From assembly GCA_049964515.1 (NCBI GenBank), contig JBMFXF010000001.1, forward strand, positions 1 to 48,094: 48,094 nt of DNA, given 5' to 3'. The DNA comes from Acetobacteraceae bacterium (lineage in GTDB: Bacteria > Pseudomonadota > Alphaproteobacteria > Acetobacterales > Acetobacteraceae). This document shows positions 1 through 48,094 of the stretch, piece after piece. The first letter of the stretch is position 1. The number at the start of each line of letters is the position of its first letter. The notes beneath the pieces are model-generated. The model did no database searches. It was not told where the DNA came from and was given only the letters and a program-made list of their open reading frames with translations. A program made the position numbers and the translations under genes.

Positions 1-313
1 CTTCACCCCGTCCCCCGGCAGGGTGAGCGCCTTCCACGCCCCGGGCGGGCTCGGGGTGCGGGTCGATTCCGCGCTCTATGCCGGGTATGTGGTGCCGCCG
101 TTCTATGACAGCATGGTGGCCAAGCTGATCGTCCACGCCCCGACGCGGGCCGATGCGATCGCGCGGCTGCGCCGGGCGCTCGACGAATTCGCGGTGCTGG
201 GGATCGAGACCACCCTGCCGCTGCACCGGCGCATCGTCGATGCCCCGGCGTTCCAGCGCGGGGACTATACCATCCACTGGCTCGAAGAGTTCGTGCACGC
301 CGCGCCGGGCTGA
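1..313 (+). CDS. accC: Acetyl-CoA carboxylase biotin carboxylase subunit, C-terminal fragment (5' end outside window)
   Basis: Open from position 2. Translation ..FHAPGGLGVRVDSALYAGYVVPPFYDSMVAKLIVHAPTRADAIARLRRALDEF...IHWLEEF closely parallels the C-terminal region of E. coli AccC (..[33 protein letters not shown]..). Stop TGA at 311-313. Confidence 0.9.
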   Translation, partial: FTPSPGRVSAFHAPGGLGVRVDSALYAGYVVPPFYDSMVAKLIVHAPTRADAIARLRRALDEFAVLGIETTLPLHRRIVDAPAFQRGDYTIHWLEEFVHAAPG

Positions 314-337
314 CGGCACCCAGGGAACGCCGCCTCG

Positions 338-1921
338 ATGATGTATTTCAGCCGCCTGAAAGCCACCCTGGTGCTGGCCGTGTGCCTGCTGGGGGTGCTG
401 CTGTGCCTGCCCAATGCGTTCAAATCCCCCGCCCCGTGGCTGCCGTGGCGGACCGTGCATCTCGGCCTCGATCTGCAGGGCGGCAGCTATCTGCTGATGC
501 AGGTCGATATGCAGGCGGTGGTGAAGGAGCGGCTGAACGGGCTGCTGGACAGCACCCGCCAGGCGCTGCGCCACGCCCCGGGCGGGCAGCCGGTGTTCTA
601 TCGCTCGCTGGTGGCCGATGTCGCCAGGAACCGGGTGGTGCTCACCCTGCGCGATCCGGCGCAGACCGACGCCGCGCTGTCGGTGCTGCGGCCGCTGGCG
701 GCGATCGACCCGGCGACCGGCACGCCCGATCTCACCGTCACCTCGCCGGCGCCGGGGCGCATCCTGCTCACCCTGTCGGAGGCGGCGCTGGCCTCGCGCG
801 CCAGTGCGGCGGTGCAGCAATCGATCGAGATCGTCCGCCGGCGCATCGACGCCACCGGCGTGGTCGATCCCGAGATCACCCGCCAGGGCGACTCCCATAT
901 CGTGGTGCAGCTGCCCGGGCTCGGCGATCCGTCGCGGATCAAGCGGCTGCTCGGCCGGACCGCGCATATGACCTTCCAGCTGGTCGATGACAGCGTCGCG
1001 CCGGGCACGGTGCCGCCGCCCGGGGTGTCGTTCCTGCCGATGCAGGCCGACCCGAAGCAGAAGATCGCGGTCTATGACCGGGTCGATGTGGACGGCTCGG
1101 ACCTCACCAACGCCACCGCCGGCACCGATCCGCAGACCGGGGAATGGGTGGTCAATTTTACCTTCAACTCGATCGGCGCGCGCCGGTTCGGCGATGTCAC
1201 CCGCACCCATGTCGGCCGCCGCTTCGCCATCGTGCTGGACGGCAAGGTGCTGAGCGCGCCGGTGATCCGCGAGCCGATCCTGGGCGGGTCGGGGCAGATC
1301 AGCGGCAGCTTCACCGCCCGCTCGGCCTCCGACCTCGCGCTGCTGCTGCGCGCCGGGGCGCTGCCGGCGCCGCTGACGGTGGTGGAGCAGAACTCGATCG
1401 GGCCCGAGCTCGGGGCCGATTCGATCCGCGCCGGGGCGATCGCGCTGGGCGCCGGGTTCCTGCTGGTGATCGCCTTCATGGGCATCTTCTACGGGGTGCT
1501 GGGCTGGTTCGCCAACGTGGCGCTGGTGGTGAACCTGGTGCTGATGCTGGCGGTGATGTCGCTGTTGCAGGCGACGCTGACCCTGCCCGGCATGGCGGGC
1601 ATCCTGCTGACGCTGGGGATGGCGGTGGACGCCAACATCCTCATCAACGAGCGGGTGCGCGAGGAACAGAGGGCGGGCCGGCCGCCGCTGGCGGCGCTGG
1701 AGCACGGGTTCCAGCGCGCCTACCGGACCATCTTCGATTCCAACGCCACCACCTTCCTGGCCCATGTGATGCTGTTCATCTTCGGGTCGGGGCCGGTGCG
1801 CGGCTTTGCCGTGACCATCACCATCGGCATCGCCACCAGCCTGTTCACCGCCTGGATGCTGACGCGGCTGCTGGTGTCGCGCTGGTATATCGCCGTCCGC
1901 CCGCGCCTGCTTCCGGTGTAG
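338..1921 (+). CDS. secD: Protein translocase subunit SecD
   Basis: 527 aa. N-terminal TM helix, large periplasmic region, and a C-terminal multi-TM block with SecD/F-type motifs (GPELGADSIRAG, LTLPGMAGILLTLGMAVDANILINERVREE). Followed 6 nt later by secF. Confidence 0.93.
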   Translation: MMYFSRLKATLVLAVCLLGVLLCLPNAFKSPAPWLPWRTVHLGLDLQGGSYLLMQVDMQAVVKERLNGLLDSTRQALRHAPGGQPVFYRSLVADVARNRVVLTLRDPAQTDAALSVLRPLAAIDPATGTPDLTVTSPAPGRILLTLSEAALASRASAAVQQSIEIVRRRIDATGVVDPEITRQGDSHIVVQLPGLGDPSRIKRLLGRTAHMTFQLVDDSVAPGTVPPPGVSFLPMQADPKQKIAVYDRVDVDGSDLTNATAGTDPQTGEWVVNFTFNSIGARRFGDVTRTHVGRRFAIVLDGKVLSAPVIREPILGGSGQISGSFTARSASDLALLLRAGALPAPLTVVEQNSIGPELGADSIRAGAIALGAGFLLVIAFMGIFYGVLGWFANVALVVNLVLMLAVMSLLQATLTLPGMAGILLTLGMAVDANILINERVREEQRAGRPPLAALEHGFQRAYRTIFDSNATTFLAHVMLFIFGSGPVRGFAVTITIGIATSLFTAWMLTRLLVSRWYIAVRPRLLPV

Positions 1922-1926
1922 CCCCC

Positions 1927-2901
1927 ATGCTGTTCTCCCGCCTGCTGCGTCCGATGTTCCGCCTGGTGCCCGACGGCACGAGGATCCCGTTCATGCGCGG
2001 GCGGTTCATGGGGCTGATCGTCTCGGCCATTCTGTCCTCGGGCTCGATCGCGTTGTTCTTCTATCCGGGGCTGAGCTACGGGATCGATTTCTCGGGCGGG
2101 ATCGTGTTGCAGGTGAAGACGCCGGGGCCGGCTGATTTCGGCGCCATCCGCGCCGCGCTGGCGGCGCGCTCGCTGCCGCAGCAGGGGGTGCAGAGCTTCG
2201 GCGCGCCCGACCAGGTGCTGATCCGACTGGGCGTGCAGCCCACCGCCAAGGCCACCGACGCGGCGGTGGCGAAGGTGCGCGCCGCGCTGGCCGAGGCCGT
2301 GCCGGGGGCGAAGATCCTGCGCACCAACACCATCGGGGCGGCGGTCTCGGCGCAGCTGTTCCGCAACGGCATCCTGGCGCTGGTGCTCTCGCTGGCGATG
2401 ATCCTGGTCTATATCTGGTTCCGCTTCGAGTGGCAGTTCGCGGTCGGCGCGGTGGTGACGCTGGTGCTGGACATCACCAAGACCATCGGCTTCCTGGTGC
2501 TGACGCATTTCGATTTCGACCTGGTGATGGTGGCGGCGATCCTGACCGTGCTTGGCTATTCCACCAACGACAAGGTGGTGGTGTATGACCGGGTGCGGGA
2601 GAATCTGCGCAAATACAAGACCATGCCGCTGCGCGAGCTGATCGATCTGTCGATCAACGAGACGCTGAACCGCACCCTCGGGACCTCGATGACGGTGTTC
2701 CTGGCGGCGCTGCCGCTGGCGCTGTTCGGCGGCGAGTCGATCTCGGGGTTTGCCTGGGTGATGCTGTTCGGGATCGTGATCGGGACGTCGTCGTCGATCT
2801 TCATCGCGGCGCCGATTCTGCTGTTCCTGGGGGAACACCGGCTGCGGCGGGATGCCGCGGCGCCGGCGGCGGCGCGGGCACGGGTGGAGGCGAAGCGCTA
2901 A
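1927..2901 (+). CDS. secF: Protein translocase subunit SecF
   Basis: ATG 1927 is in frame within ORF 1144..2901. 324 aa. Motifs GIDFSGG and LGYSTNDKVVVYDRVRENL plus 6 predicted TM helices are typical of SecF. The upstream part of the long ORF is a frame artefact overlapping secD. Confidence 0.93.
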   Translation: MLFSRLLRPMFRLVPDGTRIPFMRGRFMGLIVSAILSSGSIALFFYPGLSYGIDFSGGIVLQVKTPGPADFGAIRAALAARSLPQQGVQSFGAPDQVLIRLGVQPTAKATDAAVAKVRAALAEAVPGAKILRTNTIGAAVSAQLFRNGILALVLSLAMILVYIWFRFEWQFAVGAVVTLVLDITKTIGFLVLTHFDFDLVMVAAILTVLGYSTNDKVVVYDRVRENLRKYKTMPLRELIDLSINETLNRTLGTSMTVFLAALPLALFGGESISGFAWVMLFGIVIGTSSSIFIAAPILLFLGEHRLRRDAAAPAAARARVEAKR

Positions 2902-3020
2902 CCCTCGTCCTCCGCCTCCTCCTCGCCATCGGTCAGGCGCATCTGCTTGAGCGGCAGCGGCGGATGCTTCTTCCGCATCTCCCGGAAGCGGCGGTCGATG
3001 CCGAACGGCGGTCGGGCTTG
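2898..3020 (-). pseudogene. 3'-terminal remnant (about 40 codons) of a paralogue of the 236-aa gene at 7272..7982
   Basis: Minus-strand translation QARPPFGIDRRFREMRKKHPPLPLKQMRLTDGEEEAEDEG* aligns with the C-terminus of the 7272..7982 product (GKPLSGMARRGREMLKEHQPLPFKQMRLTDGEQELAETED*). The 64-nt DNA core 2922-2985 matches 7299-7362 at 58/64 positions by hand alignment. No credible start codon or N-terminal part is present. Its stop codon overlaps the secF stop. Confidence 0.55.
2922..2985. repeat. Direct repeat copy A (partner at 7299-7362)
   Basis: ctcgccatcggtcaggcgcatctgcttgagcggcagcggcggatgcttcttccgcatctcccgg versus the 7299-7362 sequence: same orientation, 58/64 identical by hand alignment, 4377 bp apart, flanking the giant ORF. 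Confidence 0.8.
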
Positions 3021-3150
3021 CCGTCGGGTCGAAACGTGGTCTAGAAAATGCAACCGTTGGCCGGCGAGGCCGCCATACGGGACATCCGGACCGAGATCGG
3101 CGGAGTTTGGTCCGCTCCCCCAAGGCACCGACGCAAGCGGAGGCAAACCA

Positions 3151-6100
3151 ATGTCCGATGTCCAACCCCCGACCCGTCCCCGCAGCGGCCTGCGCGGCAG
3201 CACCGATGCTCCGCCACGGCCGACGGCGCCCCGCCCGCGGGGGAGCGACGGCGACCTCCGCGCCGACTGGGTCAAGCGGGTGCTGGGTGTCACCGTACCG
3301 CCTCCGGGGCAGCAGCCCCAACCCAAATCCAGCCCCAAGCCGTATCGGACCCGGCGGCAGGAGCTGGAGGACGCCCAGCGGGAGCGTTCGGCGAAGGCGC
3401 TGGTCGAGGCGATGGAGTTCGACGCCAAGCTGATCGACGGCCTGCCCGTTGGCACCAATACCGACGAGATCCGTTCCATCCTGTCCGAGCACGCCGTCAA
3501 GGTCCCGGACGAGACCAAGGCGTTCGCCGGTCTTTCCGATTTCCAGAGCATCCAGGAACTCGCGCCGGAGAAGCGGGAGGGTCGGCTTCGCGGGGTTGCA
3601 TCCGTGCTTGCCGCGGTGAAGGACCGGCGCCAGCGGCTGGCGGCGGCGATCGAATCCGCGCCGCGGCCCTGGAGCGAAGCGGACACCCAGGCGATCGGCG
3701 ATGGGCGGCGGCTGCTGGCGCGCATCAGCGCCCATGTGCCGGAGGAGTTCCTGAGCCTCGGCGATCAGCTGCAGGACCGGATCGCCACCCTGTGCGCCAG
3801 CCCCGAGGAGAAGAAGCAGATCCTGGCGCGCGAGAAGCAAGGCTTCCTCAACAGCAAGGGCGAGGACATCACCGCCACCCTGGGCGGGGCGTTCAAGGAG
3901 GTGATCGAGCCGGTGGGGATGAAGAAGTTCGAGCGGATGAACTTCTTCTTCGACCAGTTCGTGTCCGCCCCGCCGGTGAAGGAGCTCGACAAGCTGGGGC
4001 AGATCACCACCAAGGTGGTGCAGAAATGCTACCGCATCATGGATGCCGGCGGCGATCTCGATGACGTGCAGGCGCTGATGGAGCGCACCGGCATCCCCGA
4101 GACCTGGTGGCCGCCTGCCTTCGTCGAAACGCTACAGGCCTGGCGCAAGGCCGAACGGGAGATGCAGAAGGACCGCGTCAGCAAGCTGATGGCGCAGAGC
4201 GACTACGACTTCACCTCGCCCGGCGACGTGCTGAAATTCTTCCAGGACGTGGCGCACGATGCCGCCGGGGAGGGGGCGTCGGACGCCAAGAAGGCGTTTG
4301 CCCGGATCATCAAGACGCGCGAAGTCTCGACCGCGATCGAGGAGTTCACCAACAGCGTGAAATCGCGTTGGGGCTTTGCGACCGAAACGAAGAACTGCTT
4401 CGAGGCGATGGATTTCAGCACCCTGGAGCCCAGCCTCGCCAAGCAGCTGACCGACAATATCATCTCCGCCGAGAAGCAGCTCACCTCGGTCATCAGCACG
4501 GTCTCCTCGATCGGCGACAACAAGGTGACGAAAGAGCTGCTGCCGGAGGTGGCCAAGCTGGCCGGGGAGCTGGCGCCGGGCATCGCGATCGCGGTGGCGG
4601 GGATCAACCTCGGGCTGGCGCTGGCCGAGCTGGCCGAGCAGACCGCGATGGTGGTGCAGACCGGCAGCATGAAGACGCAGGCGCGCAGCCAGCTGGGCCG
4701 GCGCGACATCCAGGACGGCGGTGCGTTCGTGCTGGCGCTGAACAACGAGCTCGGCGCGCGCAAGACCCTGGTCGCCAAGGCCGGGGTGGATGTGGCGGAT
4801 CAGGGCCTCGCGCTGACCGGAGCGCTGATCGAGGCCGGCGCGATCCATGTCGGCGGCTCCGCGGTGAAACTGGGGCTCAAGGTGGTCGGCAAGACCATCA
4901 AATACGGCGCCAACGCGATTTTCACCGGCATCGAATGGGCCGCGGCCGATCGCGCGCGTGCGCTGCTGGAGCAGGCGCAGGCGGGCAATCCGGTGGCGCG
5001 GATCCAGATTTTCGAGGATTCGCCGATGTACGCGAAGATGTACATCTGCTGTCTGGTGCGCGACGGCAACCCGCTGGCCCTTCGTTTCGTCGAGCAGCGC
5101 GGCATCGACGAATCCTCCATGACCAAGGCGGATTCGCTGATGGTGCTGGCCGAGTTCCTGATGAAGGACGCCGGCCAGCGCAACGAACAGGACGTGCCGG
5201 AGGGCTTCCTCGACGCGCAGTCGGGCGGGATCATCGGCAAGGTTCGTAACTACGGCGGCAAGGCGGTCGATGCGATCGGCAAGAAGGCGGTGCAGGCCGG
5301 CAACGCGATCAGCAAATCCAGCCGCAAGGTCCCGTATGACCCGGATTGGACCTTCAACGGCCCCATTCTGCTGACCGGCGACGCCTGGCAGGGCGTGAAG
5401 GACGCGGCTTACAAGGCCGGGCTGTTCGACGAGTCCACCGGCATCGGGGCGGCGCTGAAGAAGGCCGAGCCGCTGCTGGCGGAAGCGCGCAAGATATCGA
5501 CCAGCGGTGGGCCGCTCGATTCGCCTGAGATGAAGCAGCGCCGCACCAACGCCATGGCCGCGATGGCCGCGCTGGCCGAGGCGAGGGGTGCGGTGTGGAG
5601 CTACGCGCCGCTGGCCAATCCGGGGAAGGACGACAAGCAGGAGCCGCACAAGGGCATGTCCCTGTTCCTGGTACGGCTCAGCGAGGAGATCACCGCGACG
5701 ATCGACCGGATCGAGCAGGCGTTGCGCGAATCCGGTCTCAAGAACGTGGCCTGGGACCCGAAAATCCCGTCCAATCCGCTGGACGCCGTGGCCTGGCAGA
5801 CGAAATGGACCGAGGGGCGGGAAGCCGCCTGCCTGCCGGCCGGCGATGCCGGCATCGGTGCGGGCCTCCGCGCCGCCGCCTCGGCGCGCAGCAAGCGCGA
5901 CGGGCTCGATCGCGCCAAGGACCCGCAGGATCATCGCCGCGCCTCGGTCGCCTTGCAGGAGGCGCTCGGCGAGACGGTCGCGTCCTGCCTGAAGGGACTG
6001 AGCCTGGTCGGCGACGTGCCGGCCATGATGCGCTACGTCGAGGCGGTGCGCGACGCGGCGGCCAGGGAAGCGCGCGACCTGGACGGGGATTTGGCGGGCG

Positions 6101-7188
6101 ATTCGTGGCAGAACGCCCCGCCGGTCGATCCGCCCGAGCGGGTCTCGGCGGCCGGCTGGAAAACCATGTGGGACGCGGCCGGCAATGCCGGCATGTGCAA
6201 CCGTCGCGCCGGCGACGGCGGGCTGTCGGGCGCGCTGGCCGCGCTCGAGAAACAGCTCGCCGTGATCGCCAAGCGGGAGCGCGACCCGAAGAAGCTCGCC
6301 AAGGCGCGCTACGACATGGCGGATGCCTGCGGCAAGGTGTTGTTGGCATTCGAAGCGTTCCTCCGCGCCCAGGACGGCGCCGCCGACCAGGTGACCAACT
6401 ATGCGGTCAATATCCGCAAGCGCGCGATGGCCGAGATGACGGCCGCCGACACCGCGCGTGCCGAGGTCCCATTCTCCGCGCCGCAGAACGTTTCCGCGAC
6501 CGCCTGGGCCACCGCTTACAAAACCGCGGTGGAAGCCGGTGCGGTGATCGAGGCGGATTCGGCGGCGAGTGCGCTGACCAAGGCGCTGACCGATTACGAG
6601 AAGGCGGCGCAGGCCCTGGCGGGGGAGTTGCGCAAGGGCGCTTCCAAGGCATCCCGCGCGGCAGCGCTGGAAGTACAGAAAGCGCTGATCGCGGTGGCAA
6701 AGGCGCTGAATGTGGTGATGGCGGTGAACGGCTACTCCGAGCACCCGGAAATGGGCCGATACCTGCTGGCGGTCCAGACCAAGGTCAAGGAATGGCGGAC
6801 CGCCGACGCCCTGGCCCGGGCCTTGAAAGGGATCGACGATTCCGCGTTCGCACCTGCCGAGTTCACCATCGATCCCGGCCCGTTCAGCAAGATGAAGGCG
6901 GATGCCGAGAAGCTGGGCATCATCGCACCCGATCTGAAGACGGGCATGGGCGACGCGCTCAAGGACGCGAAATCCGCGTTGTCCGATTACGAGAAGAAAC
7001 GGAAGGGCAAGTCCTCCAAGGACCGGGAAGCCGCCGAGAAGGCGCGCCTCAAGGCGCGGGAAGCGGTGACCGGGCTCAAGCCGGTGGTGGAACGCCTGGC
7101 CGGCCTGTCCGAAAGCAAGAAATGGACGGGCTGGGTCGCCGCCGCGGCAAATGTCTGCGAGCAGCAACTGGCCGCTTTGGAGGGGTGA
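3151..7188 (+). CDS. Giant (1345 aa) alpha-helical repeat protein of unknown function, no domain recognised
   Basis: ATG 3151 is preceded by GGAGG (3139-3143). Protein-like composition (K/E/F/Y/N/I present) and GC-rich third positions, unlike the antisense shadow ORF. Pro/Arg-rich N-terminus, Gly/Ala-rich hydrophobic block (about 4560-4945), and five degenerate modules of about 120 aa from about 5330 to the end. No signal peptide seen. Confidence 0.8.
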   Translation: MSDVQPPTRPRSGLRGSTDAPPRPTAPRPRGSDGDLRADWVKRVLGVTVPPPGQQPQPKSSPKPYRTRRQELEDAQRERSAKALVEAMEFDAKLIDGLPVGTNTDEIRSILSEHAVKVPDETKAFAGLSDFQSIQELAPEKREGRLRGVASVLAAVKDRRQRLAAAIESAPRPWSEADTQAIGDGRRLLARISAHVPEEFLSLGDQLQDRIATLCASPEEKKQILAREKQGFLNSKGEDITATLGGAFKEVIEPVGMKKFERMNFFFDQFVSAPPVKELDKLGQITTKVVQKCYRIMDAGGDLDDVQALMERTGIPETWWPPAFVETLQAWRKAEREMQKDRVSKLMAQSDYDFTSPGDVLKFFQDVAHDAAGEGASDAKKAFARIIKTREVSTAIEEFTNSVKSRWGFATETKNCFEAMDFSTLEPSLAKQLTDNIISAEKQLTSVISTVSSIGDNKVTKELLPEVAKLAGELAPGIAIAVAGINLGLALAELAEQTAMVVQTGSMKTQARSQLGRRDIQDGGAFVLALNNELGARKTLVAKAGVDVADQGLALTGALIEAGAIHVGGSAVKLGLKVVGKTIKYGANAIFTGIEWAAADRARALLEQAQAGNPVARIQIFEDSPMYAKMYICCLVRDGNPLALRFVEQRGIDESSMTKADSLMVLAEFLMKDAGQRNEQDVPEGFLDAQSGGIIGKVRNYGGKAVDAIGKKAVQAGNAISKSSRKVPYDPDWTFNGPILLTGDAWQGVKDAAYKAGLFDESTGIGAALKKAEPLLAEARKISTSGGPLDSPEMKQRRTNAMAAMAALAEARGAVWSYAPLANPGKDDKQEPHKGMSLFLVRLSEEITATIDRIEQALRESGLKNVAWDPKIPSNPLDAVAWQTKWTEGREAACLPAGDAGIGAGLRAAASARSKRDGLDRAKDPQDHRRASVALQEALGETVASCLKGLSLVGDVPAMMRYVEAVRDAAAREARDLDGDLAGDSWQNAPPVDPPERVSAAGWKTMWDAAGNAGMCNRRAGDGGLSGALAALEKQLAVIAKRERDPKKLAKARYDMADACGKVLLAFEAFLRAQDGAADQVTNYAVNIRKRAMAEMTAADTARAEVPFSAPQNVSATAWATAYKTAVEAGAVIEADSAASALTKALTDYEKAAQALAGELRKGASKASRAAALEVQKALIAVAKALNVVMAVNGYSEHPEMGRYLLAVQTKVKEWRTADALARALKGIDDSAFAPAEFTIDPGPFSKMKADAEKLGIIAPDLKTGMGDALKDAKSALSDYEKKRKGKSSKDREAAEKARLKAREAVTGLKPVVERLAGLSESKKWTGWVAAAANVCEQQLAALEG
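5330..7185 (+). repeat. Five degenerate coding modules of about 350-410 bp inside the giant ORF
   Basis: Recurrent anchor: aromatic W..x3..W/Y, then G-hydrophobic-x-x-AL-x-x-x-x-x-x-E/K. Examples are DAWQGVKDAAYKAGLFDESTGIGAALKKAEPLL, AVAWQTKWTEG..AGDAGIGAGLRAAASARSK, AAGWKTMWDAAG..AGDGGLSGALAALEKQL, ATAWATAYKTAV..ADSAASALTKALTDYEK and FSKMKADAEKLG..LKTGMGDALKDAKSALSDYEK. Module boundaries are approximate. Confidence 0.6.
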
Positions 7189-7194
7189 GTCGGC

Positions 7195-7249
7195 GACCGC
7201 GCGCGACCGCTCGCGCGCGGTCCGGCCCCGCACCCGCCGGTGCGGGCCG
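7195..7249. terminator. Two adjacent GC-rich hairpins between convergent genes (probable bidirectional terminator)
   Basis: Perfect 12-bp stem gaccgcgcgcga / tcgcgcgcggtc (7195-7206 / 7211-7222, loop ccgc). It is followed by an imperfect stem cggccccgcac / gtgcgggccg (7223-7249). Located between the stop of the giant ORF (7188) and the stop of the 236-aa gene (7272). No clear U-tract. Confidence 0.5.
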
Positions 7250-7271
7250 GACTCCGGCTTGACGCTGCGCC

Positions 7272-7982
7272 CTAATCCTCGGTCTCGGCGAGCTCCTGCT
7301 CGCCGTCGGTCAGGCGCATCTGCTTGAACGGCAGCGGCTGGTGCTCCTTCAGCATCTCCCGGCCGCGGCGGGCCATGCCGGACAGCGGCTTGCCCTCCAC
7401 CGCCAGGGTCAGGACATCGCCCTTTTTCTCGTCGCCGGCGGCGGTGCCCCAGGTCACGGCGTGGATTCCGGTCTCCCGCACCAGCAACCCCATCAGCGCC
7501 TTGCCGCCCTTGGAGCGATGCAGCGCCATCCGACTGTCCTCCGGCTTCTGGCCCAGCGCCAGGGCGAAGTTCATCCGCAGCCCGCCATGCACCCGTTTCA
7601 GCGCCTTCAGCAGATAGGCGCGGAACGCCGCGGGGGTGGCGAAATCCTTTGCCGCCAGATCGTCGGCGAGTTTCTCGAGACGCTTGCGCTCGGCGGCGAT
7701 GTCGCGGTCGAGCCGGCGCAGCGCGGTGGCCAGCGCGGCCCCGTCGGGGATGGTCTTCGACTTCTCGGCCTCGGCCGCGGCGGCCTGGGCGGCGCCTTCC
7801 ACCTGCTCCAGCCGGTCCTCGGCCTGTTCGATCGTCTCTTCGTCGATCTCGCGGTCCAGGCGCTTGCGCGCCGATTCCCACGCGCGTAACGCGATTTCCA
7901 GCTTGGGCGCGGCGCGCAGCCCCTTGGGCTGGTTGTCCTGCCACCACCGTACCGTCAGTTCCGGCGGATCCTGTCGCGCCAC
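7272..7982 (-). CDS. Hypothetical 236-aa protein: N-terminal module related to the giant-ORF repeats, C-terminal conserved tail ..PLPFKQMRLTDGE..
   Basis: GTG start at 7982 with GGGAGG 6-11 nt upstream on the minus strand. Balanced, charged, helical N-half and a beta-like C-half. A remnant paralogue at 2898-3020 shows the C-terminus is a conserved coding sequence. Confidence 0.8.
   Translation of the reverse strand: MARQDPPELTVRWWQDNQPKGLRAAPKLEIALRAWESARKRLDREIDEETIEQAEDRLEQVEGAAQAAAAEAEKSKTIPDGAALATALRRLDRDIAAERKRLEKLADDLAAKDFATPAAFRAYLLKALKRVHGGLRMNFALALGQKPEDSRMALHRSKGGKALMGLLVRETGIHAVTWGTAAGDEKKGDVLTLAVEGKPLSGMARRGREMLKEHQPLPFKQMRLTDGEQELAETED
7299..7362. repeat. Direct repeat copy B (partner at 2922-2985)
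   Basis: See copy A. It lies inside the 3' end of the intact 236-aa gene. Confidence 0.8.
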
Positions 7983-8071
7983 GCTTGCCTCCCGGGTTTC
8001 GGGCTTTCGCCGCCATCCTAGCCCATGTTACGCTCCGCGCCGAGACCAATCGCCCGACGGGGAGAGCGCGG

Positions 8072-9817
8072 ATGGACTATCAGGTCAATTTCGGACGCCT
8101 CGGCGCGACGGCGAAAACGGCGGCGCCGGGCAAGAAGTTCCGCCTCGCCCTGCTCGGTGATTTCTCCGGCCGCGCCAATGCCGGCAAGCTGGAAACCGGC
8201 GCCGCGCTCGCCGCCCGCAAGCCGATCCGGGTCGATGTCGATAACCTCGACGACGTGCTGGCGCGGATGAAGATCGAGCTGGCGCTGCCGCTGACCGAGG
8301 ACGGGGCGGTGATGGTCCCGATCGGGTCGATGGACGATTTCCACCCCGATCAGCTGGTGGCCAATGTCTCGCTGTTCGAGGAGCTGCGGGGGCTGCGCCG
8401 CAACCTCAACAACCGCGCCGGGTTCGAGAAGGCGGCGAAGCAGGTGATGGCCTGGAGCGGCGCCGAGCATTTGGCGGCACCGAAGCGGCGCGCCCGCGGC
8501 GCCTCGGTGGCGGCGGCGCGGCTGTCCGATTTCGCCCGGCTGATCGGCGCCCCGGCGGCGCCGCGCCCGGAGGAGGCGGAGGCCGACGCGCTGATCGCCC
8601 GGCTGGTGGGCCCGTTCATCAAGCCGGCCAAGGACCCGCGCCAGGACGCGCTGGTGGCGCAGGTGGACGAGGCGTTGTCGGCGGCGATGCGGCGGGTGCT
8701 GCACCACCCCGATTTCCAGACCGCCGAGGCGCTGTGGCGCGGGGTGGAGCTGCTGGTCCGCCGCATCGAGACCGGCGCCACGATGGAGATCATCCTTTAC
8801 GATGTCTCGGCCGAGGAGCTGGCGGCGGATCTGGCCGCCTCCGACCGGCTGGAGGACTCTGGCCTGTTCGGGATGCTGGCCGAGCAGCCGGCGCTGGACG
8901 CGCATCAGGGGCCGATTTCGGCGGTGATCGGGCTCTACGGGTTCGAGCTGGTGCCGCCGCACGCCGACCTGCTGGGCCGGATCGCGCAGATCGCGGCCGG
9001 CGCGGGGGCGCCTTTCATCGCCGCCATCGCGCCGGATGCGCTGGCGACGCCGATGCACGAGCAGAACCCGCTGGTGCAGGATGCGTTCGGCGCGCTGTTC
9101 GACCTGCCGGCCGCGGCCTGGCTGGGGCTGGCCACGCCGCGCTTCCTGCTGCGCCTGCCCTACGGGAAAAAGACCGACCCGATCGACAGTTTCGCGTTCG
9201 AGGAGTTCACCCGCCAGGAGGGGCTCGGCGGGATGCTGTGGGGGCACCCGGCGCTGATCCCGGGGCTGCTGCTGGCCGAGACCAACGCCCAGCAGGGGGC
9301 GAAGATGCGCCTGGGCACGGTGATGGGCGTGGGGGATATTCCTTATTACGTCTATATCGGGCCGGACGGGGAACAGGTGGCGCTGCCCTGCACCGAGCGG
9401 CTTTACACCGAGCGTCAGGCGGTGGCGGTGGCGCAGTACCGGGTGATGCCGCTGCTTTCCATCCGCGGCCGGCCGGAGCTGCGGCTGGGCTCGTTCACCG
9501 CGCTGGGGGGCAAGCCGCTGGCCGGGTTCTGGGCGCCGGCCGGGGTGGCGCCGCCGCCGCCTGCCCCGGCGCGGGCCGCGGCCCCGCCGCCGCGGGCGGA
9601 AGCGCCGGAGGAGCAGGAGGAGGAGGAGACCACGGACGCCGCGGCCGAAACCGAGACCGCCGAGGCGCCGGCCGAGACTGCCGCCGAGGAACCCGCCGCG
9701 GATGCCAGTGCCGACGATCTGGACGCGCTGCTGGCCAGCCTGAACGCCGATGCGCCCCCGGCGGCGGCCGACGAGACGGAGCCGGATCTGGACGCGCTGC
9801 TGGCCTCGTTGAAGTAG
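8072..9817 (+). CDS. T6SS sheath-like fusion protein: TssB(VipA)-like N-terminus plus TssC(VipB)-like core lacking the C-terminal domain, plus Pro/Ala linker and acidic tail
   Basis: ATG 8072 with GGGAGAG upstream. 581 aa. Residues 1 to about 120 (FRLALLGDFSGR, IRVDVDNLDDVLARMKIEL, MDDFHPDQLV, LFEELRGLRRNL) read like TssB. Residues about 175-510 (VLHHPDFQTAEALWRGVELLV.., ILYDVSAEELAADL, APFIAAIAP, PRFLLRLPYGKKTDPIDSFAFEEF, LWGHPA) run parallel to the bona fide TssC at 37018-38445 (ILHHPEFQALEATWRGVRLLL, LFDISKRELARTL, VPFIAAAAP, PRFLARLPYGYRTEPVDAFAFEEE, LWANPA). The tail carries DDLDALLASLN and PDLDALLASLK. Confidence 0.8.
   Translation: MDYQVNFGRLGATAKTAAPGKKFRLALLGDFSGRANAGKLETGAALAARKPIRVDVDNLDDVLARMKIELALPLTEDGAVMVPIGSMDDFHPDQLVANVSLFEELRGLRRNLNNRAGFEKAAKQVMAWSGAEHLAAPKRRARGASVAAARLSDFARLIGAPAAPRPEEAEADALIARLVGPFIKPAKDPRQDALVAQVDEALSAAMRRVLHHPDFQTAEALWRGVELLVRRIETGATMEIILYDVSAEELAADLAASDRLEDSGLFGMLAEQPALDAHQGPISAVIGLYGFELVPPHADLLGRIAQIAAGAGAPFIAAIAPDALATPMHEQNPLVQDAFGALFDLPAAAWLGLATPRFLLRLPYGKKTDPIDSFAFEEFTRQEGLGGMLWGHPALIPGLLLAETNAQQGAKMRLGTVMGVGDIPYYVYIGPDGEQVALPCTERLYTERQAVAVAQYRVMPLLSIRGRPELRLGSFTALGGKPLAGFWAPAGVAPPPPAPARAAAPPPRAEAPEEQEEEETTDAAAETETAEAPAETAAEEPAADASADDLDALLASLNADAPPAAADETEPDLDALLASLK
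9716..9814 (+). repeat. Duplicated 30-nt coding unit (9716-9745 and 9785-9814) encoding DLDALLASL(N/K)
   Basis: gatctggacgcgctgctggccagcctgaac versus gatctggacgcgctgctggcctcgttgaag. The first 21 nt are identical. The second copy ends at the stop codon. Confidence 0.85.
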
Positions 9818-10013
9818 CGGCCGGGGGGCGCTGATTTCCGGTCAAACCGAACCGACCGCCCGCCGGGGCCGGCCGAGGGCGCTCGCCGCAGGGGCTCGCT
9901 TGCAAAGATCGGCGGATGGTGGATAGGCTGCAACCCGGGCAGGCGGGTCGGCCGGCTGTCCGGAGAAGTTCGGCTCAAGCCGGGCACAGACCCGGCTGCC
10001 CGGGAGGAACACC

Positions 10014-11360
10014 ATGAAATCAGGTTTGTTTGCGGACGAACCGCTGTCACCGGCCGCACGACGCACCATCATCGCCGGCTTCGTCGGGTTCGCCGTCGAT
10101 TTCTTCGACATCTACCTGCCGGTGCTGGCGCTGGCGCCGGTGATCGGCTATTTCGAGCCGAAGGGCCTGAGCTCGGCGGCGGGCACGACGATCTACTATT
10201 TCACGTTCGCCGCCACCTTGCTCGGCCGGCCCTGCGGGGCAGTGATCTTTGGCCATTGGGCCGACAAGATCGGCCGCCGCCGCTGTACCATCATCAGCAT
10301 CGCCGGCTTCGGCATCCTGACCGCGCTGCTGGCGCTGCTGCCCGGCTATTCCAGCCTCGGCATCTGGGCGCTGGTCCTGCTGGTCGCGCTGCGCTTCATC
10401 GACGGCGTGTTCATGGGCGGGGAATACACCTCGAACAATACCCTGGCGCTCGAGATGGTGCCGCGGGAACGGCGCGGCTTCGTCGGCGGGTTGATGCAGG
10501 CGGCCTACCCGGTCGGGTTCGCCGCGGTCTCGCTGGTCACCTCGATCATGCTCGGCGTGACCACCAAGGCGCAATACTATCAATGGGGCTGGCGGATTCC
10601 GTTCCTGCTCGGCGGCGCTTTCGCCCTCGCATTCCTGATCTACTACCGCCGGGTGCCGGAATCGCAGATGTGGCAGGAGACCGAGAAAAGTGCCGCCCCG
10701 CTGCGGGAGGTAATGACCGGGCCGCATCAGCGCAGCCTCGGTCAGGTGTTTCTGATGATGTCCGGATTCTGGCTTGCCGCGCAGGCCGCGTCGGTGTTGC
10801 CTGGAATCATGATCCAGCACCTGCACGTGCCCGGCGAGCTGACCTCGAACGGGTTCCTGCTTGCGAGCATTCTGCAGTTCTTCGGCTTTATCGGTTGCGC
10901 CCTGTTCAGTCAGATGATCGGCCGGCGGCCGGCGATCGCATGGTGCGGCATCTTCGTGATGCTGGGCTCGCCGGCGCTCTATTTCCTGACCGTTGCGCAC
11001 GCGCTGGGCGGCGGGACGGTGATCGGCACCACCGCACTGGCCGGCCTGTTCTATGCGCTGGTGCTCGCTCCCTGGGGTATCGCAACCCCGTATATTTGCG
11101 AGCGCTTCCCGACCCAGGTCCGCGCGACCGGCTACGGCATGGGCTATAGCGTCGCGGTGGTGATTCCGGCCTTCGCCGGCTTCTATCTGCTCGGTTTGTC
11201 GAAGCTGATGCCCTATGTCTATACGCCGATGGTGCTGCTGGTCCTGGGCGGGGCGCTGATGATCGTCGGCGCATTGCTCGGGCCGGAAACGCGCCAGGTC
11301 GAGTTGCACCGGCCTGATCTCGGCGCCGCTCCGGCACGAATGCCTGGCCTGGCGCCCTGA
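10014..11360 (+). CDS. MFS transporter (metabolite:H+ symporter-like)
   Basis: 448 aa with GGGAGGA RBS upstream. About 12 hydrophobic segments. MFS-type loop motif GHWADKIGRRR between TM2 and TM3. Confidence 0.85.
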   Translation: MKSGLFADEPLSPAARRTIIAGFVGFAVDFFDIYLPVLALAPVIGYFEPKGLSSAAGTTIYYFTFAATLLGRPCGAVIFGHWADKIGRRRCTIISIAGFGILTALLALLPGYSSLGIWALVLLVALRFIDGVFMGGEYTSNNTLALEMVPRERRGFVGGLMQAAYPVGFAAVSLVTSIMLGVTTKAQYYQWGWRIPFLLGGAFALAFLIYYRRVPESQMWQETEKSAAPLREVMTGPHQRSLGQVFLMMSGFWLAAQAASVLPGIMIQHLHVPGELTSNGFLLASILQFFGFIGCALFSQMIGRRPAIAWCGIFVMLGSPALYFLTVAHALGGGTVIGTTALAGLFYALVLAPWGIATPYICERFPTQVRATGYGMGYSVAVVIPAFAGFYLLGLSKLMPYVYTPMVLLVLGGALMIVGALLGPETRQVELHRPDLGAAPARMPGLAP

Positions 11361-11574
11361 CGGCGGGTGCCGCGGCGCGCAAACGGCTGCAGGCAGGGCC
11401 TGGGCGCAGAGCGGCATCGGAATGCCTCGTGCACCCGTGGTAGCCATGCCGCCGAAACGAAGCGCGTGGCGCCTGTCCCCCCGGATGGTGTCGAGGCTGT
11501 GGGGCAGTGGCCCGCCGGGTGCCTCCGCCCCGGCCGGCTGGGCAGCCCCGACGGCGGCGGCTATAGGGTCGGAC

Positions 11575-12612
11575 ATGAAACCTCCGCACCGTCCCCATGG
11601 CCCCGGACGCGGCCCCAACCCGGGCGGACCGCGTCAGGGGCAAGGCCACCAGGGCCGCCCCTGGACGCCCCGCCCGCAGGAAAGCCGCGCCGAGACCAGG
11701 TCCCCTGCCACGCCCGACGGCGGTCCAGCCCGACGCCCCGATGCGCCCCGCCCGGATGGCGGCTGGCGCCCGCGCCCGTCCGAGCCTGCCAGGGAATATG
11801 GGCGCGAACATGGGCGCGAACATGGGCGGGAGCACGGCAAGCCGCACCCGCGCGAGCAGCATCGCGGCCCGCCGCCGGCGCCGGGCGGCGCGGTCTGGCT
11901 CTATGGCCGCCACGCGGTGGCGGCGGCGCTGGCCAACCCGTCCCGCCGCCTGCGCCGGCTGCTGGCGACCGAGGAGGCCGAGGCCGAACTCCTCACCCGG
12001 CTGCGTCAGCCCTGGTCGCTGGCGCCGGAACGCACCGAACGCGCGCGGCTCGACCAGCTGCTGGGGCGGGAGGCGGTGCACCAGGGGCTGGCGCTGCTGG
12101 CCGACCCGCTGGCCCCGCCGCCGCTGGCGCAGATGCTGGACCGGCCCGGCCCGGTGCTGGTGCTCGACCAGATCAGCGACCCGCGCAATGTCGGCGCCAT
12201 CCTGCGCTCCGCCGCCGCGTTCGGCGCCGCCGGGGTGATCGCGCAGGACCGCAACGCGCCGGAGGAGACCGGCTCGCTCGCCAAGGCGGCCTCCGGCGCG
12301 CTGGAGACGGTGCCGCTGCTGCGCGCGGTCAACATCGCGCGCACCCTGGTGGCGCTGAAAGCCGCCGATCGCTGGGTGGTGGGGCTGGACGCCGCCGGCG
12401 CGGAGACGCTGTCGGCCGCCGCGCTGGCCGGGCGCAAGCTGGTGCTGGTGCTGGGGGCGGAGGGCGAGGGGCTGCGCCGCCTGACCCGCGAGACCTGCGA
12501 CCTAGTGGTGAAGCTGGCGATGCCGGGGGCGATGGAGAGCCTCAACGTCTCCGCCGCCGCCGCGATCGCGCTGTATGAGGTCACGCGCAGTGACGTGAGG
12601 GGGACGCCATGA
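11575..12612 (+). CDS. rlmB: TrmH/SpoU-family RNA 2'-O-methyltransferase (RlmB-like) with a basic Pro/Arg/Gly-rich N-terminal extension
   Basis: C-terminal 240 aa (WLYGRHAVAAALANP.., VLVLDQISDPRNVGAILRSAAAFGA.., LVLGAEGEGLRRLTRETCD.., ESLNVSAAAAIALYE) match the SpoU methylase fold. The start is uncertain: ATG 11575 is chosen, and an in-frame ATG at 11422 is also possible. Confidence 0.8.
   Translation: MKPPHRPHGPGRGPNPGGPRQGQGHQGRPWTPRPQESRAETRSPATPDGGPARRPDAPRPDGGWRPRPSEPAREYGREHGREHGREHGKPHPREQHRGPPPAPGGAVWLYGRHAVAAALANPSRRLRRLLATEEAEAELLTRLRQPWSLAPERTERARLDQLLGREAVHQGLALLADPLAPPPLAQMLDRPGPVLVLDQISDPRNVGAILRSAAAFGAAGVIAQDRNAPEETGSLAKAASGALETVPLLRAVNIARTLVALKAADRWVVGLDAAGAETLSAAALAGRKLVLVLGAEGEGLRRLTRETCDLVVKLAMPGAMESLNVSAAAAIALYEVTRSDVRGTP
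11794..11841 (+). repeat. Degenerate 12-bp tandem repeat x4 (encodes EYGR-EHGR-EHGR-EHGK)
   Basis: gaatatgggcgc gaacatgggcgc gaacatgggcgg gagcacggcaag, inside the N-terminal extension of the rlmB-like gene. Confidence 0.75.
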
Positions 12613-13388
12613 GCTTCGATCCCGCACCCGCCGCCGAGGCCCTGCGCGCCGGCCGCGAAGCCGGCGGCGTGCTGACGGTGCTGCCCCCCGCCATCGCCCC
12701 GCGCGACGAGGCCGAGGGGGCGACGACCCAGGCTGCGCTGGCCCGCGCGATGGGGGCGTTTCCCCCGGCCGGCTTCAAGATCGGCGCCACCGCGCGGCGG
12801 ATGCAGGAGTATCTGGGGCTCGCCGGTCCGGCCGCCGGGTTCATGGCGGCCTCCGGGGTGCATCCGTCCGGGGTGCGGCTGCTGGCGGCGGAGTATCATC
12901 GGCCGGGCGTGGAGTGCGAGCTGGCGGTGCGGCTGGCGCGGGACCTGCCGCCGGGACCGTGCGACCTGGCCCGCGCCACCGCGGCGGTCGGGGCGTTCTT
13001 CGCCGCCATCGAGCTGGTGGAGAACCGCTACCCGGAGCTGAGCGCGTTCGGCACGCCGGCGCTGATCGCCGACCAGGTGTTTCATGCCGCCGCGGTGCTG
13101 GGCGAGCCGGACGGAGGCTGGCGGGAGCGGGACATTCCCGCCCTGCGCGGCACCCTGGCGGTGGATGGGGTGGTGCGCGACCAGGGGGTGGCGGCGGATC
13201 TGCTGGGCCATCCGCTGCACGGGCTGGCCTGGCTGGCGGCCTCGCCGGTGGCCGCCGCGTTCGGCGGGCTGCGGGCCGGGCAGGTGGTGCTGCTGGGCAG
13301 CGTGACGCCGCCGCTGTGGCTGGACGGGCCGGGCGAGGTGACGGTGACGTTTGCGCCGTTGCCGCCGGTGACGTTGCGGCTGGTGTAG
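12609..13388 (+). CDS. Fumarylacetoacetate-hydrolase-fold hydratase (2-keto-4-pentenoate hydratase-like)
   Basis: 259 aa. ATGA start/stop overlap with the upstream gene. GFKIGATARRMQEYLGL..P and the ECELAVRL pattern are typical of MhpD-like hydratases. The assignment is by eye only. Confidence 0.65.
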   Translation: MSFDPAPAAEALRAGREAGGVLTVLPPAIAPRDEAEGATTQAALARAMGAFPPAGFKIGATARRMQEYLGLAGPAAGFMAASGVHPSGVRLLAAEYHRPGVECELAVRLARDLPPGPCDLARATAAVGAFFAAIELVENRYPELSAFGTPALIADQVFHAAAVLGEPDGGWRERDIPALRGTLAVDGVVRDQGVAADLLGHPLHGLAWLAASPVAAAFGGLRAGQVVLLGSVTPPLWLDGPGEVTVTFAPLPPVTLRLV

Positions 13389-13434
13389 AGCGGGCCGCCG
13401 CAGCGGGCGGGGTCAACCGAGGGAAGGCCGGGAC

Positions 13435-13992
13435 ATGGCGCAGATGCGGACCTCGCTCACCGACCCGATCCGGATCGCGGCGCTCTCCACCGGGCCGGGC
13501 TGGGGGCGCATCGGCATCAGCTTCTGCCCCGGCAAACAAGATGCTCACGCCATGAGCGGCCCGTGGGATCGCGATCTCGGGCTCGATCTCGATGCGATCC
13601 GCGACTGGGGCGCCGCGGCGGTGGTGACGCTGGTGGAGCCGGAGGAGTTGCGCCTGCTGCGGGTGGAGCGGCTGGGCGAGGAGGTGATCCGCCGCAACAT
13701 GGCCTGGTTCCATCTTCCGATCGTGGATGTCTCGATCCCCGACGCGGCGTTCGAGCGGCGCTGGGAGACCGCGGGGGCGACGCTACGTGCCCTGTTGCGC
13801 GGCGGGGAGAATGTGTTGGTGCATTGCCGCGGCGGGCTGGGCCGGGCGGGCACCATCGCGGCGCGGCTGCTGGTCGAACTCGGCGCCGCGCCGGCGGCGG
13901 CGATCCGGCAGGTGCGTGCGGTGCGGCCCGGCGCCATCGAGACGGCGGAGCAGGAGCGTTACGTGCTGGGCTGCCGCCGGCGGGACGAGTGA
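13435..13992 (+). CDS. Cys-based protein phosphatase (dual-specificity/PTP-like)
   Basis: 185 aa. Contains the catalytic P-loop signature HCxxGxxR (VHCRGGLGRAGT). Confidence 0.75.
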   Translation: MAQMRTSLTDPIRIAALSTGPGWGRIGISFCPGKQDAHAMSGPWDRDLGLDLDAIRDWGAAAVVTLVEPEELRLLRVERLGEEVIRRNMAWFHLPIVDVSIPDAAFERRWETAGATLRALLRGGENVLVHCRGGLGRAGTIAARLLVELGAAPAAAIRQVRAVRPGAIETAEQERYVLGCRRRDE

Positions 13993-14008
13993 GCACCGCG
14001 GCGCCATC

Positions 14009-15028
14009 ATGGATTGGTTCGAGGCGCTGACGGGGTTTCCTGAGACCGATTACACGGCGACCCGTGCGCGCCTCGCCGTCGAGGACGGCCGGCTGATTTC
14101 GCGGGTCAACGGCGCGCGCTACGCGACCGGGACGCTGGAACTGGTTTCCCTGCGCGCGCTGCGCGAGCGGGCAGAGGCCGCGGGCGGTCCGACCGGCCGG
14201 CTGCGGACGCGTGTGGTGACCGGCGACGTGCGGCGGATGCACCGGTCCGCCGAAAACGCGGGGGCGCTGTTCCAGGTGGCCTCGCAATTCAACCTGCTGG
14301 AAATGGTGTCCCCCGACGTGACGCCGGAGGACGGCGTGACCCGGTACCAGAACGACCACACGCAGGGGCCGGCCTGCGCCATCGCCGCCGGCGCGGCAAC
14401 CATCTATCGCAACTATTTCGTCCCTGTCGCGGGAGGCGAGGGGCAGACCGCGCGCCGGCAACTCGATGGGCTGGCGGATCTCGGCGCTGCGCTGAGCGCG
14501 GCGACGGGACATCCGGTGGATGCGCTTTGGACCATGCGCAACGGCTATGCGCTGGCGAAGCGGGACGGGCTCGCGGCGATCGGGCGCCATCTGCCGACGT
14601 TGTCGGCGGAGGGGATCGATCGGCTGCGCGGCTTGCTGCGGATCGGGCTGCACCAGGATGTCGAGGCGACCGAAGCGCCGGGGCCGGATCGCCCGCTGGT
14701 GTCGCAGGCGTTCTGTTCCGCCCTGCCGGTCGCTTACACGCGGCTGGCACCGGCGCAGTGGGAGAAGTTCGCACGGCTGGTGCTGGAAGCGGCCTACGAG
14801 GCGACCTTGTGGGCCGGCGTGCTGAACGCGCGGCGCGGTCGGTCGAAAATCGTGTTCCTGACCCTGCTCGGCGGCGGTGCGTTCGGCAACCCGGGCGCCT
14901 GGATCGATGCGGCGATTCGGCGGGCCCTGGCGCTGGCGGCGGGGTACGATCTCGATGTCCGGCTGGTGAGCTATGGCCCGCCGTCCCGCGACCTGCTGGC
15001 GCTCGCCGGGGCGTTCGGCGGCGGCTGA
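14009..15028 (+). CDS. Conserved hypothetical protein (339 aa), possibly a macrodomain-like fold
   Basis: ATG 14009 is in frame in ORF 13727..15028. Protein-like composition. Motifs FQVASQFNLLE, TQGPACAI and C-terminal LLGGGAFGNP (the last resembles a macrodomain phosphate-binding loop). Function not established. Confidence 0.65.
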   Translation: MDWFEALTGFPETDYTATRARLAVEDGRLISRVNGARYATGTLELVSLRALRERAEAAGGPTGRLRTRVVTGDVRRMHRSAENAGALFQVASQFNLLEMVSPDVTPEDGVTRYQNDHTQGPACAIAAGAATIYRNYFVPVAGGEGQTARRQLDGLADLGAALSAATGHPVDALWTMRNGYALAKRDGLAAIGRHLPTLSAEGIDRLRGLLRIGLHQDVEATEAPGPDRPLVSQAFCSALPVAYTRLAPAQWEKFARLVLEAAYEATLWAGVLNARRGRSKIVFLTLLGGGAFGNPGAWIDAAIRRALALAAGYDLDVRLVSYGPPSRDLLALAGAFGGG

Positions 15029-15116
15029 GCCGGGGGCACGCTTTGCCCCCGGGGGGATTGCGTGCATGGCGGGCCGGGGCCGATGCTGGCGCCCGGACGC
15101 ACCGGAGGGAGCACGC

Positions 15117-16025
15117 ATGGCCATCGTGTTGCAGGAATCCCTGCGCGCCGCCTTCTACGCGCCGTTCTACGCGGCCCTTGCGCGCGACGCCTATCGCGCC
15201 GCCGGGGTGGAGGTCCGCTTCGCCTCCGCCCCCAGCCCGGCCGAGGCCGCGACCAGCCTGCTCGCCGGCGCCGCCGATGTGTGCTGGGGCGGGCCAATGC
15301 GGGTGATGGCGACCTATGCCACCGTCCCGGGCTGCGATCCGGTCTGCTTCGCCGAAGTGGTGACGCGCGATCCGTTCCTGCTGCTCGGGCGGGCGCCCCG
15401 CCCGGACTCCCCGCTCGCCGCGCTGCGCCACGCCCGGCTCGGCAGCGTCGCCGAGGTGCCCACGCCCTGGCTCTGCCTGCAGGAAGACCTGCGCCGGGCC
15501 GGCATCGACCCGGCGTCGGTGACGCGGGTCGCGGACCGGTCGATGGCCGAGAACTGCGCCGCGCTGCGGGCCGGCGCGCTCGATGTGGTGCAGCTGTTCG
15601 AACCCTATGCCACCGAACTGCTCGCCGAGGGCGCCGCGCATCTGTGGTACGCCGCCGCCGATCGCGGGCCGACGTCGTACACCACGCTCTATGCCAGCCG
15701 CGCGGTGCTGGCGGCGCGGCGGGAGGAGCTGCGCGGGATGGTGCGCGCGGTCGCCGCCACCCAGCGCTGGATCGCCGGCGCGAGCGGGGCGGAGATCGCG
15801 GCCACCGTCGCCGGCTATTTCCCCGCCGTGCCGGCGCCGGTCCTGGCCGCGGCGTATGAGCGCTACAAGGCGCTGGGCATCTGGGGGCGGGACCCGGTGC
15901 TGCCGCGGGCGGGGTATGAGCGGCTGCGCGATGGGCTGATCTCCGGCGGGCTGATCCCGGCCGGGGTGGCGTTTGAGCAGGCGGTGGACAACAGCCTGGC
16001 GCTGGAGGTGCTGCGGGAAGGCTGA
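15117..16025 (+). CDS. NMT1/THI5-like (SsuA-type) substrate-binding-fold protein without an obvious signal peptide
   Basis: ATG 15117 is preceded by GGAGGGA. 302 aa. Overall resemblance to nitrate/sulfonate/bicarbonate-type binding proteins (..CWGGPMRVM.., VVQLFEPY..). Assignment by eye. Confidence 0.6.
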   Translation: MAIVLQESLRAAFYAPFYAALARDAYRAAGVEVRFASAPSPAEAATSLLAGAADVCWGGPMRVMATYATVPGCDPVCFAEVVTRDPFLLLGRAPRPDSPLAALRHARLGSVAEVPTPWLCLQEDLRRAGIDPASVTRVADRSMAENCAALRAGALDVVQLFEPYATELLAEGAAHLWYAAADRGPTSYTTLYASRAVLAARREELRGMVRAVAATQRWIAGASGAEIAATVAGYFPAVPAPVLAAAYERYKALGIWGRDPVLPRAGYERLRDGLISGGLIPAGVAFEQAVDNSLALEVLREG

Positions 16026-16031
16026 GAGGGT

Positions 16032-16066
16032 CCGGGGCGGGGACGGACGCGCCGTCCCCGCCCCGG
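16032..16066. terminator. Perfect 15-bp GC hairpin between convergent genes
   Basis: ccggggcggggacgg-acgcg-ccgtccccgccccgg. It lies between stop 16025 (+) and stop 16072 (-). Confidence 0.6.
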
Positions 16067-16071
16067 TGCGG

Positions 16072-17400
16072 CTATTTCGGCAGATCGTCGTGGCGGGTCT
16101 CGCGGCCCATCGCCACGCCGATGACGGAGAGCAGCGCGAAGCAGGTCATTACCGCCGCCGCCTTGGCGAAATTGCCGCCGAACGGCGCCACCAGCAGCCC
16201 CGCCACCAGCGGGCCGAAGCTGGTCACCACCCGGCCGGAGCCGTTGCAGAACGCGACCGCCGTGCCGCGCATATGGGTGGGGAACAGCTCCGGCAGATAC
16301 ACCGCGTGGCCGGAGAACACCCCGAACACGCAGAAGCCGAACAGCGGCAGGACATAAGGGTAGGGTCCCCAGCTGTGGGCGCCGAGGTAGAGCCCGACCC
16401 CGAACACCACCGTGCCCAGGCTGTAGAGGATGATGGTCGGGCGCCGCCCCAGCGCGTCGGCCAGGAAGCCGAACGCCGAGTAGCCGAAGATGCCGCCGAC
16501 GCCGAACATTTCCATCCCCAGCGTGATGTAGGGCACCACCGCGCCGCCGGTGATTCCTTGCTTGTGCAGCATGATCGCCTGGATGGTGGGCAGCCAGATC
16601 TGGCTGGTCCAGATGGCGAGCAGGGTGCCGGTGGCGAAGATCAGGCCCACCAGGGTGTTGTAGCGGTTCTCGGCGTTGAACAGCTGCAACCAGGAGAAGC
16701 GCATGAACTCGTGGTCGGCGGCGCTGCGGTGCTGGGCGGCGGCCAGCGCCTCCCGCCGGGCGCGGACGGCGGCGAAATGTTCGGGCTCGACCATGCCGCG
16801 GCGGATCAGCAGCAGCAGCAGGGCGGGAAGGATGCCGGAGAAGAACACCGCCCGCCAGCCATACGGGGCGAGCAGGTGGTATTCCTGCGCCGCCAGCAGG
16901 TTGCCGAAGGCGGCGCCGGTCATCATCAGGCCCAGCACGCGGGCGCGGTGTTGTGCGGCGAAGGCTTCGGCGACCAGGGGAATGCCCACCACCAGCTCGG
17001 CCCCGGTGCCGAGGCCGCCGAGGAAGCGGAACAGCCCCAGCATCCACACCGAGGTGGCGAAGCCCTGCAGCGCGGTGAACACGCTGTACATGGCGATGCT
17101 GATCGCCAGGGTGCGCACGCGGCCGATATAATCGGCCACGGTGCCGAAGATGAAGCCGCCGAAGGCCCAGCCGAGCAGGCCGGCCATCGCCAGATAGCCG
17201 CCTACCCGGCCGATGACGGCGACCGAGGCGGTGCCGCCGACCAGGTCGGTCACCGCCGGTTTCAATACGAAAGCAAACAGGGTGAAATTGGTTCCGTCGA
17301 GCGTCCAGCCCAGCCAGCAGGCCATGAACACCAGCCATTGATAGCGCGAAAAGCCCCGGATCCAGTTGAGGCTTCCGCCGGCCACCTGATCTTGTTGCAT
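16072..17400 (-). CDS. MFS transporter
   Basis: ATG at 17400 (complement) is preceded by GGGAGGGGAC. 442 aa with 12 hydrophobic segments. The longer ORF to 17520 adds an implausible Arg/Ala leader. Confidence 0.85.
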   Translation of the reverse strand: MQQDQVAGGSLNWIRGFSRYQWLVFMACWLGWTLDGTNFTLFAFVLKPAVTDLVGGTASVAVIGRVGGYLAMAGLLGWAFGGFIFGTVADYIGRVRTLAISIAMYSVFTALQGFATSVWMLGLFRFLGGLGTGAELVVGIPLVAEAFAAQHRARVLGLMMTGAAFGNLLAAQEYHLLAPYGWRAVFFSGILPALLLLLIRRGMVEPEHFAAVRARREALAAAQHRSAADHEFMRFSWLQLFNAENRYNTLVGLIFATGTLLAIWTSQIWLPTIQAIMLHKQGITGGAVVPYITLGMEMFGVGGIFGYSAFGFLADALGRRPTIILYSLGTVVFGVGLYLGAHSWGPYPYVLPLFGFCVFGVFSGHAVYLPELFPTHMRGTAVAFCNGSGRVVTSFGPLVAGLLVAPFGGNFAKAAAVMTCFALLSVIGVAMGRETRHDDLPK

Positions 17401-17566
17401 GTCCCCTCCCAGGGATCGGAAAGTTGTTGCGTCTGTTGCGTAGCGGGGTTTTCCGCCGGATGCGCCCGCTCTCGGGCGCTGCCGGGCGAGCATGGCCGAC
17501 GCCGCGGCGGGACGCAACAACCGCGTTGCTCTGGACCTGCCGCGCAGGCCGATGCTAGTGTCCTGC

Positions 17567-17603
17567 CCCTGACATTCGCTGCCCTTCGCAGCGAATGTCA
17601 GGG
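17567..17603. repeat. Perfect inverted repeat 1 (16-bp stem, 5-nt loop)
   Basis: ccctgacattcgctgc-ccttc-gcagcgaatgtcaggg, in the 320-bp divergent intergenic region between the MFS gene and dapB. Confidence 0.85.
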
Positions 17604-17629
17604 ATCAGCAGGCCACTGAAAACAAAGGG

Positions 17630-17687
17630 CTGGTGTGCCGATCCTGACCAATGCCGACGGCAACATACGTCAGGATCGGCACACCAG
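17630..17687. repeat. Perfect inverted repeat 2 (19-bp stem, 20-nt loop)
   Basis: ctggtgtgccgatcctgac-N20-gtcaggatcggcacaccag. It ends 34 nt upstream of the dapB ATG. No U-tract follows. Confidence 0.85.
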
Positions 17688-17720
17688 CGTGATGGCGCAT
17701 CAATCGGGCGGAGAAGCGGC

Positions 17721-18512
17721 ATGGCGGAGTCCGAAAAACCGGCGCTGCGCATCGGCATCGCCGGCATCACCGGGCGGATGGGCCGGCTGCTGGCCGAGGA
17801 GATTCCCGCCGCCGGCGCGGTGGTTGCCGGCGGCACCAGCCGCGACCCGGCCGCCCCACCGCCGGCCGGTGCGACCCGCTTCGCCGACATCGCCGCGCTG
17901 GCCGCGGCCAGCGACGTGGTGGTGGATTTCACCCATGCCGCCGCCGTCGTCCCGCACGCCGCCGCGCTGGCCGCCGCCGGCGCGGCCTGGGTGCTGGGCA
18001 CCTCCGGGCTGTCGGCGGCGGACGAGGCCGCGGTGGACCGCGCCGCCACGGTCATTCCGGTGGTGTATGCGGCCAATTTCTCGCCCGGGGTGAGCCTGGT
18101 GCTGGCGCTGGCGGAACGGATGGGCGCGGCGCTGCCGGCGGATCAATACGATGCCGAAATCGTCGAGATGCACCATCGCCAGAAGGTGGATGCGCCGTCC
18201 GGCACGGCGATCGGCATCGGCCGGGCGGTCGCCGCCGGGCGCGGGGTGCGGCTCGAGGACGTGACGGAGAGCGGCCGGCATGGGCATATCGGGCCGCGGC
18301 GCACCGGGGCGATCGGCTTCGCCGCCCTGCGCGGCGGGCAGGTGGTGGGCGAGCACACGCTGTTGTTCGCCGCCGCCACCGAGCAGATCGCGCTGACCCA
18401 CCGCGCCTTCGACCGCCGCGCCTTCGCCTCCGGCGCGGTGCGGGCGGCGCTGTGGGCGGCCGGGCGGAAGCCGGGGCGCTACGACATGGCCGACGTGCTG
18501 GGCATGCGCTGA
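17721..18512 (+). CDS. dapB: 4-hydroxy-tetrahydrodipicolinate reductase
   Basis: 263 aa from ATG 17721. N-terminal Rossmann motif IGIAGITGRMG, EMHHRQKVDAPSGTA and FAALRGGQVVGEHTLLF are diagnostic DapB motifs. Confidence 0.9.
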   Translation: MAESEKPALRIGIAGITGRMGRLLAEEIPAAGAVVAGGTSRDPAAPPPAGATRFADIAALAAASDVVVDFTHAAAVVPHAAALAAAGAAWVLGTSGLSAADEAAVDRAATVIPVVYAANFSPGVSLVLALAERMGAALPADQYDAEIVEMHHRQKVDAPSGTAIGIGRAVAAGRGVRLEDVTESGRHGHIGPRRTGAIGFAALRGGQVVGEHTLLFAAATEQIALTHRAFDRRAFASGAVRAALWAAGRKPGRYDMADVLGMR

Positions 18513-18586
18513 GCGCGCCCCCCTGGCGTGCCGGGGGGAAACCCCGCTATCACGGTGGCATCGTTTTCCAGGGCGGAGTGCAGGCA

Positions 18587-18907
18587 ATGGCGGAGAGCTG
18601 GGTGACGGTCGCGCAGGCGGCCGACATCGCCGAGGGCGGGGTGAAGGCGGTGCGGGTGGGCGATCGCGAGATCGCACTTTACCACCTGCCGGGCGGCGAG
18701 TTCCGCGCCACCGACAATATCTGCACCCATGAATACGCCCAGCTGTCGGACGGCTGGCTGGAGAACGGCGAGATCGAGTGTCCCCTGCACGCGGCGCGGT
18801 TCGACATCCGCTCCGGCAAGGCGCTGTGCGCGCCGGCCGAGGCGGACCTGACCGTGTTCGAGGTGAGGCGGGAGGGGGACGCGCTGCTGGTGTTGCTGCC
18901 GGGGTAG
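18587..18907 (+). CDS. Rieske [2Fe-2S] ferredoxin-type protein
   Basis: 106 aa. Rieske ligand motifs CTHEYAQL ... CPLHAARF. Confidence 0.85.
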   Translation: MAESWVTVAQAADIAEGGVKAVRVGDREIALYHLPGGEFRATDNICTHEYAQLSDGWLENGEIECPLHAARFDIRSGKALCAPAEADLTVFEVRREGDALLVLLPG

Positions 18908-18911
18908 CCGC

Positions 18912-19361
18912 TCAGGGCGCGAATTCGGTGGCGAATTCGGCGTTGATCGCGGCGAACCGGGCGGGGTCGAAGCCGGTGGTCCGCTCCATCGCGTCCATCG
19001 CCTCGAAATAGCGGGAGTTCTCCCCCGGGATGGTCCATTCCAGCATCCGGCCGGGGGTGGCGCCGGTGTTGGTGAAGCCGTGCATGGTGCCGCGCGGGAC
19101 AAAGGCCAGGGTGCCGGGGCCGATGTCCGATTCCCGATCGCCGACGGTCAGGTGGTAGGAGCCGTCGAGGACGAAGAAATACTCGTCGCGGTCGAGGTGC
19201 CGGTGCAGCGGCGGCCCCTGGCCGGGGTCGAGCGTGGCGATGACGGCGGAGAAGCTGCCGCCGGTCGCCTCCGCTCCCAGCATCACCCGCATGTCGATCC
19301 CGAACGGGCGGATATGCGGGGCGGCGTCGGCGGCGACGACGCGCGGGGCGGGCGATTCCAT
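18912..19361 (-). CDS. Cupin-domain protein
   Basis: 149 aa. Cupin motifs PPLHRHLDRDEYFFVLDG and GTLAFVPRGTMHGF. Confidence 0.8.
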   Translation of the reverse strand: MESPAPRVVAADAAPHIRPFGIDMRVMLGAEATGGSFSAVIATLDPGQGPPLHRHLDRDEYFFVLDGSYHLTVGDRESDIGPGTLAFVPRGTMHGFTNTGATPGRMLEWTIPGENSRYFEAMDAMERTTGFDPARFAAINAEFATEFAP

Positions 19362-19405
19362 GGTACGTCTCCCTGTGATGGCGGCGCGGTGATGGCGGCG
19401 CGGGG

Positions 19406-20116
19406 TCAGTAGCGCCGGAAGAGCATCGCCAGCCGGCCCTGGATCTTCACCCGCTCAGCCGGGAAGATCCGCGTCTCGTGCTTCGGGTTGGCGGGCTCCA
19501 GCGCGATCGAATTGCCACGCCGGCGCAGGCGCTTCAAGGTCACCTCCGCATCGTCGATCAGGGCCACCACGATCTGCCCGTTCTCGGCGGTATCCTCCCG
19601 CCGGATGACGACGGTGTCGCCGTCGAGGATGCCGGCCTCGATCATCGAATCGCCGGCGACCTCGAGCGCGTAATGCTCTCCGGCGGCGAGCTGGGTGGTG
19701 GGAACGTCGATGTAGGTGGCCGGGTCGCGCAGCGCCTCGATCGGCAGGCCGGCGGCGATGCGGCCGTAGAGCGGGATCTGCATCGCCGCGGCGTGGAGGG
19801 CGGGGCGCGCGCCGGCCAGGCGGGGCGAGAAATCGCCACGGATGACGGTGGGGGCGAAGCCCCGGTCGGCCACCGCCTCCGCCCCCGGCTGCGCCACTTG
19901 GTCGTCCGGCAGGCGCAGCACGTCGAGCGCGCGGGCGCGGTGGCGGTAGCGGCGGATGAACCCCCGCTCCTCCAACGAGAGGACCAGGCGGTGGATGCCG
20001 GATTTGGAGCGCAGGCCGACACCGTCGCGCATCTCCTCGAACGAGGGGGCGACGCCGGTTTCGTGCAGGCGGCGATCGATGAAGAGAAGCAGCTCGCGCT
20101 GCTTGCGGGTCAGCAT
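19406..20116 (-). CDS. lexA: LexA repressor (alphaproteobacterial type)
   Basis: [52 protein letters not shown]-terminal winged helix. C-terminal S24 peptidase ([13 protein letters not shown].., VTLKRL). ATG 20116 is preferred over 20128. Confidence 0.92.
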
Positions 20117-20171
20117 GGGGCGGGGCACCTTTCGTCGGCGCGAGGGCCGGAACAGAGTGGCAACTGCTGCC

Positions 20172-20186
20172 GTTCTATATAGGTTC
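20172..20186. promoter_or_regulatory. SOS box, alphaproteobacterial direct-repeat type GTTC-N7-GTTC
   Basis: gttctatataggttc lies in the lexA-glpK divergent intergenic region, 56 nt upstream of the lexA start. It matches the GTTC-N7-GTTC / GAAC-N7-GAAC LexA operator described for Rhodobacter and Rhizobium. Confidence 0.7.
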
Positions 20187-20233
20187 GCGCCGCCGCGTCA
20201 AGCATTTCCGTTGCCGGAGAGAGAGAGACCCCC

Positions 20234-21733
20234 ATGCGCTCCGCCCTCGCCGCCCTGGACCAGGGCACCAGCTCCACCCGCTGCCTGATCTTTGCCCCCG
20301 ACGGGCGCGTGCTGGGCGCGGCGCAGCGCGAGCACCGCCAGATTTTCCCCGCGCCCGGCTGGGTGGAGCACGACCCGGAGGAGATCGCGACGAATGCCGA
20401 GGCGGTGATGGCCGAGGCGCTGGCGGCGGCGCGGCTGCGCGCGACCGATCTGGCGGCGCTCGGGATCGCCAACCAGCGCGAGACCACGCTGCTGTGGGAC
20501 CGCGCCACCGGCCGGCCGCTGCACAACGCGCTGGTCTGGCAGGACACGCGCACCGATGCGCTGGTGGCGGCCTATGCCGCGGATTTCGGGGTGGACCGGT
20601 TCCGCGCCGCCTCCGGGCTGCCGCTGGCGAGCTATTTCAGCGCCCTGAAGCTGCGCTGGCTGCTGGATTCCCTCCCCGGCGCGGCGGCCCGCGCGGCCGA
20701 GGGCGCGCTCGCGTTTGGCACCATCGACAGCTGGCTCGCCTGGCGGCTGACCGGGCAGCATGTGACGGATGTGACCAACGCCAGCCGCACCCTGCTGATG
20801 AATCTTGCGACGTTGCAGTGGGACCCGGCGCTGTTGGATGCGTTCGGGATTCCGGCCGCGGTGCTGCCGCGGATCGTGGCCTCCTCCGGGGTGATCGGGG
20901 AGGCGCGCGGGGCGCTGGCCGGGGTGAAGCTGGCGGGGCTGCTGGGCGATCAGCAGGCGGCGCTGGTAGGGCAGGGTTGTTTTGCCCCGGGGGAGGCGAA
21001 GGTGACCTACGGGACCGGCTGCTTCCTGCTGGTCCATTGCGGGGATCGGCCGGTGACCTCGCGGGCCGGGTTGATCGGGACGGTGGCGTATCGGTTCGGC
21101 GAGGCGCCGGCGGCCTATGCGCTGGAAGGCTCGGTCGCCGTCACCGGCGCGCTGGTGCAGTGGTTGCGCGACAATCTGCGCCTGATCGGCTCCAGCGCCG
21201 AGGTGGAGGCGCTGGCGGCGAGCGTGCCGGACAACGGGGGCGTGTATGTGGTGCCCGCGTTTTCCGGCCTGTTCGCGCCATGGTGGCGAGCGGATGCGCG
21301 CGGCGTGATCGCCGGCCTGACCCGCTTCGCCACCGCCGGGCATATCGCGCGGGCTTCGCTGGAGGCGACCGCGTTCCAGGTGATGGATGTGGTGGAAGCG
21401 ATGCGGCGCGACGGCGCGGCGCCGGTGTCGCTGCGCGTCGATGGCGGGATGGTGGCGAACGCGACGTTGATGCAGTTCCAGGCCGACATGCTGGACCTGC
21501 CGCTGGATCGCGCCGCCGGGGCGGAGGCGACGGCGTGGGGGGCGGCGGTGGCGGCCGGGCTGGCGGTGGGGGTATGGCCGGGGCTCGAGGCGGTGCGCGG
21601 GCTGGCGCGGACGGACCGGCGGTTCGCCCCGGCGATGGGGGCGGACCGGCGGGCGGCGCTGGCGCGTTCGTGGCGCAAGGCGGTGGAGCGGTCGTTCGGC
21701 TGGGCCGAGCCCGTCAACGACGATACGGCCTGA
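20234..21733 (+). CDS. glpK: Glycerol kinase
   Basis: 499 aa. [36 protein letters not shown] and [13 protein letters not shown] are classic GlpK/FGGY motifs. Confidence 0.95.
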
Positions 21734-24700
21734 GCCCCACCAGGATCAGCACGAACCCGGCGAGCAGGATCCCGTCGGCCGGTTCCGGCGTCGGCACGCT
21801 GTCGGCGATCAGCTGGCCGCCACTTGCCAGGTTGTAGGTCAGGCCGCCGAGATAGAGGTTGGTCGCGAACAGCGGGTCGTAATAGATGTTGTAGCCGTTG
21901 CCAGTGATGTTGGTGATGCTGTCGCCCAAGATCGCCGCCCCGGTGAGGATGTCGGTGTAGAACGCGACGTTGGCCGCGCTCACGCCGTCGCTGAGGCTGA
22001 GGCTCTGGCCGCTGTCGATGGCGAGCGTGTTCCAGGCGAAATTGTTCGCATACCCTGCGGCCCCGGTGCCGAGATCGGCGCCCGCCAGCGCCAGGGTGTG
22101 CAGGGCCGAGGCGCCGCCGGGGGCGAATTCCAGGGTCGCGCCGGTGGTGTTCCAGGCGGTGTTCTGCGTGCTTTGGTTGAGGAACCCGCCTTCGACCACG
22201 TAGCGATCGCCGGCGGCGGCCTGGACCACGGCGGTGCTGGATTCCACCAGATCGCCGGAGAAGGTCTGGGCAGACGGGTCGGAGATGACGGTGCCGTTGT
22301 TGGTGAAGGTGCCGGCGTAGCTGGCGGTGCCGACATGGGTGGTGATGGTGCCGTTGTTGGTCACCGCGCCGTTGAACACCGCCGCCGCGTGATCGACGGT
22401 GATGGTGGCGCCCTGGTTGTTCACCACGCTGCCGTTGAAGGTGCCGGTGCCGCCGGCGATCAGGACGGTGCGGTTGTTGGCCAGCGCGGAGGCGGTGAAG
22501 ACGCCATAGCCGGAGATGGTGCCGTTGTTGGCGATCGCCTGGCCCGAGGCGTCATCGAAATTGCCGCCGGCGAGGCTGATGGTGGCCTCATCGCTGAACG
22601 CCCCGGTCAGCAGCAGCTGCCCGCCGGCGCCGGCGATGAGGGTGGTCTGCTTGGTCGTGGTGACCGGGCCGCCCAGGGTCAGCGTGCCGCCCAGCGCCTG
22701 GATGGTACCGCCCGTGTCGCCGATCGAATTGTTGATGCGCCCGACCCCCTCGATGGTGCCGGTGTTGTCGATGACGCTGCCGGTCAGCAGGGCGCTGGTG
22801 GCGGTGGCCTGGATCACGCCGGCGTTGATGACCGCCCCGGAGAGGGGGGTCAGGCTGGTCAGCCCGGAATCGACGGTGAGCGTGCCCTCGTTTCGGAACT
22901 GTGCGGTGGCGATGCGGCCGGTGCCGCCGATCAGCCCGCTGGTGTTGTCCAGAATCCCGCCGCCCGACAAGGTGCCGCCGTCGAGCTTGATGAGCCCGTC
23001 ATTGGCCAGCGTGCTGCCGGTGGCGATCTGGAACGGGGCGGTGGTGCCGGGGGCGAGGTCGATCTCGCCGGTGTTGTCGTTGGCGCCGGTGGCGGACAGG
23101 GTGAAGCTGCCGCCCGACTGGGTGAACAGGTTGGTGTTGAGGAAGGCCCCGGCCCCGGCGATGCCGCCGTTGCCGGAAAGCGTGCTGTTGTTGGTGAACC
23201 CGGCGGAGGTGGAGACGATGCCGCCGTTCAGGGTGAACTGCCCGGCATTGGTGACCTGGGTGGCCGTCATGCTGCCGGCGACGGTGGCGGCGGCGTTGTT
23301 GGTGAGGGCGCCGGCAGCCCCGCCGGTCGTTTCCGCGAACAGGCCGTTGTTGACGACCCCGCCCACCACGCTCCCGCCCGAGAGGAAGAAGGTGCTAGCG
23401 GACGAGACCGCCACGTTCCCGGTCAGGGTTCCGCCTTGCAGGGAATAGGTGCCGAGCGAGCCCGGGGCGAGGCCGAGCGCGAGCGTGCCCTGACTGACAG
23501 TGCTGCCGTTCGACAGCAGCACCGGTGGCCCCCCTGCCCCGGTCAGGGTGTTGGTGCCCCCGGTCTGGGTGACGTTGGCGGTCCCGGCCAGCCCGACCAC
23601 CTCGGCCGCGAAGCTCATGCTGCCGCCGCTCAGCGTGTAGGTACCGCTGTTGCCGGCGGCGGCGCCGAGCTCGAGGGCGCCGATGCCGGCGCCGTTGGTG
23701 CCGGCGGTCTGCGTCACGATGTAGCTGGAATGGGTCTGCCCGGCGCTGTCCAGCACCTCGTTGCCGCTCGCGGACAGCGTGCCGGAGAGGTTCATCTGGC
23801 CGAAATCCAGCGTGCCGCCGCCCAGCAGCATCGAGCCGGTGGTGGCGATATCCATGGTGCCGGCGTGCAAGGTTCCGCCGCTGAGCAGATAGCCCGCCTC
23901 CGTTCCGGAGGACGCGACGGTGAGGGTGGTGGCGCTGTTGGTGCCGCCCGATTGGGTGAAACTGTTGGTGCCGGCGGCGATGGTTTCGGCCTGCGCCGAG
24001 AGCGTGCCGGCTTGCAGCGAATACACTCCTTGCTGGCCGGAATTGGTGTCGCTGGCCACATAGAGGGTTCCCGCGGCGACGGTGTTGCTGCCGCCGGTCT
24101 GGAGGGTGGTGACCACCGACGCGGCCCCGATCCCGGTCAGTTGCTCGTCGCCGGTGGCGGTGACCGTGCCGGCGATGGTCAGCAGGTTGGTGAACAGCGA
24201 GCCGCCGTTGAAGGCGAAGCTGCCGTTGGCATTCACGGTCACATGACCGGTCGCGGTCAGGGATCCGCCCAACAGCGTGTAGCTGCCGCCGCCGCTGCCC
24301 TGGGCGATGGCCAGCGTGCCGGTGGTGTTGGTTCCGGCTTGCTGAACGAAGCTCCCCTGGCCGTTGTTGCCCACCACTTCGGCACCGGCGGTGAGTTGGG
24401 CGGTGAGGCCGTTCAGATCGTAGGTCCCGCTGCTGGTGGCGGCATCCCCCAGCATCAGGGTTCCCGCGGCCAGCGTGCTGCCGTCCGACAGCGTGACGTT
24501 GCTCGCGCCGTTGGGCGCGATGGTGTTGGTCCCGGAGGTTTGGTCGAGGGTACCGGTCCCGGCCAGCCCGACCACCTCGGCCCCGGCGCTCAGCTGCGAC
24601 GAAATCTCGAGGTTATAGAAGCCTGTATTGCCGACGAAGCTTCCGCTCGTCCCGGTGGTCCCGCTGGCCCCGATCTCGAGCGCGCCGCTGACCGAGTTCG

Positions 24701-25799
24701 AGCCACCTTTCTGATTCACGCGGTAGCTGGTGTTGGCCGCGCCGGCCTGGTCCAGCACCTCGTTGCCGGAGGCGCTGAGGGTGCCGAAGCTGCCCAGAGT
24801 GCCGAAATCCACCGCCCCGCCGTTGAACTCCAGCGTGCCGGAGCTGGCCACCGAGATACTCGGCGCGGTCAGGGTTCCTTGCGAGAGCGTATAGCTTGCC
24901 ACCCCGCCGCCGCTGATCCCCGGCGCGGCCTGATATCCCGCCGAGCCGATGGTGAGCGTCCCGCCGGACTGGACGGTGTTGGTGCCGCCGCCCTGGACGA
25001 ACTGCGCGTTGCCGCCCGACCCCAGCGACTCGCTGGCGGCCGACAGAGTCCCGCCGTTCAGCGTGTAGGTATCCAGGTTCGGCGTATAGGCGGTGACCAC
25101 GCCGTTGGTGATGGTGGTGGTACCCGACACGCCGAGCTCGAAGCTGCCGGTCACCGTGTTGCTGCCGGCGGATTGGGTGATCGAGCGGGTGGTGTTGGTG
25201 GGGTTGGCCCCATCCAGGATTTCGGCGCCCGAAGCGGTCACCGAGCCGCCCAGGTTGATCTGCATCTGGGAAAAATCGGCCGTGCCGCCGTTGAACTGGA
25301 ACAGCCCCTGGTCCCCCGCGGTGCCGTCGCCGACGGAAATGGTGTTCGCGATCAGCGTGCCGCCGCCCAGGGTATAGGTGCCCTGGCCGTGAAGCAGCCC
25401 GTTGGCCGCGGTCTGGCCGAGCAGAGAGAGCGTCTTGACCGTGTTCGTCCCGTTGAGCTGATCGAACGTGCCGATACCGTTCCCTAACCCCAGCTGCTCG
25501 GTTCCGGCCACAACACTCCCGCCCGAGAGTTCATAGGTGCCCGCGCCGACAAAATAGGGAAAGACGGGATTACCGAGCCCGATTTCCAGCGAAGCGGTAT
25601 CGTTTTGCGCCTGCGACTGCGACAGGGTGCCGCCGCCGCTCCCGATACTTTCCGCCGTGGCCGAGACTCCGGTCGAGGGAACCGTATAATTGGACCCCTC
25701 GTTGACGCCGTTGATGACCACCTGCGCCCGCGCCGGACCCGTCATCGCGATCCCCAGCCCCAGCAGCGCCGCGATCCCCCACCCCCACCGCCGCTTCAT
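21714..25799 (-). CDS. Large secreted beta-helical repeat protein (autotransporter-associated beta-strand repeat-like) with C-terminal PEP-CTERM sorting signal
   Basis: 1361 aa. Signal peptide [25 protein letters not shown]|Q. Dozens of G/T/S/N-rich repeats of the form GGTLTxxG..TxxGG. The C-terminus [27 protein letters not shown] is PEP plus a TM helix plus a basic tail. No beta-barrel translocator domain seen. Confidence 0.85.
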
Positions 25800-25988
25800 T
25801 TCCGATCTTCCCCGTCACGTGCCGACTGCCTAATACTTTAGAATACGTTTCGGCCGCGGTCCAGCGGAATCTTCGGTTGCGTACGCCCAAATTCCACAGC
25901 TTCCGGTTGTGCCCGCCCGCTCGCCCCGGGGCGCTTGATCGCCAGGGCGGGCCGGCGGATGATCGGGCAGAAACGCAAGAGATCGGCC

Positions 25989-27191
25989 ATGACCCCCCCG
26001 ACCGAGTCCACCTCCGACCACCTGCCGCTGTCCGGCATCACCGTACTCGACCTCACGCTGGCCCGCGCCGGCCCCACCGCCGTGCGCCACTTGGCCGACT
26101 GGGGCGCGGACGTGATCCGCATCGAACCCCCGCCGACCCCGGGCGTGGAGGACATCGCCGGCAACCGCCACGGCTTCGATTTCCAGAATCTCCACCGCAA
26201 CAAGCGCGCGATCCAGCTCAACCTGAAGGACCCGGAAGGCCACGCCGCCTTCATGCGCCTGGCCCGCACCGCCGATGTGGTGATCGAGAACATGCGCGCC
26301 CAGGTGAAGCACCGCCTCAAGGTCGCGTATGACGATGTGCGCGCGGTCAACCCGGGCATCGTCTATGGCAGCATCTCGGGCTTCGGGCAGGACGGCCCCT
26401 ACGGCCATCGCGCCGGCGTGGATCAGATCGCGCAGGGCATGGGCGGGCTGATGTCCATCACCGGCCTGCCGGGCCAGGGGCCGGTGCGGGTCGGCATCCC
26501 GATCGACGACCTGACCGCGGGCAATCTGCTGGCGATGGGCGTCATCATGGCGCTGTTCGACCGCACCCGCACCGGTGTCGGCCGATGGGTGCAGACCAGC
26601 CTGCTGGAAGCGCAGATCTTCATGCTGGATTTCCAGGCCGCGCGCTGGCTGATGGCCGGCGAGGTGGCCCAGCAGGCCGGCAACGACCACCCGACCGGCA
26701 TCCCCACCGGCGTCTTCCCCACCGCCGACGGCAGCATCAACATCGCCGCCAGCTCCACCCGGGTGTGGGAACGCTTCTGCGATGCCATCGAGCGGCCCGA
26801 CTGGAAGACGAAGCCCGAGTGGAAGACCCAGAAGGGCCGCAGCGCCGACCGCAAGACCATCAACGCCGCGATCGGCGAGATCACCCGCACCCGCCCCGCC
26901 GCGCACTGGATCGAGCTGTTCGAGGGCAACGGCATCCCCTGCGGGCCGATCTACAGCATCGATCAGGTCTTCGCCGATCCGCAGGTGCAACATCTGCGGA
27001 TGGCGCGGACCATGCACAGCCCGGCGATCGGCGACAAGCCGGTGGTGGCCTCGGCGCTGAACATCTCGGGGTTCTCCAAGGATATCCGCCGCCCGACCCC
27101 GGAAGCCGGGGCGGACACCGATGCGGTGCTGCGCGGCGTCGGCTATACCGAGGCCGAACTGGCCGCGCTGCGCGCCAAGGGAGTGATCTGA
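25989..27191 (+). CDS. Family III CoA-transferase (CaiB/BaiF-like)
   Basis: 400 aa from ATG 25989. LSGITVLDLTLARAGPTAVRHLADWGADVIRIEPP and GFDFQNLHRNKR are typical of CaiB/BaiF. Confidence 0.88.
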   Translation: MTPPTESTSDHLPLSGITVLDLTLARAGPTAVRHLADWGADVIRIEPPPTPGVEDIAGNRHGFDFQNLHRNKRAIQLNLKDPEGHAAFMRLARTADVVIENMRAQVKHRLKVAYDDVRAVNPGIVYGSISGFGQDGPYGHRAGVDQIAQGMGGLMSITGLPGQGPVRVGIPIDDLTAGNLLAMGVIMALFDRTRTGVGRWVQTSLLEAQIFMLDFQAARWLMAGEVAQQAGNDHPTGIPTGVFPTADGSINIAASSTRVWERFCDAIERPDWKTKPEWKTQKGRSADRKTINAAIGEITRTRPAAHWIELFEGNGIPCGPIYSIDQVFADPQVQHLRMARTMHSPAIGDKPVVASALNISGFSKDIRRPTPEAGADTDAVLRGVGYTEAELAALRAKGVI

Positions 27192-27193
27192 CC

Positions 27194-28003
27194 ATGGACA
27201 CCGCGACCACCGAATACGCCGGCGGCAAGATGCTGGCCGCCGCCGAGGGCGGCGTGGGGCTGGTGACCTTCAACCAGCCCGAGAAGCGCAACGCCATGTC
27301 GCTCGAGATGTGGGAAGGTCTGGGGGCGATCCTGGACCGGTTCGCCGCCGATCCCGCCATCCGGGTGGTGGTGCTGACCGGGGCGGGCGGCAAGGCCTTC
27401 GTCTCCGGCGCCGACATCTCCCAGTTCGAGAAGACCCGCAACAACGCCGACGCGCAGGTGGAATACGACCGGCTGACCAGCGGCGGGCGCGCCAAGCTGG
27501 CGAATTTCCCCAAGCCCACGATCGCCAAGATCCGCGGCTTCTGCCTGGGCGGCGGGCTGGCGATCGCGATGCAGGCCGATCTGCGCATCGCCGCCGAGGA
27601 CGCGCAGTTCGGCATTCCGGCGGCGCGGCTCTCGATCGCCTATGCGTTCGATGGGCTGCGCAAGCTGGTGCAGCTGGTCGGTCCGGCCCATGCGCGGATG
27701 ATCCTCTATACCGCCAACCGGATCGGCGCGCGGGAGGCGGAGCGGATCGGCCTCATCAACCAAGCGGTGCCCGGCGATGCGCTGGACGAAACGGTGGGCG
27801 CGATCGCGCGCACCATCGCCGACAACGCGCCGCTTTCGGTGTACGCCTCCAAACTCACCATCGGCGAGGTGCTGAAGGACCCGGCCGACCGCAATATGGA
27901 CGCGGTGCGCGCCGCCGGGGTGGCCTGCTTCGACAGCGCCGACTACCGGGAAGGCCGGGCCGCTTTCCTGGAAAAACGGCGGGCTGTTTTCACCGGCCGG
28001 TAA
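27194..28003 (+). CDS. Enoyl-CoA hydratase/isomerase family protein
   Basis: 269 aa. VTFNQPEKRNAMS, VVVLTGAGGKAFVSGADI and IRGFCLGGGLAIAMQADLRIA crotonase motifs. Starts 2 nt after the CoA-transferase stop. Confidence 0.88.
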   Translation: MDTATTEYAGGKMLAAAEGGVGLVTFNQPEKRNAMSLEMWEGLGAILDRFAADPAIRVVVLTGAGGKAFVSGADISQFEKTRNNADAQVEYDRLTSGGRAKLANFPKPTIAKIRGFCLGGGLAIAMQADLRIAAEDAQFGIPAARLSIAYAFDGLRKLVQLVGPAHARMILYTANRIGAREAERIGLINQAVPGDALDETVGAIARTIADNAPLSVYASKLTIGEVLKDPADRNMDAVRAAGVACFDSADYREGRAAFLEKRRAVFTGR

Positions 28004-28086
28004 TCGGCGATCCCCCACGAGGGGGCTTCCAAGAGACAGGCGATCCGGGGCACACTGGCCCCCTTCCGTGGGAGGGTTGCGGCTTC

Positions 28087-28554
28087 ATGGGTCGGTGGTT
28101 CCGAGGTCTGACGGCATTGCTTCTGGTGGCGCTGGTGGCCGGGTGCGGCGCGCCGCCACCGCCGCCGCCGACGGTGGTCAAGCTGACCATCACCGCAACC
28201 AAGGATGTGAACGGCCCGGCCGGCGGGTCCGGCGCGCCGGTGATGCTGCGCGTCTATCAGCTGGCCGGCACCAACAGCTTCACCAACGCGGATTTCTTCC
28301 AGATCTTCAACCATGACGCGGCGACGCTGGGCACCGATTTGGTGCATCAGGACCAGCTCTTGCTGGCCCCCGGCACCACCAAGACGCTGACCCTGAACCC
28401 CAAGGACCAGGTCACCGCGCTCGGATTTTTTGCCGCTTATGGCAATTTCGCCTCCGCCACCTGGCGGGCGACCGCCCCGGTTCCCGCGCACAAGACCACC
28501 GCCATCACCGTCACCGTGGGCGCCAGCGCGATCACCGTGAAGTCGGGCGGATAA
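28087..28554 (+). CDS. tssJ: T6SS outer-membrane lipoprotein TssJ (SciN-like)
   Basis: 155 aa. Lipobox LVAGC. VMLRVYQL..NSFTNADFFQIF is characteristic of TssJ. It is the first gene of the tssJKLM run. Confidence 0.8.
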   Translation: MGRWFRGLTALLLVALVAGCGAPPPPPPTVVKLTITATKDVNGPAGGSGAPVMLRVYQLAGTNSFTNADFFQIFNHDAATLGTDLVHQDQLLLAPGTTKTLTLNPKDQVTALGFFAAYGNFASATWRATAPVPAHKTTAITVTVGASAITVKSGG

Positions 28555-28558
28555 CGGA

Positions 28559-29896
28559 ATGGGCTGGGAAAACCGCGTTGTCTGGTCGGAGGGCCTGTTT
28601 CTCCAGCCCCAGCATCTGCAGCAGCAGAACCGCTATACGGAGCGGCTGATCCGCGCCGCCACCGCCGGGCTGCGCCCGTTCAGCTGGGGGCTGACCCAGC
28701 TCGACGTGGACCCCGACCTGCTGGCGCTGGGGAAATTCGCGGTGCGCGCCGTCGCCGGCATCCTGCCGGACGGCACGCCCTTCGCCGCCCCCGGAGATAC
28801 CGACCCGCCGCGTCCGATCGACCTGCCGGACACGGCGCGCAACAGCGTGGTCTATCTGATCCTGCCCACCCGCCAGCCGGGCGGGGTGGAGATCGCCGGC
28901 GCCGGGCAGGAGGAAACCGTCGCCCGGTTCGGCGCCGTCGAACACGAGGTGACCGACAGCAACGCCGGGTATCAGGGGGTGGCGACGGTTCCGGTGGGGC
29001 GGCTGCGGCTGCGTTTCGCGCTCGAGACCGATGCGCGGGAGGGCTACACCGGCATCGGGCTGGCGAGGATCGCCGATATCCGGGCCGACAAATCCACCCA
29101 GCTCGACGAGAGCTTCATCCCGCCGCTGCTGCTGACCTCGGTTTCCCCCTCGCTGGCGGGGTTCGCCACCCAGCTGCAAGGGCTGCTGCATCATCGCGCG
29201 GAGGCGCTGGCGGGGCGGGTTTCCGAGACCGCCACGCGCGGGGCCGCCGAGATCGCCGATTACATGATGCTGCAACTCTGCAACCGCTACGAGCCGGTGA
29301 TGACCCATCTGGCCAACACCGCCGGGCAGCTGCACCCGGAGACGTTCTATCAGTTCTGCGTCTCGCTGGCCGGGGAGCTTGCCACCTTCACCGAAAGCCG
29401 CAAGCGCCCGGCCGAGTTCCCGCCCTATCGGCACGAGGACCTGACGGCGACCTTCCGCCCGGTGATGACGGCGCTGCGGCAGTCGCTGTCGGCGGTGCTG
29501 GAACAGACCGCGGTGCCGATCCCGTTGCAGGAACGCCGGTTCGGCATCCGGGTGGGACCGATCGCCGATCGCACGCTGGTGGCCAACGGCACCTGGGTGC
29601 TGGCGGTGAAGGCGCAGATGCCGGCCGAACAGCTGCGCCGGGGGTTCCCGAATCTGTGCAAGATCGGGCCGGTGGAACAGATTCGCGAGCTCATCAACGT
29701 GGCGCTGCCCGGCATCCCGGTGCGCGCGCTGCCGGTGGCGCCGCGGCAACTGCCGTACTATGCGGGCACCTCCTATTTCGAGCTCGACCGCAGCTCGCCC
29801 TACTGGGCCGCGCTGGCCCGGTCGGGCGGGATCGCCATCCATGTCACGGGTGACGTGCCGGGTCTCGAGATCGAGTGCTGGGCGATCAGGGGATAG
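28559..29896 (+). CDS. tssK: T6SS baseplate/membrane-complex connector TssK (ImpJ/VasE)
   Basis: 445 aa. N-terminus MGWENRVVWSEGLFLQPQHLQQQNRY is the hallmark TssK start. Confidence 0.9.
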   Translation: MGWENRVVWSEGLFLQPQHLQQQNRYTERLIRAATAGLRPFSWGLTQLDVDPDLLALGKFAVRAVAGILPDGTPFAAPGDTDPPRPIDLPDTARNSVVYLILPTRQPGGVEIAGAGQEETVARFGAVEHEVTDSNAGYQGVATVPVGRLRLRFALETDAREGYTGIGLARIADIRADKSTQLDESFIPPLLLTSVSPSLAGFATQLQGLLHHRAEALAGRVSETATRGAAEIADYMMLQLCNRYEPVMTHLANTAGQLHPETFYQFCVSLAGELATFTESRKRPAEFPPYRHEDLTATFRPVMTALRQSLSAVLEQTAVPIPLQERRFGIRVGPIADRTLVANGTWVLAVKAQMPAEQLRRGFPNLCKIGPVEQIRELINVALPGIPVRALPVAPRQLPYYAGTSYFELDRSSPYWAALARSGGIAIHVTGDVPGLEIECWAIRG

Positions 29897-29899
29897 CGG

Positions 29900-31231
29900 A
29901 TGAGCGACGATCCGTTTGCCGAACCAACGGACAGCGAAGCCACCATCATCCGTCCGCGACCGGGCGGGCGCGGGGCGGCGCCGGCCGCCGCCGCGGCCCC
30001 GGTTCACGCCGCCGGACCGGCGGGGCCGATCCCCACGGTCGGCGCCAACCCGCTGCTGGCCGCCGCCGCCCCGCTGCTGGCCGCGGCGGTGCGCATCGGT
30101 GCCACCCGCGGCACCCCGCCCGACCCGGAGACGCTGCGCCGGGCGATGGTCGAGGCGATCCGCGAGTTCGAGAAGCGCGCGCTGGGCACCGGGCTGGAAA
30201 CCCGCAGCCTGCGCGCCGCCCGCTATGCGCTCTGCGCCACCATCGACGATCTGGTGCTGAGCACCCCCTGGGGCAGTTCCAGCGGCTGGGCGGCGCAAAG
30301 CCTGACCAGCATCTTCCACAACGAGGTGAGCGGGGGCGAGCGGTTCTTCGACATCCTCGAGGACATGCAGCGGGACCTGGGCAAGAATCTCGACGTCGTC
30401 GAGCTGATGTATCTGTGCTGCTCGCTGGGGTTCGAGGGCCGCTACCGGGTGATGAACCGCGGCATCGCGGCGCTGACCGAACTCCGGGACTCGATCTACC
30501 GCACCATCCGCCAGCGCCGGGGGGAGTTCGAGCGCGATCTGTCGCCGCGCTGGAAGGGGCTGAACCTGGCCTATAAGGGCCTGCGCCAGACGGTGCCGAT
30601 CTGGCTGCTGGCGCTGGGCACGCTGGGGCTGGCGGCGCTGATCTATGTGCTGCTCGATTTCGCGCTGGCCGGCGATGCCGGGGTGGCCTACGCGCGGCTG
30701 GCCGGGCTGCCGCCGCACGGGCCGGTGCATGTGGTGCGCACCCAGCCGGCGCCGCCCCCGCCGCCGCCGCCGATCGTGGCCACCTCCGCCGGGCCGAGCG
30801 TGGCCCAGTTCCTCGCCCCCGAGGTGAAGAAGGGCGAGGTGCAGGTGTTCGAGGACGCGCAGGCGATCACCGTGCGCCTCATCAACAACCAGATGTTCCC
30901 GTCCGGGTCGGCGACGTTGAATCCCGCCTACCTGCCGCTGCTGCACAAGATCGCCGCCGCGCTGAAAACCCGGCCGGGCCAGGTGATCGTGAACGGCTAC
31001 ACCGACAACCAGCCGATCCACACCGTGCAGTTCCCCTCCAACTGGGTGCTGTCGCAGGCGCGGGCGGCCGCGGTGGCCGATGTGCTGCGCGGGCAGCTGG
31101 CCAACCCGACGCGGGTGCGCGCGGTGGGCAAGGGTGACGCCGATCCCATCGCGTCGAACGCCACCGCCGCCGGGCGGGCGCAGAACCGAAGAACCGAGAT
31201 CATCATCATGAAGACGGCGCAACTGCCATGA
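29900..31231 (+). CDS. tssL: T6SS membrane-complex protein TssL (DotU family) with C-terminal OmpA/MotB peptidoglycan-binding domain
   Basis: 443 aa. DotU core (RYALCATIDDLVLSTPWG, FFDILE, ELMYLCCSLGFEGRYR), one TM helix, then an OmpA-like domain (NGYTDNQPI.., NWVLSQARAAAVADVL, NRRTEIII). Confidence 0.9.
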   Translation: MSDDPFAEPTDSEATIIRPRPGGRGAAPAAAAAPVHAAGPAGPIPTVGANPLLAAAAPLLAAAVRIGATRGTPPDPETLRRAMVEAIREFEKRALGTGLETRSLRAARYALCATIDDLVLSTPWGSSSGWAAQSLTSIFHNEVSGGERFFDILEDMQRDLGKNLDVVELMYLCCSLGFEGRYRVMNRGIAALTELRDSIYRTIRQRRGEFERDLSPRWKGLNLAYKGLRQTVPIWLLALGTLGLAALIYVLLDFALAGDAGVAYARLAGLPPHGPVHVVRTQPAPPPPPPPIVATSAGPSVAQFLAPEVKKGEVQVFEDAQAITVRLINNQMFPSGSATLNPAYLPLLHKIAAALKTRPGQVIVNGYTDNQPIHTVQFPSNWVLSQARAAAVADVLRGQLANPTRVRAVGKGDADPIASNATAAGRAQNRRTEIIIMKTAQLP

Positions 31232-34200
31232 TGGATTGGCCGCGGCGGTTCATCCGCAGCTTCTGGGGCGAGATGGTCGTCAGCGCGGTGGTGATATCGC
31301 TGCTGATCTGGTTCTTCGGTCCGCTGCTGGGTCTGGGTCGGTTCCACCCGCTCAGCACCGTGTTCGAGCGGGTGATCACCATCACCGCGCTGGTGCTGCT
31401 GTTCGTCATCATCAGCCTGGTCCATGAGCTGCGCGAGAAGAAGCGCGAGAAGGAGCTCGAGGAGGGGCTGGCCGAGGGCGAGCACGAGAAGGACCCGTCC
31501 GAGGAAGCCTCGGCGGAGGAAATCGCGCTGCTGTCGGAGCGGATGAAGGAAGCGCTGGCGCAGCTCAAGAAGGCGAAGCTGGGCGGCAAGTCGCGCCGGT
31601 CGCTGTATCAGCTGCCGTGGTACATGTTCATCGGCCCGCCCGGATCGGGCAAGACCACCGCGCTGGTGAATTGCGGGCTGCGGTTTCCGCTGGCCGAGGG
31701 CGGCGGTGCGCACGCGGTCAAGGGCGTGGGCGGGACCCGCAACTGCGACTGGTGGTTCACCGATCAGGCGGTGATGATCGACACCGCCGGGCGCTACACC
31801 ACCCAGGATTCCGACGCCGCGGTGGACTCCAAGGCCTGGGGCGGGTTCCTGAAACTGCTGAAAAAGCAGCGCCCGCGCCAGCCGCTGAACGGGGTGCTGG
31901 TGGCGATCAGCCTGTCCGATCTCGCGACCCTGCCGGAAGGCGAGCGCTTCGCCCATGCCCGCGCCATCCGCAAGCGGGTGCGCGAGCTGTCCGACGAGCT
32001 CGGCGTGCGGGTGCCGGTCTATGTGATGTTCACCAAGGCCGACCTGGTGGTGGGATTCGTCGAGTTCTTCGACAATCTGGGCAAGGAGGAGCGCGAGCAG
32101 GTCTGGGGCGTGACCTTCGGCCTGGACGACGGCAAATCCGAGGCTGGCACGGTGGGCGAGTTCGGCGCCGAGTTCGACCGGCTGATGCAGCGGCTGAACG
32201 AGCGCATGATGGAGCGGGTCCACCAGGAACCCGACATGCAGCGCCGGCGGCTGATCTGGGGCTTCCCGCAGCAGCTGGCCTCGCTGCGCGATGTCGCCAA
32301 CGAGTTCCTGACCGAGGCGTTCCGCCCGTCGCGGCTGGAAACCCGGCCGTTGCTGCGGGGCATTTATCTCACCTCCGGCACCCAGGACGGCACCCCGATC
32401 GACCGGCTGCTGGGCAGCATGGCCGGCCGCTTCGGGCTGGCGCGGCAGGCGGTGGCGGCATTCAGCGGCGCCGGGCGCAGCTATTTCCTCTCGCGCCTGG
32501 TCTCCGGCGTGATCTTCGGCGAGGCCGGGCTGGTCAGCCGCGACCCGAAGGTGGAAAAGCGGCAGAAGCTGATGAACTACGCCACCTGGGGCGTGTGCGG
32601 GGTGGTGCTGCTGGGGCTGATCGCGGCCTGGACCATCAGCTTTGTTGCCAACCGTGACGCGATGGACGCGCAACAGGCGGCGATCGCGCGCTACAACAAG
32701 CAATACGCGGCGATCGTGCGGGCGGGAGCGGATGATACGCATCTGGTGACGGTGGCGCCGGCGCTGGAAACCCTGCGCACGCTGCCGGACGGCTGGGCCA
32801 CCCGCGAATCGCCGGTGCCGTGGTCGGCCACCTGGGGCCTCTATCAGGGCACCCAGCTGCACGCGGCGGCCAATGCGGCCTATGCCAACGCGCTGGACGG
32901 GTTGCTGCTGCCGCGGCTGCTGGCGCGGCTCGAGCGGCAGATGCAAGCCAATCTGGACAAGCCGAATTTCCTTTACGAAGCGCTGGAAGTCTATCTGATC
33001 CTGGGCCGGCAGGGGCCGCTGGACCCGGCGCTGGTGCGGCACTGGATGCACGAGGATTTCGCCGCCTCCTACCCCGGCGAGGAGAATGCGCCGCTGCGGG
33101 CCTCGCTGAACGCCGATGTGGCGGCGATGCTGCAGTTCCCGCTGCCCGCGGTGCCGCTGAACGGCCCGCTGGTGGCGGAAGTGCGCGGCGTGCTGACCCG
33201 CAAGCCGTTCGCCGATTATCTGTACGACAGCATCATCCACAGCCAGGTGGCGCGGCGGCTGCCGGAATGGACGGTGGCCGAGAATGCCGGGCCGGCCGGC
33301 TCGCGGGTGTTCGCGCTGCGCAACGGCAAGCCGCTGGACACCGGGATGCCGGGTATTTTCACCTGGGACGGCTACCACAAGACATTCCTGCCGCTGATCC
33401 CGGCGGTAACCAAGCAGGCTTCCGAACAGAGCTGGGTGCTGGGCCGCCCGCAATCGACCAGCGAGGAGGCGCTGACCAAGCTGCGCCATGACGTGCTGAG
33501 CCTGTATCTGGACGACTACACCCGTCGCTGGGATGCGCTGCTGGCCAATGTCGCGCTGAAGCCCTTCACTACCCTGGCGCAGGGGCAGAACGAGCTGTTC
33601 CTGCTGTCGGCCCCCGATTCACCGCTGCGGGACCTGTTGAAGGCGATCGACGAGCAGACCCAGCTCAGCCACCACGCCGCCGGCTCCGCCAAGGGCGAGA
33701 AGGCCAAGACCGTGCGGGAGGGGCTGACCGATATCGCCAAGGAACGGCTGGCCGCCGGGGAAACGCTGGAGGAAGGCGAGATCGGCAACGTGCTGGGCCA
33801 GGCCTTCGGCCGCGGCGCCGAGGGCAAGCCGATCGACCCCGCCAAGCGGGTGGACGAGCATTTCGCGGCGCTGCACGAGTTCGTGGACGGCAAGAAGCCC
33901 GGCTCGCCGCATCTGGACGCGGTGATCGCGCAGATCCAGCAGATCTATCAGGGCATCAACCAGGCGGCGAACGCGCCCAACCAGGGCCAGGCGCTGCTGG
34001 GAATGGTGGCGGGCGGCGGCGCCGGCGGCGGCGCGGCCGGCGGGGCGGCCGCGCTGGCGCAGGTGGCGCAGGAGGTGCCGAAGCCGGTGGCGGCGATGCT
34101 GCAGACCGTATCCGCCTCGAGCTCGGCGGTGACCGCGAGCGGGGCCGCCACCCAGATCTCGGATGCGTGGAAATCGAAGGTCCTGCCGCTCTGCCAGGAG

Positions 34201-34848
34201 GCGTTCAACCGCTACCCGTTCGTGCGCGGCAGCGGCGAGGACGTGCCGCTGGGCGACTTCACCCATCTGCTGGGTCCGCACGGGCTGATGAAGAAGTTCT
34301 TCGACAAATACCTGGCCGCCCTGGTCAACACCACCGTCACGCCCTGGCAATGGCAATCGGCCGACCACACCAAGCTGGGGCTGGCTCCCGGGGCGTTGGC
34401 CGAGTTCGAGCGGGCCGATCAGATCCGCGAGGCGCTGTTCCCCGACGGCTCGAAGATGCAGGTGAAGTTCCAGCTGACGCCGGTCTCGGCCGATGCCGGG
34501 GTGGGGCAGATCCGCATCCAGATCGGCAAGCAGACGCTCACCTGGGCGCATGGGCCGGCGCAGCCGACCAACCTCACCTGGCCTGGCGCCGGCGGCAATG
34601 ACGAGGTGCGGGTGATTATGACCCCTGCCAATGGCGGGCCGGCCACGGTGATCGAGAATGACGGGCCGTGGTCGCTGCTGCGGATGCTGGATGCGGCGCG
34701 GGTGATCCCGACCGGGGCACCGGACCGGTTCCAGATCGTGTTCTCGAGCCCGCAGGGCAGCGCCACCTTCCGGCTGAACGCGAACAGCGTGCGCAACCCG
34801 TTCAACATGGCGGCGCTGCGGGCGTTCCGCTGCCCGCCCAATCTGTAA
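31228..34848 (+). CDS. tssM: T6SS membrane-complex protein TssM (IcmF family)
   Basis: 1206 aa. N-terminal TM helices, Walker A GPPGSGKTT, DTAGRYTTQD and long IcmF-like periplasmic region. ATGA overlap with tssL. Confidence 0.92.
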   Translation: MMDWPRRFIRSFWGEMVVSAVVISLLIWFFGPLLGLGRFHPLSTVFERVITITALVLLFVIISLVHELREKKREKELEEGLAEGEHEKDPSEEASAEEIALLSERMKEALAQLKKAKLGGKSRRSLYQLPWYMFIGPPGSGKTTALVNCGLRFPLAEGGGAHAVKGVGGTRNCDWWFTDQAVMIDTAGRYTTQDSDAAVDSKAWGGFLKLLKKQRPRQPLNGVLVAISLSDLATLPEGERFAHARAIRKRVRELSDELGVRVPVYVMFTKADLVVGFVEFFDNLGKEEREQVWGVTFGLDDGKSEAGTVGEFGAEFDRLMQRLNERMMERVHQEPDMQRRRLIWGFPQQLASLRDVANEFLTEAFRPSRLETRPLLRGIYLTSGTQDGTPIDRLLGSMAGRFGLARQAVAAFSGAGRSYFLSRLVSGVIFGEAGLVSRDPKVEKRQKLMNYATWGVCGVVLLGLIAAWTISFVANRDAMDAQQAAIARYNKQYAAIVRAGADDTHLVTVAPALETLRTLPDGWATRESPVPWSATWGLYQGTQLHAAANAAYANALDGLLLPRLLARLERQMQANLDKPNFLYEALEVYLILGRQGPLDPALVRHWMHEDFAASYPGEENAPLRASLNADVAAMLQFPLPAVPLNGPLVAEVRGVLTRKPFADYLYDSIIHSQVARRLPEWTVAENAGPAGSRVFALRNGKPLDTGMPGIFTWDGYHKTFLPLIPAVTKQASEQSWVLGRPQSTSEEALTKLRHDVLSLYLDDYTRRWDALLANVALKPFTTLAQGQNELFLLSAPDSPLRDLLKAIDEQTQLSHHAAGSAKGEKAKTVREGLTDIAKERLAAGETLEEGEIGNVLGQAFGRGAEGKPIDPAKRVDEHFAALHEFVDGKKPGSPHLDAVIAQIQQIYQGINQAANAPNQGQALLGMVAGGGAGGGAAGGAAALAQVAQEVPKPVAAMLQTVSASSSAVTASGAATQISDAWKSKVLPLCQEAFNRYPFVRGSGEDVPLGDFTHLLGPHGLMKKFFDKYLAALVNTTVTPWQWQSADHTKLGLAPGALAEFERADQIREALFPDGSKMQVKFQLTPVSADAGVGQIRIQIGKQTLTWAHGPAQPTNLTWPGAGGNDEVRVIMTPANGGPATVIENDGPWSLLRMLDAARVIPTGAPDRFQIVFSSPQGSATFRLNANSVRNPFNMAALRAFRCPPNL

Positions 34849-34872
34849 GAGCCCGATCCGGGAGGACCCAAG

Positions 34873-37011
34873 ATGCCGAGCGACACGTCCGCGAGTTCCA
34901 CGCCGATGGTGACGCTGTCGGTGTCCCCCGACCCCGGGTTCACGCTGAATCTGGACCGGCTGGAGGGCACCGAGCGCCTGGGCCGGCCGTTCACCTACCG
35001 GCTGTTCCTGTCCAGCACCAAGGCCAAGCCCAACCTCACCTCGGTGCTGGGCAGTTCGGTCACGGTGACGCTGACCAACCCCGACAAATCGAAGCGCTAT
35101 TTCAACGGGATCGTCGGACGGATCGCCTATGCGGGGATGCGCGCCGGCGGGCGCACCTATGTGATGGAGCTACGACCGTGGATCTGGCTGCTGTCGCACC
35201 GCAAGGATTGCCGGATTTTCCAGAACCAGACCGTCTATGACGTCATCACCACGGTGTGCAAGGATGCGGGGTTCACCGATCTCGAGGACAACCGCAAAGG
35301 CTCGCCCAAAGCCGGCAGCCAGAGCCTGGAATACTGCGTGCAGTACGACGAGACCTCGCTGGACTTCATCACGCGGCTGATGGAAGAATACGGCATCTAT
35401 TATTACTACAAGCACAGCGATGGCAAGCACACCATCGTGCTGGCGGACGATCCGTCGTCGCACGATTCGATCGGCGCGGCGCTGCCGTTCGCCCTGCGCC
35501 AGACCGGATCGCGCGCGGTGCAGGAGCATCTGTGGCAGTGGTCCTCTGAGCTTTCCGTGCAATCGGGCAAGGTCACGTATTCGGACTACAATTTCGAAAC
35601 TTCCACGGTGCCGTTGACCACCTCGACCGGGGCCGGTCCGGCGCCCTATAAATACGGGGATTTCGAGCTGTTCGACTACCCGGGCCGGTATCTGACCGTC
35701 TCCGACGGCACCCCGCTCACCGATGTGCGGCTACAGGGTCTGGCGTGGCAGGAACTGGTGAAGTTCGGTACCACCAATTCGCGCAAGCTGGCCACAGGGT
35801 CGAAGTTCTCGATGTCCGGCTTCTTCGATGCCGCCGAGAACGGCAGCTACGTGGTGATCGAGGCGACCTACGCGCTCAACCTGTCGGAGGCGAAATCCGC
35901 CACCGCCGGGGAGACGCGCCACGTCTTCACCGTACGGTTCCAGGCACTCACCGACACCACCACCTTCCGCCTGCCGCGGGTGACGCCGCGCCCGCGCATC
36001 CACGGGGCGCAGACGGCCCGCGTGGTGACCACCCCCACGGGTGCGGCCACCGACGAGATCGTGACCGACGAATACGGCCGCATCCTGGTGCTGTTCCCGT
36101 GGGCACGACCGGATTCGCCGGCGACGCAGACGGAGACGCAGCAGAACGCACAGAAGGCCTCGTGCTGGATCCGGGTGGCGCAGCTGTGGGCGGGCGTGTC
36201 CTGGGGGGCGATGTTCATCCCCCGGGTCGGGATGGAGGTGGTGGTCACCTTCCTGGAAGGCGACCCGGACCGGCCGCTGGCGGTGGGCTGCGTCTATAAC
36301 GACAAGCAGACCGTGCCCTACGCGCTGCCCGGCGAGAAGACCAAATCCACCATCAAGAGCAATTCGTCGGAGGGCGGCGGCGGGTTCAACGAGCTGCGCT
36401 TCGAGGACAAGAAGAACAGCGAGGAGGTCTATTTCCACGCCCAGAAGGACTACAACAAGGAAGTCCTGAACAACGAGACGGTGACGATCACCCAGAACAC
36501 CACCACCACGGTGCAGAAGGGGAACCGGTCGGTCACGGTGTCGGAGGGAAACAATTCGCTCACGGTCTCGAAGGGAAACAACTCGACCACCGTTTCCCAG
36601 GGGAATGAATCACTCACCGTCTCGCAAGGCACCAGCACCACGAAGGTGTATGGCGATACCACGCTGAAGGTCGAATCCGGCGACCACAAAATCACGGTTG
36701 ATGAAGGTGACAGCAGCCTGACGGTGACGCTCGGCGACCACAAGATCGAGGCCACCGCCGGCTCCTCCACCTACAAGACCGGCGGCGACATCACCATCGA
36801 TTCCGGTGGCAGCATCACCATCAAGGCCGCCAACCAGATCACCATCCAGGTGGGGTCGAGTTCGATCACCATCACCTCCGACAGCATCTCGGTCTCCACC
36901 TCCAGCTTCTCGGTCAGCGGGAAGTCCATCTCCCTCGCCGCCGGCGGCAGCAGCCAGTCGATGTCGAGCACCTCGATTTCGCTCACCTCGCCCTCCATCG
37001 CGCTGAACTAG
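34873..37011 (+). CDS. vgrG: T6SS spike protein VgrG (no C-terminal effector extension evident)
   Basis: 712 aa. gp27-like N-terminus (LEGTERLGRPFTYRLFL, YFNGIV, ELRPWIWLL, FQNQTVYDVI, EYCVQYDETSLDFITRLMEEYGIYYYY). gp5 OB-fold region (CWIRVAQLWAG..WGAMFIPRVGMEVVVTFLEGDPDRPL). C-terminal beta-helix repeats (VTVSEGNNSLTVSKGNNSTTVSQGNESLTVSQG...). Confidence 0.92.
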   Translation: MPSDTSASSTPMVTLSVSPDPGFTLNLDRLEGTERLGRPFTYRLFLSSTKAKPNLTSVLGSSVTVTLTNPDKSKRYFNGIVGRIAYAGMRAGGRTYVMELRPWIWLLSHRKDCRIFQNQTVYDVITTVCKDAGFTDLEDNRKGSPKAGSQSLEYCVQYDETSLDFITRLMEEYGIYYYYKHSDGKHTIVLADDPSSHDSIGAALPFALRQTGSRAVQEHLWQWSSELSVQSGKVTYSDYNFETSTVPLTTSTGAGPAPYKYGDFELFDYPGRYLTVSDGTPLTDVRLQGLAWQELVKFGTTNSRKLATGSKFSMSGFFDAAENGSYVVIEATYALNLSEAKSATAGETRHVFTVRFQALTDTTTFRLPRVTPRPRIHGAQTARVVTTPTGAATDEIVTDEYGRILVLFPWARPDSPATQTETQQNAQKASCWIRVAQLWAGVSWGAMFIPRVGMEVVVTFLEGDPDRPLAVGCVYNDKQTVPYALPGEKTKSTIKSNSSEGGGGFNELRFEDKKNSEEVYFHAQKDYNKEVLNNETVTITQNTTTTVQKGNRSVTVSEGNNSLTVSKGNNSTTVSQGNESLTVSQGTSTTKVYGDTTLKVESGDHKITVDEGDSSLTVTLGDHKIEATAGSSTYKTGGDITIDSGGSITIKAANQITIQVGSSSITITSDSISVSTSSFSVSGKSISLAAGGSSQSMSSTSISLTSPSIALN

Positions 37012-37017
37012 GGCCCG

Positions 37018-38445
37018 ATGTCCGACCTCGCCACCATCATCCGCCGCCCGCGCCCCGCGCCGCCCCCGCCGGCGTTGCTGGCCGGGCTGCGGGCGCTGGC
37101 GGAGCTGCCGGTTCGCCCCGAGGGCCCGCCGCCCAACGATCCGCGGCGCGCGATCGAGGCGATCATCGCCGAGCTCGACCGCATCATGGGCGAGATGATC
37201 GAGCGGATCCTGCACCACCCGGAGTTCCAGGCCCTCGAGGCCACCTGGCGGGGCGTGCGGCTGTTGCTGGACGGCGCCGACGGCGACCCGGCCGTGAAGA
37301 TCCGGCTGTTCGACATCTCCAAGCGCGAACTCGCGCGCACGCTTCGCAAGTTCCGCGGCACCGCCTGGGACCAGAGCCCGCTGTTCCGCCGCATCTACGA
37401 CGAGGAATACGGCCAGTTCGGCGGCCAGCCGTTCGGCGTGCTGGTAGGCGACTACGCCTTCGACCACAGCGCGCCGGACGTGACCTTGCTGTCCGATATC
37501 GCGCGCATCGCCGCCGCCGCGCATGTCCCGTTCATCGCTGCCGCCGCGCCCAGCCTGATGCAGATGGACAGCTGGTCGGAACTCGCGAACCCGCGCGACA
37601 TCTCCCGCCTGTTCCGCACCCCGGAATACACCGCCTGGCGGGCGCTGCGGCAGGGCGAGGACACGCGCTATATCGGCCTCTGCCTGCCGCGCTTCCTGGC
37701 CCGGCTGCCCTATGGCTACCGCACCGAACCGGTCGATGCCTTCGCCTTCGAGGAGGAGGTGGACGGGCCGGACGACCGCAACTTCCTGTGGGCCAACCCG
37801 GCCTATGCGATGGCCGGCAACATCGCCCGCGCGTTCCGCCTCTATGGCTGGTGCGTGCGCATCCGCGGTATTGACGGCGGCGGGCTGGTGCAGGGGTTGC
37901 CGGAATATCATTTCCCTACCGCGGATGGTGACGCCGACCCGCGCTGTTCGGTGGAGATCGCGCTGTCGGAGCGGCGGGAATCCGAGCTCGCGGCCAACGG
38001 GCTGATCCCGCTGGTGCATCTGCGCAATGGCGACGGGACGGCCTTCGTCGGCGCCCCGTCGTTGCAGGAGCCCGCGGTCTATGACGCCCCCGACGCCACC
38101 GCCAACGCGGTGATGTCGGCCCGGCTGCCCTATATCTTCGCCACCTGCCGATTCGCGCATTATCTGAAATGCATGGTGCGCGATAAGATCGGAACCTCGA
38201 TGGATGGGCCGGCGATCGAACGCTGGCTGCAGAGCTGGATCAACGGCTACGTCGATGGGTCTCCCCAGACCTCGTCGGAGGAGCACAAGGCCTCGCATCC
38301 GCTGGCGGATGCCTCGATCAAGCTCGAGGCACGGCAAGATCAGCCTGGCACCTACGAGGCACGGTTCTTCATCCGCCCGCACTATCAGCTGGAAGCGTCC
38401 ACGGCGACGGTGCGGTTGTTGTCGAAACTCGCGGGGACGTCGTGA
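37018..38445 (+). CDS. tssC: T6SS contractile sheath large subunit TssC (VipB/ImpC/EvpB)
   Basis: 475 aa. ILHHPEFQALEATWRGVRLLL, PRFLARLPYG, RIRGIDGGGLVQGLP, LPYIFATCRFAHYLKCMVRDKIG and FIRPHYQLE are full-length TssC hallmarks. Starts 6 nt after the vgrG stop, with no tssB in front. Confidence 0.93.
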   Translation: MSDLATIIRRPRPAPPPPALLAGLRALAELPVRPEGPPPNDPRRAIEAIIAELDRIMGEMIERILHHPEFQALEATWRGVRLLLDGADGDPAVKIRLFDISKRELARTLRKFRGTAWDQSPLFRRIYDEEYGQFGGQPFGVLVGDYAFDHSAPDVTLLSDIARIAAAAHVPFIAAAAPSLMQMDSWSELANPRDISRLFRTPEYTAWRALRQGEDTRYIGLCLPRFLARLPYGYRTEPVDAFAFEEEVDGPDDRNFLWANPAYAMAGNIARAFRLYGWCVRIRGIDGGGLVQGLPEYHFPTADGDADPRCSVEIALSERRESELAANGLIPLVHLRNGDGTAFVGAPSLQEPAVYDAPDATANAVMSARLPYIFATCRFAHYLKCMVRDKIGTSMDGPAIERWLQSWINGYVDGSPQTSSEEHKASHPLADASIKLEARQDQPGTYEARFFIRPHYQLEASTATVRLLSKLAGTS

Positions 38446-38460
38446 ACACGGGAGGACCCT

Positions 38461-39180
38461 ATGGCTGACAATGACTCCACGGACATGCTGATGGCGGTGA
38501 CGGGGCAGAACGGGGGCAAGCTGGCGGGTCAGGGGCTGGCCGCGCTCGACACCAGCGATACGGAGATGCTCGACGGGATCACCGCCGGATTTTTCACCGA
38601 GATCCAGGATATCAGCTTCGGCATCGGGGTGGAGGACAGCGAAACCTCAAGCTCCTCGGGCCCGGTGAACGCGGTGCACGACATGCAGGCGCAGACGCTC
38701 GAGACGGTGCAGAAGCACCTCGAGAACGTGCTGGCCGAGCAGGTCAAGGGCAAGATGCCCAAGATGGGCACCCGGAGCAAAGGCAAGCAGTTCAAGAATT
38801 TCGTCGATACCGGCCGGGTCACCGATGACGACGATAATCCGGTCTATTCCACCGTGTTCGACCCGATCACGATCACCCGCGCGATCGACCAGATGTCGCC
38901 ATTCATTCTTTACAACTGCGCCTACCAGAAGGCGCTGCAGAGCATCGTGGTCGTGAAGCGGAAAGTCACCGGAAATACCGGGTTCCACGAAGCGTTCGTC
39001 CGGCTGCAGTTCGACGAATGCCTGATCACCGCGGTGGACTGGGACCACGGCGATACGTTCACCGAGAAGATGAAATTCGTCTATCGCACGCTTACCGTGA
39101 AATATCGCCCGCAAAGCAACGACGGCACCCTGGCGGCGCCCAAGACCATGACCTACTCGATGACGATGCAGTCAGCCTAG
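38461..39180 (+). CDS. hcp: Hcp-family inner tube protein with a large internal insertion
   Basis: 239 aa. It aligns by eye to P. aeruginosa Hcp1 segments: DMLMAVTGQNGGK~DMFIKIGDVKGES, IQDISFGIG~IDVLAWSWG, ITITRAIDQMSPFILYNCAYQKALQSIVVVKRK~LSFTKYIDKSTPNLMMACSSGKHYPQAKLTIRK, TEKMKFVYRTLTVKYRPQSNDG~TENVTLNFAQVQVDYQPQKADG. About 75 aa separate the second and third blocks, against about 17 in Hcp1. Confidence 0.8.
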   Translation: MADNDSTDMLMAVTGQNGGKLAGQGLAALDTSDTEMLDGITAGFFTEIQDISFGIGVEDSETSSSSGPVNAVHDMQAQTLETVQKHLENVLAEQVKGKMPKMGTRSKGKQFKNFVDTGRVTDDDDNPVYSTVFDPITITRAIDQMSPFILYNCAYQKALQSIVVVKRKVTGNTGFHEAFVRLQFDECLITAVDWDHGDTFTEKMKFVYRTLTVKYRPQSNDGTLAAPKTMTYSMTMQSA

Positions 39181-40380
39181 CGCGCTCGCCAACAGCTCGG
39201 CGTCGCACCCTTGCGTGCAATGCCGGGCCAGGAACGGCGAACCGCCAAGCGTGGCCTGCATCCGCTCGGCGAAGCTCATCGCCAGCAGCCCGGTACCGGC
39301 GGCCGGATGCGTCTCCGGCACCTGCCATTTCAGCGCCGCCATCGCCTTCGCCTCCAGCGCCGCCTTCACCGACCCGGCGGTGACCAGCCGCGACGGTTGC
39401 GGCGGCAGCTGCGGCAGGCGCTGCATGATTTCCGCCAGCGCCGTCTCGGGCGTCTTGCCGGCCAGCTTCACCCCCAGCTGCTCCGACACCTGGCGCAGGG
39501 TCGCGTTCAACGATGCCTGCACCTTCGCCGCCACCGCGGCATAGCCCTGCTGCAACGGATTGCCGCCCAGACTGGCGGTGAGGCGCTTCACCGCGGACAT
39601 GGCCGAGGACAGCGTGTTCATCACCGCGGTCTCCTCCGCCGTCAGCGTCGGCACTTTCACCTGGGTCAGGCTGCGCATGGCCGCCGCGAGTTTCGCAGTG
39701 TCGCCAGGAGCGATGCCAAGCTGGCGGGTGGCGGCGATCATCGGCGCCAGCTCGCGCAGGCGCTGCGCGAACGGCTCCCACTGCGCCATCGGCTGCCCGC
39801 CGGGGTTGGTGAACTGCTTCAGCTGCGCCGGGGTGGGCGCGAAGACCGGGCTCGAAGTGGCGGATTGCACCGCCGTCACCGCGTCGTTCAAGGTCGCCAG
39901 CCGCACCCAGGGACGGGGCGAGAATTGCGCCACCGCCGGATTATGCGCCAGCGCCGCCAGCCGCGCCTTCATGGTGGCCAGCGCCGCGGAAAACGCCTGC
40001 GCCTGCGCCGGATGCAGCAGATCCAGCCCCAGCTGCGCCTGCGCCTGCGCGCGCAGCTGCCCCAGCAGCGAAACGGTGCCGCCCTGCAACGGCGTCATCT
40101 GCATCTGCGGCAGCGGGGTGCGCAGCCATTGCGGGTCCGGGGTGAATGCCGGCCCCGGCAGCTCGCGGGTGCCCAGCCATTGCCACAGCGCCTTGGCGAT
40201 GTTTTCCCCGCGCAGCCCGGTGCCCACCAACGGCAGGGTTGGCGGCGCCGCGCTCCCGCCGGCCGGGGCCGAGACGGACGCCGACGCGCCGGCCGACGCC
40301 CCGCCGGCCGGCGGGGGATGGGAGAACTGCGACACGAAATGTTCGATCTTGCCGACCGAGGCGTGGCAGAAGCAGACCAA
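39172..40380 (-). CDS. Hypothetical 402-aa Ala/Leu/Gln-rich helical protein, last gene of the tagF-pppA transcription unit
   Basis: Minus-strand frame has GC-rich third positions and a balanced composition. Both plus-strand ORFs over this region are Arg/Gly/His-rich shadows. Starts 10 nt after the pppA stop. Its 3' end overlaps the hcp 3' end by 9 nt (convergent). No family recognised. Confidence 0.7.
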   Translation of the reverse strand: MVCFCHASVGKIEHFVSQFSHPPPAGGASAGASASVSAPAGGSAAPPTLPLVGTGLRGENIAKALWQWLGTRELPGPAFTPDPQWLRTPLPQMQMTPLQGGTVSLLGQLRAQAQAQLGLDLLHPAQAQAFSAALATMKARLAALAHNPAVAQFSPRPWVRLATLNDAVTAVQSATSSPVFAPTPAQLKQFTNPGGQPMAQWEPFAQRLRELAPMIAATRQLGIAPGDTAKLAAAMRSLTQVKVPTLTAEETAVMNTLSSAMSAVKRLTASLGGNPLQQGYAAVAAKVQASLNATLRQVSEQLGVKLAGKTPETALAEIMQRLPQLPPQPSRLVTAGSVKAALEAKAMAALKWQVPETHPAAGTGLLAMSFAERMQATLGGSPFLARHCTQGCDAELLASALG

Positions 40381-40390
40381 CCCCGCCTCC

Positions 40391-41116
40391 TCAATCCGCT
40401 TCCGTGGCGATCACCACGGCGGTCACGTTGTCATTGGTCTTGCGCTCGAGGGCCGCGGCCACCAGCGCCTCCGCCGGCGAGGACTCGAGCGGGCCGGCCA
40501 GCAGCATCTGCAACTCCGCCGCGTCCACCGCCTTGCTCAGACCGTCGCTGCACAGCAGGAACCGGTCCCCGGACTGAAGCCGGTCGGTGACCTTGTCCAG
40601 CGCGAAATCCTCCACCGCCGCCCCCACCGCGCGGGTGATGACGTTGTTATAGGGATGATGCTCGGCGGCCTCGGCGGTGATCTGCCCGGAATCCACCAGC
40701 TCCTGCACCAGGCTGTGGTCGCGCGAGATCTGCGTCAGCGTGCCGTCGCGCAGCAGATAGGCCCGCGAATCCCCAGCCCACAGGCAGGCGAAATACCCGT
40801 CGCGCACCACCAGCATCACCACCGTGGAGGCGATGGTGACATCCGGGCCGCGGCTTTCCGCCTCCTCCCGCAAGGCCTCGTGAACGCCGGTCACCCGCGC
40901 CCGCACCATCGCCAGCAGCTCGGCGGCGGGAAGCTCGGTGGGAATGGCCTCCAGCGCGGCGACGATCATGCCGGAGGCGACCTCCCCGGCATCGTGCCCG
41001 CCGGCGCCGTCGGCCACCGCCCACAGCCCCAGGTCGGGGCGGTTGACCAGCGCATCCTCGTTATGGTCGCGCACCGCGCCGACATCGGTGGCTGCCCAGG
41101 AGAGCAGGGTGCTCAC
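40391..41116 (-). CDS. pppA: PP2C-family Ser/Thr phosphatase (T6SS PppA-like)
   Basis: 241 aa from GTG 41116 (GTGA overlap with the tagF stop). TDVGAVRDHNEDA, WAVADGAGGHDAGEVAS, GDSRAYLLRDG, LLCSDGL and DNVTAVV are PP2C motifs. Confidence 0.85.
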   Translation of the reverse strand: MSTLLSWAATDVGAVRDHNEDALVNRPDLGLWAVADGAGGHDAGEVASGMIVAALEAIPTELPAAELLAMVRARVTGVHEALREEAESRGPDVTIASTVVMLVVRDGYFACLWAGDSRAYLLRDGTLTQISRDHSLVQELVDSGQITAEAAEHHPYNNVITRAVGAAVEDFALDKVTDRLQSGDRFLLCSDGLSKAVDAAELQMLLAGPLESSPAEALVAAALERKTNDNVTAVVIATEAD

Positions 41117-41835
41117 AGCGCCTCCGCGGCGGTGCCGGCGATCATCGCCAGGAACGCCTCGGCACCGGGCAAGGTGGCGAAGCGGCGATGGCCGGGTTCG
41201 ACCCGCGGTCCGCCCTCGGTCCAGAACGCGGCGCCATCGGCCAGATCGGGGGCCGCGATCGGGGCGGCGCCCATCAGCCCCGGCAGGGCATCGGGCGCGA
41301 TGTCCTGTTCCAGCGCGGCGCGGCCGGCGGCTTCGCAACGGTCCAGCCAGTCGGCATCGCCGCCGGCCTGGCGGGCGGCGCCGGCGGGAAACAACGCGGC
41401 GAAGCTCATCGGGAAATAGCGCCCGGCGCGATCGACGCTGGGCAGCATCACCCCCAGCACCGCCTCCGGCCCGGCCAGACCGGGGGCCAGGGCGAAGCGC
41501 CAGACCGGCGCCTCCAGCCAGGCCGCCACCCAGCCGGCGCCCAGACTGGACTGGCTGCCGCCCAGCCGGTCGGCCAGCCAGGCATCCCATGGCCGGGTGA
41601 ACGCGGCCGGCAGCTGCAAGGTGACGAAATCCCCGCGCGAGGGCAGCTTGCCGTAGAACCCGGCGATGATGGCGGCTCCGGTCACGGGCGCCGACCCGGC
41701 CGGGCGCGAGTGCGTGCGTGAAGCTGCCAAGACGTCATCGCGCGGCCGGTTCCGAACTGGAGGATGGACAATTCCCCTGCCGGGCCGAGTTTGTCTCAAA
41801 GCACCGCGTCGGCGCAAGCGTTCCGGCGCCGGCAA
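41113..41835 (-). CDS. tagF: T6SS-associated regulator TagF (ImpM, DUF2094)
   Basis: GFYGKLPSRGDFV, PVWRFAL and LGVMLPSVDRAGRYFPMSFAALF are TagF hallmarks. The start is uncertain: ATG 41835 gives a 50-aa Arg-rich leader, and the in-frame GTG at 41685 (..VTGAAIIAGFYGKLP) is a plausible true start. Confidence 0.8.
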   Translation of the reverse strand: MPAPERLRRRGALRQTRPGRGIVHPPVRNRPRDDVLAASRTHSRPAGSAPVTGAAIIAGFYGKLPSRGDFVTLQLPAAFTRPWDAWLADRLGGSQSSLGAGWVAAWLEAPVWRFALAPGLAGPEAVLGVMLPSVDRAGRYFPMSFAALFPAGAARQAGGDADWLDRCEAAGRAALEQDIAPDALPGLMGAAPIAAPDLADGAAFWTEGGPRVEPGHRRFATLPGAEAFLAMIAGTAAEAL

Positions 41836-41913
41836 CCGCCCGAAGGGCGTGGCGGATGGCGTTGGCGTTGTTCGCGGAATCCTCCCCGGGTGAAATCGCC
41901 CGCCGCCGGCCGG

Positions 41914-43260
41914 TCAGCCGGCCCTGGCGAGCGCGCGGGCCGGCATGGTTTCCAGCGCCTTCAGCCGGGCGAACAGGCTCGCCGCGGGAATGTCGGTGGC
42001 GCCGGCCTCCAGGCAATCGGCGAATTTGTCATAGACTTGGCTCTCCGCCAGCGGCCGGGTCGGGTGGCCGGTGGCGCGCGCCACCGGCGCTCCCTCCAGC
42101 ACCCGCCCGTCGGTGGTTTCCACCGTCACCCGGTCGGCAAAGGCCGCGCCCGGAAGCTCGGGGTCGTATTCGGTGGTGGTGACGGTGCGCACCCGCGCCA
42201 TCAGCGCCTGGATCTCCGGGCGGCGGACGAATTCGTCGGTGAGTTCGCGCAGCCCGACGCGGCGGGCGACGATGCCCGAGGCCATCGCGAACTCGATGCT
42301 GAACTTGGCCGCGAGGCCGGTGTCGGGGGCGTGGTTGCGCAGCACGGTGGCGAAATAATCGCTGATCGACACGGTGACCTGGCGCACGTCCTCGGCGTGC
42401 ACCGGACTGGCCGCCATCAGCTCCAGGATGCCGTCGATGGCACGATGGGTACAGTAGCAGGTGGGGTATTTCTTGATCCCCAGCCCCTGCGTCAGCAGCG
42501 CCCAATGCTCGCCGAGCCGCGCGTCGCTGGCACGGTCCTCGGTGCCGTCGGGCGAGACTGCGTGCAGGAACCCCTGCGGATGTTCCAGCGCGTCGGTGGC
42601 GGCGGTGAATCCGGCGCCGGCCAGCCGGGCCGCGATGATGCCGGCATGGGCGGCGCGGCCGGCGTGGAACGGTTTCGTCATGGTGCCGAAATTGGCCATC
42701 AGGCCCGCGCTTTGCGAAGCGCCGAGCGCCACCGCGATGGCCGCTTTCCCGGCATCCAGCCGGTGCAGCTTCGCCATCGCCGCCGCCGCGCCCACCGCGC
42801 CGTAGAGCCCGGTGGGGTGCCAGCCCTTCTTGTGCAGCAGCCCGGAATCGCGGCGGAACAGCTCGGCCCAGGTCTCGTAGCCGGCCACATAGGCCACCAG
42901 CATGTCGAGGCCGGAGGCATCCAGCGCCTCCGCCTCCGCCAGGATCGCCGGCACCAGCACCGTGGACGGATGCCCGCGCAGCGCGACATCGTCATAGTCC
43001 AGCGCGTGGGCGGCGACGCCGTTGATCCAGGCCGCCTCCGGCGCCGGTGCGGTGGCGGGCGAGAAGGCGATGCTGGCCGGGCCGGCGGGCGGGGCCAGGG
43101 TGGAGCGCAGGATACCCACCGCATCCTCGCCACGGCCGGCGATCATGGTGCCGATGCAGTCGATGAAGCCCAGCCGGGCCACCGCCATCGCCTCCGGCGG
43201 AATCCGGTTGGGCGAGAGGTCGGCGATGAAGCGGCCGATATCGGCGGTGAGCGCGGACAT
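41914..43260 (-). CDS. MmgE/PrpD-family protein (2-methylcitrate dehydratase-like)
   Basis: 448 aa from ATG 43260 (GGAGGA upstream). FIDCIGTMIAG, HALDYDD, HPS, and KPFHAGRAAHAGI motifs of the PrpD fold. Confidence 0.85.
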   Translation of the reverse strand: MSALTADIGRFIADLSPNRIPPEAMAVARLGFIDCIGTMIAGRGEDAVGILRSTLAPPAGPASIAFSPATAPAPEAAWINGVAAHALDYDDVALRGHPSTVLVPAILAEAEALDASGLDMLVAYVAGYETWAELFRRDSGLLHKKGWHPTGLYGAVGAAAAMAKLHRLDAGKAAIAVALGASQSAGLMANFGTMTKPFHAGRAAHAGIIAARLAGAGFTAATDALEHPQGFLHAVSPDGTEDRASDARLGEHWALLTQGLGIKKYPTCYCTHRAIDGILELMAASPVHAEDVRQVTVSISDYFATVLRNHAPDTGLAAKFSIEFAMASGIVARRVGLRELTDEFVRRPEIQALMARVRTVTTTEYDPELPGAAFADRVTVETTDGRVLEGAPVARATGHPTRPLAESQVYDKFADCLEAGATDIPAASLFARLKALETMPARALARAG

Positions 43261-43280
43261 GGTTTCCTCCTTGGCTCGTA

Positions 43281-44237
43281 TTAATGCGCGCGGGCGCGCA
43301 GCGCCTTCAGGCTGCCGCCCATCTTGACCGCGCCGGGCAGCGGATGGCCCACGATGTCCTCGGCCAGCTGCGCGACCTCGATCAGCTTGTCGAGGTCGAT
43401 CCCGGTGGCGATGCCCATCTCCTCGCACAGGAACACCAGATCCTCAGTGCAGACATTGCCGGCCGCGCCCTTGTGCGCGGCGAACGGGCAGCCGCCCAGG
43501 CCGGCCACGGTGGCGTCGTAGATGCGCACGCCCATCTCGAGCCCGGCATAGGCGTTGGCGATGCCCATGCCGCGGGTGTCGTGCAGATGCAGCGAGAGGG
43601 TGAGGTCGGGGAAGCGGTCGCGCACCTTGCCCACCAGCGCGCGCACCGATTGCGGCGTCGCCCAGGCCATGGTGTCGGCCAGCGACAGCACGCGCGGCGG
43701 GGTGCTGTGCTCGGCAGCGATGTCGAGCAGGGTGGCGATCATGTCGAGCACGCGCTGATGCGGGATCTCGCCCTCGAAATTGCAGCCGAAGGCGGCCATG
43801 ATGCCGGCCCGCTCCAGCGGGATGTTCAGCTCCTTATACATCCGCAGCGTGTCATGGGCGGCGCGGATATTGTCTTCCAGCGAGCGCTGCTGGTTGCGTT
43901 TCAGGAACGTCTCCGAGGCGGTGAGCGAGAACGATCCCTTGATGTCGAGCCGCCCGGTGGCGATGGCGCGTTTCAGCCCCTGCAGGTTGAGCCAGAGCGC
44001 GGTGTAGTCCACCCCGGGCTTGCGCGTGAACCCCGCCACCACCGCCTCGGCGTCGGCCCAGCCGGGCACGCGGGCGGGGTTCACGAACGAGGCGACCTGG
44101 ATCTGGGTGATCCCGGTTTCCGAAAGCGCGTCGATCAGTTCGATCTTGCGCGCGGTGGGGATAGGGCCCTTCTCGAACTGGAAGCCCTCGCGGGGGCCTT
44201 CCTCGTTGATCTGCACGCTGGCGGGGAGGTCGGACAT
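43281..44237 (-). CDS. HMG-CoA lyase-like (HMGL family) protein
   Basis: 318 aa. EEGPREGFQ, IQVASFVNP, LSLHLHDTRGMGIANAYAGLEMG and AGLGGCPFA are typical of the HMGL/DRE-TIM lyase family. Confidence 0.88.
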   Translation of the reverse strand: MSDLPASVQINEEGPREGFQFEKGPIPTARKIELIDALSETGITQIQVASFVNPARVPGWADAEAVVAGFTRKPGVDYTALWLNLQGLKRAIATGRLDIKGSFSLTASETFLKRNQQRSLEDNIRAAHDTLRMYKELNIPLERAGIMAAFGCNFEGEIPHQRVLDMIATLLDIAAEHSTPPRVLSLADTMAWATPQSVRALVGKVRDRFPDLTLSLHLHDTRGMGIANAYAGLEMGVRIYDATVAGLGGCPFAAHKGAAGNVCTEDLVFLCEEMGIATGIDLDKLIEVAQLAEDIVGHPLPGAVKMGGSLKALRARAH

Positions 44238-44246
44238 GGTAGGTTC

Positions 44247-45410
44247 CTATGCGGTCGCATGATCGGACGGGGAGGTGGGTTCCGCGAAGCTGATCGAGAC
44301 CAGATCGAGCATCTGACCGGAGGGAAGCGGATCGGCGATGATGACCACCTTCCGTTCGGTATCGAAGGCGGTCCAGACATCGTCATAGTGTTGCTCGCTG
44401 AAACTCACGCTTCCCAGGGTGCCGCCCGTCGCGTCGCGCAGGATGAAGGTGAGTTTGTCCTTGTCGAATTCCCGCACCTGCCCTTCCAGGGTGCGGCTGG
44501 TCCGGGCGGAGGCGAGCAGTTTCCGGGCCGCGCGGATACGCTCCGCCGCGGTCCGCGACAGACGGGTGGGCGCGCCGCCCGACGCCACCAGCACGCCGCC
44601 GATCTCCACCTCGCTCACGCTTCCGCGCAACGGGGGCGCCAGCTTCGACAGCGCCTCCACGATGCTGCTCCATTCCCCGCCAGCATCGGGCGCGGCATAC
44701 TCCGCCGCGCTGGCCCAGGCGAGACCGCGGCGCAGCAGCGCGCCAACGGCCTCCATGATGGCGTGATCGTCGAGCGCGCCCTGCCCGGCCGACTGCGGCG
44801 ACGCGAAGGTGATCGAGAAGCTGCCGAAAGCGAAGCCGGTGGCAGGCAGATCGTACAGCCTGCGGAACGCCTCCGGCGGACGCCCGCCCGCCGGGCTCTG
44901 GCTTTGCGCTTGCGCGACGAGCAGGCGCAGCGCGTCAGCGGCACCGTTCAGTGCCTGCCGGACGATGCTGGCCGGCACATGATGCCCGACCAAGGCCGGG
45001 CCGATCAGCCGCAGCCGCAGAAACGGCGGCTCGGCCGGAGAGAGATACACATCCGCGGCCGGCAGCGCGTTGGCCGGCAGCGTGGCGGGGTCGATGCGAC
45101 GGAGCGGGGAGCAGCCGCCGTCCCGCCGGCGATCGACAATCCATGCCCAGCCGGCCCGCAGCAGCGCGGTCCGCAGCGGGATGTCGTTCCGCTCGATCGC
45201 ATCGATCAAGTCGGGACCGGCGGGAACCAGCAGGAAGCGTTCGCCCGTCGCATCCTCGGCGCACTGATAGGCGAGCAGCAGAAGGCCACCCTCGGCGCGC
45301 AGGGTGAACAGGCGCGGGCCATCGTACTCGTCCAGCACGTGCACCGGCCGCAGGTGGTCAATTCGCGGCCAGGTCACCTCCTCGCCGACAAAATCCCACA
45401 TGCTACGCAT
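44247..45410 (-). CDS. Hypothetical protein (387 aa), family not recognised
   Basis: ATG 45410 (or 45401) is in frame in ORF 44247..45713. Protein-like composition from MRSMWDFVGEEVTWPRIDHLRPVHVLDEYDGPRLFTL.. onward. Overlaps the upstream 125-aa ORF by 8 nt and ends 9 nt before the HMGL-like gene. Confidence 0.65.
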   Translation of the reverse strand: MRSMWDFVGEEVTWPRIDHLRPVHVLDEYDGPRLFTLRAEGGLLLLAYQCAEDATGERFLLVPAGPDLIDAIERNDIPLRTALLRAGWAWIVDRRRDGGCSPLRRIDPATLPANALPAADVYLSPAEPPFLRLRLIGPALVGHHVPASIVRQALNGAADALRLLVAQAQSQSPAGGRPPEAFRRLYDLPATGFAFGSFSITFASPQSAGQGALDDHAIMEAVGALLRRGLAWASAAEYAAPDAGGEWSSIVEALSKLAPPLRGSVSEVEIGGVLVASGGAPTRLSRTAAERIRAARKLLASARTSRTLEGQVREFDKDKLTFILRDATGGTLGSVSFSEQHYDDVWTAFDTERKVVIIADPLPSGQMLDLVSISFAEPTSPSDHATA

Positions 45411-45780
45411 CCACGATCCGGAACAGGACATGCCGCGGCCGGCCCGGGAACGGCCACCATGTGGCGTGGCTCCGCGCCGGACGCCGCGGCGTTGGTTTGA
45501 ACCGCCCGTCGGCGGCCGACAAGTCCCCGGCGGCGATGGCGGTTCCGAGGGACGGGTATTTGGCCAGGTAGTGCCGCGCGTCACCCGGGTCGGTAAACAC
45601 GCTGAGGCCGCGAGCGTCGCACTCCCGGCCCGGCGACACCGACTTTCCGCTTTCGTGATAGCTGAGAAAATGCTCTGGCTGCGGCGGGTCGCCTCCCACC
45701 AGCCGATAAACACGGCCGGTCGGCGCCTCCGCGTCCGCCGGCGGGCAACCGTCCGGCCAGTCGGGCGGAAATGCGCTCAC
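45403..45780 (-). CDS. Hypothetical protein (125 aa), family not recognised
   Basis: ORF with plausible composition (..CPPADAEAPTGRVYRLVGGDPPQPEHFLSYHESGK..ARGLSVFTDPGDARHYLAKYP..SHATWW..). Starts 8 nt after the stop of the upstream dehydrogenase gene. Confidence 0.6.
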   Translation of the reverse strand: MSAFPPDWPDGCPPADAEAPTGRVYRLVGGDPPQPEHFLSYHESGKSVSPGRECDARGLSVFTDPGDARHYLAKYPSLGTAIAAGDLSAADGRFKPTPRRPARSHATWWPFPGRPRHVLFRIVDA

Positions 45781-45788
45781 CTGACCGC

Positions 45789-46754
45789 CTACACCCGCAC
45801 CAGATTCCCCGGCTTCCGCCCGGCCAGCACCGCGGCGATCCCGTCCAGCACCAGAAACCCCATCGCGTCCCGCGTCTCCCGCGTGGCCGAACCCAGATGC
45901 GGCAGCAGCACCACGTTCTCCAGCCCCAGATATCCCGGGTGCAGCGCCGGCTCGTTGTTATAGACATCGAGCCCCGCCGCCGCGACCTGGCCCGACCGCA
46001 GCGCGGCGATCAGCGCCGCGTCATCGACCAGCGTGCCGCGCGCCGCGTTGACCACCACCGCGCCGCGCGGCAGACGGGCAATCCGCTCGGCGTTCAGCCA
46101 GCCCCGCGTGCCCTCCCCGCCGGGGGCGTGCAGCGACAGCACGTCGCACACCGGCAGGAAGCTGGCGTCGGAGCCGTGGAACACCGCGCCCTGTTCCAGC
46201 GCCTCCGGCAGGCGCTGCTGGTCCAGGTAGTGGACGGTCATGCCGAACCCGCGCGCCATCCGCGCCAGTTCGCGGCCGATCCGGCCCAGCCCGAAAATCC
46301 CCAGCCGTCGGCCGGAGACTCCGGTGCCGATCAGCTGCGTCGGTGCCCAGCCGGTCCAGAGGCCGGCGCGCACCAGCCGCTCGCCCTCCCCGGCGCGGCG
46401 GGCGGCGGCCAGGATCAGCAGCATCGCGCATTCGGCGGTGGCGACGGAAAGCACGTCCGGCGTGTTGCAGACCGCGATGCCGCGCGCGGCGGCGGCGGCG
46501 ATGTCGATATGGTCGAAGCCCACGCTGAAGGTGCCGATCGCGCGCACGCTGGCGGGCAGGGCGGCGATCGCGGCGGCGTCCAGCTTCTCGGCCGGGCAGC
46601 AGAGGATCGCATCGGCCCCCGCGGCCAGCCGCGCCACGTCGGCGGCCGAGCGCGGCGTGTCGGCCGCGTTCAACCTTGCGTCGAAGGCCTGGGCGGCGCG
46701 CGCCTCCACGGCCTCCGGCAGGCGGCGGGTGACCAGCAGCACCGGCTTCGTCAT
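45789..46754 (-). CDS. D-isomer-specific 2-hydroxyacid dehydrogenase (glyoxylate/hydroxypyruvate reductase-like), copy 1
   Basis: 321 aa from ATG 46754 (GGAGGTGA upstream). GIFGLGRIGRELARMARGFGM NAD-binding motif, and SLHAP..T..L, VNAARG and PHLGSAT catalytic motifs. Confidence 0.88.
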   Translation of the reverse strand: MTKPVLLVTRRLPEAVEARAAQAFDARLNAADTPRSAADVARLAAGADAILCCPAEKLDAAAIAALPASVRAIGTFSVGFDHIDIAAAAARGIAVCNTPDVLSVATAECAMLLILAAARRAGEGERLVRAGLWTGWAPTQLIGTGVSGRRLGIFGLGRIGRELARMARGFGMTVHYLDQQRLPEALEQGAVFHGSDASFLPVCDVLSLHAPGGEGTRGWLNAERIARLPRGAVVVNAARGTLVDDAALIAALRSGQVAAAGLDVYNNEPALHPGYLGLENVVLLPHLGSATRETRDAMGFLVLDGIAAVLAGRKPGNLVRV

Positions 46755-46758
46755 GCGT

Positions 46759-47730
46759 TCACCTCCACAACGGGTCGATCGGTGCGCCACCGGACAGCAC
46801 CGCGGCGATGTTGTCCAGCGCCCGGAAGCCCATGGCGTTGCGCGTCTCCACGCTGCCCGAGCCGATATGCGGGGTCAGGAACACGTTGGGCAGCGCGGCG
46901 AAGCGGCGGTCGTAGCCCGGCTCGTCGCGGAACACGTCGAGCCCGGCGGCGAACAACTGCCCGGAGCTGAGGGCGGCGAGCAGCGCATCCTCATCGACCA
47001 GCCCGCCGCGGGCGGTGTTCACCAGCACCGCGCCGCGCGGCAGCAGGGCGAGGGTTTCGGTGTTGATGATGCCGGCGGTGGCCGGGGTGGAGGGCGCGTG
47101 CAGCGACAGGAACCGGCAATGCGGCAGCATCGCGCGGAACTCGGGGAACCAGGTGGCGCCCTCCTCGTCCTCGGGCGGCAGGCGGTGGCGGGCGTGATAC
47201 AGCACCCGCATGCCGAAGCCGCGGGCGCGGCGGGCCATGGCGCGGCCGATGCGGCCCATGCCCAGCAGCCCCAGCGTCTGGCCGGAGACGCGGATGCCCA
47301 GCATGTCCCCCTGGCCGATGCGGAACCCCCAGCCGGCGCGCATCAGCGCATCGTATTCATGGGCGCGGCGGGCGGCGGCCAGCAGCAGCATGAAGGCGAA
47401 ATCGGCGGTGCACGCGTCCAGCACGCCCGGCGTGTTGGTGACGATCACGCCGGCGGCGCGGGCGGCGGCGACGTCGATATGATCGAACCCGACCGAGCAG
47501 GTGGCGCCGATCCGCAACCCCGGCGGCATGGCGGCGATGAGGGCGGCATCGAAGCGCAGCGTGTTGACGAACAGGATCGCCTGCGCCGCGTGCGCCCGCG
47601 CGGCTTCGGCGGCCTCGGCGGCGGTCATGTCGTCGGCGCCGCGGTGGATCAGGGCGTCGAACTCGGCGGCGGCGCGGGCGGTGACGGCATCGGGCAGCAG
47701 CGCCGCGACCAGCAGGCGGGGTTTGGGCAT
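46759..47730 (-). CDS. D-isomer-specific 2-hydroxyacid dehydrogenase, copy 2 (tandem paralogue)
   Basis: 323 aa from ATG 47730 (alternative ATG at 47757). GLLGMGRIGRAMARRARGFGM, SLHAP, VNTARG and PHIGSGS. Collinear with copy 1 and ends 4 nt before it. Confidence 0.85.
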   Translation of the reverse strand: MPKPRLLVAALLPDAVTARAAAEFDALIHRGADDMTAAEAAEAARAHAAQAILFVNTLRFDAALIAAMPPGLRIGATCSVGFDHIDVAAARAAGVIVTNTPGVLDACTADFAFMLLLAAARRAHEYDALMRAGWGFRIGQGDMLGIRVSGQTLGLLGMGRIGRAMARRARGFGMRVLYHARHRLPPEDEEGATWFPEFRAMLPHCRFLSLHAPSTPATAGIINTETLALLPRGAVLVNTARGGLVDEDALLAALSSGQLFAAGLDVFRDEPGYDRRFAALPNVFLTPHIGSGSVETRNAMGFRALDNIAAVLSGGAPIDPLWR

Positions 47731-47795
47731 GGGGCTCGGCTGGATCAGGCGGGACATGGTGGCGTGACGCCGGCCTGGGCGCAAACCGGGCGGGT

Positions 47796-47824
47796 TTGCG
47801 TCGCGGCGGGGGCGCCGCTATAGG
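47796..47824 (+). promoter_or_regulatory. Candidate sigma70-type promoter for tRNA-Asn
   Basis: TTGCGT (47796-47801), a 17-nt spacer, then TATAGG (47819-47824). This places a start about 8 nt before the mature tRNA 5' end. Pattern match only. Confidence 0.35.
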
Positions 47825-47838
47825 AGGCGCCGCCCTGG

Positions 47839-47914
47839 TCCCGGATAGCTCAGTTGGTAGAGCAAGCGGCTGTTAACCGCTGGGTCGTAGGTTCGAGTCC
47901 TACTCCGGGAGCCA
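47839..47914 (+). tRNA. tRNA-Asn (anticodon GTT)
   Basis: A hand-folded perfect cloverleaf. Acceptor TCCCGGA/TCCGGGA, D-arm GCTC-AGTTGGTA-GAGC, anticodon arm AGCGG-CTGTTAA-CCGCT, variable loop GGGTC, T-arm GTAGG-TTCGAGT-CCTAC, discriminator G and encoded CCA. 76 nt. Confidence 0.93.
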
Positions 47915-48094
47915 GTGATTTCAACTACTTAGCGGCTGCGGCGACCACCCGGCCAGCCCGAGAAATTTCCCGGGGCAACGTTCGGGGCAACGGAACGCGC
48001 TGCTCGGCCGCCGGTCCGCCCTACTCCCGGGGGTGCCCCTGAGGGGCCGCGCCGCTTCGGTCCCCCATCGAACCGCTTGCAAAGCGTCCCCCAC

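Follow-up and report, generated by a model that had tools for sequence, protein, structure and literature searches.

The giant gene near the start of the analysed stretch of Acetobacteraceae DNA (48,094 nucleotides; hereafter the window) is a real gene. Its product is not an orphan and belongs, as judged by profile searches, to an unnamed family comprising about 200 sequence clusters. Structure prediction supports a three-helix bundle with one hydrophobic pole as the core of the protein. From its gene context and predicted shape, the protein can be read tentatively as an accessory T6SS-linked cargo (effector) that would target membranes by non-enzymatic means, an interpretation given somewhat less than an even chance.

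The open reading frame runs from an ATG at 3151 to a stop codon at 7186–7188 and encodes 1345 residues. The earlier note had called it a real gene with a good ribosome-binding site, which is confirmed by a GGAGG sequence and by the codon-position GC of the enclosing stop-to-stop frame (0.66/0.49/0.88; 2902–7188), similar to that of the housekeeping genes in the window. The four-part anatomy described in the note also holds in composition, hydropathy and profile self-alignment (Table 1). The protein has no match in Pfam, NCBIfam, PADLOC or PHROGs, nothing below E 0.19 among PDB sequences and no significant Foldseek match to known folds, in line with the claim that it contains no recognisable domain. 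Five relatives were retrieved by word search and 213 representative proteins by profile search, all 213 of them unnamed or "hypothetical". In these searches the family is rare and patchy, and screens of 2.9 million viral contigs and of phage and plasmid collections yielded no relative.

Table 1. Features of the giant gene, its product and the neighbouring region (positions in the window)
Feature	Position	Strand	Remarks
Remnant of second 236-aa gene copy, last ~42 codons	2898–3026	-	Abuts secF stop; BLASTP 55% aa identity, E 1e-11
96-nt direct repeat, left copy	2916–3011		Within small-gene remnant; 86% identical to 7293–7388
Ribosome-binding site GGAGG	3139–3143	+	7 nt ahead of the giant's ATG; direct sequence reading
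Giant gene	3151–7188	+	1345 aa, all-helical, unnamed family; ORF, translation, codon-position GC, homologues
Pro/Arg-rich N-terminus, aa 1–65	3151–3345	+	23% Pro, 12% Arg; no hydrophobic stretch
N-terminal tag WVKRVLGV, aa 40–47	3268–3291	+	Same motif heads partner proteins elsewhere
Helical N-terminal region, aa 66–454	3346–4512	+	Invariant alignment columns (A1, A5); helices of low confidence in first model
Conserved core domain, aa 455–735	4513–5355	+	Family-wide part; core HMM, profile matches, AlphaFold model
Three long antiparallel helices, aa 476–516, 525–563, 569–610	4576–4980	+	Model secondary structure; Gly/Ala block of the earlier note
Small helical subdomain, ARAGNP-AR ... YAKMYI	4981–5220	+	Most conserved residues of the family
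Five degenerate modules, about 115–135 aa each	5356–7185	+	Profile self-alignment; pLDDT 70–90 in first model
236-aa protein, candidate adaptor	7272–7982	-	Convergent with giant, divergent from fusion gene
96-nt direct repeat, right copy	7293–7388		3' end of intact 236-aa gene
TssB-TssC' fusion, acidic tail	8072–9817	+	VipA and VipB N-terminal domain, no VipB_2; Pfam PF05591, PF05943
tssJ, tssK, tssL, tssM, vgrG, tssC, Hcp-like gene	28171–39180	+	Pfam; tssJ by tblastn; 21 kb downstream

Domain organisation and the predicted three-helix bundle

A hydropathy scan detects no hydrophobic signal-type segment at the N-terminus, consistent with the earlier statement that a signal peptide is lacking. 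The helical region that follows contains the conserved motifs FKE-IEP, FER-F-FD and WWPP-F-QAWRK-ER (alignments A1 and A5). The core HMM matches 130 proteins, and profile matches to proteins of 1700–2050 residues span the core region of the giant only. Residues 466–600 are composed of 20% Ala, 14% Gly and 12% Leu and include the strongest hydrophobic segment of the protein (residues 474–492; Kyte-Doolittle 19-residue mean of 1.97) and a second, weaker one at approximately residues 553–576 (1.2–1.3).

In the AlphaFold model of the core (residues 455–735; pLDDT 80.6, pTM 0.73), the three helices of the predicted bundle each comprise about 40 residues. Their hydrophobic, Gly/Ala/Ser-rich halves gather at one pole of the modelled bundle, and the other half is charged. 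Across 36 family members, the mean hydropathy is +0.59 to +0.74 at pole A, with 12–17% charged residues, and −0.33 to −0.67 at pole B, with 29–31% charged residues. The hydrophobic parts of the giant core consist of one strong segment of ~20 residues and two weaker ones, all located at one bundle pole. The highest 19-residue hydropathy in the core has a median of 1.61 and is at least 1.6 in 47 of 93 members. Most family members conserve Asp/Glu at position 486 and Lys/Arg at position 492 of the first bundle helix, and these charges argue that it is not a classical transmembrane helix.

The GxxxG/A-type spacing that the earlier note compared to a glycine zipper is less distinctive than proposed. 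The giant lacks a strict GxxxGxxxG motif and contains just small-xxx-small spacings, which are not kept across the family. G484 is conserved in 28 of 36 members, but the family does not keep small residues at positions 488 and 492, the latter being Lys/Arg in 23 of the 36. A glycine-zipper segment is not supported as a conserved motif because its register is not conserved and position 492 is mostly basic.

The bundle leads into the small subdomain, where A609, G612, A616, Y627, A628 and K629 are invariant in an alignment of 24 sequences. The invariant residues of the family are restricted to Ala, Gly, Tyr, Lys, Pro and Trp, and the same alignment contains no invariant residue of a catalytic type, which favours the non-enzymatic reading.

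The C-terminal part (residues 726–1345; 20% Ala) gives off-diagonal matches in a profile self-alignment at offsets of ~136, 260, 375 and 500 residues (probabilities of 98, 96, 93 and 78%, respectively), and the five degenerate modules of ~120 residues previously described are thereby recovered. Their approximate limits are residues 736–871, 872–992, 993–1108, 1109–1232 and 1233–1345, and each module opens with a Trp/Phe anchor.

The strain-variable site, T6SS neighbourhood and N-terminal tag

The giant gene, located downstream of secD and secF, is by sequence comparison an insertion relative to a 94–98% identical strain (L005), a strain-variable gene gained by the window's strain. L005 contains SecD, SecF, VapBC, the small gene and the fusion and lacks the giant. 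The two copies of a 96-nt direct repeat that flank the giant are spaced by 4377 nt; L005 homology to the window picks up again exactly at 7293, and metagenome contigs L009 and L010 end inside the repeats. The earlier statement that copies of one small gene bracket the giant goes too far, because the upstream copy is only a 3' remnant. Its C-terminus (...TDGEEEAEDEG) is closer to the L005 allele (...TDGEEEEDEG) than to the intact window copy.

The gene order in the window is giant, 236-aa gene and fusion, so that the giant indeed lies one gene away from a TssB-TssC' fusion, as previously noted. Related clusters of the fusion number more than 1900, against a rare giant family, which indicates that the fusion can do without the giant. 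The 236-aa gene is kept beside the fusion in L005 (94%) and L006 (41%), and the two genes are divergently paired in three genomes. No co-directional reading frame follows the giant's stop at 7188, the next gene being convergent, and the window contains no membrane immunity candidate.

A second association is observed at locus L019, where the order is fusion homologue, 84-aa lipoprotein, ClpV, Hcp, the giant P0185 and a 164-aa reading frame overlapping it by 4 nt. P0185 is a distant giant-family member. The fusion homologue (1059 residues), three genes upstream, is 37–38% identical to the window fusion (E 2e-42) and nearer to it than to canonical TssC. Within 10 kb, L019 contains no baseplate or membrane-complex genes, only fusion, ClpV, Hcp and giant; the 164-aa product has no transmembrane segment and is not conserved at other loci. 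Two unrelated lineages thus have a giant-family member a few genes away from a TssB-TssC' fusion protein. The T6SS link is divided between loci: the window, with its fusion one gene away, and L019, with fusion, ClpV and Hcp, speak for it, but at ~15 other loci with readable flanks the giant is surrounded by housekeeping genes or a partner gene specific to the family, and T6SS genes are missing within 3–10 kb. At L020 (P0211, 35% GC), PspA is encoded close to P0211 and a CesT-type T3SS chaperone is found nearby; the chaperone would suggest a different export route for this lineage.

The N-terminal tag of the giant has the consensus W-[VIL]-x-R-V-L-[GE]-V and occurs once each in the window, L001, L003 and L004 in a six-frame motif scan. 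Variants are present at the N-terminus of seven of seven partner proteins, and the protein upstream of the L016 giant carries AWLARVLEV. The tag is borne either by the giant itself, as in the window, or by a small adjoining partner gene, as at eight other loci, and the two-gene unit of partner plus giant recurs across loci. This arrangement resembles the marker motifs and adaptors of known T6SS effectors. Neither the tag nor the partner proteins nor the 236-aa protein match MIX, FIX, RIX or the DUF4123/DUF1795/DUF2169 adaptors, and Pfam and NCBIfam reveal no PAAR, VgrG, MIX, FIX or Rhs domain and no known adaptor domain in the giant, the partners or the 236-aa protein.

By phmmer, the P0185 N-terminal domain is similar to the protein encoded upstream of the L002 giant (E 6e-6). 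Its similarity to the C-terminal domain of the 236-aa protein is weaker (E 0.007 with an iterated HMM; hhalign probability 62%, E 8e-5). This C-terminal domain also resembles the N-termini of P0219, P0133, P0271 and P0261 and the L002 upstream protein (hhalign 62%, E 8e-5). The statistics for a link between the 236-aa protein and the P0185 N-terminus are weak.

Comparison with known systems

VasX of Vibrio cholerae represents a type of large membrane-disrupting T6SS effector. Like VasX-type effectors, the giant exceeds 1000 residues, lacks an enzymatic motif, contains hydrophobic helices that may act on membranes and has T6SS genes nearby; the dependence of VasX-type effectors on accessory proteins for loading would be a further likeness. 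In contrast, the giant has no sequence or Pfam relationship to them, no MIX motif, no colicin-type domain and no adjoining membrane immunity gene, and its hydrophobic part is one pole of a mid-protein three-helix bundle. Colicin pore-forming and VasX/MIX-V models in Pfam and NCBIfam do not match it at E values up to 0.1. Domains of this type bury a hydrophobic helical hairpin of ~35–40 residues among amphipathic helices, where the giant has its strong ~20-residue segment and two weaker ones at one bundle pole. With MIX, FIX and RIX effectors that use dedicated adaptors, it shares a short conserved N-terminal element and a small neighbour that may carry or recognise this element. The glycine-zipper T6SS effector Tde1, in which small-residue helices are implicated in membrane passage (PMC10240207), differs from the giant, which has neither a strict GxxxGxxxG motif nor conserved small-xxx-small spacing.

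In ClyA-family toxins (ClyA, Hbl/Nhe, MakA/B/E and YaxAB/XaxAB), membrane insertion is carried out by a hydrophobic tip at one end of the bundle. The giant resembles them in its predicted elongated helical bundle with one hydrophobic pole and would likewise be soluble before insertion, but is three to four times larger, has five extra repeat modules and lies in another gene context. Foldseek gives no PDB match below E 0.1; MakE appears at E 1.7–2.3 with the low-confidence full model, and the core model yields none. The great length, all-helical build, Gly/Ala-rich hydrophobic stretches and internal repeats are also reminiscent of phage and eCIS tape-measure proteins. Minor tail and tape-measure proteins are among the top BFVD matches, at non-significant levels (E 0.35–2, TM-score ≤0.3). 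A tape-measure protein is not supported, given the lack of a PHROG or Pfam match, of tail-module context and of viral, phage or plasmid relatives, and the housekeeping flanks. BAR, I-BAR and F-BAR bundles likewise contain three long antiparallel helices of ~40 residues, as in the modelled core, which matches the BAR-type fold only at E 0.46–4 (Foldseek, TM-score ≤0.3). BAR domains bind membranes through the charged concave face of a dimer, whereas the core of the giant has a hydrophobic pole instead.

Proposed role and rival explanations

The earlier note had left three roles unranked: T6SS cargo or pore-former, structural or ruler-like component, and a function unrelated to T6SS. Gene context and predicted shape tentatively favour cargo, and the absence of the giant gene from the sister strain agrees poorly with a ruler-like or core structural function. 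As cargo, the giant would be synthesised as a soluble, rod-shaped helical protein in the cytoplasm and recruited to the T6SS through its N-terminal tag, the 236-aa neighbour or both; the fusion of a 236-aa-related domain to the N-terminus of some family members is consistent with such a step. Once delivered, the giant would insert the hydrophobic pole of its bundle into the target membrane and disturb it, and the five modules may be a spacer or provide binding or oligomerisation surfaces. A eukaryotic target seems more likely than a bacterial one, as a membrane-type immunity gene is missing.

The giant might instead never be secreted and act on the cell's own inner membrane or by self-assembly, as a scaffold, a membrane shaper or a membrane-stress protein with the hydrophobic pole as anchor, the repeats as a rod and a coincidental T6SS adjacency. 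This is unlikely. In its favour, a signal peptide is absent, the invariant residues are non-catalytic, most loci have housekeeping surroundings with at most one small partner gene, PspA lies near P0211, and the best-scoring folds, none of them significant, are three-helix bundles of the BAR, I-BAR, F-BAR and eisosome types. Every such match has E >0.1 and TM-score <0.3, however, and a housekeeping scaffold is expected neither to be absent from a 94–98% identical strain nor to be so rare and patchy. The repeated adjacency to the TssB-TssC' fusion, Hcp and ClpV would also be left unexplained. Alternatively, the giant could be an undelivered structural or regulatory partner of the fusion, such as an assembly factor, tether or stabiliser acting with Hcp and ClpV. 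Co-location in two distant lineages, the reduced gene set of L019, the elongated repetitive helical build and the divergent pairing of the 236-aa gene with the fusion agree with this role. It is nevertheless improbable, since the giant is missing from the sister strain and from most of the >1900 fusion-bearing lineages, most giants have no nearby fusion gene, and the conserved hydrophobic pole would have no obvious role.

A membrane-disrupting executioner in a two-gene, abortive-infection-type conflict module, with the tag-bearing partner or an ATPase as sensor and the tag as a pairing peptide, is highly improbable. No module protein has a convincing PADLOC match (none for the giant; E 0.06 to LmuB for the 236-aa protein), the loci are flanked by no other defence or mobile-element genes, and relatives are absent from the viral, phage and plasmid collections. 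The recurring two-gene unit is compatible with such a module, as is the AAA ATPase encoded upstream in L002, whose matches are IetA- and TRIP13-like, but this ATPase has an in-frame stop and is seen at no other locus. In the sister strain, the same strain-variable slot is occupied by the VapBC toxin-antitoxin pair, which also fits a conflict module.

Gene reality and domain anatomy of the giant

Long spurious ORFs are abundant in the window because of its G+C content of ~70%. The giant ORF is preceded by a GGAGG ribosome-binding site, and its stop-to-stop frame (2902–7188) displays codon-position G+C values of 0.66/0.49/0.88, the pattern of the window's real genes, in agreement with the earlier note, which had taken it for a real gene. 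A scan for promoter and terminator consensus sequences was uninformative in this 70% GC DNA. The four regions that had been proposed for the protein were all recovered by composition, hydropathy and profile self-alignment. Residues 1–65 contain 23% Pro and 12% Arg, the Gly/Ala block (residues 466–600) contains 20% Ala, 14% Gly and 12% Leu, and the last 620 residues contain 20% Ala. The sole strongly hydrophobic stretch of the giant spans residues 474–492 (19-residue Kyte–Doolittle mean of 1.97). In a profile self-alignment of residues 726–1345, the five C-terminal modules give in-register off-diagonal matches at offsets of ~136, 260, 375 and 500 residues with probabilities of 98, 96, 93 and 78%, respectively. 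Conservation in the giant family peaks at two places, the motifs at residues 248–336 (FKE-IEP, FER-F-FD and WWPP-F-QAWRK-ER) and the core (residues ~455–735).

The lack of a recognisable domain was also borne out. Scans of the giant, the neighbouring 236-aa protein, the partner proteins and ten long relatives against Pfam, NCBIfam, PADLOC and PHROGs returned nothing usable, and a profile search of PDB sequences with the giant had no match with E <0.19. Against 5.8 billion proteins, a word-indexed search identified only five clusters, with an identity of 97% for one, ~38% for three and 31% for the last. There were also two MAG contigs, one from Acetobacteraceae and one from Alcaligenaceae. A HMMER profile search of 1.84 billion representatives retrieved 213 proteins at E ≤1e-3, 156 at E ≤1e-10 and 69 at E ≤1e-30. 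About 40 of the best 150 matches listed are full-length proteins of 1240–1560 residues. Other relatives (1700–2050 residues) have only the central region in common, placed near their C-terminus, and no Pfam domain was found in ten of them. No name other than 'hypothetical protein' occurs among the family members and homologues for which source names were returned, cluster look-ups included. The giant, partner and 236-aa families and the tag are new to all curated libraries searched. No relative was detected in 72,556 plasmids (tblastn of the giant and three relatives), 50,697 phage records (tblastn of the giant) or 2.9 million viral contigs, and a phage origin was rejected on the absence of relatives from the phage records and viral contigs.

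The AlphaFold model of the core, obtained with a 36-sequence alignment (pLDDT 80.6, pTM 0.73), consists of three antiparallel α-helices of ~40 residues each (H1, residues 476–516; H2, 525–563; H3, 569–610). The third helix is followed by a small helical subdomain, which holds the residues A609, G612, A616, Y627, A628 and K629, invariant over 24 aligned full-length proteins. No residue that typically takes part in catalysis is among the invariant ones. Since the core helices are joined by short loops, the start of H1, the end of H2 and the start of H3 share one pole. Family-wide, this pole has a mean hydropathy of +0.59 to +0.74, with 12–17% charged and 33–42% Gly/Ala/Ser residues. The opposite halves average −0.33 to −0.67, with 29–31% charged and 24–25% Gly/Ala/Ser residues. 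By this difference in hydropathy and charge, the Gly/Ala block corresponds to the hydrophobic end of a three-helix bundle with two unlike poles in the model, and the predicted core appears to carry a conserved buried acidic residue. The maximum 19-residue hydropathy of the core has a median of 1.61 over 93 relatives and reaches at least 1.6 in 47 of them. The glycine-zipper-type spacing that had been noted in this block did not hold up as a conserved feature: the first core helix retains no conserved GxxxGxxxG register in the family, its positions 486 and 492 are usually Asp/Glu and Lys/Arg, respectively, and a conserved glycine zipper was rejected.

A fold search with the core model against PDB and BFVD returned no match with E <0.1. 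The best matches, none significant, were BAR-type bundles (E 0.46–4; PDB) and minor-tail/tape-measure proteins (E 0.35–2; BFVD). The giant was assigned neither to VasX or colicin domains nor to the ClyA-type toxins, tape-measure proteins or BAR domains. A ruler or tape-measure role was rejected, with no PHROG or Pfam match for the giant, no significant BFVD match, no viral, phage or plasmid relative and housekeeping genes on the flanks. A model of residues 61–1260 (5-sequence alignment) is poor (pLDDT 58, pTM 0.29) except in the C-terminal modules, and a fold search with it was uninformative.

A strain-specific insertion downstream of secDF

The genes upstream of the giant are secD and secF, not T6SS genes. 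Copies of one small gene had been described on both sides of the giant; the upstream copy turned out to be merely the 3′ end of the 236-aa gene.

Positions of the features of the giant locus and the T6SS genes in the window
Feature	Position	Strand	Remarks
secD	338–1921		upstream of giant
secF	ends 2901		upstream of giant
Remnant of 236-aa gene	2898–3026	-	last ~42 codons; E 1e-11
RBS	3139–3143	+	GGAGG before giant ATG; read from sequence
Giant ORF	3151–7188	+	ATG 3151, stop 7186–7188; 1345 aa
236-aa gene	7272–7982	-	between giant and fusion
Direct repeat	remnant part and 7293–7388		96 nt, 86% identical; spacing 4377 nt
TssB–TssC′ fusion	8072–9817	+	Pfam VipA and VipB N-terminal domain, without VipB_2
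T6SS set	28.2–39.2 kb		tssJ, K, L, M, vgrG, tssC, Hcp-like

A close relative of the window without the giant (L005) is 94–98% identical at the DNA level on both flanks and has the order accB, accC, secD, secF, PIN/antitoxin pair, 234-aa gene and fusion. The pair (L005 5385–6302), a PIN-domain toxin and a PSK_trans_fac antitoxin, lies exactly at the slot of the giant in the window (2898–7292). Homology between the two sequences ends at window position 2897 and restarts at 7293. Therefore, a 4.4-kb segment comprising the remnant, the giant and the last 21 bases (7272–7292) of the 236-aa gene replaces the toxin–antitoxin pair, which makes the interval from secF to the 236-aa gene a variable site. 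The C-terminus encoded by the remnant is nearer to the L005 allele than the intact window copy is. These sequences fit an incoming fragment in which the giant was convergent with a copy of the small gene and which recombined inside the small gene. Two metagenome contigs (L009, 4374 nt; L010, 4355 nt) carry a 97% identical giant, both of their ends lie inside the 96-nt repeats, and their sizes almost equal the repeat spacing. The contig ends fit assembly breaks caused by a mixture of strains that carry or lack the insert; another reading may be that the insert is circular or in tandem. A second indel distinguishes the same neighbourhood: window 9820–11528, with an MFS transporter gene (10014–11360), is missing in L005, where the fusion is directly followed by the SpoU methylase region.

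Tag, partner proteins and the type VI secretion context

In six loci (L001, L003, L004, L011, L012 and L013), a partner gene of 170–300 codons is located directly upstream of the giant on the same strand, and a partner homologue lies downstream of the giant in L017. Each of the seven partners opens with the tag W-[VIL]-x-R-V-L-G-[VIL] or with a near match to it (...LAV in L012). Next come a linker of variable sequence, often rich in Pro, and a conserved helical domain (~130 residues). A divergent 150-aa protein upstream of the L016 giant carries AWLARVLEV. No partner gene is present within the 48 kb of the window, and the window giant itself bears WVKRVLGV at residues 40–47. The tag is missing from giants with a partner directly upstream and occurs, as such or as a variant, on several giants without one there (window, L018, P0129, P0130 and P0169); the L014 and L016 giants carry W-E-T-x-x-L-x-[IL]-[LF]-[GN]-L. 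Thus, the tag is mostly supplied either in cis or in trans, with the exception of L016 and L017, in which the small protein and the giant both have it. To our knowledge, no described motif matches W-[VIL]-x-R-V-L-[GE]-V. MIX, FIX and RIX motifs have served to find T6SS cargo.

The related protein P0185 has an N-terminal domain (~130 residues) that resembles the N-termini of P0219, P0271, P0133 and P0261 as well as the protein encoded upstream of the giant in L002 (phmmer E 6e-6). When iterated, the search also picks up the C-terminal domain of the 236-aa protein (E 0.007, small database; hhalign probability 62%, E 8e-5). By pairwise BLAST, the L002 upstream protein has no significant match to the 236-aa protein or to the partner; only profile methods were weakly supportive. 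A domain that is free-standing in one place and fused in another is classic evidence of a functional link; here, with weak statistics, such a link between the small domain and the giants is faintly suggested. Residues 5–117 of the 236-aa protein align weakly in register with four of the five giant modules (hhalign P 0.002–0.05), and its N-terminal part gives an HMM match to a repeat of the relative P0137 (E 4e-5, small database). The N-terminus may be a single copy of the repeat module of the giant.

The tail of the fusion protein is acidic, rich in Ala/Pro/Glu, and ends in two copies of DLDALLASL. The fusion family is very common (>1900 clusters; 60–97% identity among those listed) and usually heads an fha-tssJ-K-L-M-vgrG cluster, with no giant there. 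A literature search found no natural TssB–TssC fusions among the papers covered. In the window, vgrG is directly followed by a full-length tssC (VipB and VipB_2) and a gene for a 244-aa Hcp-like protein (34849–39180, +). No separate tssB precedes this tssC, and neither clpV nor fha was detected by tblastn within the 48 kb. The fusion gene may be the source of the TssB part for the window T6SS.

Proximity to T6SS genes was read at ~18 independent loci. A fusion-type protein is found within three genes of a family member at two of them, the window (one gene) and L019 (three genes). L019 (62% G+C) is from a lineage different from that of the window and contains a tight co-directional row of genes for a 1059-aa protein, an 84-aa lipoprotein, ClpV, Hcp, P0185 and an overlapping 164-aa ORF. 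The 1059-aa protein is homologous to the window fusion over its first 358 residues (37–38% identity over 306 aa, E 2e-42), matches the TssB-like N-terminus as well, and resembles the fusion more closely than it does the canonical TssC of the window. If T6SS genes are taken to be ~0.5% of a genome, two such adjacencies are, on a rough estimate, unlikely by chance. At ten other loci (L002, L011, L012, L013, L014, L016, L021, L022, L023 and the P0005 contig), the giant is located among housekeeping genes, with or without a partner, and the 3–10 kb around it contain no T6SS gene; L013 is part of a 378-kb contig.

Several loci have neighbours of their own. In L002, an AAA ATPase gene (3574–4539, +) with weak IetA-/TRIP13-type matches lies upstream of a helical protein and the giant and is broken by an in-frame stop at 3967–3969; no ATPase was seen at the other giant loci. 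The P0005 contig from JGI (17,841 nt) contains two giant genes in tandem (1396 and 1406 aa); after them come a pair of small genes on the minus strand (186 and 229 aa), an ECF sigma factor and an HD-domain response regulator. In L020 (35% G+C), the neighbours of the distant 1827-aa member P0211 include a type III chaperone of the CesT type, PspA, a serpin and an LRR protein. These neighbours suggest that the bacterium lives in association with a host and that this branch of the family may use a different secretion route.

Candidate roles

The most economical reading, held tentatively, is that the giant is an accessory, horizontally moving cargo linked to the T6SS. The protein would be non-enzymatic and built for presenting the hydrophobic tip of its bundle to a membrane, in the manner of known large membrane-directed effectors, and its recruitment would rely on the N-terminal tag and the 236-aa protein. 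Its secretion, its action on membranes and the function of the tag are what we infer from the gene context and the predicted core. A hydrophobic pole would also suit a non-secreted membrane scaffold, an unlikely role beside the T6SS adjacencies at the window and L019. These adjacencies could also reflect a non-delivered partner of the fusion protein, which is rather improbable, with the ten loci among housekeeping genes and the giant-free fusion clusters to be set beside it. An abortive-infection-type executioner, in a slot occupied by a toxin–antitoxin pair in L005, is very unlikely. No membrane immunity gene for the giant is present; together with the eukaryote-type neighbours in L020 (serpin, LRR and CesT chaperone), this hints that the targets may be eukaryotic and that some lineages may use other routes of secretion.

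A broader proposal joins the giant family, the small β-domain protein, the TssB–TssC′ fusion, Hcp and ClpV into a distinct T6SS-derived module and is distinctly doubtful. The small β-domain protein would be free-standing in the window and N-terminally fused in P0185, and very long helical proteins would be a cargo class of their own, handled by the sheath-like fusion and addressed by the new tag in cis or from the partner. If true, the module would amount to more than one further effector: both the route of loading and the marker of effectors would be new.

If the cargo reading is true, ~200 sequence clusters would constitute an unannotated family of very large proteins linked to type VI secretion, directed at membranes and without enzymatic activity, with a functional lead on the widespread, unstudied TssB–TssC′ fusions of Acetobacteraceae and relatives. 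The core would be a possible new membrane-insertion design, with a hydrophobic pole on a three-helix bundle, and the arrangement of tag and partner or adaptor would be a search handle for more cargo. Should the T6SS link not hold, the family remains one of large conserved proteins with a clear domain map.

The window contains a second giant ORF (21714–25814, −), a stop-to-stop frame of 1366 codons rich in Gly/Thr/Ser/Asn. It has no Pfam or NCBIfam match and was rejected as a paralogue of the giant after comparison, the two being unrelated. Its C-terminus resembles a PEP-CTERM sorting signal.

What the first reader, a model, noticed from the sequence alone, without database searches (positions are those of the whole stretch)
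8072..9817. Orphan TssB-TssC' fusion: a sheath-like protein missing the TssC C-terminal domain and carrying an acidic tail with a duplicated DLDALLASL motif
- **Fusion in one ORF.** A single uninterrupted 581-aa ORF joins a TssB/VipA-like N-terminus (about aa 1-120) to a TssC/VipB-like core (about aa 175-510). The core runs motif for motif alongside the canonical TssC at 37018-38445.
- **Missing C-terminal domain.** The similarity stops about 110 aa before the canonical TssC ends. The LPYIFATCRFAHYLK...FIRPHYQLE region is absent.
- **Replacement tail.** In its place is a Pro/Ala linker and a very acidic tail (9535-9814). The tail ends in two near-identical DLDALLASL units encoded by a 30-nt duplication.
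- **Only TssB-like sequence here.** The main T6SS operon in this window has no tssB at all, so this fusion holds the only TssB-like sequence I can find. It lies about 27 kb from tssC.
- **Why it matters.** In canonical T6SS, TssB and TssC are separate, adjacent and interdigitate. The TssC C-terminal strands are part of the sheath handshake.
- **Possible roles (inference).** A fusion without that domain could be a sheath initiator or cap, a polymerisation regulator, or a decoy. The short amphipathic acidic LLxxL-type helices loosely recall the sheath N-terminal helix that ClpV/TagJ-type partners bind, so the tail could be a recruitment peptide.
Basis: partly seen in the sequence, partly recalled or inferred. 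Interest (0 to 1): 0.82.

Follow-up and report, generated by a model that had tools for sequence, protein, structure and literature searches.

The report
Non-polymerising T6SS sheath paralogue, docking tail
This gene encodes a conserved, so far undescribed helper protein of the bacterial type VI "spring-loaded injector": a copy of the spring (sheath) subunit that has lost the part needed to build the spring and has gained a floppy acidic tail with a repeated docking peptide.

Summary
Window 8072-9817(+) is one intact 581-aa ORF. It has a TssB/VipA-like N-terminus (aa 23-114), a TssC/VipB N-domain (aa 192-467), no TssC C-terminal domain, and a 94-aa acidic tail (net charge -21) with two DLDALLASL units.

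It is not a decayed or unique orphan. It belongs to a large conserved family, with at least 150 clusters at 50% identity. dN/dS is 0.13 against an 83%-identical orthologue.

In other lineages the gene sits inside T6SS clusters that also carry canonical tssB and tssC. So it is an accessory component, not a TssB substitute.

Family architectures vary:
- core only
- core plus acidic tail
- full TssB, then up to about 20 motif repeats, then core
- core, then acidic linker, then a complete short TssA, in one locus occupying the tssA slot

The core keeps the homologue of the TssB N-terminal linker strand. It lacks the TssB C-terminal segment and the TssC C-terminal domain, which includes the TssC linker.

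My inference is a "donor-only" sheath paralogue that acts with TssA at a sheath end as a cap or plug. The tail would be a multivalent docking module whose partner is unknown.

I found no publication describing it. Databases label it as the sheath large subunit.

The parts
8072..9817 (+). Whole gene: 581-aa TssB'-TssC' sheath paralogue with acidic tail (stop codon at 9815-9817)
   Evidence: dN/dS is 0.13 against the L094 orthologue.
8072..8095 (+). aa 1-8, MDYQVNFG: homologue of the TssB/VipA N-terminal linker beta-strand (TssB 'QIEYDVELYG')
   Evidence: Y3, F7 and G8 are invariant in 50 homologues. The segment aligns to the TssB N-terminal strand in all architecture types. AF2 predicts an isolated short strand at E4-6. 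The role of VipA N-terminal linkers in the sheath mesh comes from PMC5813253.
8138..8413 (+). aa 23-114: TssB/VipA-like domain (Pfam PF05591, profile positions 28-122 of 155). The TssB C-terminal segment is absent.
8414..8644 (+). aa 115-191: linker that corresponds to the TssC N-terminal region. It contains the nearly invariant helix L151-S-D-F-A-R-L157 (8522-8542), which aligns to the N-terminal helix region of TssC (PDB 5urw).
   Evidence: Conserved columns are and the alignment to 5urw_1B residues 10-60 is. AF2 predicts a helix at 142-157 with low pLDDT.
8645..9472 (+). aa 192-467: TssC/VipB N-terminal domain (PF05943). Similarity to TssC runs to about aa 482. No PF18945 domain follows.
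9533..9814 (+). aa 488-581: Pro/Ala linker plus acidic disordered tail (net charge -21)
   Evidence: Composition is. AF2 pLDDT is 30-45 except at the two motif helices. dN/dS of the tail is 0.25-0.33.
9716..9742 (+). Motif copy 1, DLDALLASL (aa 549-557)
   Evidence: AF2 predicts a helix at 548-558.
9785..9811 (+). Motif copy 2, DLDALLASL (aa 572-580), followed only by the C-terminal Lys
   Evidence: the last motif ends one residue before the C-terminus in 117 of 120 homologues. AF2 predicts a helix at 573-580.
7272..7982 (-). Divergently transcribed 236-aa partner gene of unknown function. It stays next to the fusion gene throughout the Acetobacteraceae-type clade, even where the pair is detached from the T6SS cluster.
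   Evidence: tblastn at 41-45% identity in L001-L004, L008, L009 and L019, and in L093 and L094. No Pfam, NCBIfam, PDB or fold match. AF2 gives a confident helical bundle at aa 10-110.
28102..39180 (+). Partial T6SS cluster, 18 kb downstream of the fusion gene: tssJ (28102-28554), tssK (28559-29896), tssL (29900-31231), tssM (31228-34848), vgrG (34873-37011), tssC (37018-38445), 239-aa Hcp-like gene (38461-39180)
39172..41913 (-). Minus-strand end of the cluster: conserved 402-aa unknown (39172-40380), PP2C phosphatase (40391 to about 41100), TagF homologue (within 41116-41913)

Best explanation
The gene encodes an accessory component of a type VI secretion system. It is a paralogue of the TssB-TssC sheath protomer that cannot polymerise.

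**Shown**
- It is one polypeptide. It has the TssB N-terminal strand and TssB N-domain, the TssC N-terminal region and VipB domain (the parts matched by Pfam PF05591 and PF05943), and a disordered acidic tail.
- It lacks the TssB C-terminal segment and the whole TssC C-terminal gp25-like domain (PF18945), and with it the TssC C-terminal linker.
- Published sheath structures relate TssE/gp25 to the inner 'Domain 1' that accepts neighbouring subunits' linker strands. I infer from Pfam's 'gpW/gp25-like' label for PF18945 that the missing domain is that acceptor.
- The family is large, conserved and T6SS-linked. It coexists with canonical tssB and tssC.
- In some lineages the core is covalently fused to a complete TssB or a complete short TssA.

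**Inferred mechanism**
- The protein keeps one donor strand, the TssB-type N-terminal linker, but offers no acceptor. It could therefore dock on an open Domain-1-type acceptor and cannot itself be extended.
- The candidate acceptors are the last sheath ring at the growing distal end, where TssA sits, or TssE at the baseplate.
- It would then act as a cap or terminator, or as a TssA-coupled end adaptor, that sets sheath length or stability.
- The tail's 1-3 DLDALLxxL amphipathic helices (up to about 20 in relatives) would act as a multivalent docking module for an unidentified T6SS partner. Candidates are the ClpV N-domain, TssA, or Fha condensates.
For: **Domain content and losses**
- establish which sheath parts are present and which are missing.

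**Donor strand**
- The N-terminal strand is conserved and homologous to TssB 'IEYDVELYG' in every architecture type.

**Family size and selection**
- phmmer gives 4553 hits, and the top 150 clusters at 50% identity all lack the TssC C-terminal domain.
- dN/dS is 0.13.

**T6SS linkage with canonical tssB and tssC present**
- Leisingera plasmid, Eleftheria, L088, L091 and L092.
- The Acetobacteraceae-type clade has fusion - 184-aa gene - fha - tssJKLM - vgrG - tssC.

**Natural fusions**
- P0205 aa 798-1118 align to the full length of short TssA (E 3e-18). In L091 this gene sits in the tssA slot just upstream of tssB, and it holds the only TssA-like sequence in that locus.
- P0134, P0152 and the Leisingera ORF start with a complete TssB.

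**Motif**
- 292 motifs observed against 0.05 expected, anchored at the C-terminus.
- The same motif occurs in N-terminal, internal or C-terminal acidic regions across orders.
- 50 of 56 motif occurrences in the six-frame translations of all held loci fall in these ORFs.
Against: - There is no experimental or co-folding evidence for any binding partner or location.
- The AF2 model is only moderate (mean pLDDT 61). The N-terminal strand and the linker have low confidence.
- Equating aa 1-8 with the handshake strand rests on sequence alignment plus published structures. It was not checked by superposition here.
- Several family members are genomic orphans far from any T6SS gene, so a T6SS-independent role is not excluded.
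- The acidic motif array also appears in the TssA-fused forms. The motif therefore does not simply replace a covalent link to TssA.
- I could not establish whether this genome encodes tssA, tssB, tssE, tssF, tssG and clpV elsewhere.
Confidence: 0.4

Rival explanations
1. ClpV/TagJ recruiter or decoy. The core mimics the outer surface of a contracted sheath subunit. The DLDALLxxL helices, together with the internal LSDFARL helix, mimic the TssC N-terminal helix that the ClpV N-domain binds. The protein would then titrate or recruit the disassembly ATPase and so tune sheath recycling.
For: - ClpV-binding TssC helices are short amphipathic peptides of variable sequence, for example EAEC TssC2 ATDDCLEEIINNTRA, with Kd values in the tens of micromolar (PMC5048182). 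Such weak binding would benefit from multivalency.
- The fusion keeps a nearly invariant helix where the TssC N-terminal helix aligns.
- Clusters that carry the gene also encode ClpV and TagJ.
Against: - The resemblance of the motif to ClpV-binding helices is loose and was not scored.
- About 500-aa family members have no motif, yet some sit in clusters with ClpV and TagJ.
- This reading does not explain the fusions to TssA and TssB.
- No ClpV or TagJ gene is present in the window.
Confidence: 0.2
2. Assembly gatekeeper in the Fha/PpkA/PppA/TagF post-translational pathway. The donor-only paralogue would occupy TssE or the baseplate, or partition into Fha condensates through its multivalent acidic tail. 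It would block or seed the first sheath ring until a signal arrives.
For: - The gene lies beside fha/tagH, tagF and PP2C in the Acetobacteraceae-type and Rhodobacterales clusters.
- The window cluster keeps PP2C and TagF.
- Fha/PpkA condensates that recruit T6SS structural parts have been reported (PMC12607579 abstract).
- The tail is a low-complexity acidic region carrying repeated motifs.
Against: - The window and its closest relatives have lost fha next to the cluster but keep the gene under selection.
- No kinase gene was identified in the window; it was not specifically searched for.
- The natural fusions are to TssA and TssB, not to Fha or TssE.
Confidence: 0.15
3. Structural substitute. 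In this clade the fusion would supply the TssB function for the tssB-less tssC at 37018-38445, giving a sheath with an unusual composition.
For: - There is no tssB within the window or within 10 kb of tssC in 12 or more related loci.
- The fusion is the only TssB-like sequence visible in the window.
Against: - The TssB-like part lacks the TssB C-terminal segment and is already joined to its own TssC-like domain.
- The clade's TssC is a normal full-length TssC, scoring 588 bits against a cut-off of 271.5.
- Elsewhere the fusion coexists with canonical tssB and tssC.
- tssA, tssE, tssF, tssG and clpV are also missing from the locus. That suggests a second T6SS locus elsewhere, where tssB would be expected.
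Confidence: 0.05
4. Decaying remnant of a tssBC pair, or a gene-calling artefact.
For: In this lineage the gene is detached from the T6SS cluster.
Against: - The ORF is intact, with GC3 of 0.92.
- dN/dS is 0.10-0.13 at dS 0.8.
- Hundreds of conserved homologues share the same architecture.
Confidence: 0.01

Closest known systems
TssB/TssC (VipA/VipB, HsiB/HsiC) contractile sheath protomer
   Same: - It is homologous to the TssB N-domain and the TssC N-terminal (VipB) domain.
- The best sequence and fold matches are all T6SS sheath structures.
- The TssB-type N-terminal strand is retained.
   Different: - It is a single polypeptide.
- It lacks the TssB C-terminal segment and the TssC C-terminal gp25-like domain and linker, so it has no acceptor domain.
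- It scores below the NCBIfam equivalog cut-offs.
- It carries an acidic tail with a motif array.
- It coexists with canonical tssB and tssC.
TssE (gp25-like sheath initiator)
   Same: Both are partial mimics of a sheath subunit, used (TssE) or proposed here (this protein) to act at an end of the sheath polymer (PMC5813253).
   Different: TssE is the converse case: it has only the Domain-1-like acceptor fold. This protein has the TssB N-domain, the TssC VipB domain and a donor strand, but no Domain 1.
TssA / TagA (ImpA_N proteins; distal-end chaperone and stopper)
   Same: - Some family members are natural fusions of this core to a complete short TssA, and one occupies the tssA slot.
- A 495-aa member is divergently adjacent to tssA.
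   Different: - The window protein has no ImpA_N domain.
- No oligomerisation domain was identified.
TagJ (ImpE) and TagB, accessory partners of short-TssA systems
   Same: - They are accessory rather than core parts.
- This gene is found in clusters with short TssA and TagJ.
- TagJ and TagB are proposed to tune sheath stability (PMC7896307).
   Different: - There is no sequence relationship.
- TagJ and TagB are small TPR or ankyrin-type proteins.
- This family does not appear in the 2026 review of accessory factors (PMC13584744).

Membership tests
TssC, contractile sheath large subunit (NCBIfam TIGR03355 equivalog) | VipB N-terminal domain (PF05943) | tested here: met
   aa 192-467, E 8.6e-38, 130.5 bits against a cut-off of 27
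TssC, contractile sheath large subunit (NCBIfam TIGR03355 equivalog) | C-terminal gpW/gp25-like domain (PF18945) with the C-terminal linker | tested here: not met
   No PF18945 hit. The alignment to the window's TssC stops at TssC aa 347 of 475. None of 270 family proteins matches a TssC C-terminal query.
TssC, contractile sheath large subunit (NCBIfam TIGR03355 equivalog) | Whole-protein score above the curated cut-off | tested here: not met
   136.8 bits against a cut-off of 271.5. The window's real TssC scores 588.2.
TssB, contractile sheath small subunit (NCBIfam TIGR03358 equivalog) | Full-length VipA domain, including the C-terminal segment, with a score above the cut-off | tested here: not met
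   Only profile positions 28-122 of 155 are matched. The score is 41.3 bits against a cut-off of 97.25.
TssB, contractile sheath small subunit (NCBIfam TIGR03358 equivalog) | N-terminal linker beta-strand (RVQIEYDVE-type) | tested here: met
   MDYQVNFG aligns to it and is conserved family-wide. Its function as a donor strand was not tested.
TssA/TagA family | ImpA_N domain (PF06812) | tested here: not met
   There is no hit in the window protein. It is present only in the fused relatives P0183, P0191, P0196 and P0205.
Unnamed TssB'-TssC' accessory family (defined here) | PF05591 (partial) plus PF05943 in one chain, with no PF18945 | tested here: met
   All 120 closest homologues have the same two domains. 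The top 150 representatives lack the TssC C-terminal domain.
Unnamed TssB'-TssC' accessory family (defined here) | Acidic disordered region with D-[LIM]-[DE]-x-[LIM]-[LIM]-x-x-[LIM] motifs (a subgroup feature) | tested here: met
   Two copies in the window protein and 1-3 copies in all 120 close homologues. Absent from the forms of about 500 aa.
Unnamed TssB'-TssC' accessory family (defined here) | Physical association with the T6SS sheath, TssA or the baseplate | not testable with these tools
   Only genomic linkage and natural domain fusions are available.

The most novel reading that the evidence does not exclude
The family would be a dedicated chain-terminating sheath subunit. It keeps the TssB donor strand but has no acceptor domain. 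Working with TssA, it would cap the distal end of the growing sheath (or plug TssE) and so set sheath length and firing time. Its array of acidic DLDALLxxL helices would be a new multivalent docking code that recruits a T6SS hub such as ClpV or TssA. This would give T6SS a functional counterpart of phage tail terminators. It could also help explain why the composition of the distal end has stayed unresolved.
Probability: 0.25. Interest if true: 0.85.

Novelty: new variant of a known kind. Interest (0 to 1): 0.62.

Why it matters
How a T6SS sheath stops growing, and what sits at its distal end, is only partly understood. The known answers are TssA, TagA for long-TssA systems, and TagB/TagJ for short-TssA systems. 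A cryo-EM study left the composition of the distal end open and noted that sheath-like subunits fit the density (PMC5813253).

Here is a widespread, strongly conserved sheath paralogue. It has lost exactly the polymerising part of the subunit. It is fused in nature to TssA or TssB, and it carries a conserved short-motif array. It is a concrete, testable candidate for a new class of sheath-end or sheath-dynamics factor.

It also matters for annotation. PGAP and IMG label these proteins "contractile sheath large subunit" or "ImpC". That can make a genome appear to hold a second tssC, or a tssB, that it does not have.

Tried and rejected
- **Decayed tssBC pair:** rejected on GC3, dN/dS and family conservation.
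- **Link to the upstream 1345-aa protein (3151-7188):** no similarity to the N-terminal extension of the long Leisingera form. It has no homologue in any related locus. It is an indel relative to a 97%-identical relative.
- **Partner gene 7272-7982(-):**
  - Pfam, NCBIfam, a PDB profile search and AF2 plus Foldseek gave nothing usable.
  - The homologue search returned only 4 proteins.
- **Hidden tssA, tssB, tssE, tssF, tssG, clpV, tagJ or fha in the window:** none found by six-frame phmmer.
- **Motif in other T6SS proteins as a clue to the partner:** only 6 stray matches outside these ORFs.
- **Literature:** searches for TssB-TssC fusion, sheath-like, TssC-like, and PF05943/PF05591 found no description of this protein. 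A 2026 review of accessory factors does not mention it either.
- **Agrobacterium 'TssC40' (Atu4340/ImpD):** considered as a possible equivalent. The paper describes it as a second TssC-like core component required for Hcp secretion, encoded within the tssB-tssC-tagJ-tssE operon. I did not compare sequences and do not equate the two.
- **Extra contexts for the forms of about 500 aa:** three of four were orphans and gave no information.
Full report
**1. The observation**

Window 8072-9817(+) is a single ATG-initiated ORF of 581 aa with a plausible ribosome-binding site. GC3 is 0.92 along its whole length, including the tail.

Pfam finds T6SS_VipA at aa 23-114 (profile positions 28-122 of 155) and VipB at aa 192-467. 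It finds no VipB_2 domain. The NCBIfam equivalogs for TssC and TssB are hit only partially and well below their cut-offs: 136.8 against 271.5 bits, and 41.3 against 97.25 bits.

The window's own TssC (37018-38445) carries VipB plus VipB_2 and scores 588 bits. BLASTP aligns fusion aa 185-482 with TssC aa 38-347 at 33% identity (E 2e-38). The remaining 128 aa of TssC have no counterpart in the fusion. Fusion aa 1-114 align with aa 19-129 of a canonical TssB.

A profile built from 50 homologues hits only T6SS sheath chains in the PDB. It covers TssC residues up to about 318-343 and TssB residues up to about 125. An AF2 model (mean pLDDT 61, with many core blocks at 70-88) matches the same structures by fold.

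The tail (aa 488-581) is Pro/Ala-rich and then strongly acidic, with net charge -21. It contains DLDALLASL twice. The two DNA units are identical for 21 nt and then use different synonymous Ser and Leu codons. The peptide is what is being conserved; this is not a recent DNA duplication.

**2. It is a conserved family, not a one-off**

The word-indexed search returned 3028 hits. The best 120 (62-97% identity) all have the VipA plus VipB architecture and lengths of 559-644 aa.

An exhaustive phmmer search against 1.84 billion cluster representatives gave 4553 hits, 1165 of them at E<=1e-30. None of the top 150 clusters matches a TssC C-terminal domain query.

dN/dS between the window gene and an 83%-identical orthologue is 0.13 at dS 0.81. 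The TssC-like part gives 0.10 and the tail 0.33.

**3. Genomic context**

In the window, the gene and a divergent 236-aa gene (7272-7982) lie between secDF and a SpoU methylase gene. They sit 18 kb from a partial T6SS cluster. That cluster holds tssJ-K-L-M-vgrG-tssC and an Hcp-like gene on the plus strand, and a 402-aa unknown, PP2C and TagF on the minus strand.

The window has no tssA, tssB, tssE, tssF, tssG, clpV, tagJ or fha. Two close relatives (97% and 83% identity) keep the same detached gene pair.

In the wider Acetobacteraceae/Rhodospirillales-type clade, the pair lies directly upstream of the cluster. The order is [236-aa gene, minus strand] - fusion - [184-aa gene, minus strand] - fha - tssJ - K - L - M - vgrG - tssC - hcp-like.

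In other lineages the protein coexists with a complete canonical set:
- On Leisingera plasmids the order is tssA-B-C-hcp-tagJ-tssE-F-G-H ... [this gene] - vgrG - PAAR - tagH - tssK-L-M - tagF - PP2C.
- In Eleftheria terrae it follows tssK, in a cluster that has tssA-B-C.
- A 495-aa form is divergent from tssA-B-C-tagJ-E-F-G-clpV.

Some members are true orphans.

The gene is therefore an accessory T6SS gene. It does not replace tssB.

**4. Architectural variation is the most informative evidence**

Among the 150 representatives I found four kinds of architecture:
- **Core only.** About 80 representatives, around 500 aa, with no motif.
- **Core plus C-terminal extension.** About 36 representatives, usually an acidic tail. 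Twenty of them carry the strict motif.
- **Long forms with an acidic N-terminal region followed by the core.** About 20 representatives; 15 of the 20 carry the strict motif, in up to 9 copies. Roughly half of these start with a complete TssB.
- **Core, then acidic linker, then ImpA_N.** Four representatives.

The Leisingera ORF is annotated from an internal Met. It is in fact open from a full-length TssB paralogue.

P0205 aa 798-1118 align over the whole length of short TssA proteins (E 3e-18). In locus L091 this gene lies immediately upstream of tssB. It holds the only TssA-like sequence in that 23-kb locus.

Natural fusions to both TssB and TssA argue that the core works in physical proximity to the sheath and to TssA.

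**5. What is kept and what is lost**

Published structures show how sheath subunits are meshed. Each subunit donates two beta-strand linkers, the VipA N-terminal and the VipB C-terminal, to subunits in the ring nearer the baseplate. TssE mimics the acceptor (inner Domain 1) for the first ring (PMC5813253).

The fusion lacks the TssC C-terminal domain, which Pfam describes as gpW/gp25-like, together with the TssC C-terminal linker. It also lacks the TssB C-terminal segment.

It begins exactly with a conserved strand, MxYxVxFG, in which Y3, F7 and G8 are invariant. This strand aligns to the TssB 'QIEYDVELYG' N-terminal strand. The strand heads the core in every architecture type, even when hundreds of residues precede it.

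The region between the two domains aligns to the N-terminal region of TssC. It holds a nearly invariant LSDFARL helix.

**6. The tail motif**

- All 120 close homologues have 1-3 copies. That is 292 motifs against 0.05 expected from shuffled tails.
- In 117 of 120 the last copy is followed by a single C-terminal residue.
- The same motif (DLDALLGGL, DLDSLLAGL, LGDLLAGI and similar) recurs in the acidic regions of the long forms, whether these are N-terminal or internal.
- One member instead has about 12 'EDDPFAS' repeats.
- In six-frame translations of all held loci, 50 of 56 motif matches lie in these ORFs.
- AF2 predicts helices only at the two motifs within an otherwise disordered tail.

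This is the signature of a multivalent short linear docking motif. Its partner is unknown.

**7. Mechanism (inference)**

A sheath paralogue with a donor strand, no acceptor and no second linker could dock onto an open acceptor and could not be built upon. The candidate acceptors are the last sheath ring at the distal end, where TssA resides, or TssE.

I therefore favour a cap, terminator or TssA-coupled end-adaptor role, with the tail as a recruitment module (confidence about 0.4).

The rivals are:
- a ClpV/TagJ recruiter or decoy; ClpV-binding TssC helices are short amphipathic peptides that bind weakly (PMC5048182);
- a gatekeeper in the Fha/PppA/TagF pathway, possibly through condensates (PMC12607579);
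- a structural TssB substitute, which I consider unlikely.

**8. Novelty**

I found no paper describing this protein. A 2026 review of accessory factors does not mention a sheath-like accessory. No NCBIfam model is dedicated to it. Sources call it the sheath large subunit, ImpC or ImpB.

It is a new variant within a well-known system rather than a new kind of system.

**9. Limits**

- No multimer modelling, no expression data and no whole-genome view were available.
- Model confidence is moderate.
- The equivalence of aa 1-8 to the handshake strand rests on alignment plus the literature.

Noticed in passing
window 37018-38445 and 28102-41913: The T6SS cluster has a full-length tssC directly after vgrG. 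There is no tssB, tssA, tssE, tssF, tssG or clpV in 48 kb. The same tssB-less order (vgrG-tssC-hcp-like) recurs in 12 or more related loci. A second T6SS locus elsewhere in these genomes is likely but was not seen.
   Followed up: partly
window 38461-39180: The Hcp-like protein is 239 aa, and only its C-terminal part (aa 130-215) matches Hcp. The roughly 125-aa N-terminal extension is unexplained. Relatives carry one or two such genes.
   Followed up: no
window 3151-7188 (+): A 1345-aa helical protein with no Pfam or NCBIfam hit and no homologue in any related locus. It replaces a PIN/antitoxin pair found at the same site in a 97%-identical relative (L093). It is therefore a recent indel next to the fusion gene pair.
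   Followed up: partly
window 9820-11528: An MFS transporter gene (10014-11360) is present in the window but absent at the same site in the close relative L093. This is a second strain-level indel flanking the gene pair.
   Followed up: partly
window 41116-41913 (-): A TagF homologue (E 9e-29) lies in a different frame from the long ORF 40391-41590 that holds PP2C. The true PP2C start is probably near 41100, so tagF and pppA are adjacent or overlapping genes.
   Followed up: partly
window 21714-25799 (-): A 1361-aa ORF with strong coding signal (GC3 0.90) and no Pfam or NCBIfam match, lying between the fusion gene and the T6SS cluster.
   Followed up: no
L005 17268-21728 (Leisingera aquaemixtae plasmid NZ_CP081053.1): The RefSeq CDS starts at an internal Met (L005 18111). 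The reading frame is open from 17268 and begins with a complete TssB paralogue. The real product is probably about 1486 aa: TssB, then acidic repeats, then core.
   Followed up: yes
L001 11865-12413 (-) and equivalents in L002-L026: A conserved gene of about 184 aa with unknown function lies between the fusion gene and fha in the wider clade. It is missing from the window.
   Followed up: no
P0196 aa 600-760: One TssA-fused family member carries about 12 'EDDPFAS' repeats in place of the DLDALL-type motif. This looks like a second kind of acidic short-motif array in the same position.
   Followed up: no

Follow-up and report, generated by a model that had tools for sequence, protein, structure and literature searches.

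The genes of the Pseudomonas aeruginosa H1-T6SS are arranged in two divergent operons, the left one running fha1-tssJ1-tssK1-tssL1-tssM1-tagF1-pppA-ppkA and the second tssA1-tssB1-tssC1-hcp1-tagJ1-tssE1-tssF1-tssG1-clpV1-vgrG1. The Vibrio cholerae T6SS is split between a main cluster and auxiliary hcp-vgrG clusters. Two TssC proteins, TssC40 and TssC41, are found in the group-5 T6SS of Agrobacterium tumefaciens, where they are not redundant and it is unexplained what the additional one does (PMC3702570; PMC5813230), and this was the single case of a second tssC that we found in the literature. TagJ has been reported to co-occur with the ClpV1-type class only (PMC4239648).

Here we consider a T6SS locus at positions 28087-41835 of a 48,094-nt stretch of DNA from an Acetobacteraceae bacterium (this whole stretch is referred to below as the window). 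The locus resembles the H1-T6SS in keeping the (fha-)tssJ-tssK-tssL-tssM order, with fha preceding tssJ in relatives, and in having tagF and pppA. It differs in that vgrG lies behind tssM rather than clpV and has an additional tssC and hcp behind it, the operon is faced by a convergent tagF-pppA instead of including it, no ppkA was found and fha is undetectable in the 48-kb window, a TssB-TssC' fusion gene (BCfus) and orf402 have been added, and the two halves of the system would occupy separate sites in the genome. As in V. cholerae, one machine appears to be encoded by several loci with spike and tube paralogues apart from the sheath and baseplate genes, but the detached piece here has the whole membrane complex and TssK and not just hcp, vgrG and effectors, and it includes a paralogue of the sheath large subunit and lacks an effector-immunity pair. 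Quite probably, a proteobacterial T6SS resembling the H1-T6SS is here encoded in two parts, of which the locus is the half for envelope and spike (module B).

Gene content and order of the locus

The locus runs tssJ-tssK-tssL-tssM-vgrG-tssC-hcp on the forward strand and faces tagF-pppA-orf402. This order and the intergenic gaps of 4, 3, -4, 24, 6 and 15 nt had been proposed in a sequence-only reading of the DNA; the order agrees with the Pfam and NCBIfam assignments, and the gaps match the ORF coordinates exactly. TssJ, the 155-aa outer-membrane lipoprotein of the membrane complex (28087..28554, + strand; T6SS-SciN, 105 bits; TIGR03352, 117 bits), has the start MGRWFRGLTALLLVALVAGC with the lipobox LVAGC at the ATG at 28087. 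It is followed on the same strand by tssK, encoding the connector between baseplate and membrane complex (28559..29896; full-length T6SS_VasE match, 529 bits), tssL with a C-terminal OmpA-type peptidoglycan-binding domain (29900..31231; DotU and OmpA in Pfam), and the IcmF-like tssM, which overlaps tssL by 4 nt (31228..34848; IcmF-related_N, IcmF-related, IcmF_helical and IcmF_C). The TssJ-TssL-TssM membrane complex and TssK are therefore all present, with full-length, high-scoring Pfam and TIGRFAM matches. The spike gene vgrG comes next (34873..37011, + strand; Phage_GPD, Phage_base_V and Gp5_trimer_C; TIGR03361, 541 bits), with no toxin domain recognised by Pfam or NCBIfam profiles, and then the paralogues tssC2 and hcp2. 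All seven core proteins of the locus (7/7) match the standard T6SS-i Pfam models, which sets it apart from the non-canonical subtypes (Francisella ii, Bacteroidota iii and Amoebophilus iv), whose TssJ/L/M-type membrane parts are divergent or missing and whose sheath families are divergent; the NCBIfam cut-offs are exceeded by TssJ, VgrG and TssC2, and Hcp2 scores below its cut-off. Scanning the locus for promoters and terminators gave nothing exceeding shuffled expectation.

On the reverse strand, tagF encodes a post-translational T6SS repressor (41113..41685; TagF_N, 127 bits) and is likely to start at the GTG at 41685, with the longest ORF extending to 41835. The PP2C serine/threonine phosphatase gene pppA (40391..41116; PP2C_2 in Pfam) has a GTG start at 41116 with a GGAGG ribosome-binding site and overlaps the tagF stop by 4 nt. 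The last gene, orf402 (39172..40380), encodes a conserved T6SS-associated protein with MxCFC and CxxGCDA motifs which has no Pfam or NCBIfam match; homologues are found at the same place in relatives, and orf402-like genes lie between tssM and tssA in two further loci (L017 and L064). A divergent TssA was considered for orf402 and rejected, as an hhalign comparison of the 13-member orf402 family with a 59-member TssA family gave a probability of 0.3%, and the orf402-like genes of L017 and L064 coexist with a true tssA. The AlphaFold2 model of orf402, made from a 7-sequence alignment, is all-helical and unconvincing (pLDDT 50). To judge from these sequence comparisons, orf402 belongs to the T6SS but is not TssA.

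Seven of the 13 core T6SS genes are found in the window. Pfam searches of all large ORFs in the 48 kb identified no TssA, TssB, TssE, TssF, TssG or ClpV, and tblastn searches of the window with the canonical TssA/B/E/F/G/ClpV and PAAR proteins of relatives returned nothing down to E<0.2, which bears out the earlier claim that these genes are missing; nor was any effector or immunity gene recognisable by Pfam, as that reading had also stated. The fha, orf182 and PAAR genes of relatives are likewise missing from the window, and there is no fha remnant upstream of tssJ, where 27192-28086 is an enoyl-CoA hydratase coding stretch. The locus is also not an orphan or auxiliary hcp-vgrG island, having tssJ, tssK, tssL and tssM and lacking PAAR and a recognisable effector or immunity gene. 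The flanks are indeed acyl-CoA metabolism genes (CoA-transferase III and enoyl-CoA hydratase (27194-28003) before tssJ, PrpD and HMGL beyond tagF), and the view that the locus ends at these genes holds for the window but not for more distant relatives, in which the block opens with the fusion gene, followed by a small reverse ORF and then fha. Describing the locus as re-ordered was an overstatement, as (fha-)tssJ-tssK-tssL-tssM is the H1 order and the Pseudomonas loci L055, L067 and L073 also have the tssJ-tssK-tssL-tssM order, in divergent orientation to tssA; what is unusual is the appended vgrG-tssC2-hcp2.

The six core genes absent from the window, the loss of the fha, orf182 and PAAR seen in relatives, and the separation of the fusion gene from the block might suggest a decaying, non-functional remnant of a formerly complete T6SS cluster, an explanation to which we give almost no credence. 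The ten genes (10/10) are intact and tightly packed, and nine of them (PppA was left out) have dN/dS values of 0.04-0.27 at dS 0.15-0.63 when compared with L002, the closest full-length relative (0.04 for TssK and 0.06 for TssC2). The order is kept in ~20 related Acetobacteraceae/Rhodospirillales-type genomes (including L002, L004-L006, L008-L010, L012, L014, L023, L028 and L080), and loci with TssC identities anywhere between 98% and 60% have kept the same set of genes. These values indicate that the genes are under purifying selection and that the locus is not a one-off deletion.

A second block of T6SS genes in relatives

The synteny comparison proposed in the sequence-only reading located the missing genes in a second block (module A) in relatives. 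Module A runs tssA-tssB-tssC1-hcp1-tagJ-tssE-tssF-tssG-clpV, the same order as in the H1-T6SS with TagJ/ImpE between hcp and tssE, and Pfam matched ImpA_N, VipA, GPW_gp25, TssF, TssG, ClpV-type AAA and ImpE/TagJ. Three MAGs contain both blocks on separate contigs (ZJ5.bin38, L003 and L011; JOPF069, L007 and L029; MFD04580.bin.1.170, L012 and L038), and one of these is a sibling with 95% TssC identity to the window. In L011 the contig breaks off within tssF, after tssA-tssB-tssC-hcp-tagJ-tssE (TagJ (ImpE) scoring 140 bits), and in L029 module A continues through tssF, tssG and clpV. We note that module A in L011 adjoins plasmid-type RepA, ParA and resolvase genes, and it may therefore lie on a variable replicon which is absent in some strains.

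The two blocks are also found together. A 304-kb contig (CAWISK010000004.1) has both, with all 13 core genes and ~39 kb from tssA to tagF, in the order tssA-B-C1-hcp1-E-F-G-clpV, a ~9 kb spacer, and then BCfus-orf182-fha-tssJKLM-vgrG-tssC2-hcp2x2-orf361-PAAR-MTase-tagF. Sixteen contigs physically join module A to module B via the fusion gene, and in ~10, including those of the window lineage, module A is missing from the available flank of this gene. Linked versions include the compact clpV-BCfus-tssK-vgrG-tssC2-hcp2-hcp2 of L062 and clpV-BCfus-orf184-fha-tssJKLM-vgrG of L092, as well as L101 in which tssA..tssF is divergent from BCfus-orf184-fha-tssJKLM-vgrG. No module A was found near the locus in the complete chromosome of L005/L081, and the 5.15-Mb L005 contig has no member of the 90%-identity clusters of six TssB proteins, a look-up that covers close homologues only.

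The second block in sibling MAGs, the single contig with both halves and the 16 joining contigs support the first of the two readings offered earlier, that the system is split over several loci. Since relatives carry the missing genes in a separate block, we take this to be a split system and not a new minimal machine; the apparatus itself would be an ordinary one whose genes lie in two places. The other reading was of a self-sufficient minimal or atypical contractile system without TssE/F/G, TssA, ClpV or free TssB, in which the fusion would be the small-subunit partner of TssC2 and orf402 or other unknowns would form the baseplate, and we regard both parts of this proposal as highly improbable. 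The fusion gene and TssC2 do occur on the same contigs (at least 12 are apparently shared between their match lists), module B of L081, L082 and L084 begins with the fusion and has no module A within 10 kb, and orf402, orf182 and orf236 are conserved unknowns. However, every known contractile injection system has gp25/gp6/gp7-type wedge proteins and we know of none without them, module A adjoins the block in 16 contigs and shares a MAG with it in another three cases, and no relative replaces TssE/F/G, TssA or ClpV by anything recognisable in the block alone. Furthermore, the fusion gene follows clpV in L064, L068 and L074, genomes for which no TssC2 locus was returned, so that it is not tied to TssC2, and orf402 has neither a TssA-like profile match nor a convincing model. 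A T6SS lacking the wedge, TssA, TssB and ClpV would have been very surprising, and this claim is not upheld.

A second alternative is that a complete canonical T6SS lies elsewhere and the locus is a further membrane complex, spike, sheath and tube set competing for shared parts. Here TssA, TssB, TssE/F/G and ClpV would form the common pool, so that a single baseplate toolkit could fire in two ways. In favour of this, TssC2 and Hcp2 are both conserved as separate paralogues, and module A has its own tssL-tssM in L017, L038 and L064, where module B would be a second front end and not the sole one; L038, from the same MAG as the module B locus L012, also has a tandem tssC-hcp duplication, and in L017 and L064 tssL-tssM and an orf402-like gene are upstream of tssA. 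However, no second tssJKLM, tssK or vgrG was found beside module A in the closest informative cases, the available flanks of L011 and the L048/L083/L086 supercluster, or in those of L015, L026 and L031, the next after these, and the one-contig supercluster has a single membrane-complex set which is that of module B. Module A would thus need these parts to be supplied in trans. We consider both the competing front end and its shared pool unlikely.

TssC2, Hcp2 and the TssB-TssC' fusion

The tssC2 gene (37018..38445, + strand) encodes an orphan paralogue of the sheath large subunit, is full-length (VipB and VipB_2; TIGR03355, 588 bits against a cut-off of 271) and starts 6 nt after the vgrG stop with no tssB alongside, confirming the earlier report of a broken tssB-tssC pairing. 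Like Agrobacterium, this system has two TssC-family proteins, but in place of a consecutive tssC pair after tssB, TssC2 follows vgrG and lies in the other module from the TssC1 of relatives; it also forms a monophyletic clade, separate from all canonical TssC proteins in our tree. Proteins of this type fill the best 120 protein clusters of the TssC2 search (61-95% identical), and all plasmid matches (PLSDB) were below 60% identity and to ordinary tssC genes. The adjoining hcp2 (38461..39180, + strand) encodes a tube-protein paralogue which matches T6SS_HCP at profile positions 47-129 only and contains an inserted loop of 30-75 aa, charged and hypervariable, which was located by end-to-end alignment with the module A Hcp1. 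We infer that TssC2 and Hcp2 are conserved paralogues rather than decay products.

BCfus (8072..9817, + strand) is the only other sheath-like gene in the window and lies ~18 kb from the locus amid housekeeping genes. The 581-aa protein combines a TssB core (41 bits against a cut-off of 97), the sole TssB-like sequence in the window, with the N-terminal domains of TssC and an acidic tail in which a DLDALLASL motif resembling the TssC N-terminus is repeated; the C-terminal VipB_2 domain and the inner 'handshake' domain are absent. Its AlphaFold2 model (pLDDT 67) had nine significant Foldseek matches (E<=0.001), all of them T6SS sheath-subunit chains (9/9; VipB/TssC type), and the best 120 clusters of the family are 62-97% identical, among ~3000 matches which include ordinary sheath proteins. 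The divergent neighbour orf236 (7272..7982, - strand) is 41% identical to equivalent ORFs in L081 and L082, and has a counterpart at the same position in L087. BCfus belongs to the T6SS. Of the other non-canonical parts suggested earlier, orf402 also has a place in the system, but the 1361-aa repeat protein was rejected: a signal peptide, repeats rich in Gly/Thr/Ser and a PEP-CTERM tail mark it as a PEP-CTERM surface protein with no relation to the T6SS.

In solved sheaths the TssC fold is completed by TssB strands, and for this reason TssC2 most likely still requires a TssB partner, with binding predicted; it would pair with the module A TssB as an alternative protomer. Hcp2 most likely provides variant tube rings or carries cargo tied to the VgrG of the locus. 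More tentatively, and we would not bet on it, the sheath might be heterotypic, with TssC2 and Hcp2, always encoded directly behind VgrG, forming a specialised spike-proximal or alternative sheath-tube layer and the fusion acting as a sheath cap or ClpV recruiter; it is similarly doubtful that, throughout an alphaproteobacterial clade, both kinds of sheath large subunit and the fusion would each have a role of their own in one T6SS. We know of no description of a heterotypic T6SS sheath, and our full-text literature searches found no TssB-TssC fusion or orphan tssC after vgrG described.

A proposed two-part T6SS and its significance

In the two-part system we favour, domain content shows that module B supplies the TssJ-TssL-TssM membrane complex, the baseplate-docking TssK and the VgrG spike, along with the convergent regulatory operon tagF-pppA-orf402. 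The TssE/F/G wedge, TssA, the TssB/TssC1 sheath, Hcp1, TagJ and ClpV would come from module A elsewhere in the genome, as in relatives. The usual state would be one large cluster in which the two modules are joined through the fusion gene and fha, and in the window lineage module B would have become detached; fha is undetectable in the window, and the fusion gene and orf236 lie 18 kb off. Module A is inferred for the source genome from a sibling (a different GTDB species, with 95% TssC identity) and from bins which may be imperfect.

It should be noted that locus-based T6SS finders would assign this genome an incomplete T6SS, with module A possibly on a separate replicon. What is unusual, and clade-wide, is the orphan TssC2 and loop-expanded Hcp2 behind vgrG, the sheath-like fusion protein and the conserved orf402. 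With TssC2 and Hcp2 fixed behind VgrG, and with the fusion family as well, the H1-type T6SS has been elaborated in a way that is widespread and seems not to have been studied. The retention of a second TssC by some T6SSs has lacked an explanation ever since TssC40 and TssC41 were examined in Agrobacterium, and this clade provides a second, independent test case; if the sheath were heterotypic, the two large subunits and the fusion would have distinct jobs within one T6SS.

Gene content of the locus

As the G+C content of the window is about 70%, we used codon-position G+C and Pfam and NCBIfam scans to tell genes apart from spurious ORFs; these placed tssJ-tssK-tssL-tssM-vgrG-tssC-hcp on the forward strand at 28087–39180 and orf402, a PP2C phosphatase gene (pppA) and tagF on the reverse strand at 39172–41835. 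TssJ (155 aa) begins at the ATG at 28087, where a lipobox is present, TssL carries a DotU and an OmpA-type domain, TssC is full-length (588 bits for TIGR03355 against a cut-off of 271), and Hcp has 239 aa (38461–39180). The phosphatase gene has a GTG start at 41116 and overlaps the stop of tagF, the likely start of which is at 41685, by 4 nt. One flank of the locus has genes for CoA-transferase III and an enoyl-CoA hydratase; the other has PrpD and HMG-CoA-lyase-like genes. The intergenic distances given in the sequence-only reading agree exactly with these ORF coordinates, and the reduced content it described is real, with seven core genes identified and the missing ones undetected by Pfam and tblastn. 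TssA, TssE, TssF, TssG, ClpV and PAAR had no Pfam match among the large ORFs of the window, and tblastn of the window with the corresponding proteins of relatives returned nothing at E<0.2. All seven core proteins match standard T6SS-i models (TssJ, VgrG and TssC above the NCBIfam cut-offs, and Hcp below), and the locus by itself fails a 13-gene T6SS-i test.

In relatives, tssJ is directly preceded by fha, whose product has FHA and T6SS_FHA_C domains, and by a reverse ORF of 182 aa, orf182 (12483–14219 in L081). Neither of these, nor the PAAR gene of relatives, could be detected anywhere in the window, including 27192–28086, and ppkA was found neither within the locus nor by Pfam among the large ORFs. 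The regulatory circuit may have been rewired, with fha undetectable and no ppkA found, yet tagF and pppA retained. A giant repeat protein further upstream (21714–25799, reverse strand, 1361 aa) had been proposed as a part of the apparatus; its repeats are beta-helix-like and rich in Gly, Thr, Ser and Asn, and with its signal peptide and C-terminal PEP-CTERM sorting tail (VPTPEP, a hydrophobic stretch, then RR) it is instead a surface protein outside the T6SS.

Conservation of the locus and location of the missing genes in relatives

With the window TssC protein as query, 80 loci were retrieved from a set of one genome per species, the nearest being from Acetobacteraceae-type MAGs with 98, 97 and 95% TssC identity. 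When these were searched by tblastn with all window proteins, the same tssJ-K-L-M-vgrG-tssC-hcp order was seen in L002, L004–L006, L008–L010, L012, L014, L023, L028 and L080, among which TssC identity goes down to 60%, and orf402, pppA and tagF are usually convergent downstream of the block. Comparison with L002, for which dS is unsaturated, gave dN/dS values of 0.04–0.12 for the structural genes including TssC, and of 0.27, 0.22 and 0.17 for Hcp, orf402 and TagF, respectively. Selection thus maintains the locus, and the suggestion that it is a decaying remnant fails.

The missing core genes were found in relatives as a separate block, which we refer to as module A (the locus described here being module B). 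Three MAGs contain a module-B locus and a second locus, namely ZJ5.bin38 (L003, with 95% TssC identity, and L011), JOPF069 (L007 and L029) and MFD04580.bin.1.170 (L012 and L038), and by Pfam the second loci are tssA-tssB-tssC-hcp-tagJ-tssE-tssF-tssG-clpV (matching ImpA_N, VipA, ImpE, GPW_gp25, TssF, TssG and ClpV-type AAA). The two modules are joined in CAWISK010000004.1, where the overlapping L048, L083 and L086 form a single cluster of about 39 kb: tssA-B-C1-hcp1-E-F-G-clpV is followed by about 9 kb that hold an IS element besides unknown genes, then by a gene for a TssB–TssC' fusion protein, the 182-aa reverse ORF, fha and tssJ-K-L-M-vgrG-tssC2-hcp2-hcp2, and finally by an orf402 homologue, PAAR, a methyltransferase gene and tagF. 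L062 has a compact joined form (clpV-fusion-tssK-vgrG-tssC2-hcp2-hcp2), and a search of metagenomes for the fusion protein added L092 (clpV-fusion-orf184-fha-tssJKLM-vgrG) and further joined contigs (L096, L100, L121, L110, L117, L118 and L142), as well as L095, L101 and L103, in which tssA..tssF is divergent from fusion-orf184-fha-tssJKLM-vgrG. Module A adjoins the block in 16 contigs and is absent from the flank covered in about 10.

With module A adjacent in relatives, it is unlikely that the seven core genes form a self-sufficient minimal machine or an atypical apparatus using non-canonical parts, and what stays unusual is that the genes are split between loci and that tssC and hcp follow vgrG. 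That the locus provides a second front end besides another T6SS membrane-complex set is more probable than this, though still not likely. It should be noted that in L011 resolvase, ParA-like and RepA_C genes (4685–8085) immediately precede module A, so that this sheath and baseplate half may be plasmid-borne, and this is the main reason for taking its presence in the window's own genome as probable only. Another tagF-pppA pair is found upstream of these genes.

TssC2, Hcp2, the TssB–TssC' fusion and orf402

The window TssC (TssC2) belongs to a monophyletic clade on a long branch apart from all 60-odd canonical TssC proteins in our tree, which group by taxon, and shares 55–59% identity with canonical TssC of many lineages. 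It retains both Pfam domains and has an N-terminal motif, D-[FL]-x-x-[LI]-[LI]-x-R, resembling that of the module-A TssC1. As domain 2 of solved sheaths is built from interlaced TssB and TssC strands (PMC5807055), TssC2 presumably still needs a TssB partner, which would be the module-A TssB. The window Hcp (Hcp2) aligns with the module-A Hcp1 from end to end, with a hypervariable charged insertion of 30–75 aa in place of a Gly-rich loop, and several relatives have two hcp2 copies side by side. Hcp2 and its homologues (L012, L028, L062, L063, L080 and L086) evolve much faster than their neighbours, with 73–79% identity where TssC2 and TssM have 97–98%, and almost all of the change is in the inserted loop.

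The fusion gene and orf182 and fha begin the block in L081–L084. Of these, L081 comes, like L005, from the complete chromosome OY970182.1. In the window, the fusion gene (8072–9817, forward strand) and a divergent conserved neighbour, orf236 (7272–7982), are located 18 kb upstream of the locus, with secDF on one side and a SpoU methylase gene on the other, and the close relative L087 has the same housekeeping neighbourhood. In the fusion protein (581 aa), a disordered linker connects a TssB core to TssC domains, and the C-terminal VipB_2 part which forms the inner handshake layer is absent. All nine significant Foldseek matches (E<=0.001) to its AlphaFold2 model (pLDDT 67) were chains of VipB/TssC-type T6SS sheath subunits. 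The C-terminal tail of the fusion is disordered, acidic and rich in Ala and Pro, and DLDALLASL, a motif resembling the N-terminal D-F-x-x-L-L of TssC1 and TssC2, occurs in it twice (up to three times in the family consensus). The fusion family is large, shares contigs with TssC2, and in many genomes is encoded directly 3' of clpV; because L064, L068 and L074 have the gene after clpV as well but returned no TssC2 locus, the fusion is not simply the small subunit of TssC2. That it acts as a ClpV adaptor or caps the sheath is no more than a guess.

Next to orf236 and the fusion gene, 2947–7188 (forward strand) encodes a helical protein of about 1350 aa that matches no family. Its N-terminal ADWVKRVLGV is shared by two small proteins (156 and 230 aa) whose genes come after clpV in L083 and, more weakly, by one of 569 aa after clpV in L029. 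A PIN toxin–antitoxin pair takes its position in L087; the protein may be a T6SS cargo that varies between strains and has an N-terminal tag in common with others. In marine Rhodobacteraceae (L022, L027, L039, L040, L053, L060, L069 and L072) a second tssB, 69–87% identical to the canonical tssB, is found 1–2 kb after clpV, so extra sheath genes in this position may be more widely spread than this clade. The product of orf402 (39172–40380, reverse strand) is conserved and helical; its N-terminal MxCFC and C-terminal CxxGCDA motifs are invariant, suggesting that it binds metal or forms a disulfide. It could not be placed in any family or given a fold with confidence, and profile comparison with the TssA family ruled it out as TssA.

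Relationship to known systems

Agrobacterium TssC40/TssC41 is the sole precedent we found for an extra TssC; its role is unexplained (PMC3702570, PMC5813230) and its gene arrangement differs from that of TssC2. Limited full-text literature searches, which are not proof of absence, found neither the fusion family nor vgrG-tssC-hcp modules described.

The H1-T6SS of P. aeruginosa has the gene orders (fha-)tssJ-K-L-M and tssA-B-C-hcp-tagJ-E-F-G-clpV, both of which are shared with modules B and A of this clade, and the Pseudomonas loci in our locus set (L055, L067 and L073) have the H1-T6SS layout. TagJ is a marker of the H1-type class (PMC4239648). The proposal that the system is split over several loci is well supported, and we conclude that its mode of action is most probably that of a standard H1-type T6SS-i arranged in two modules.
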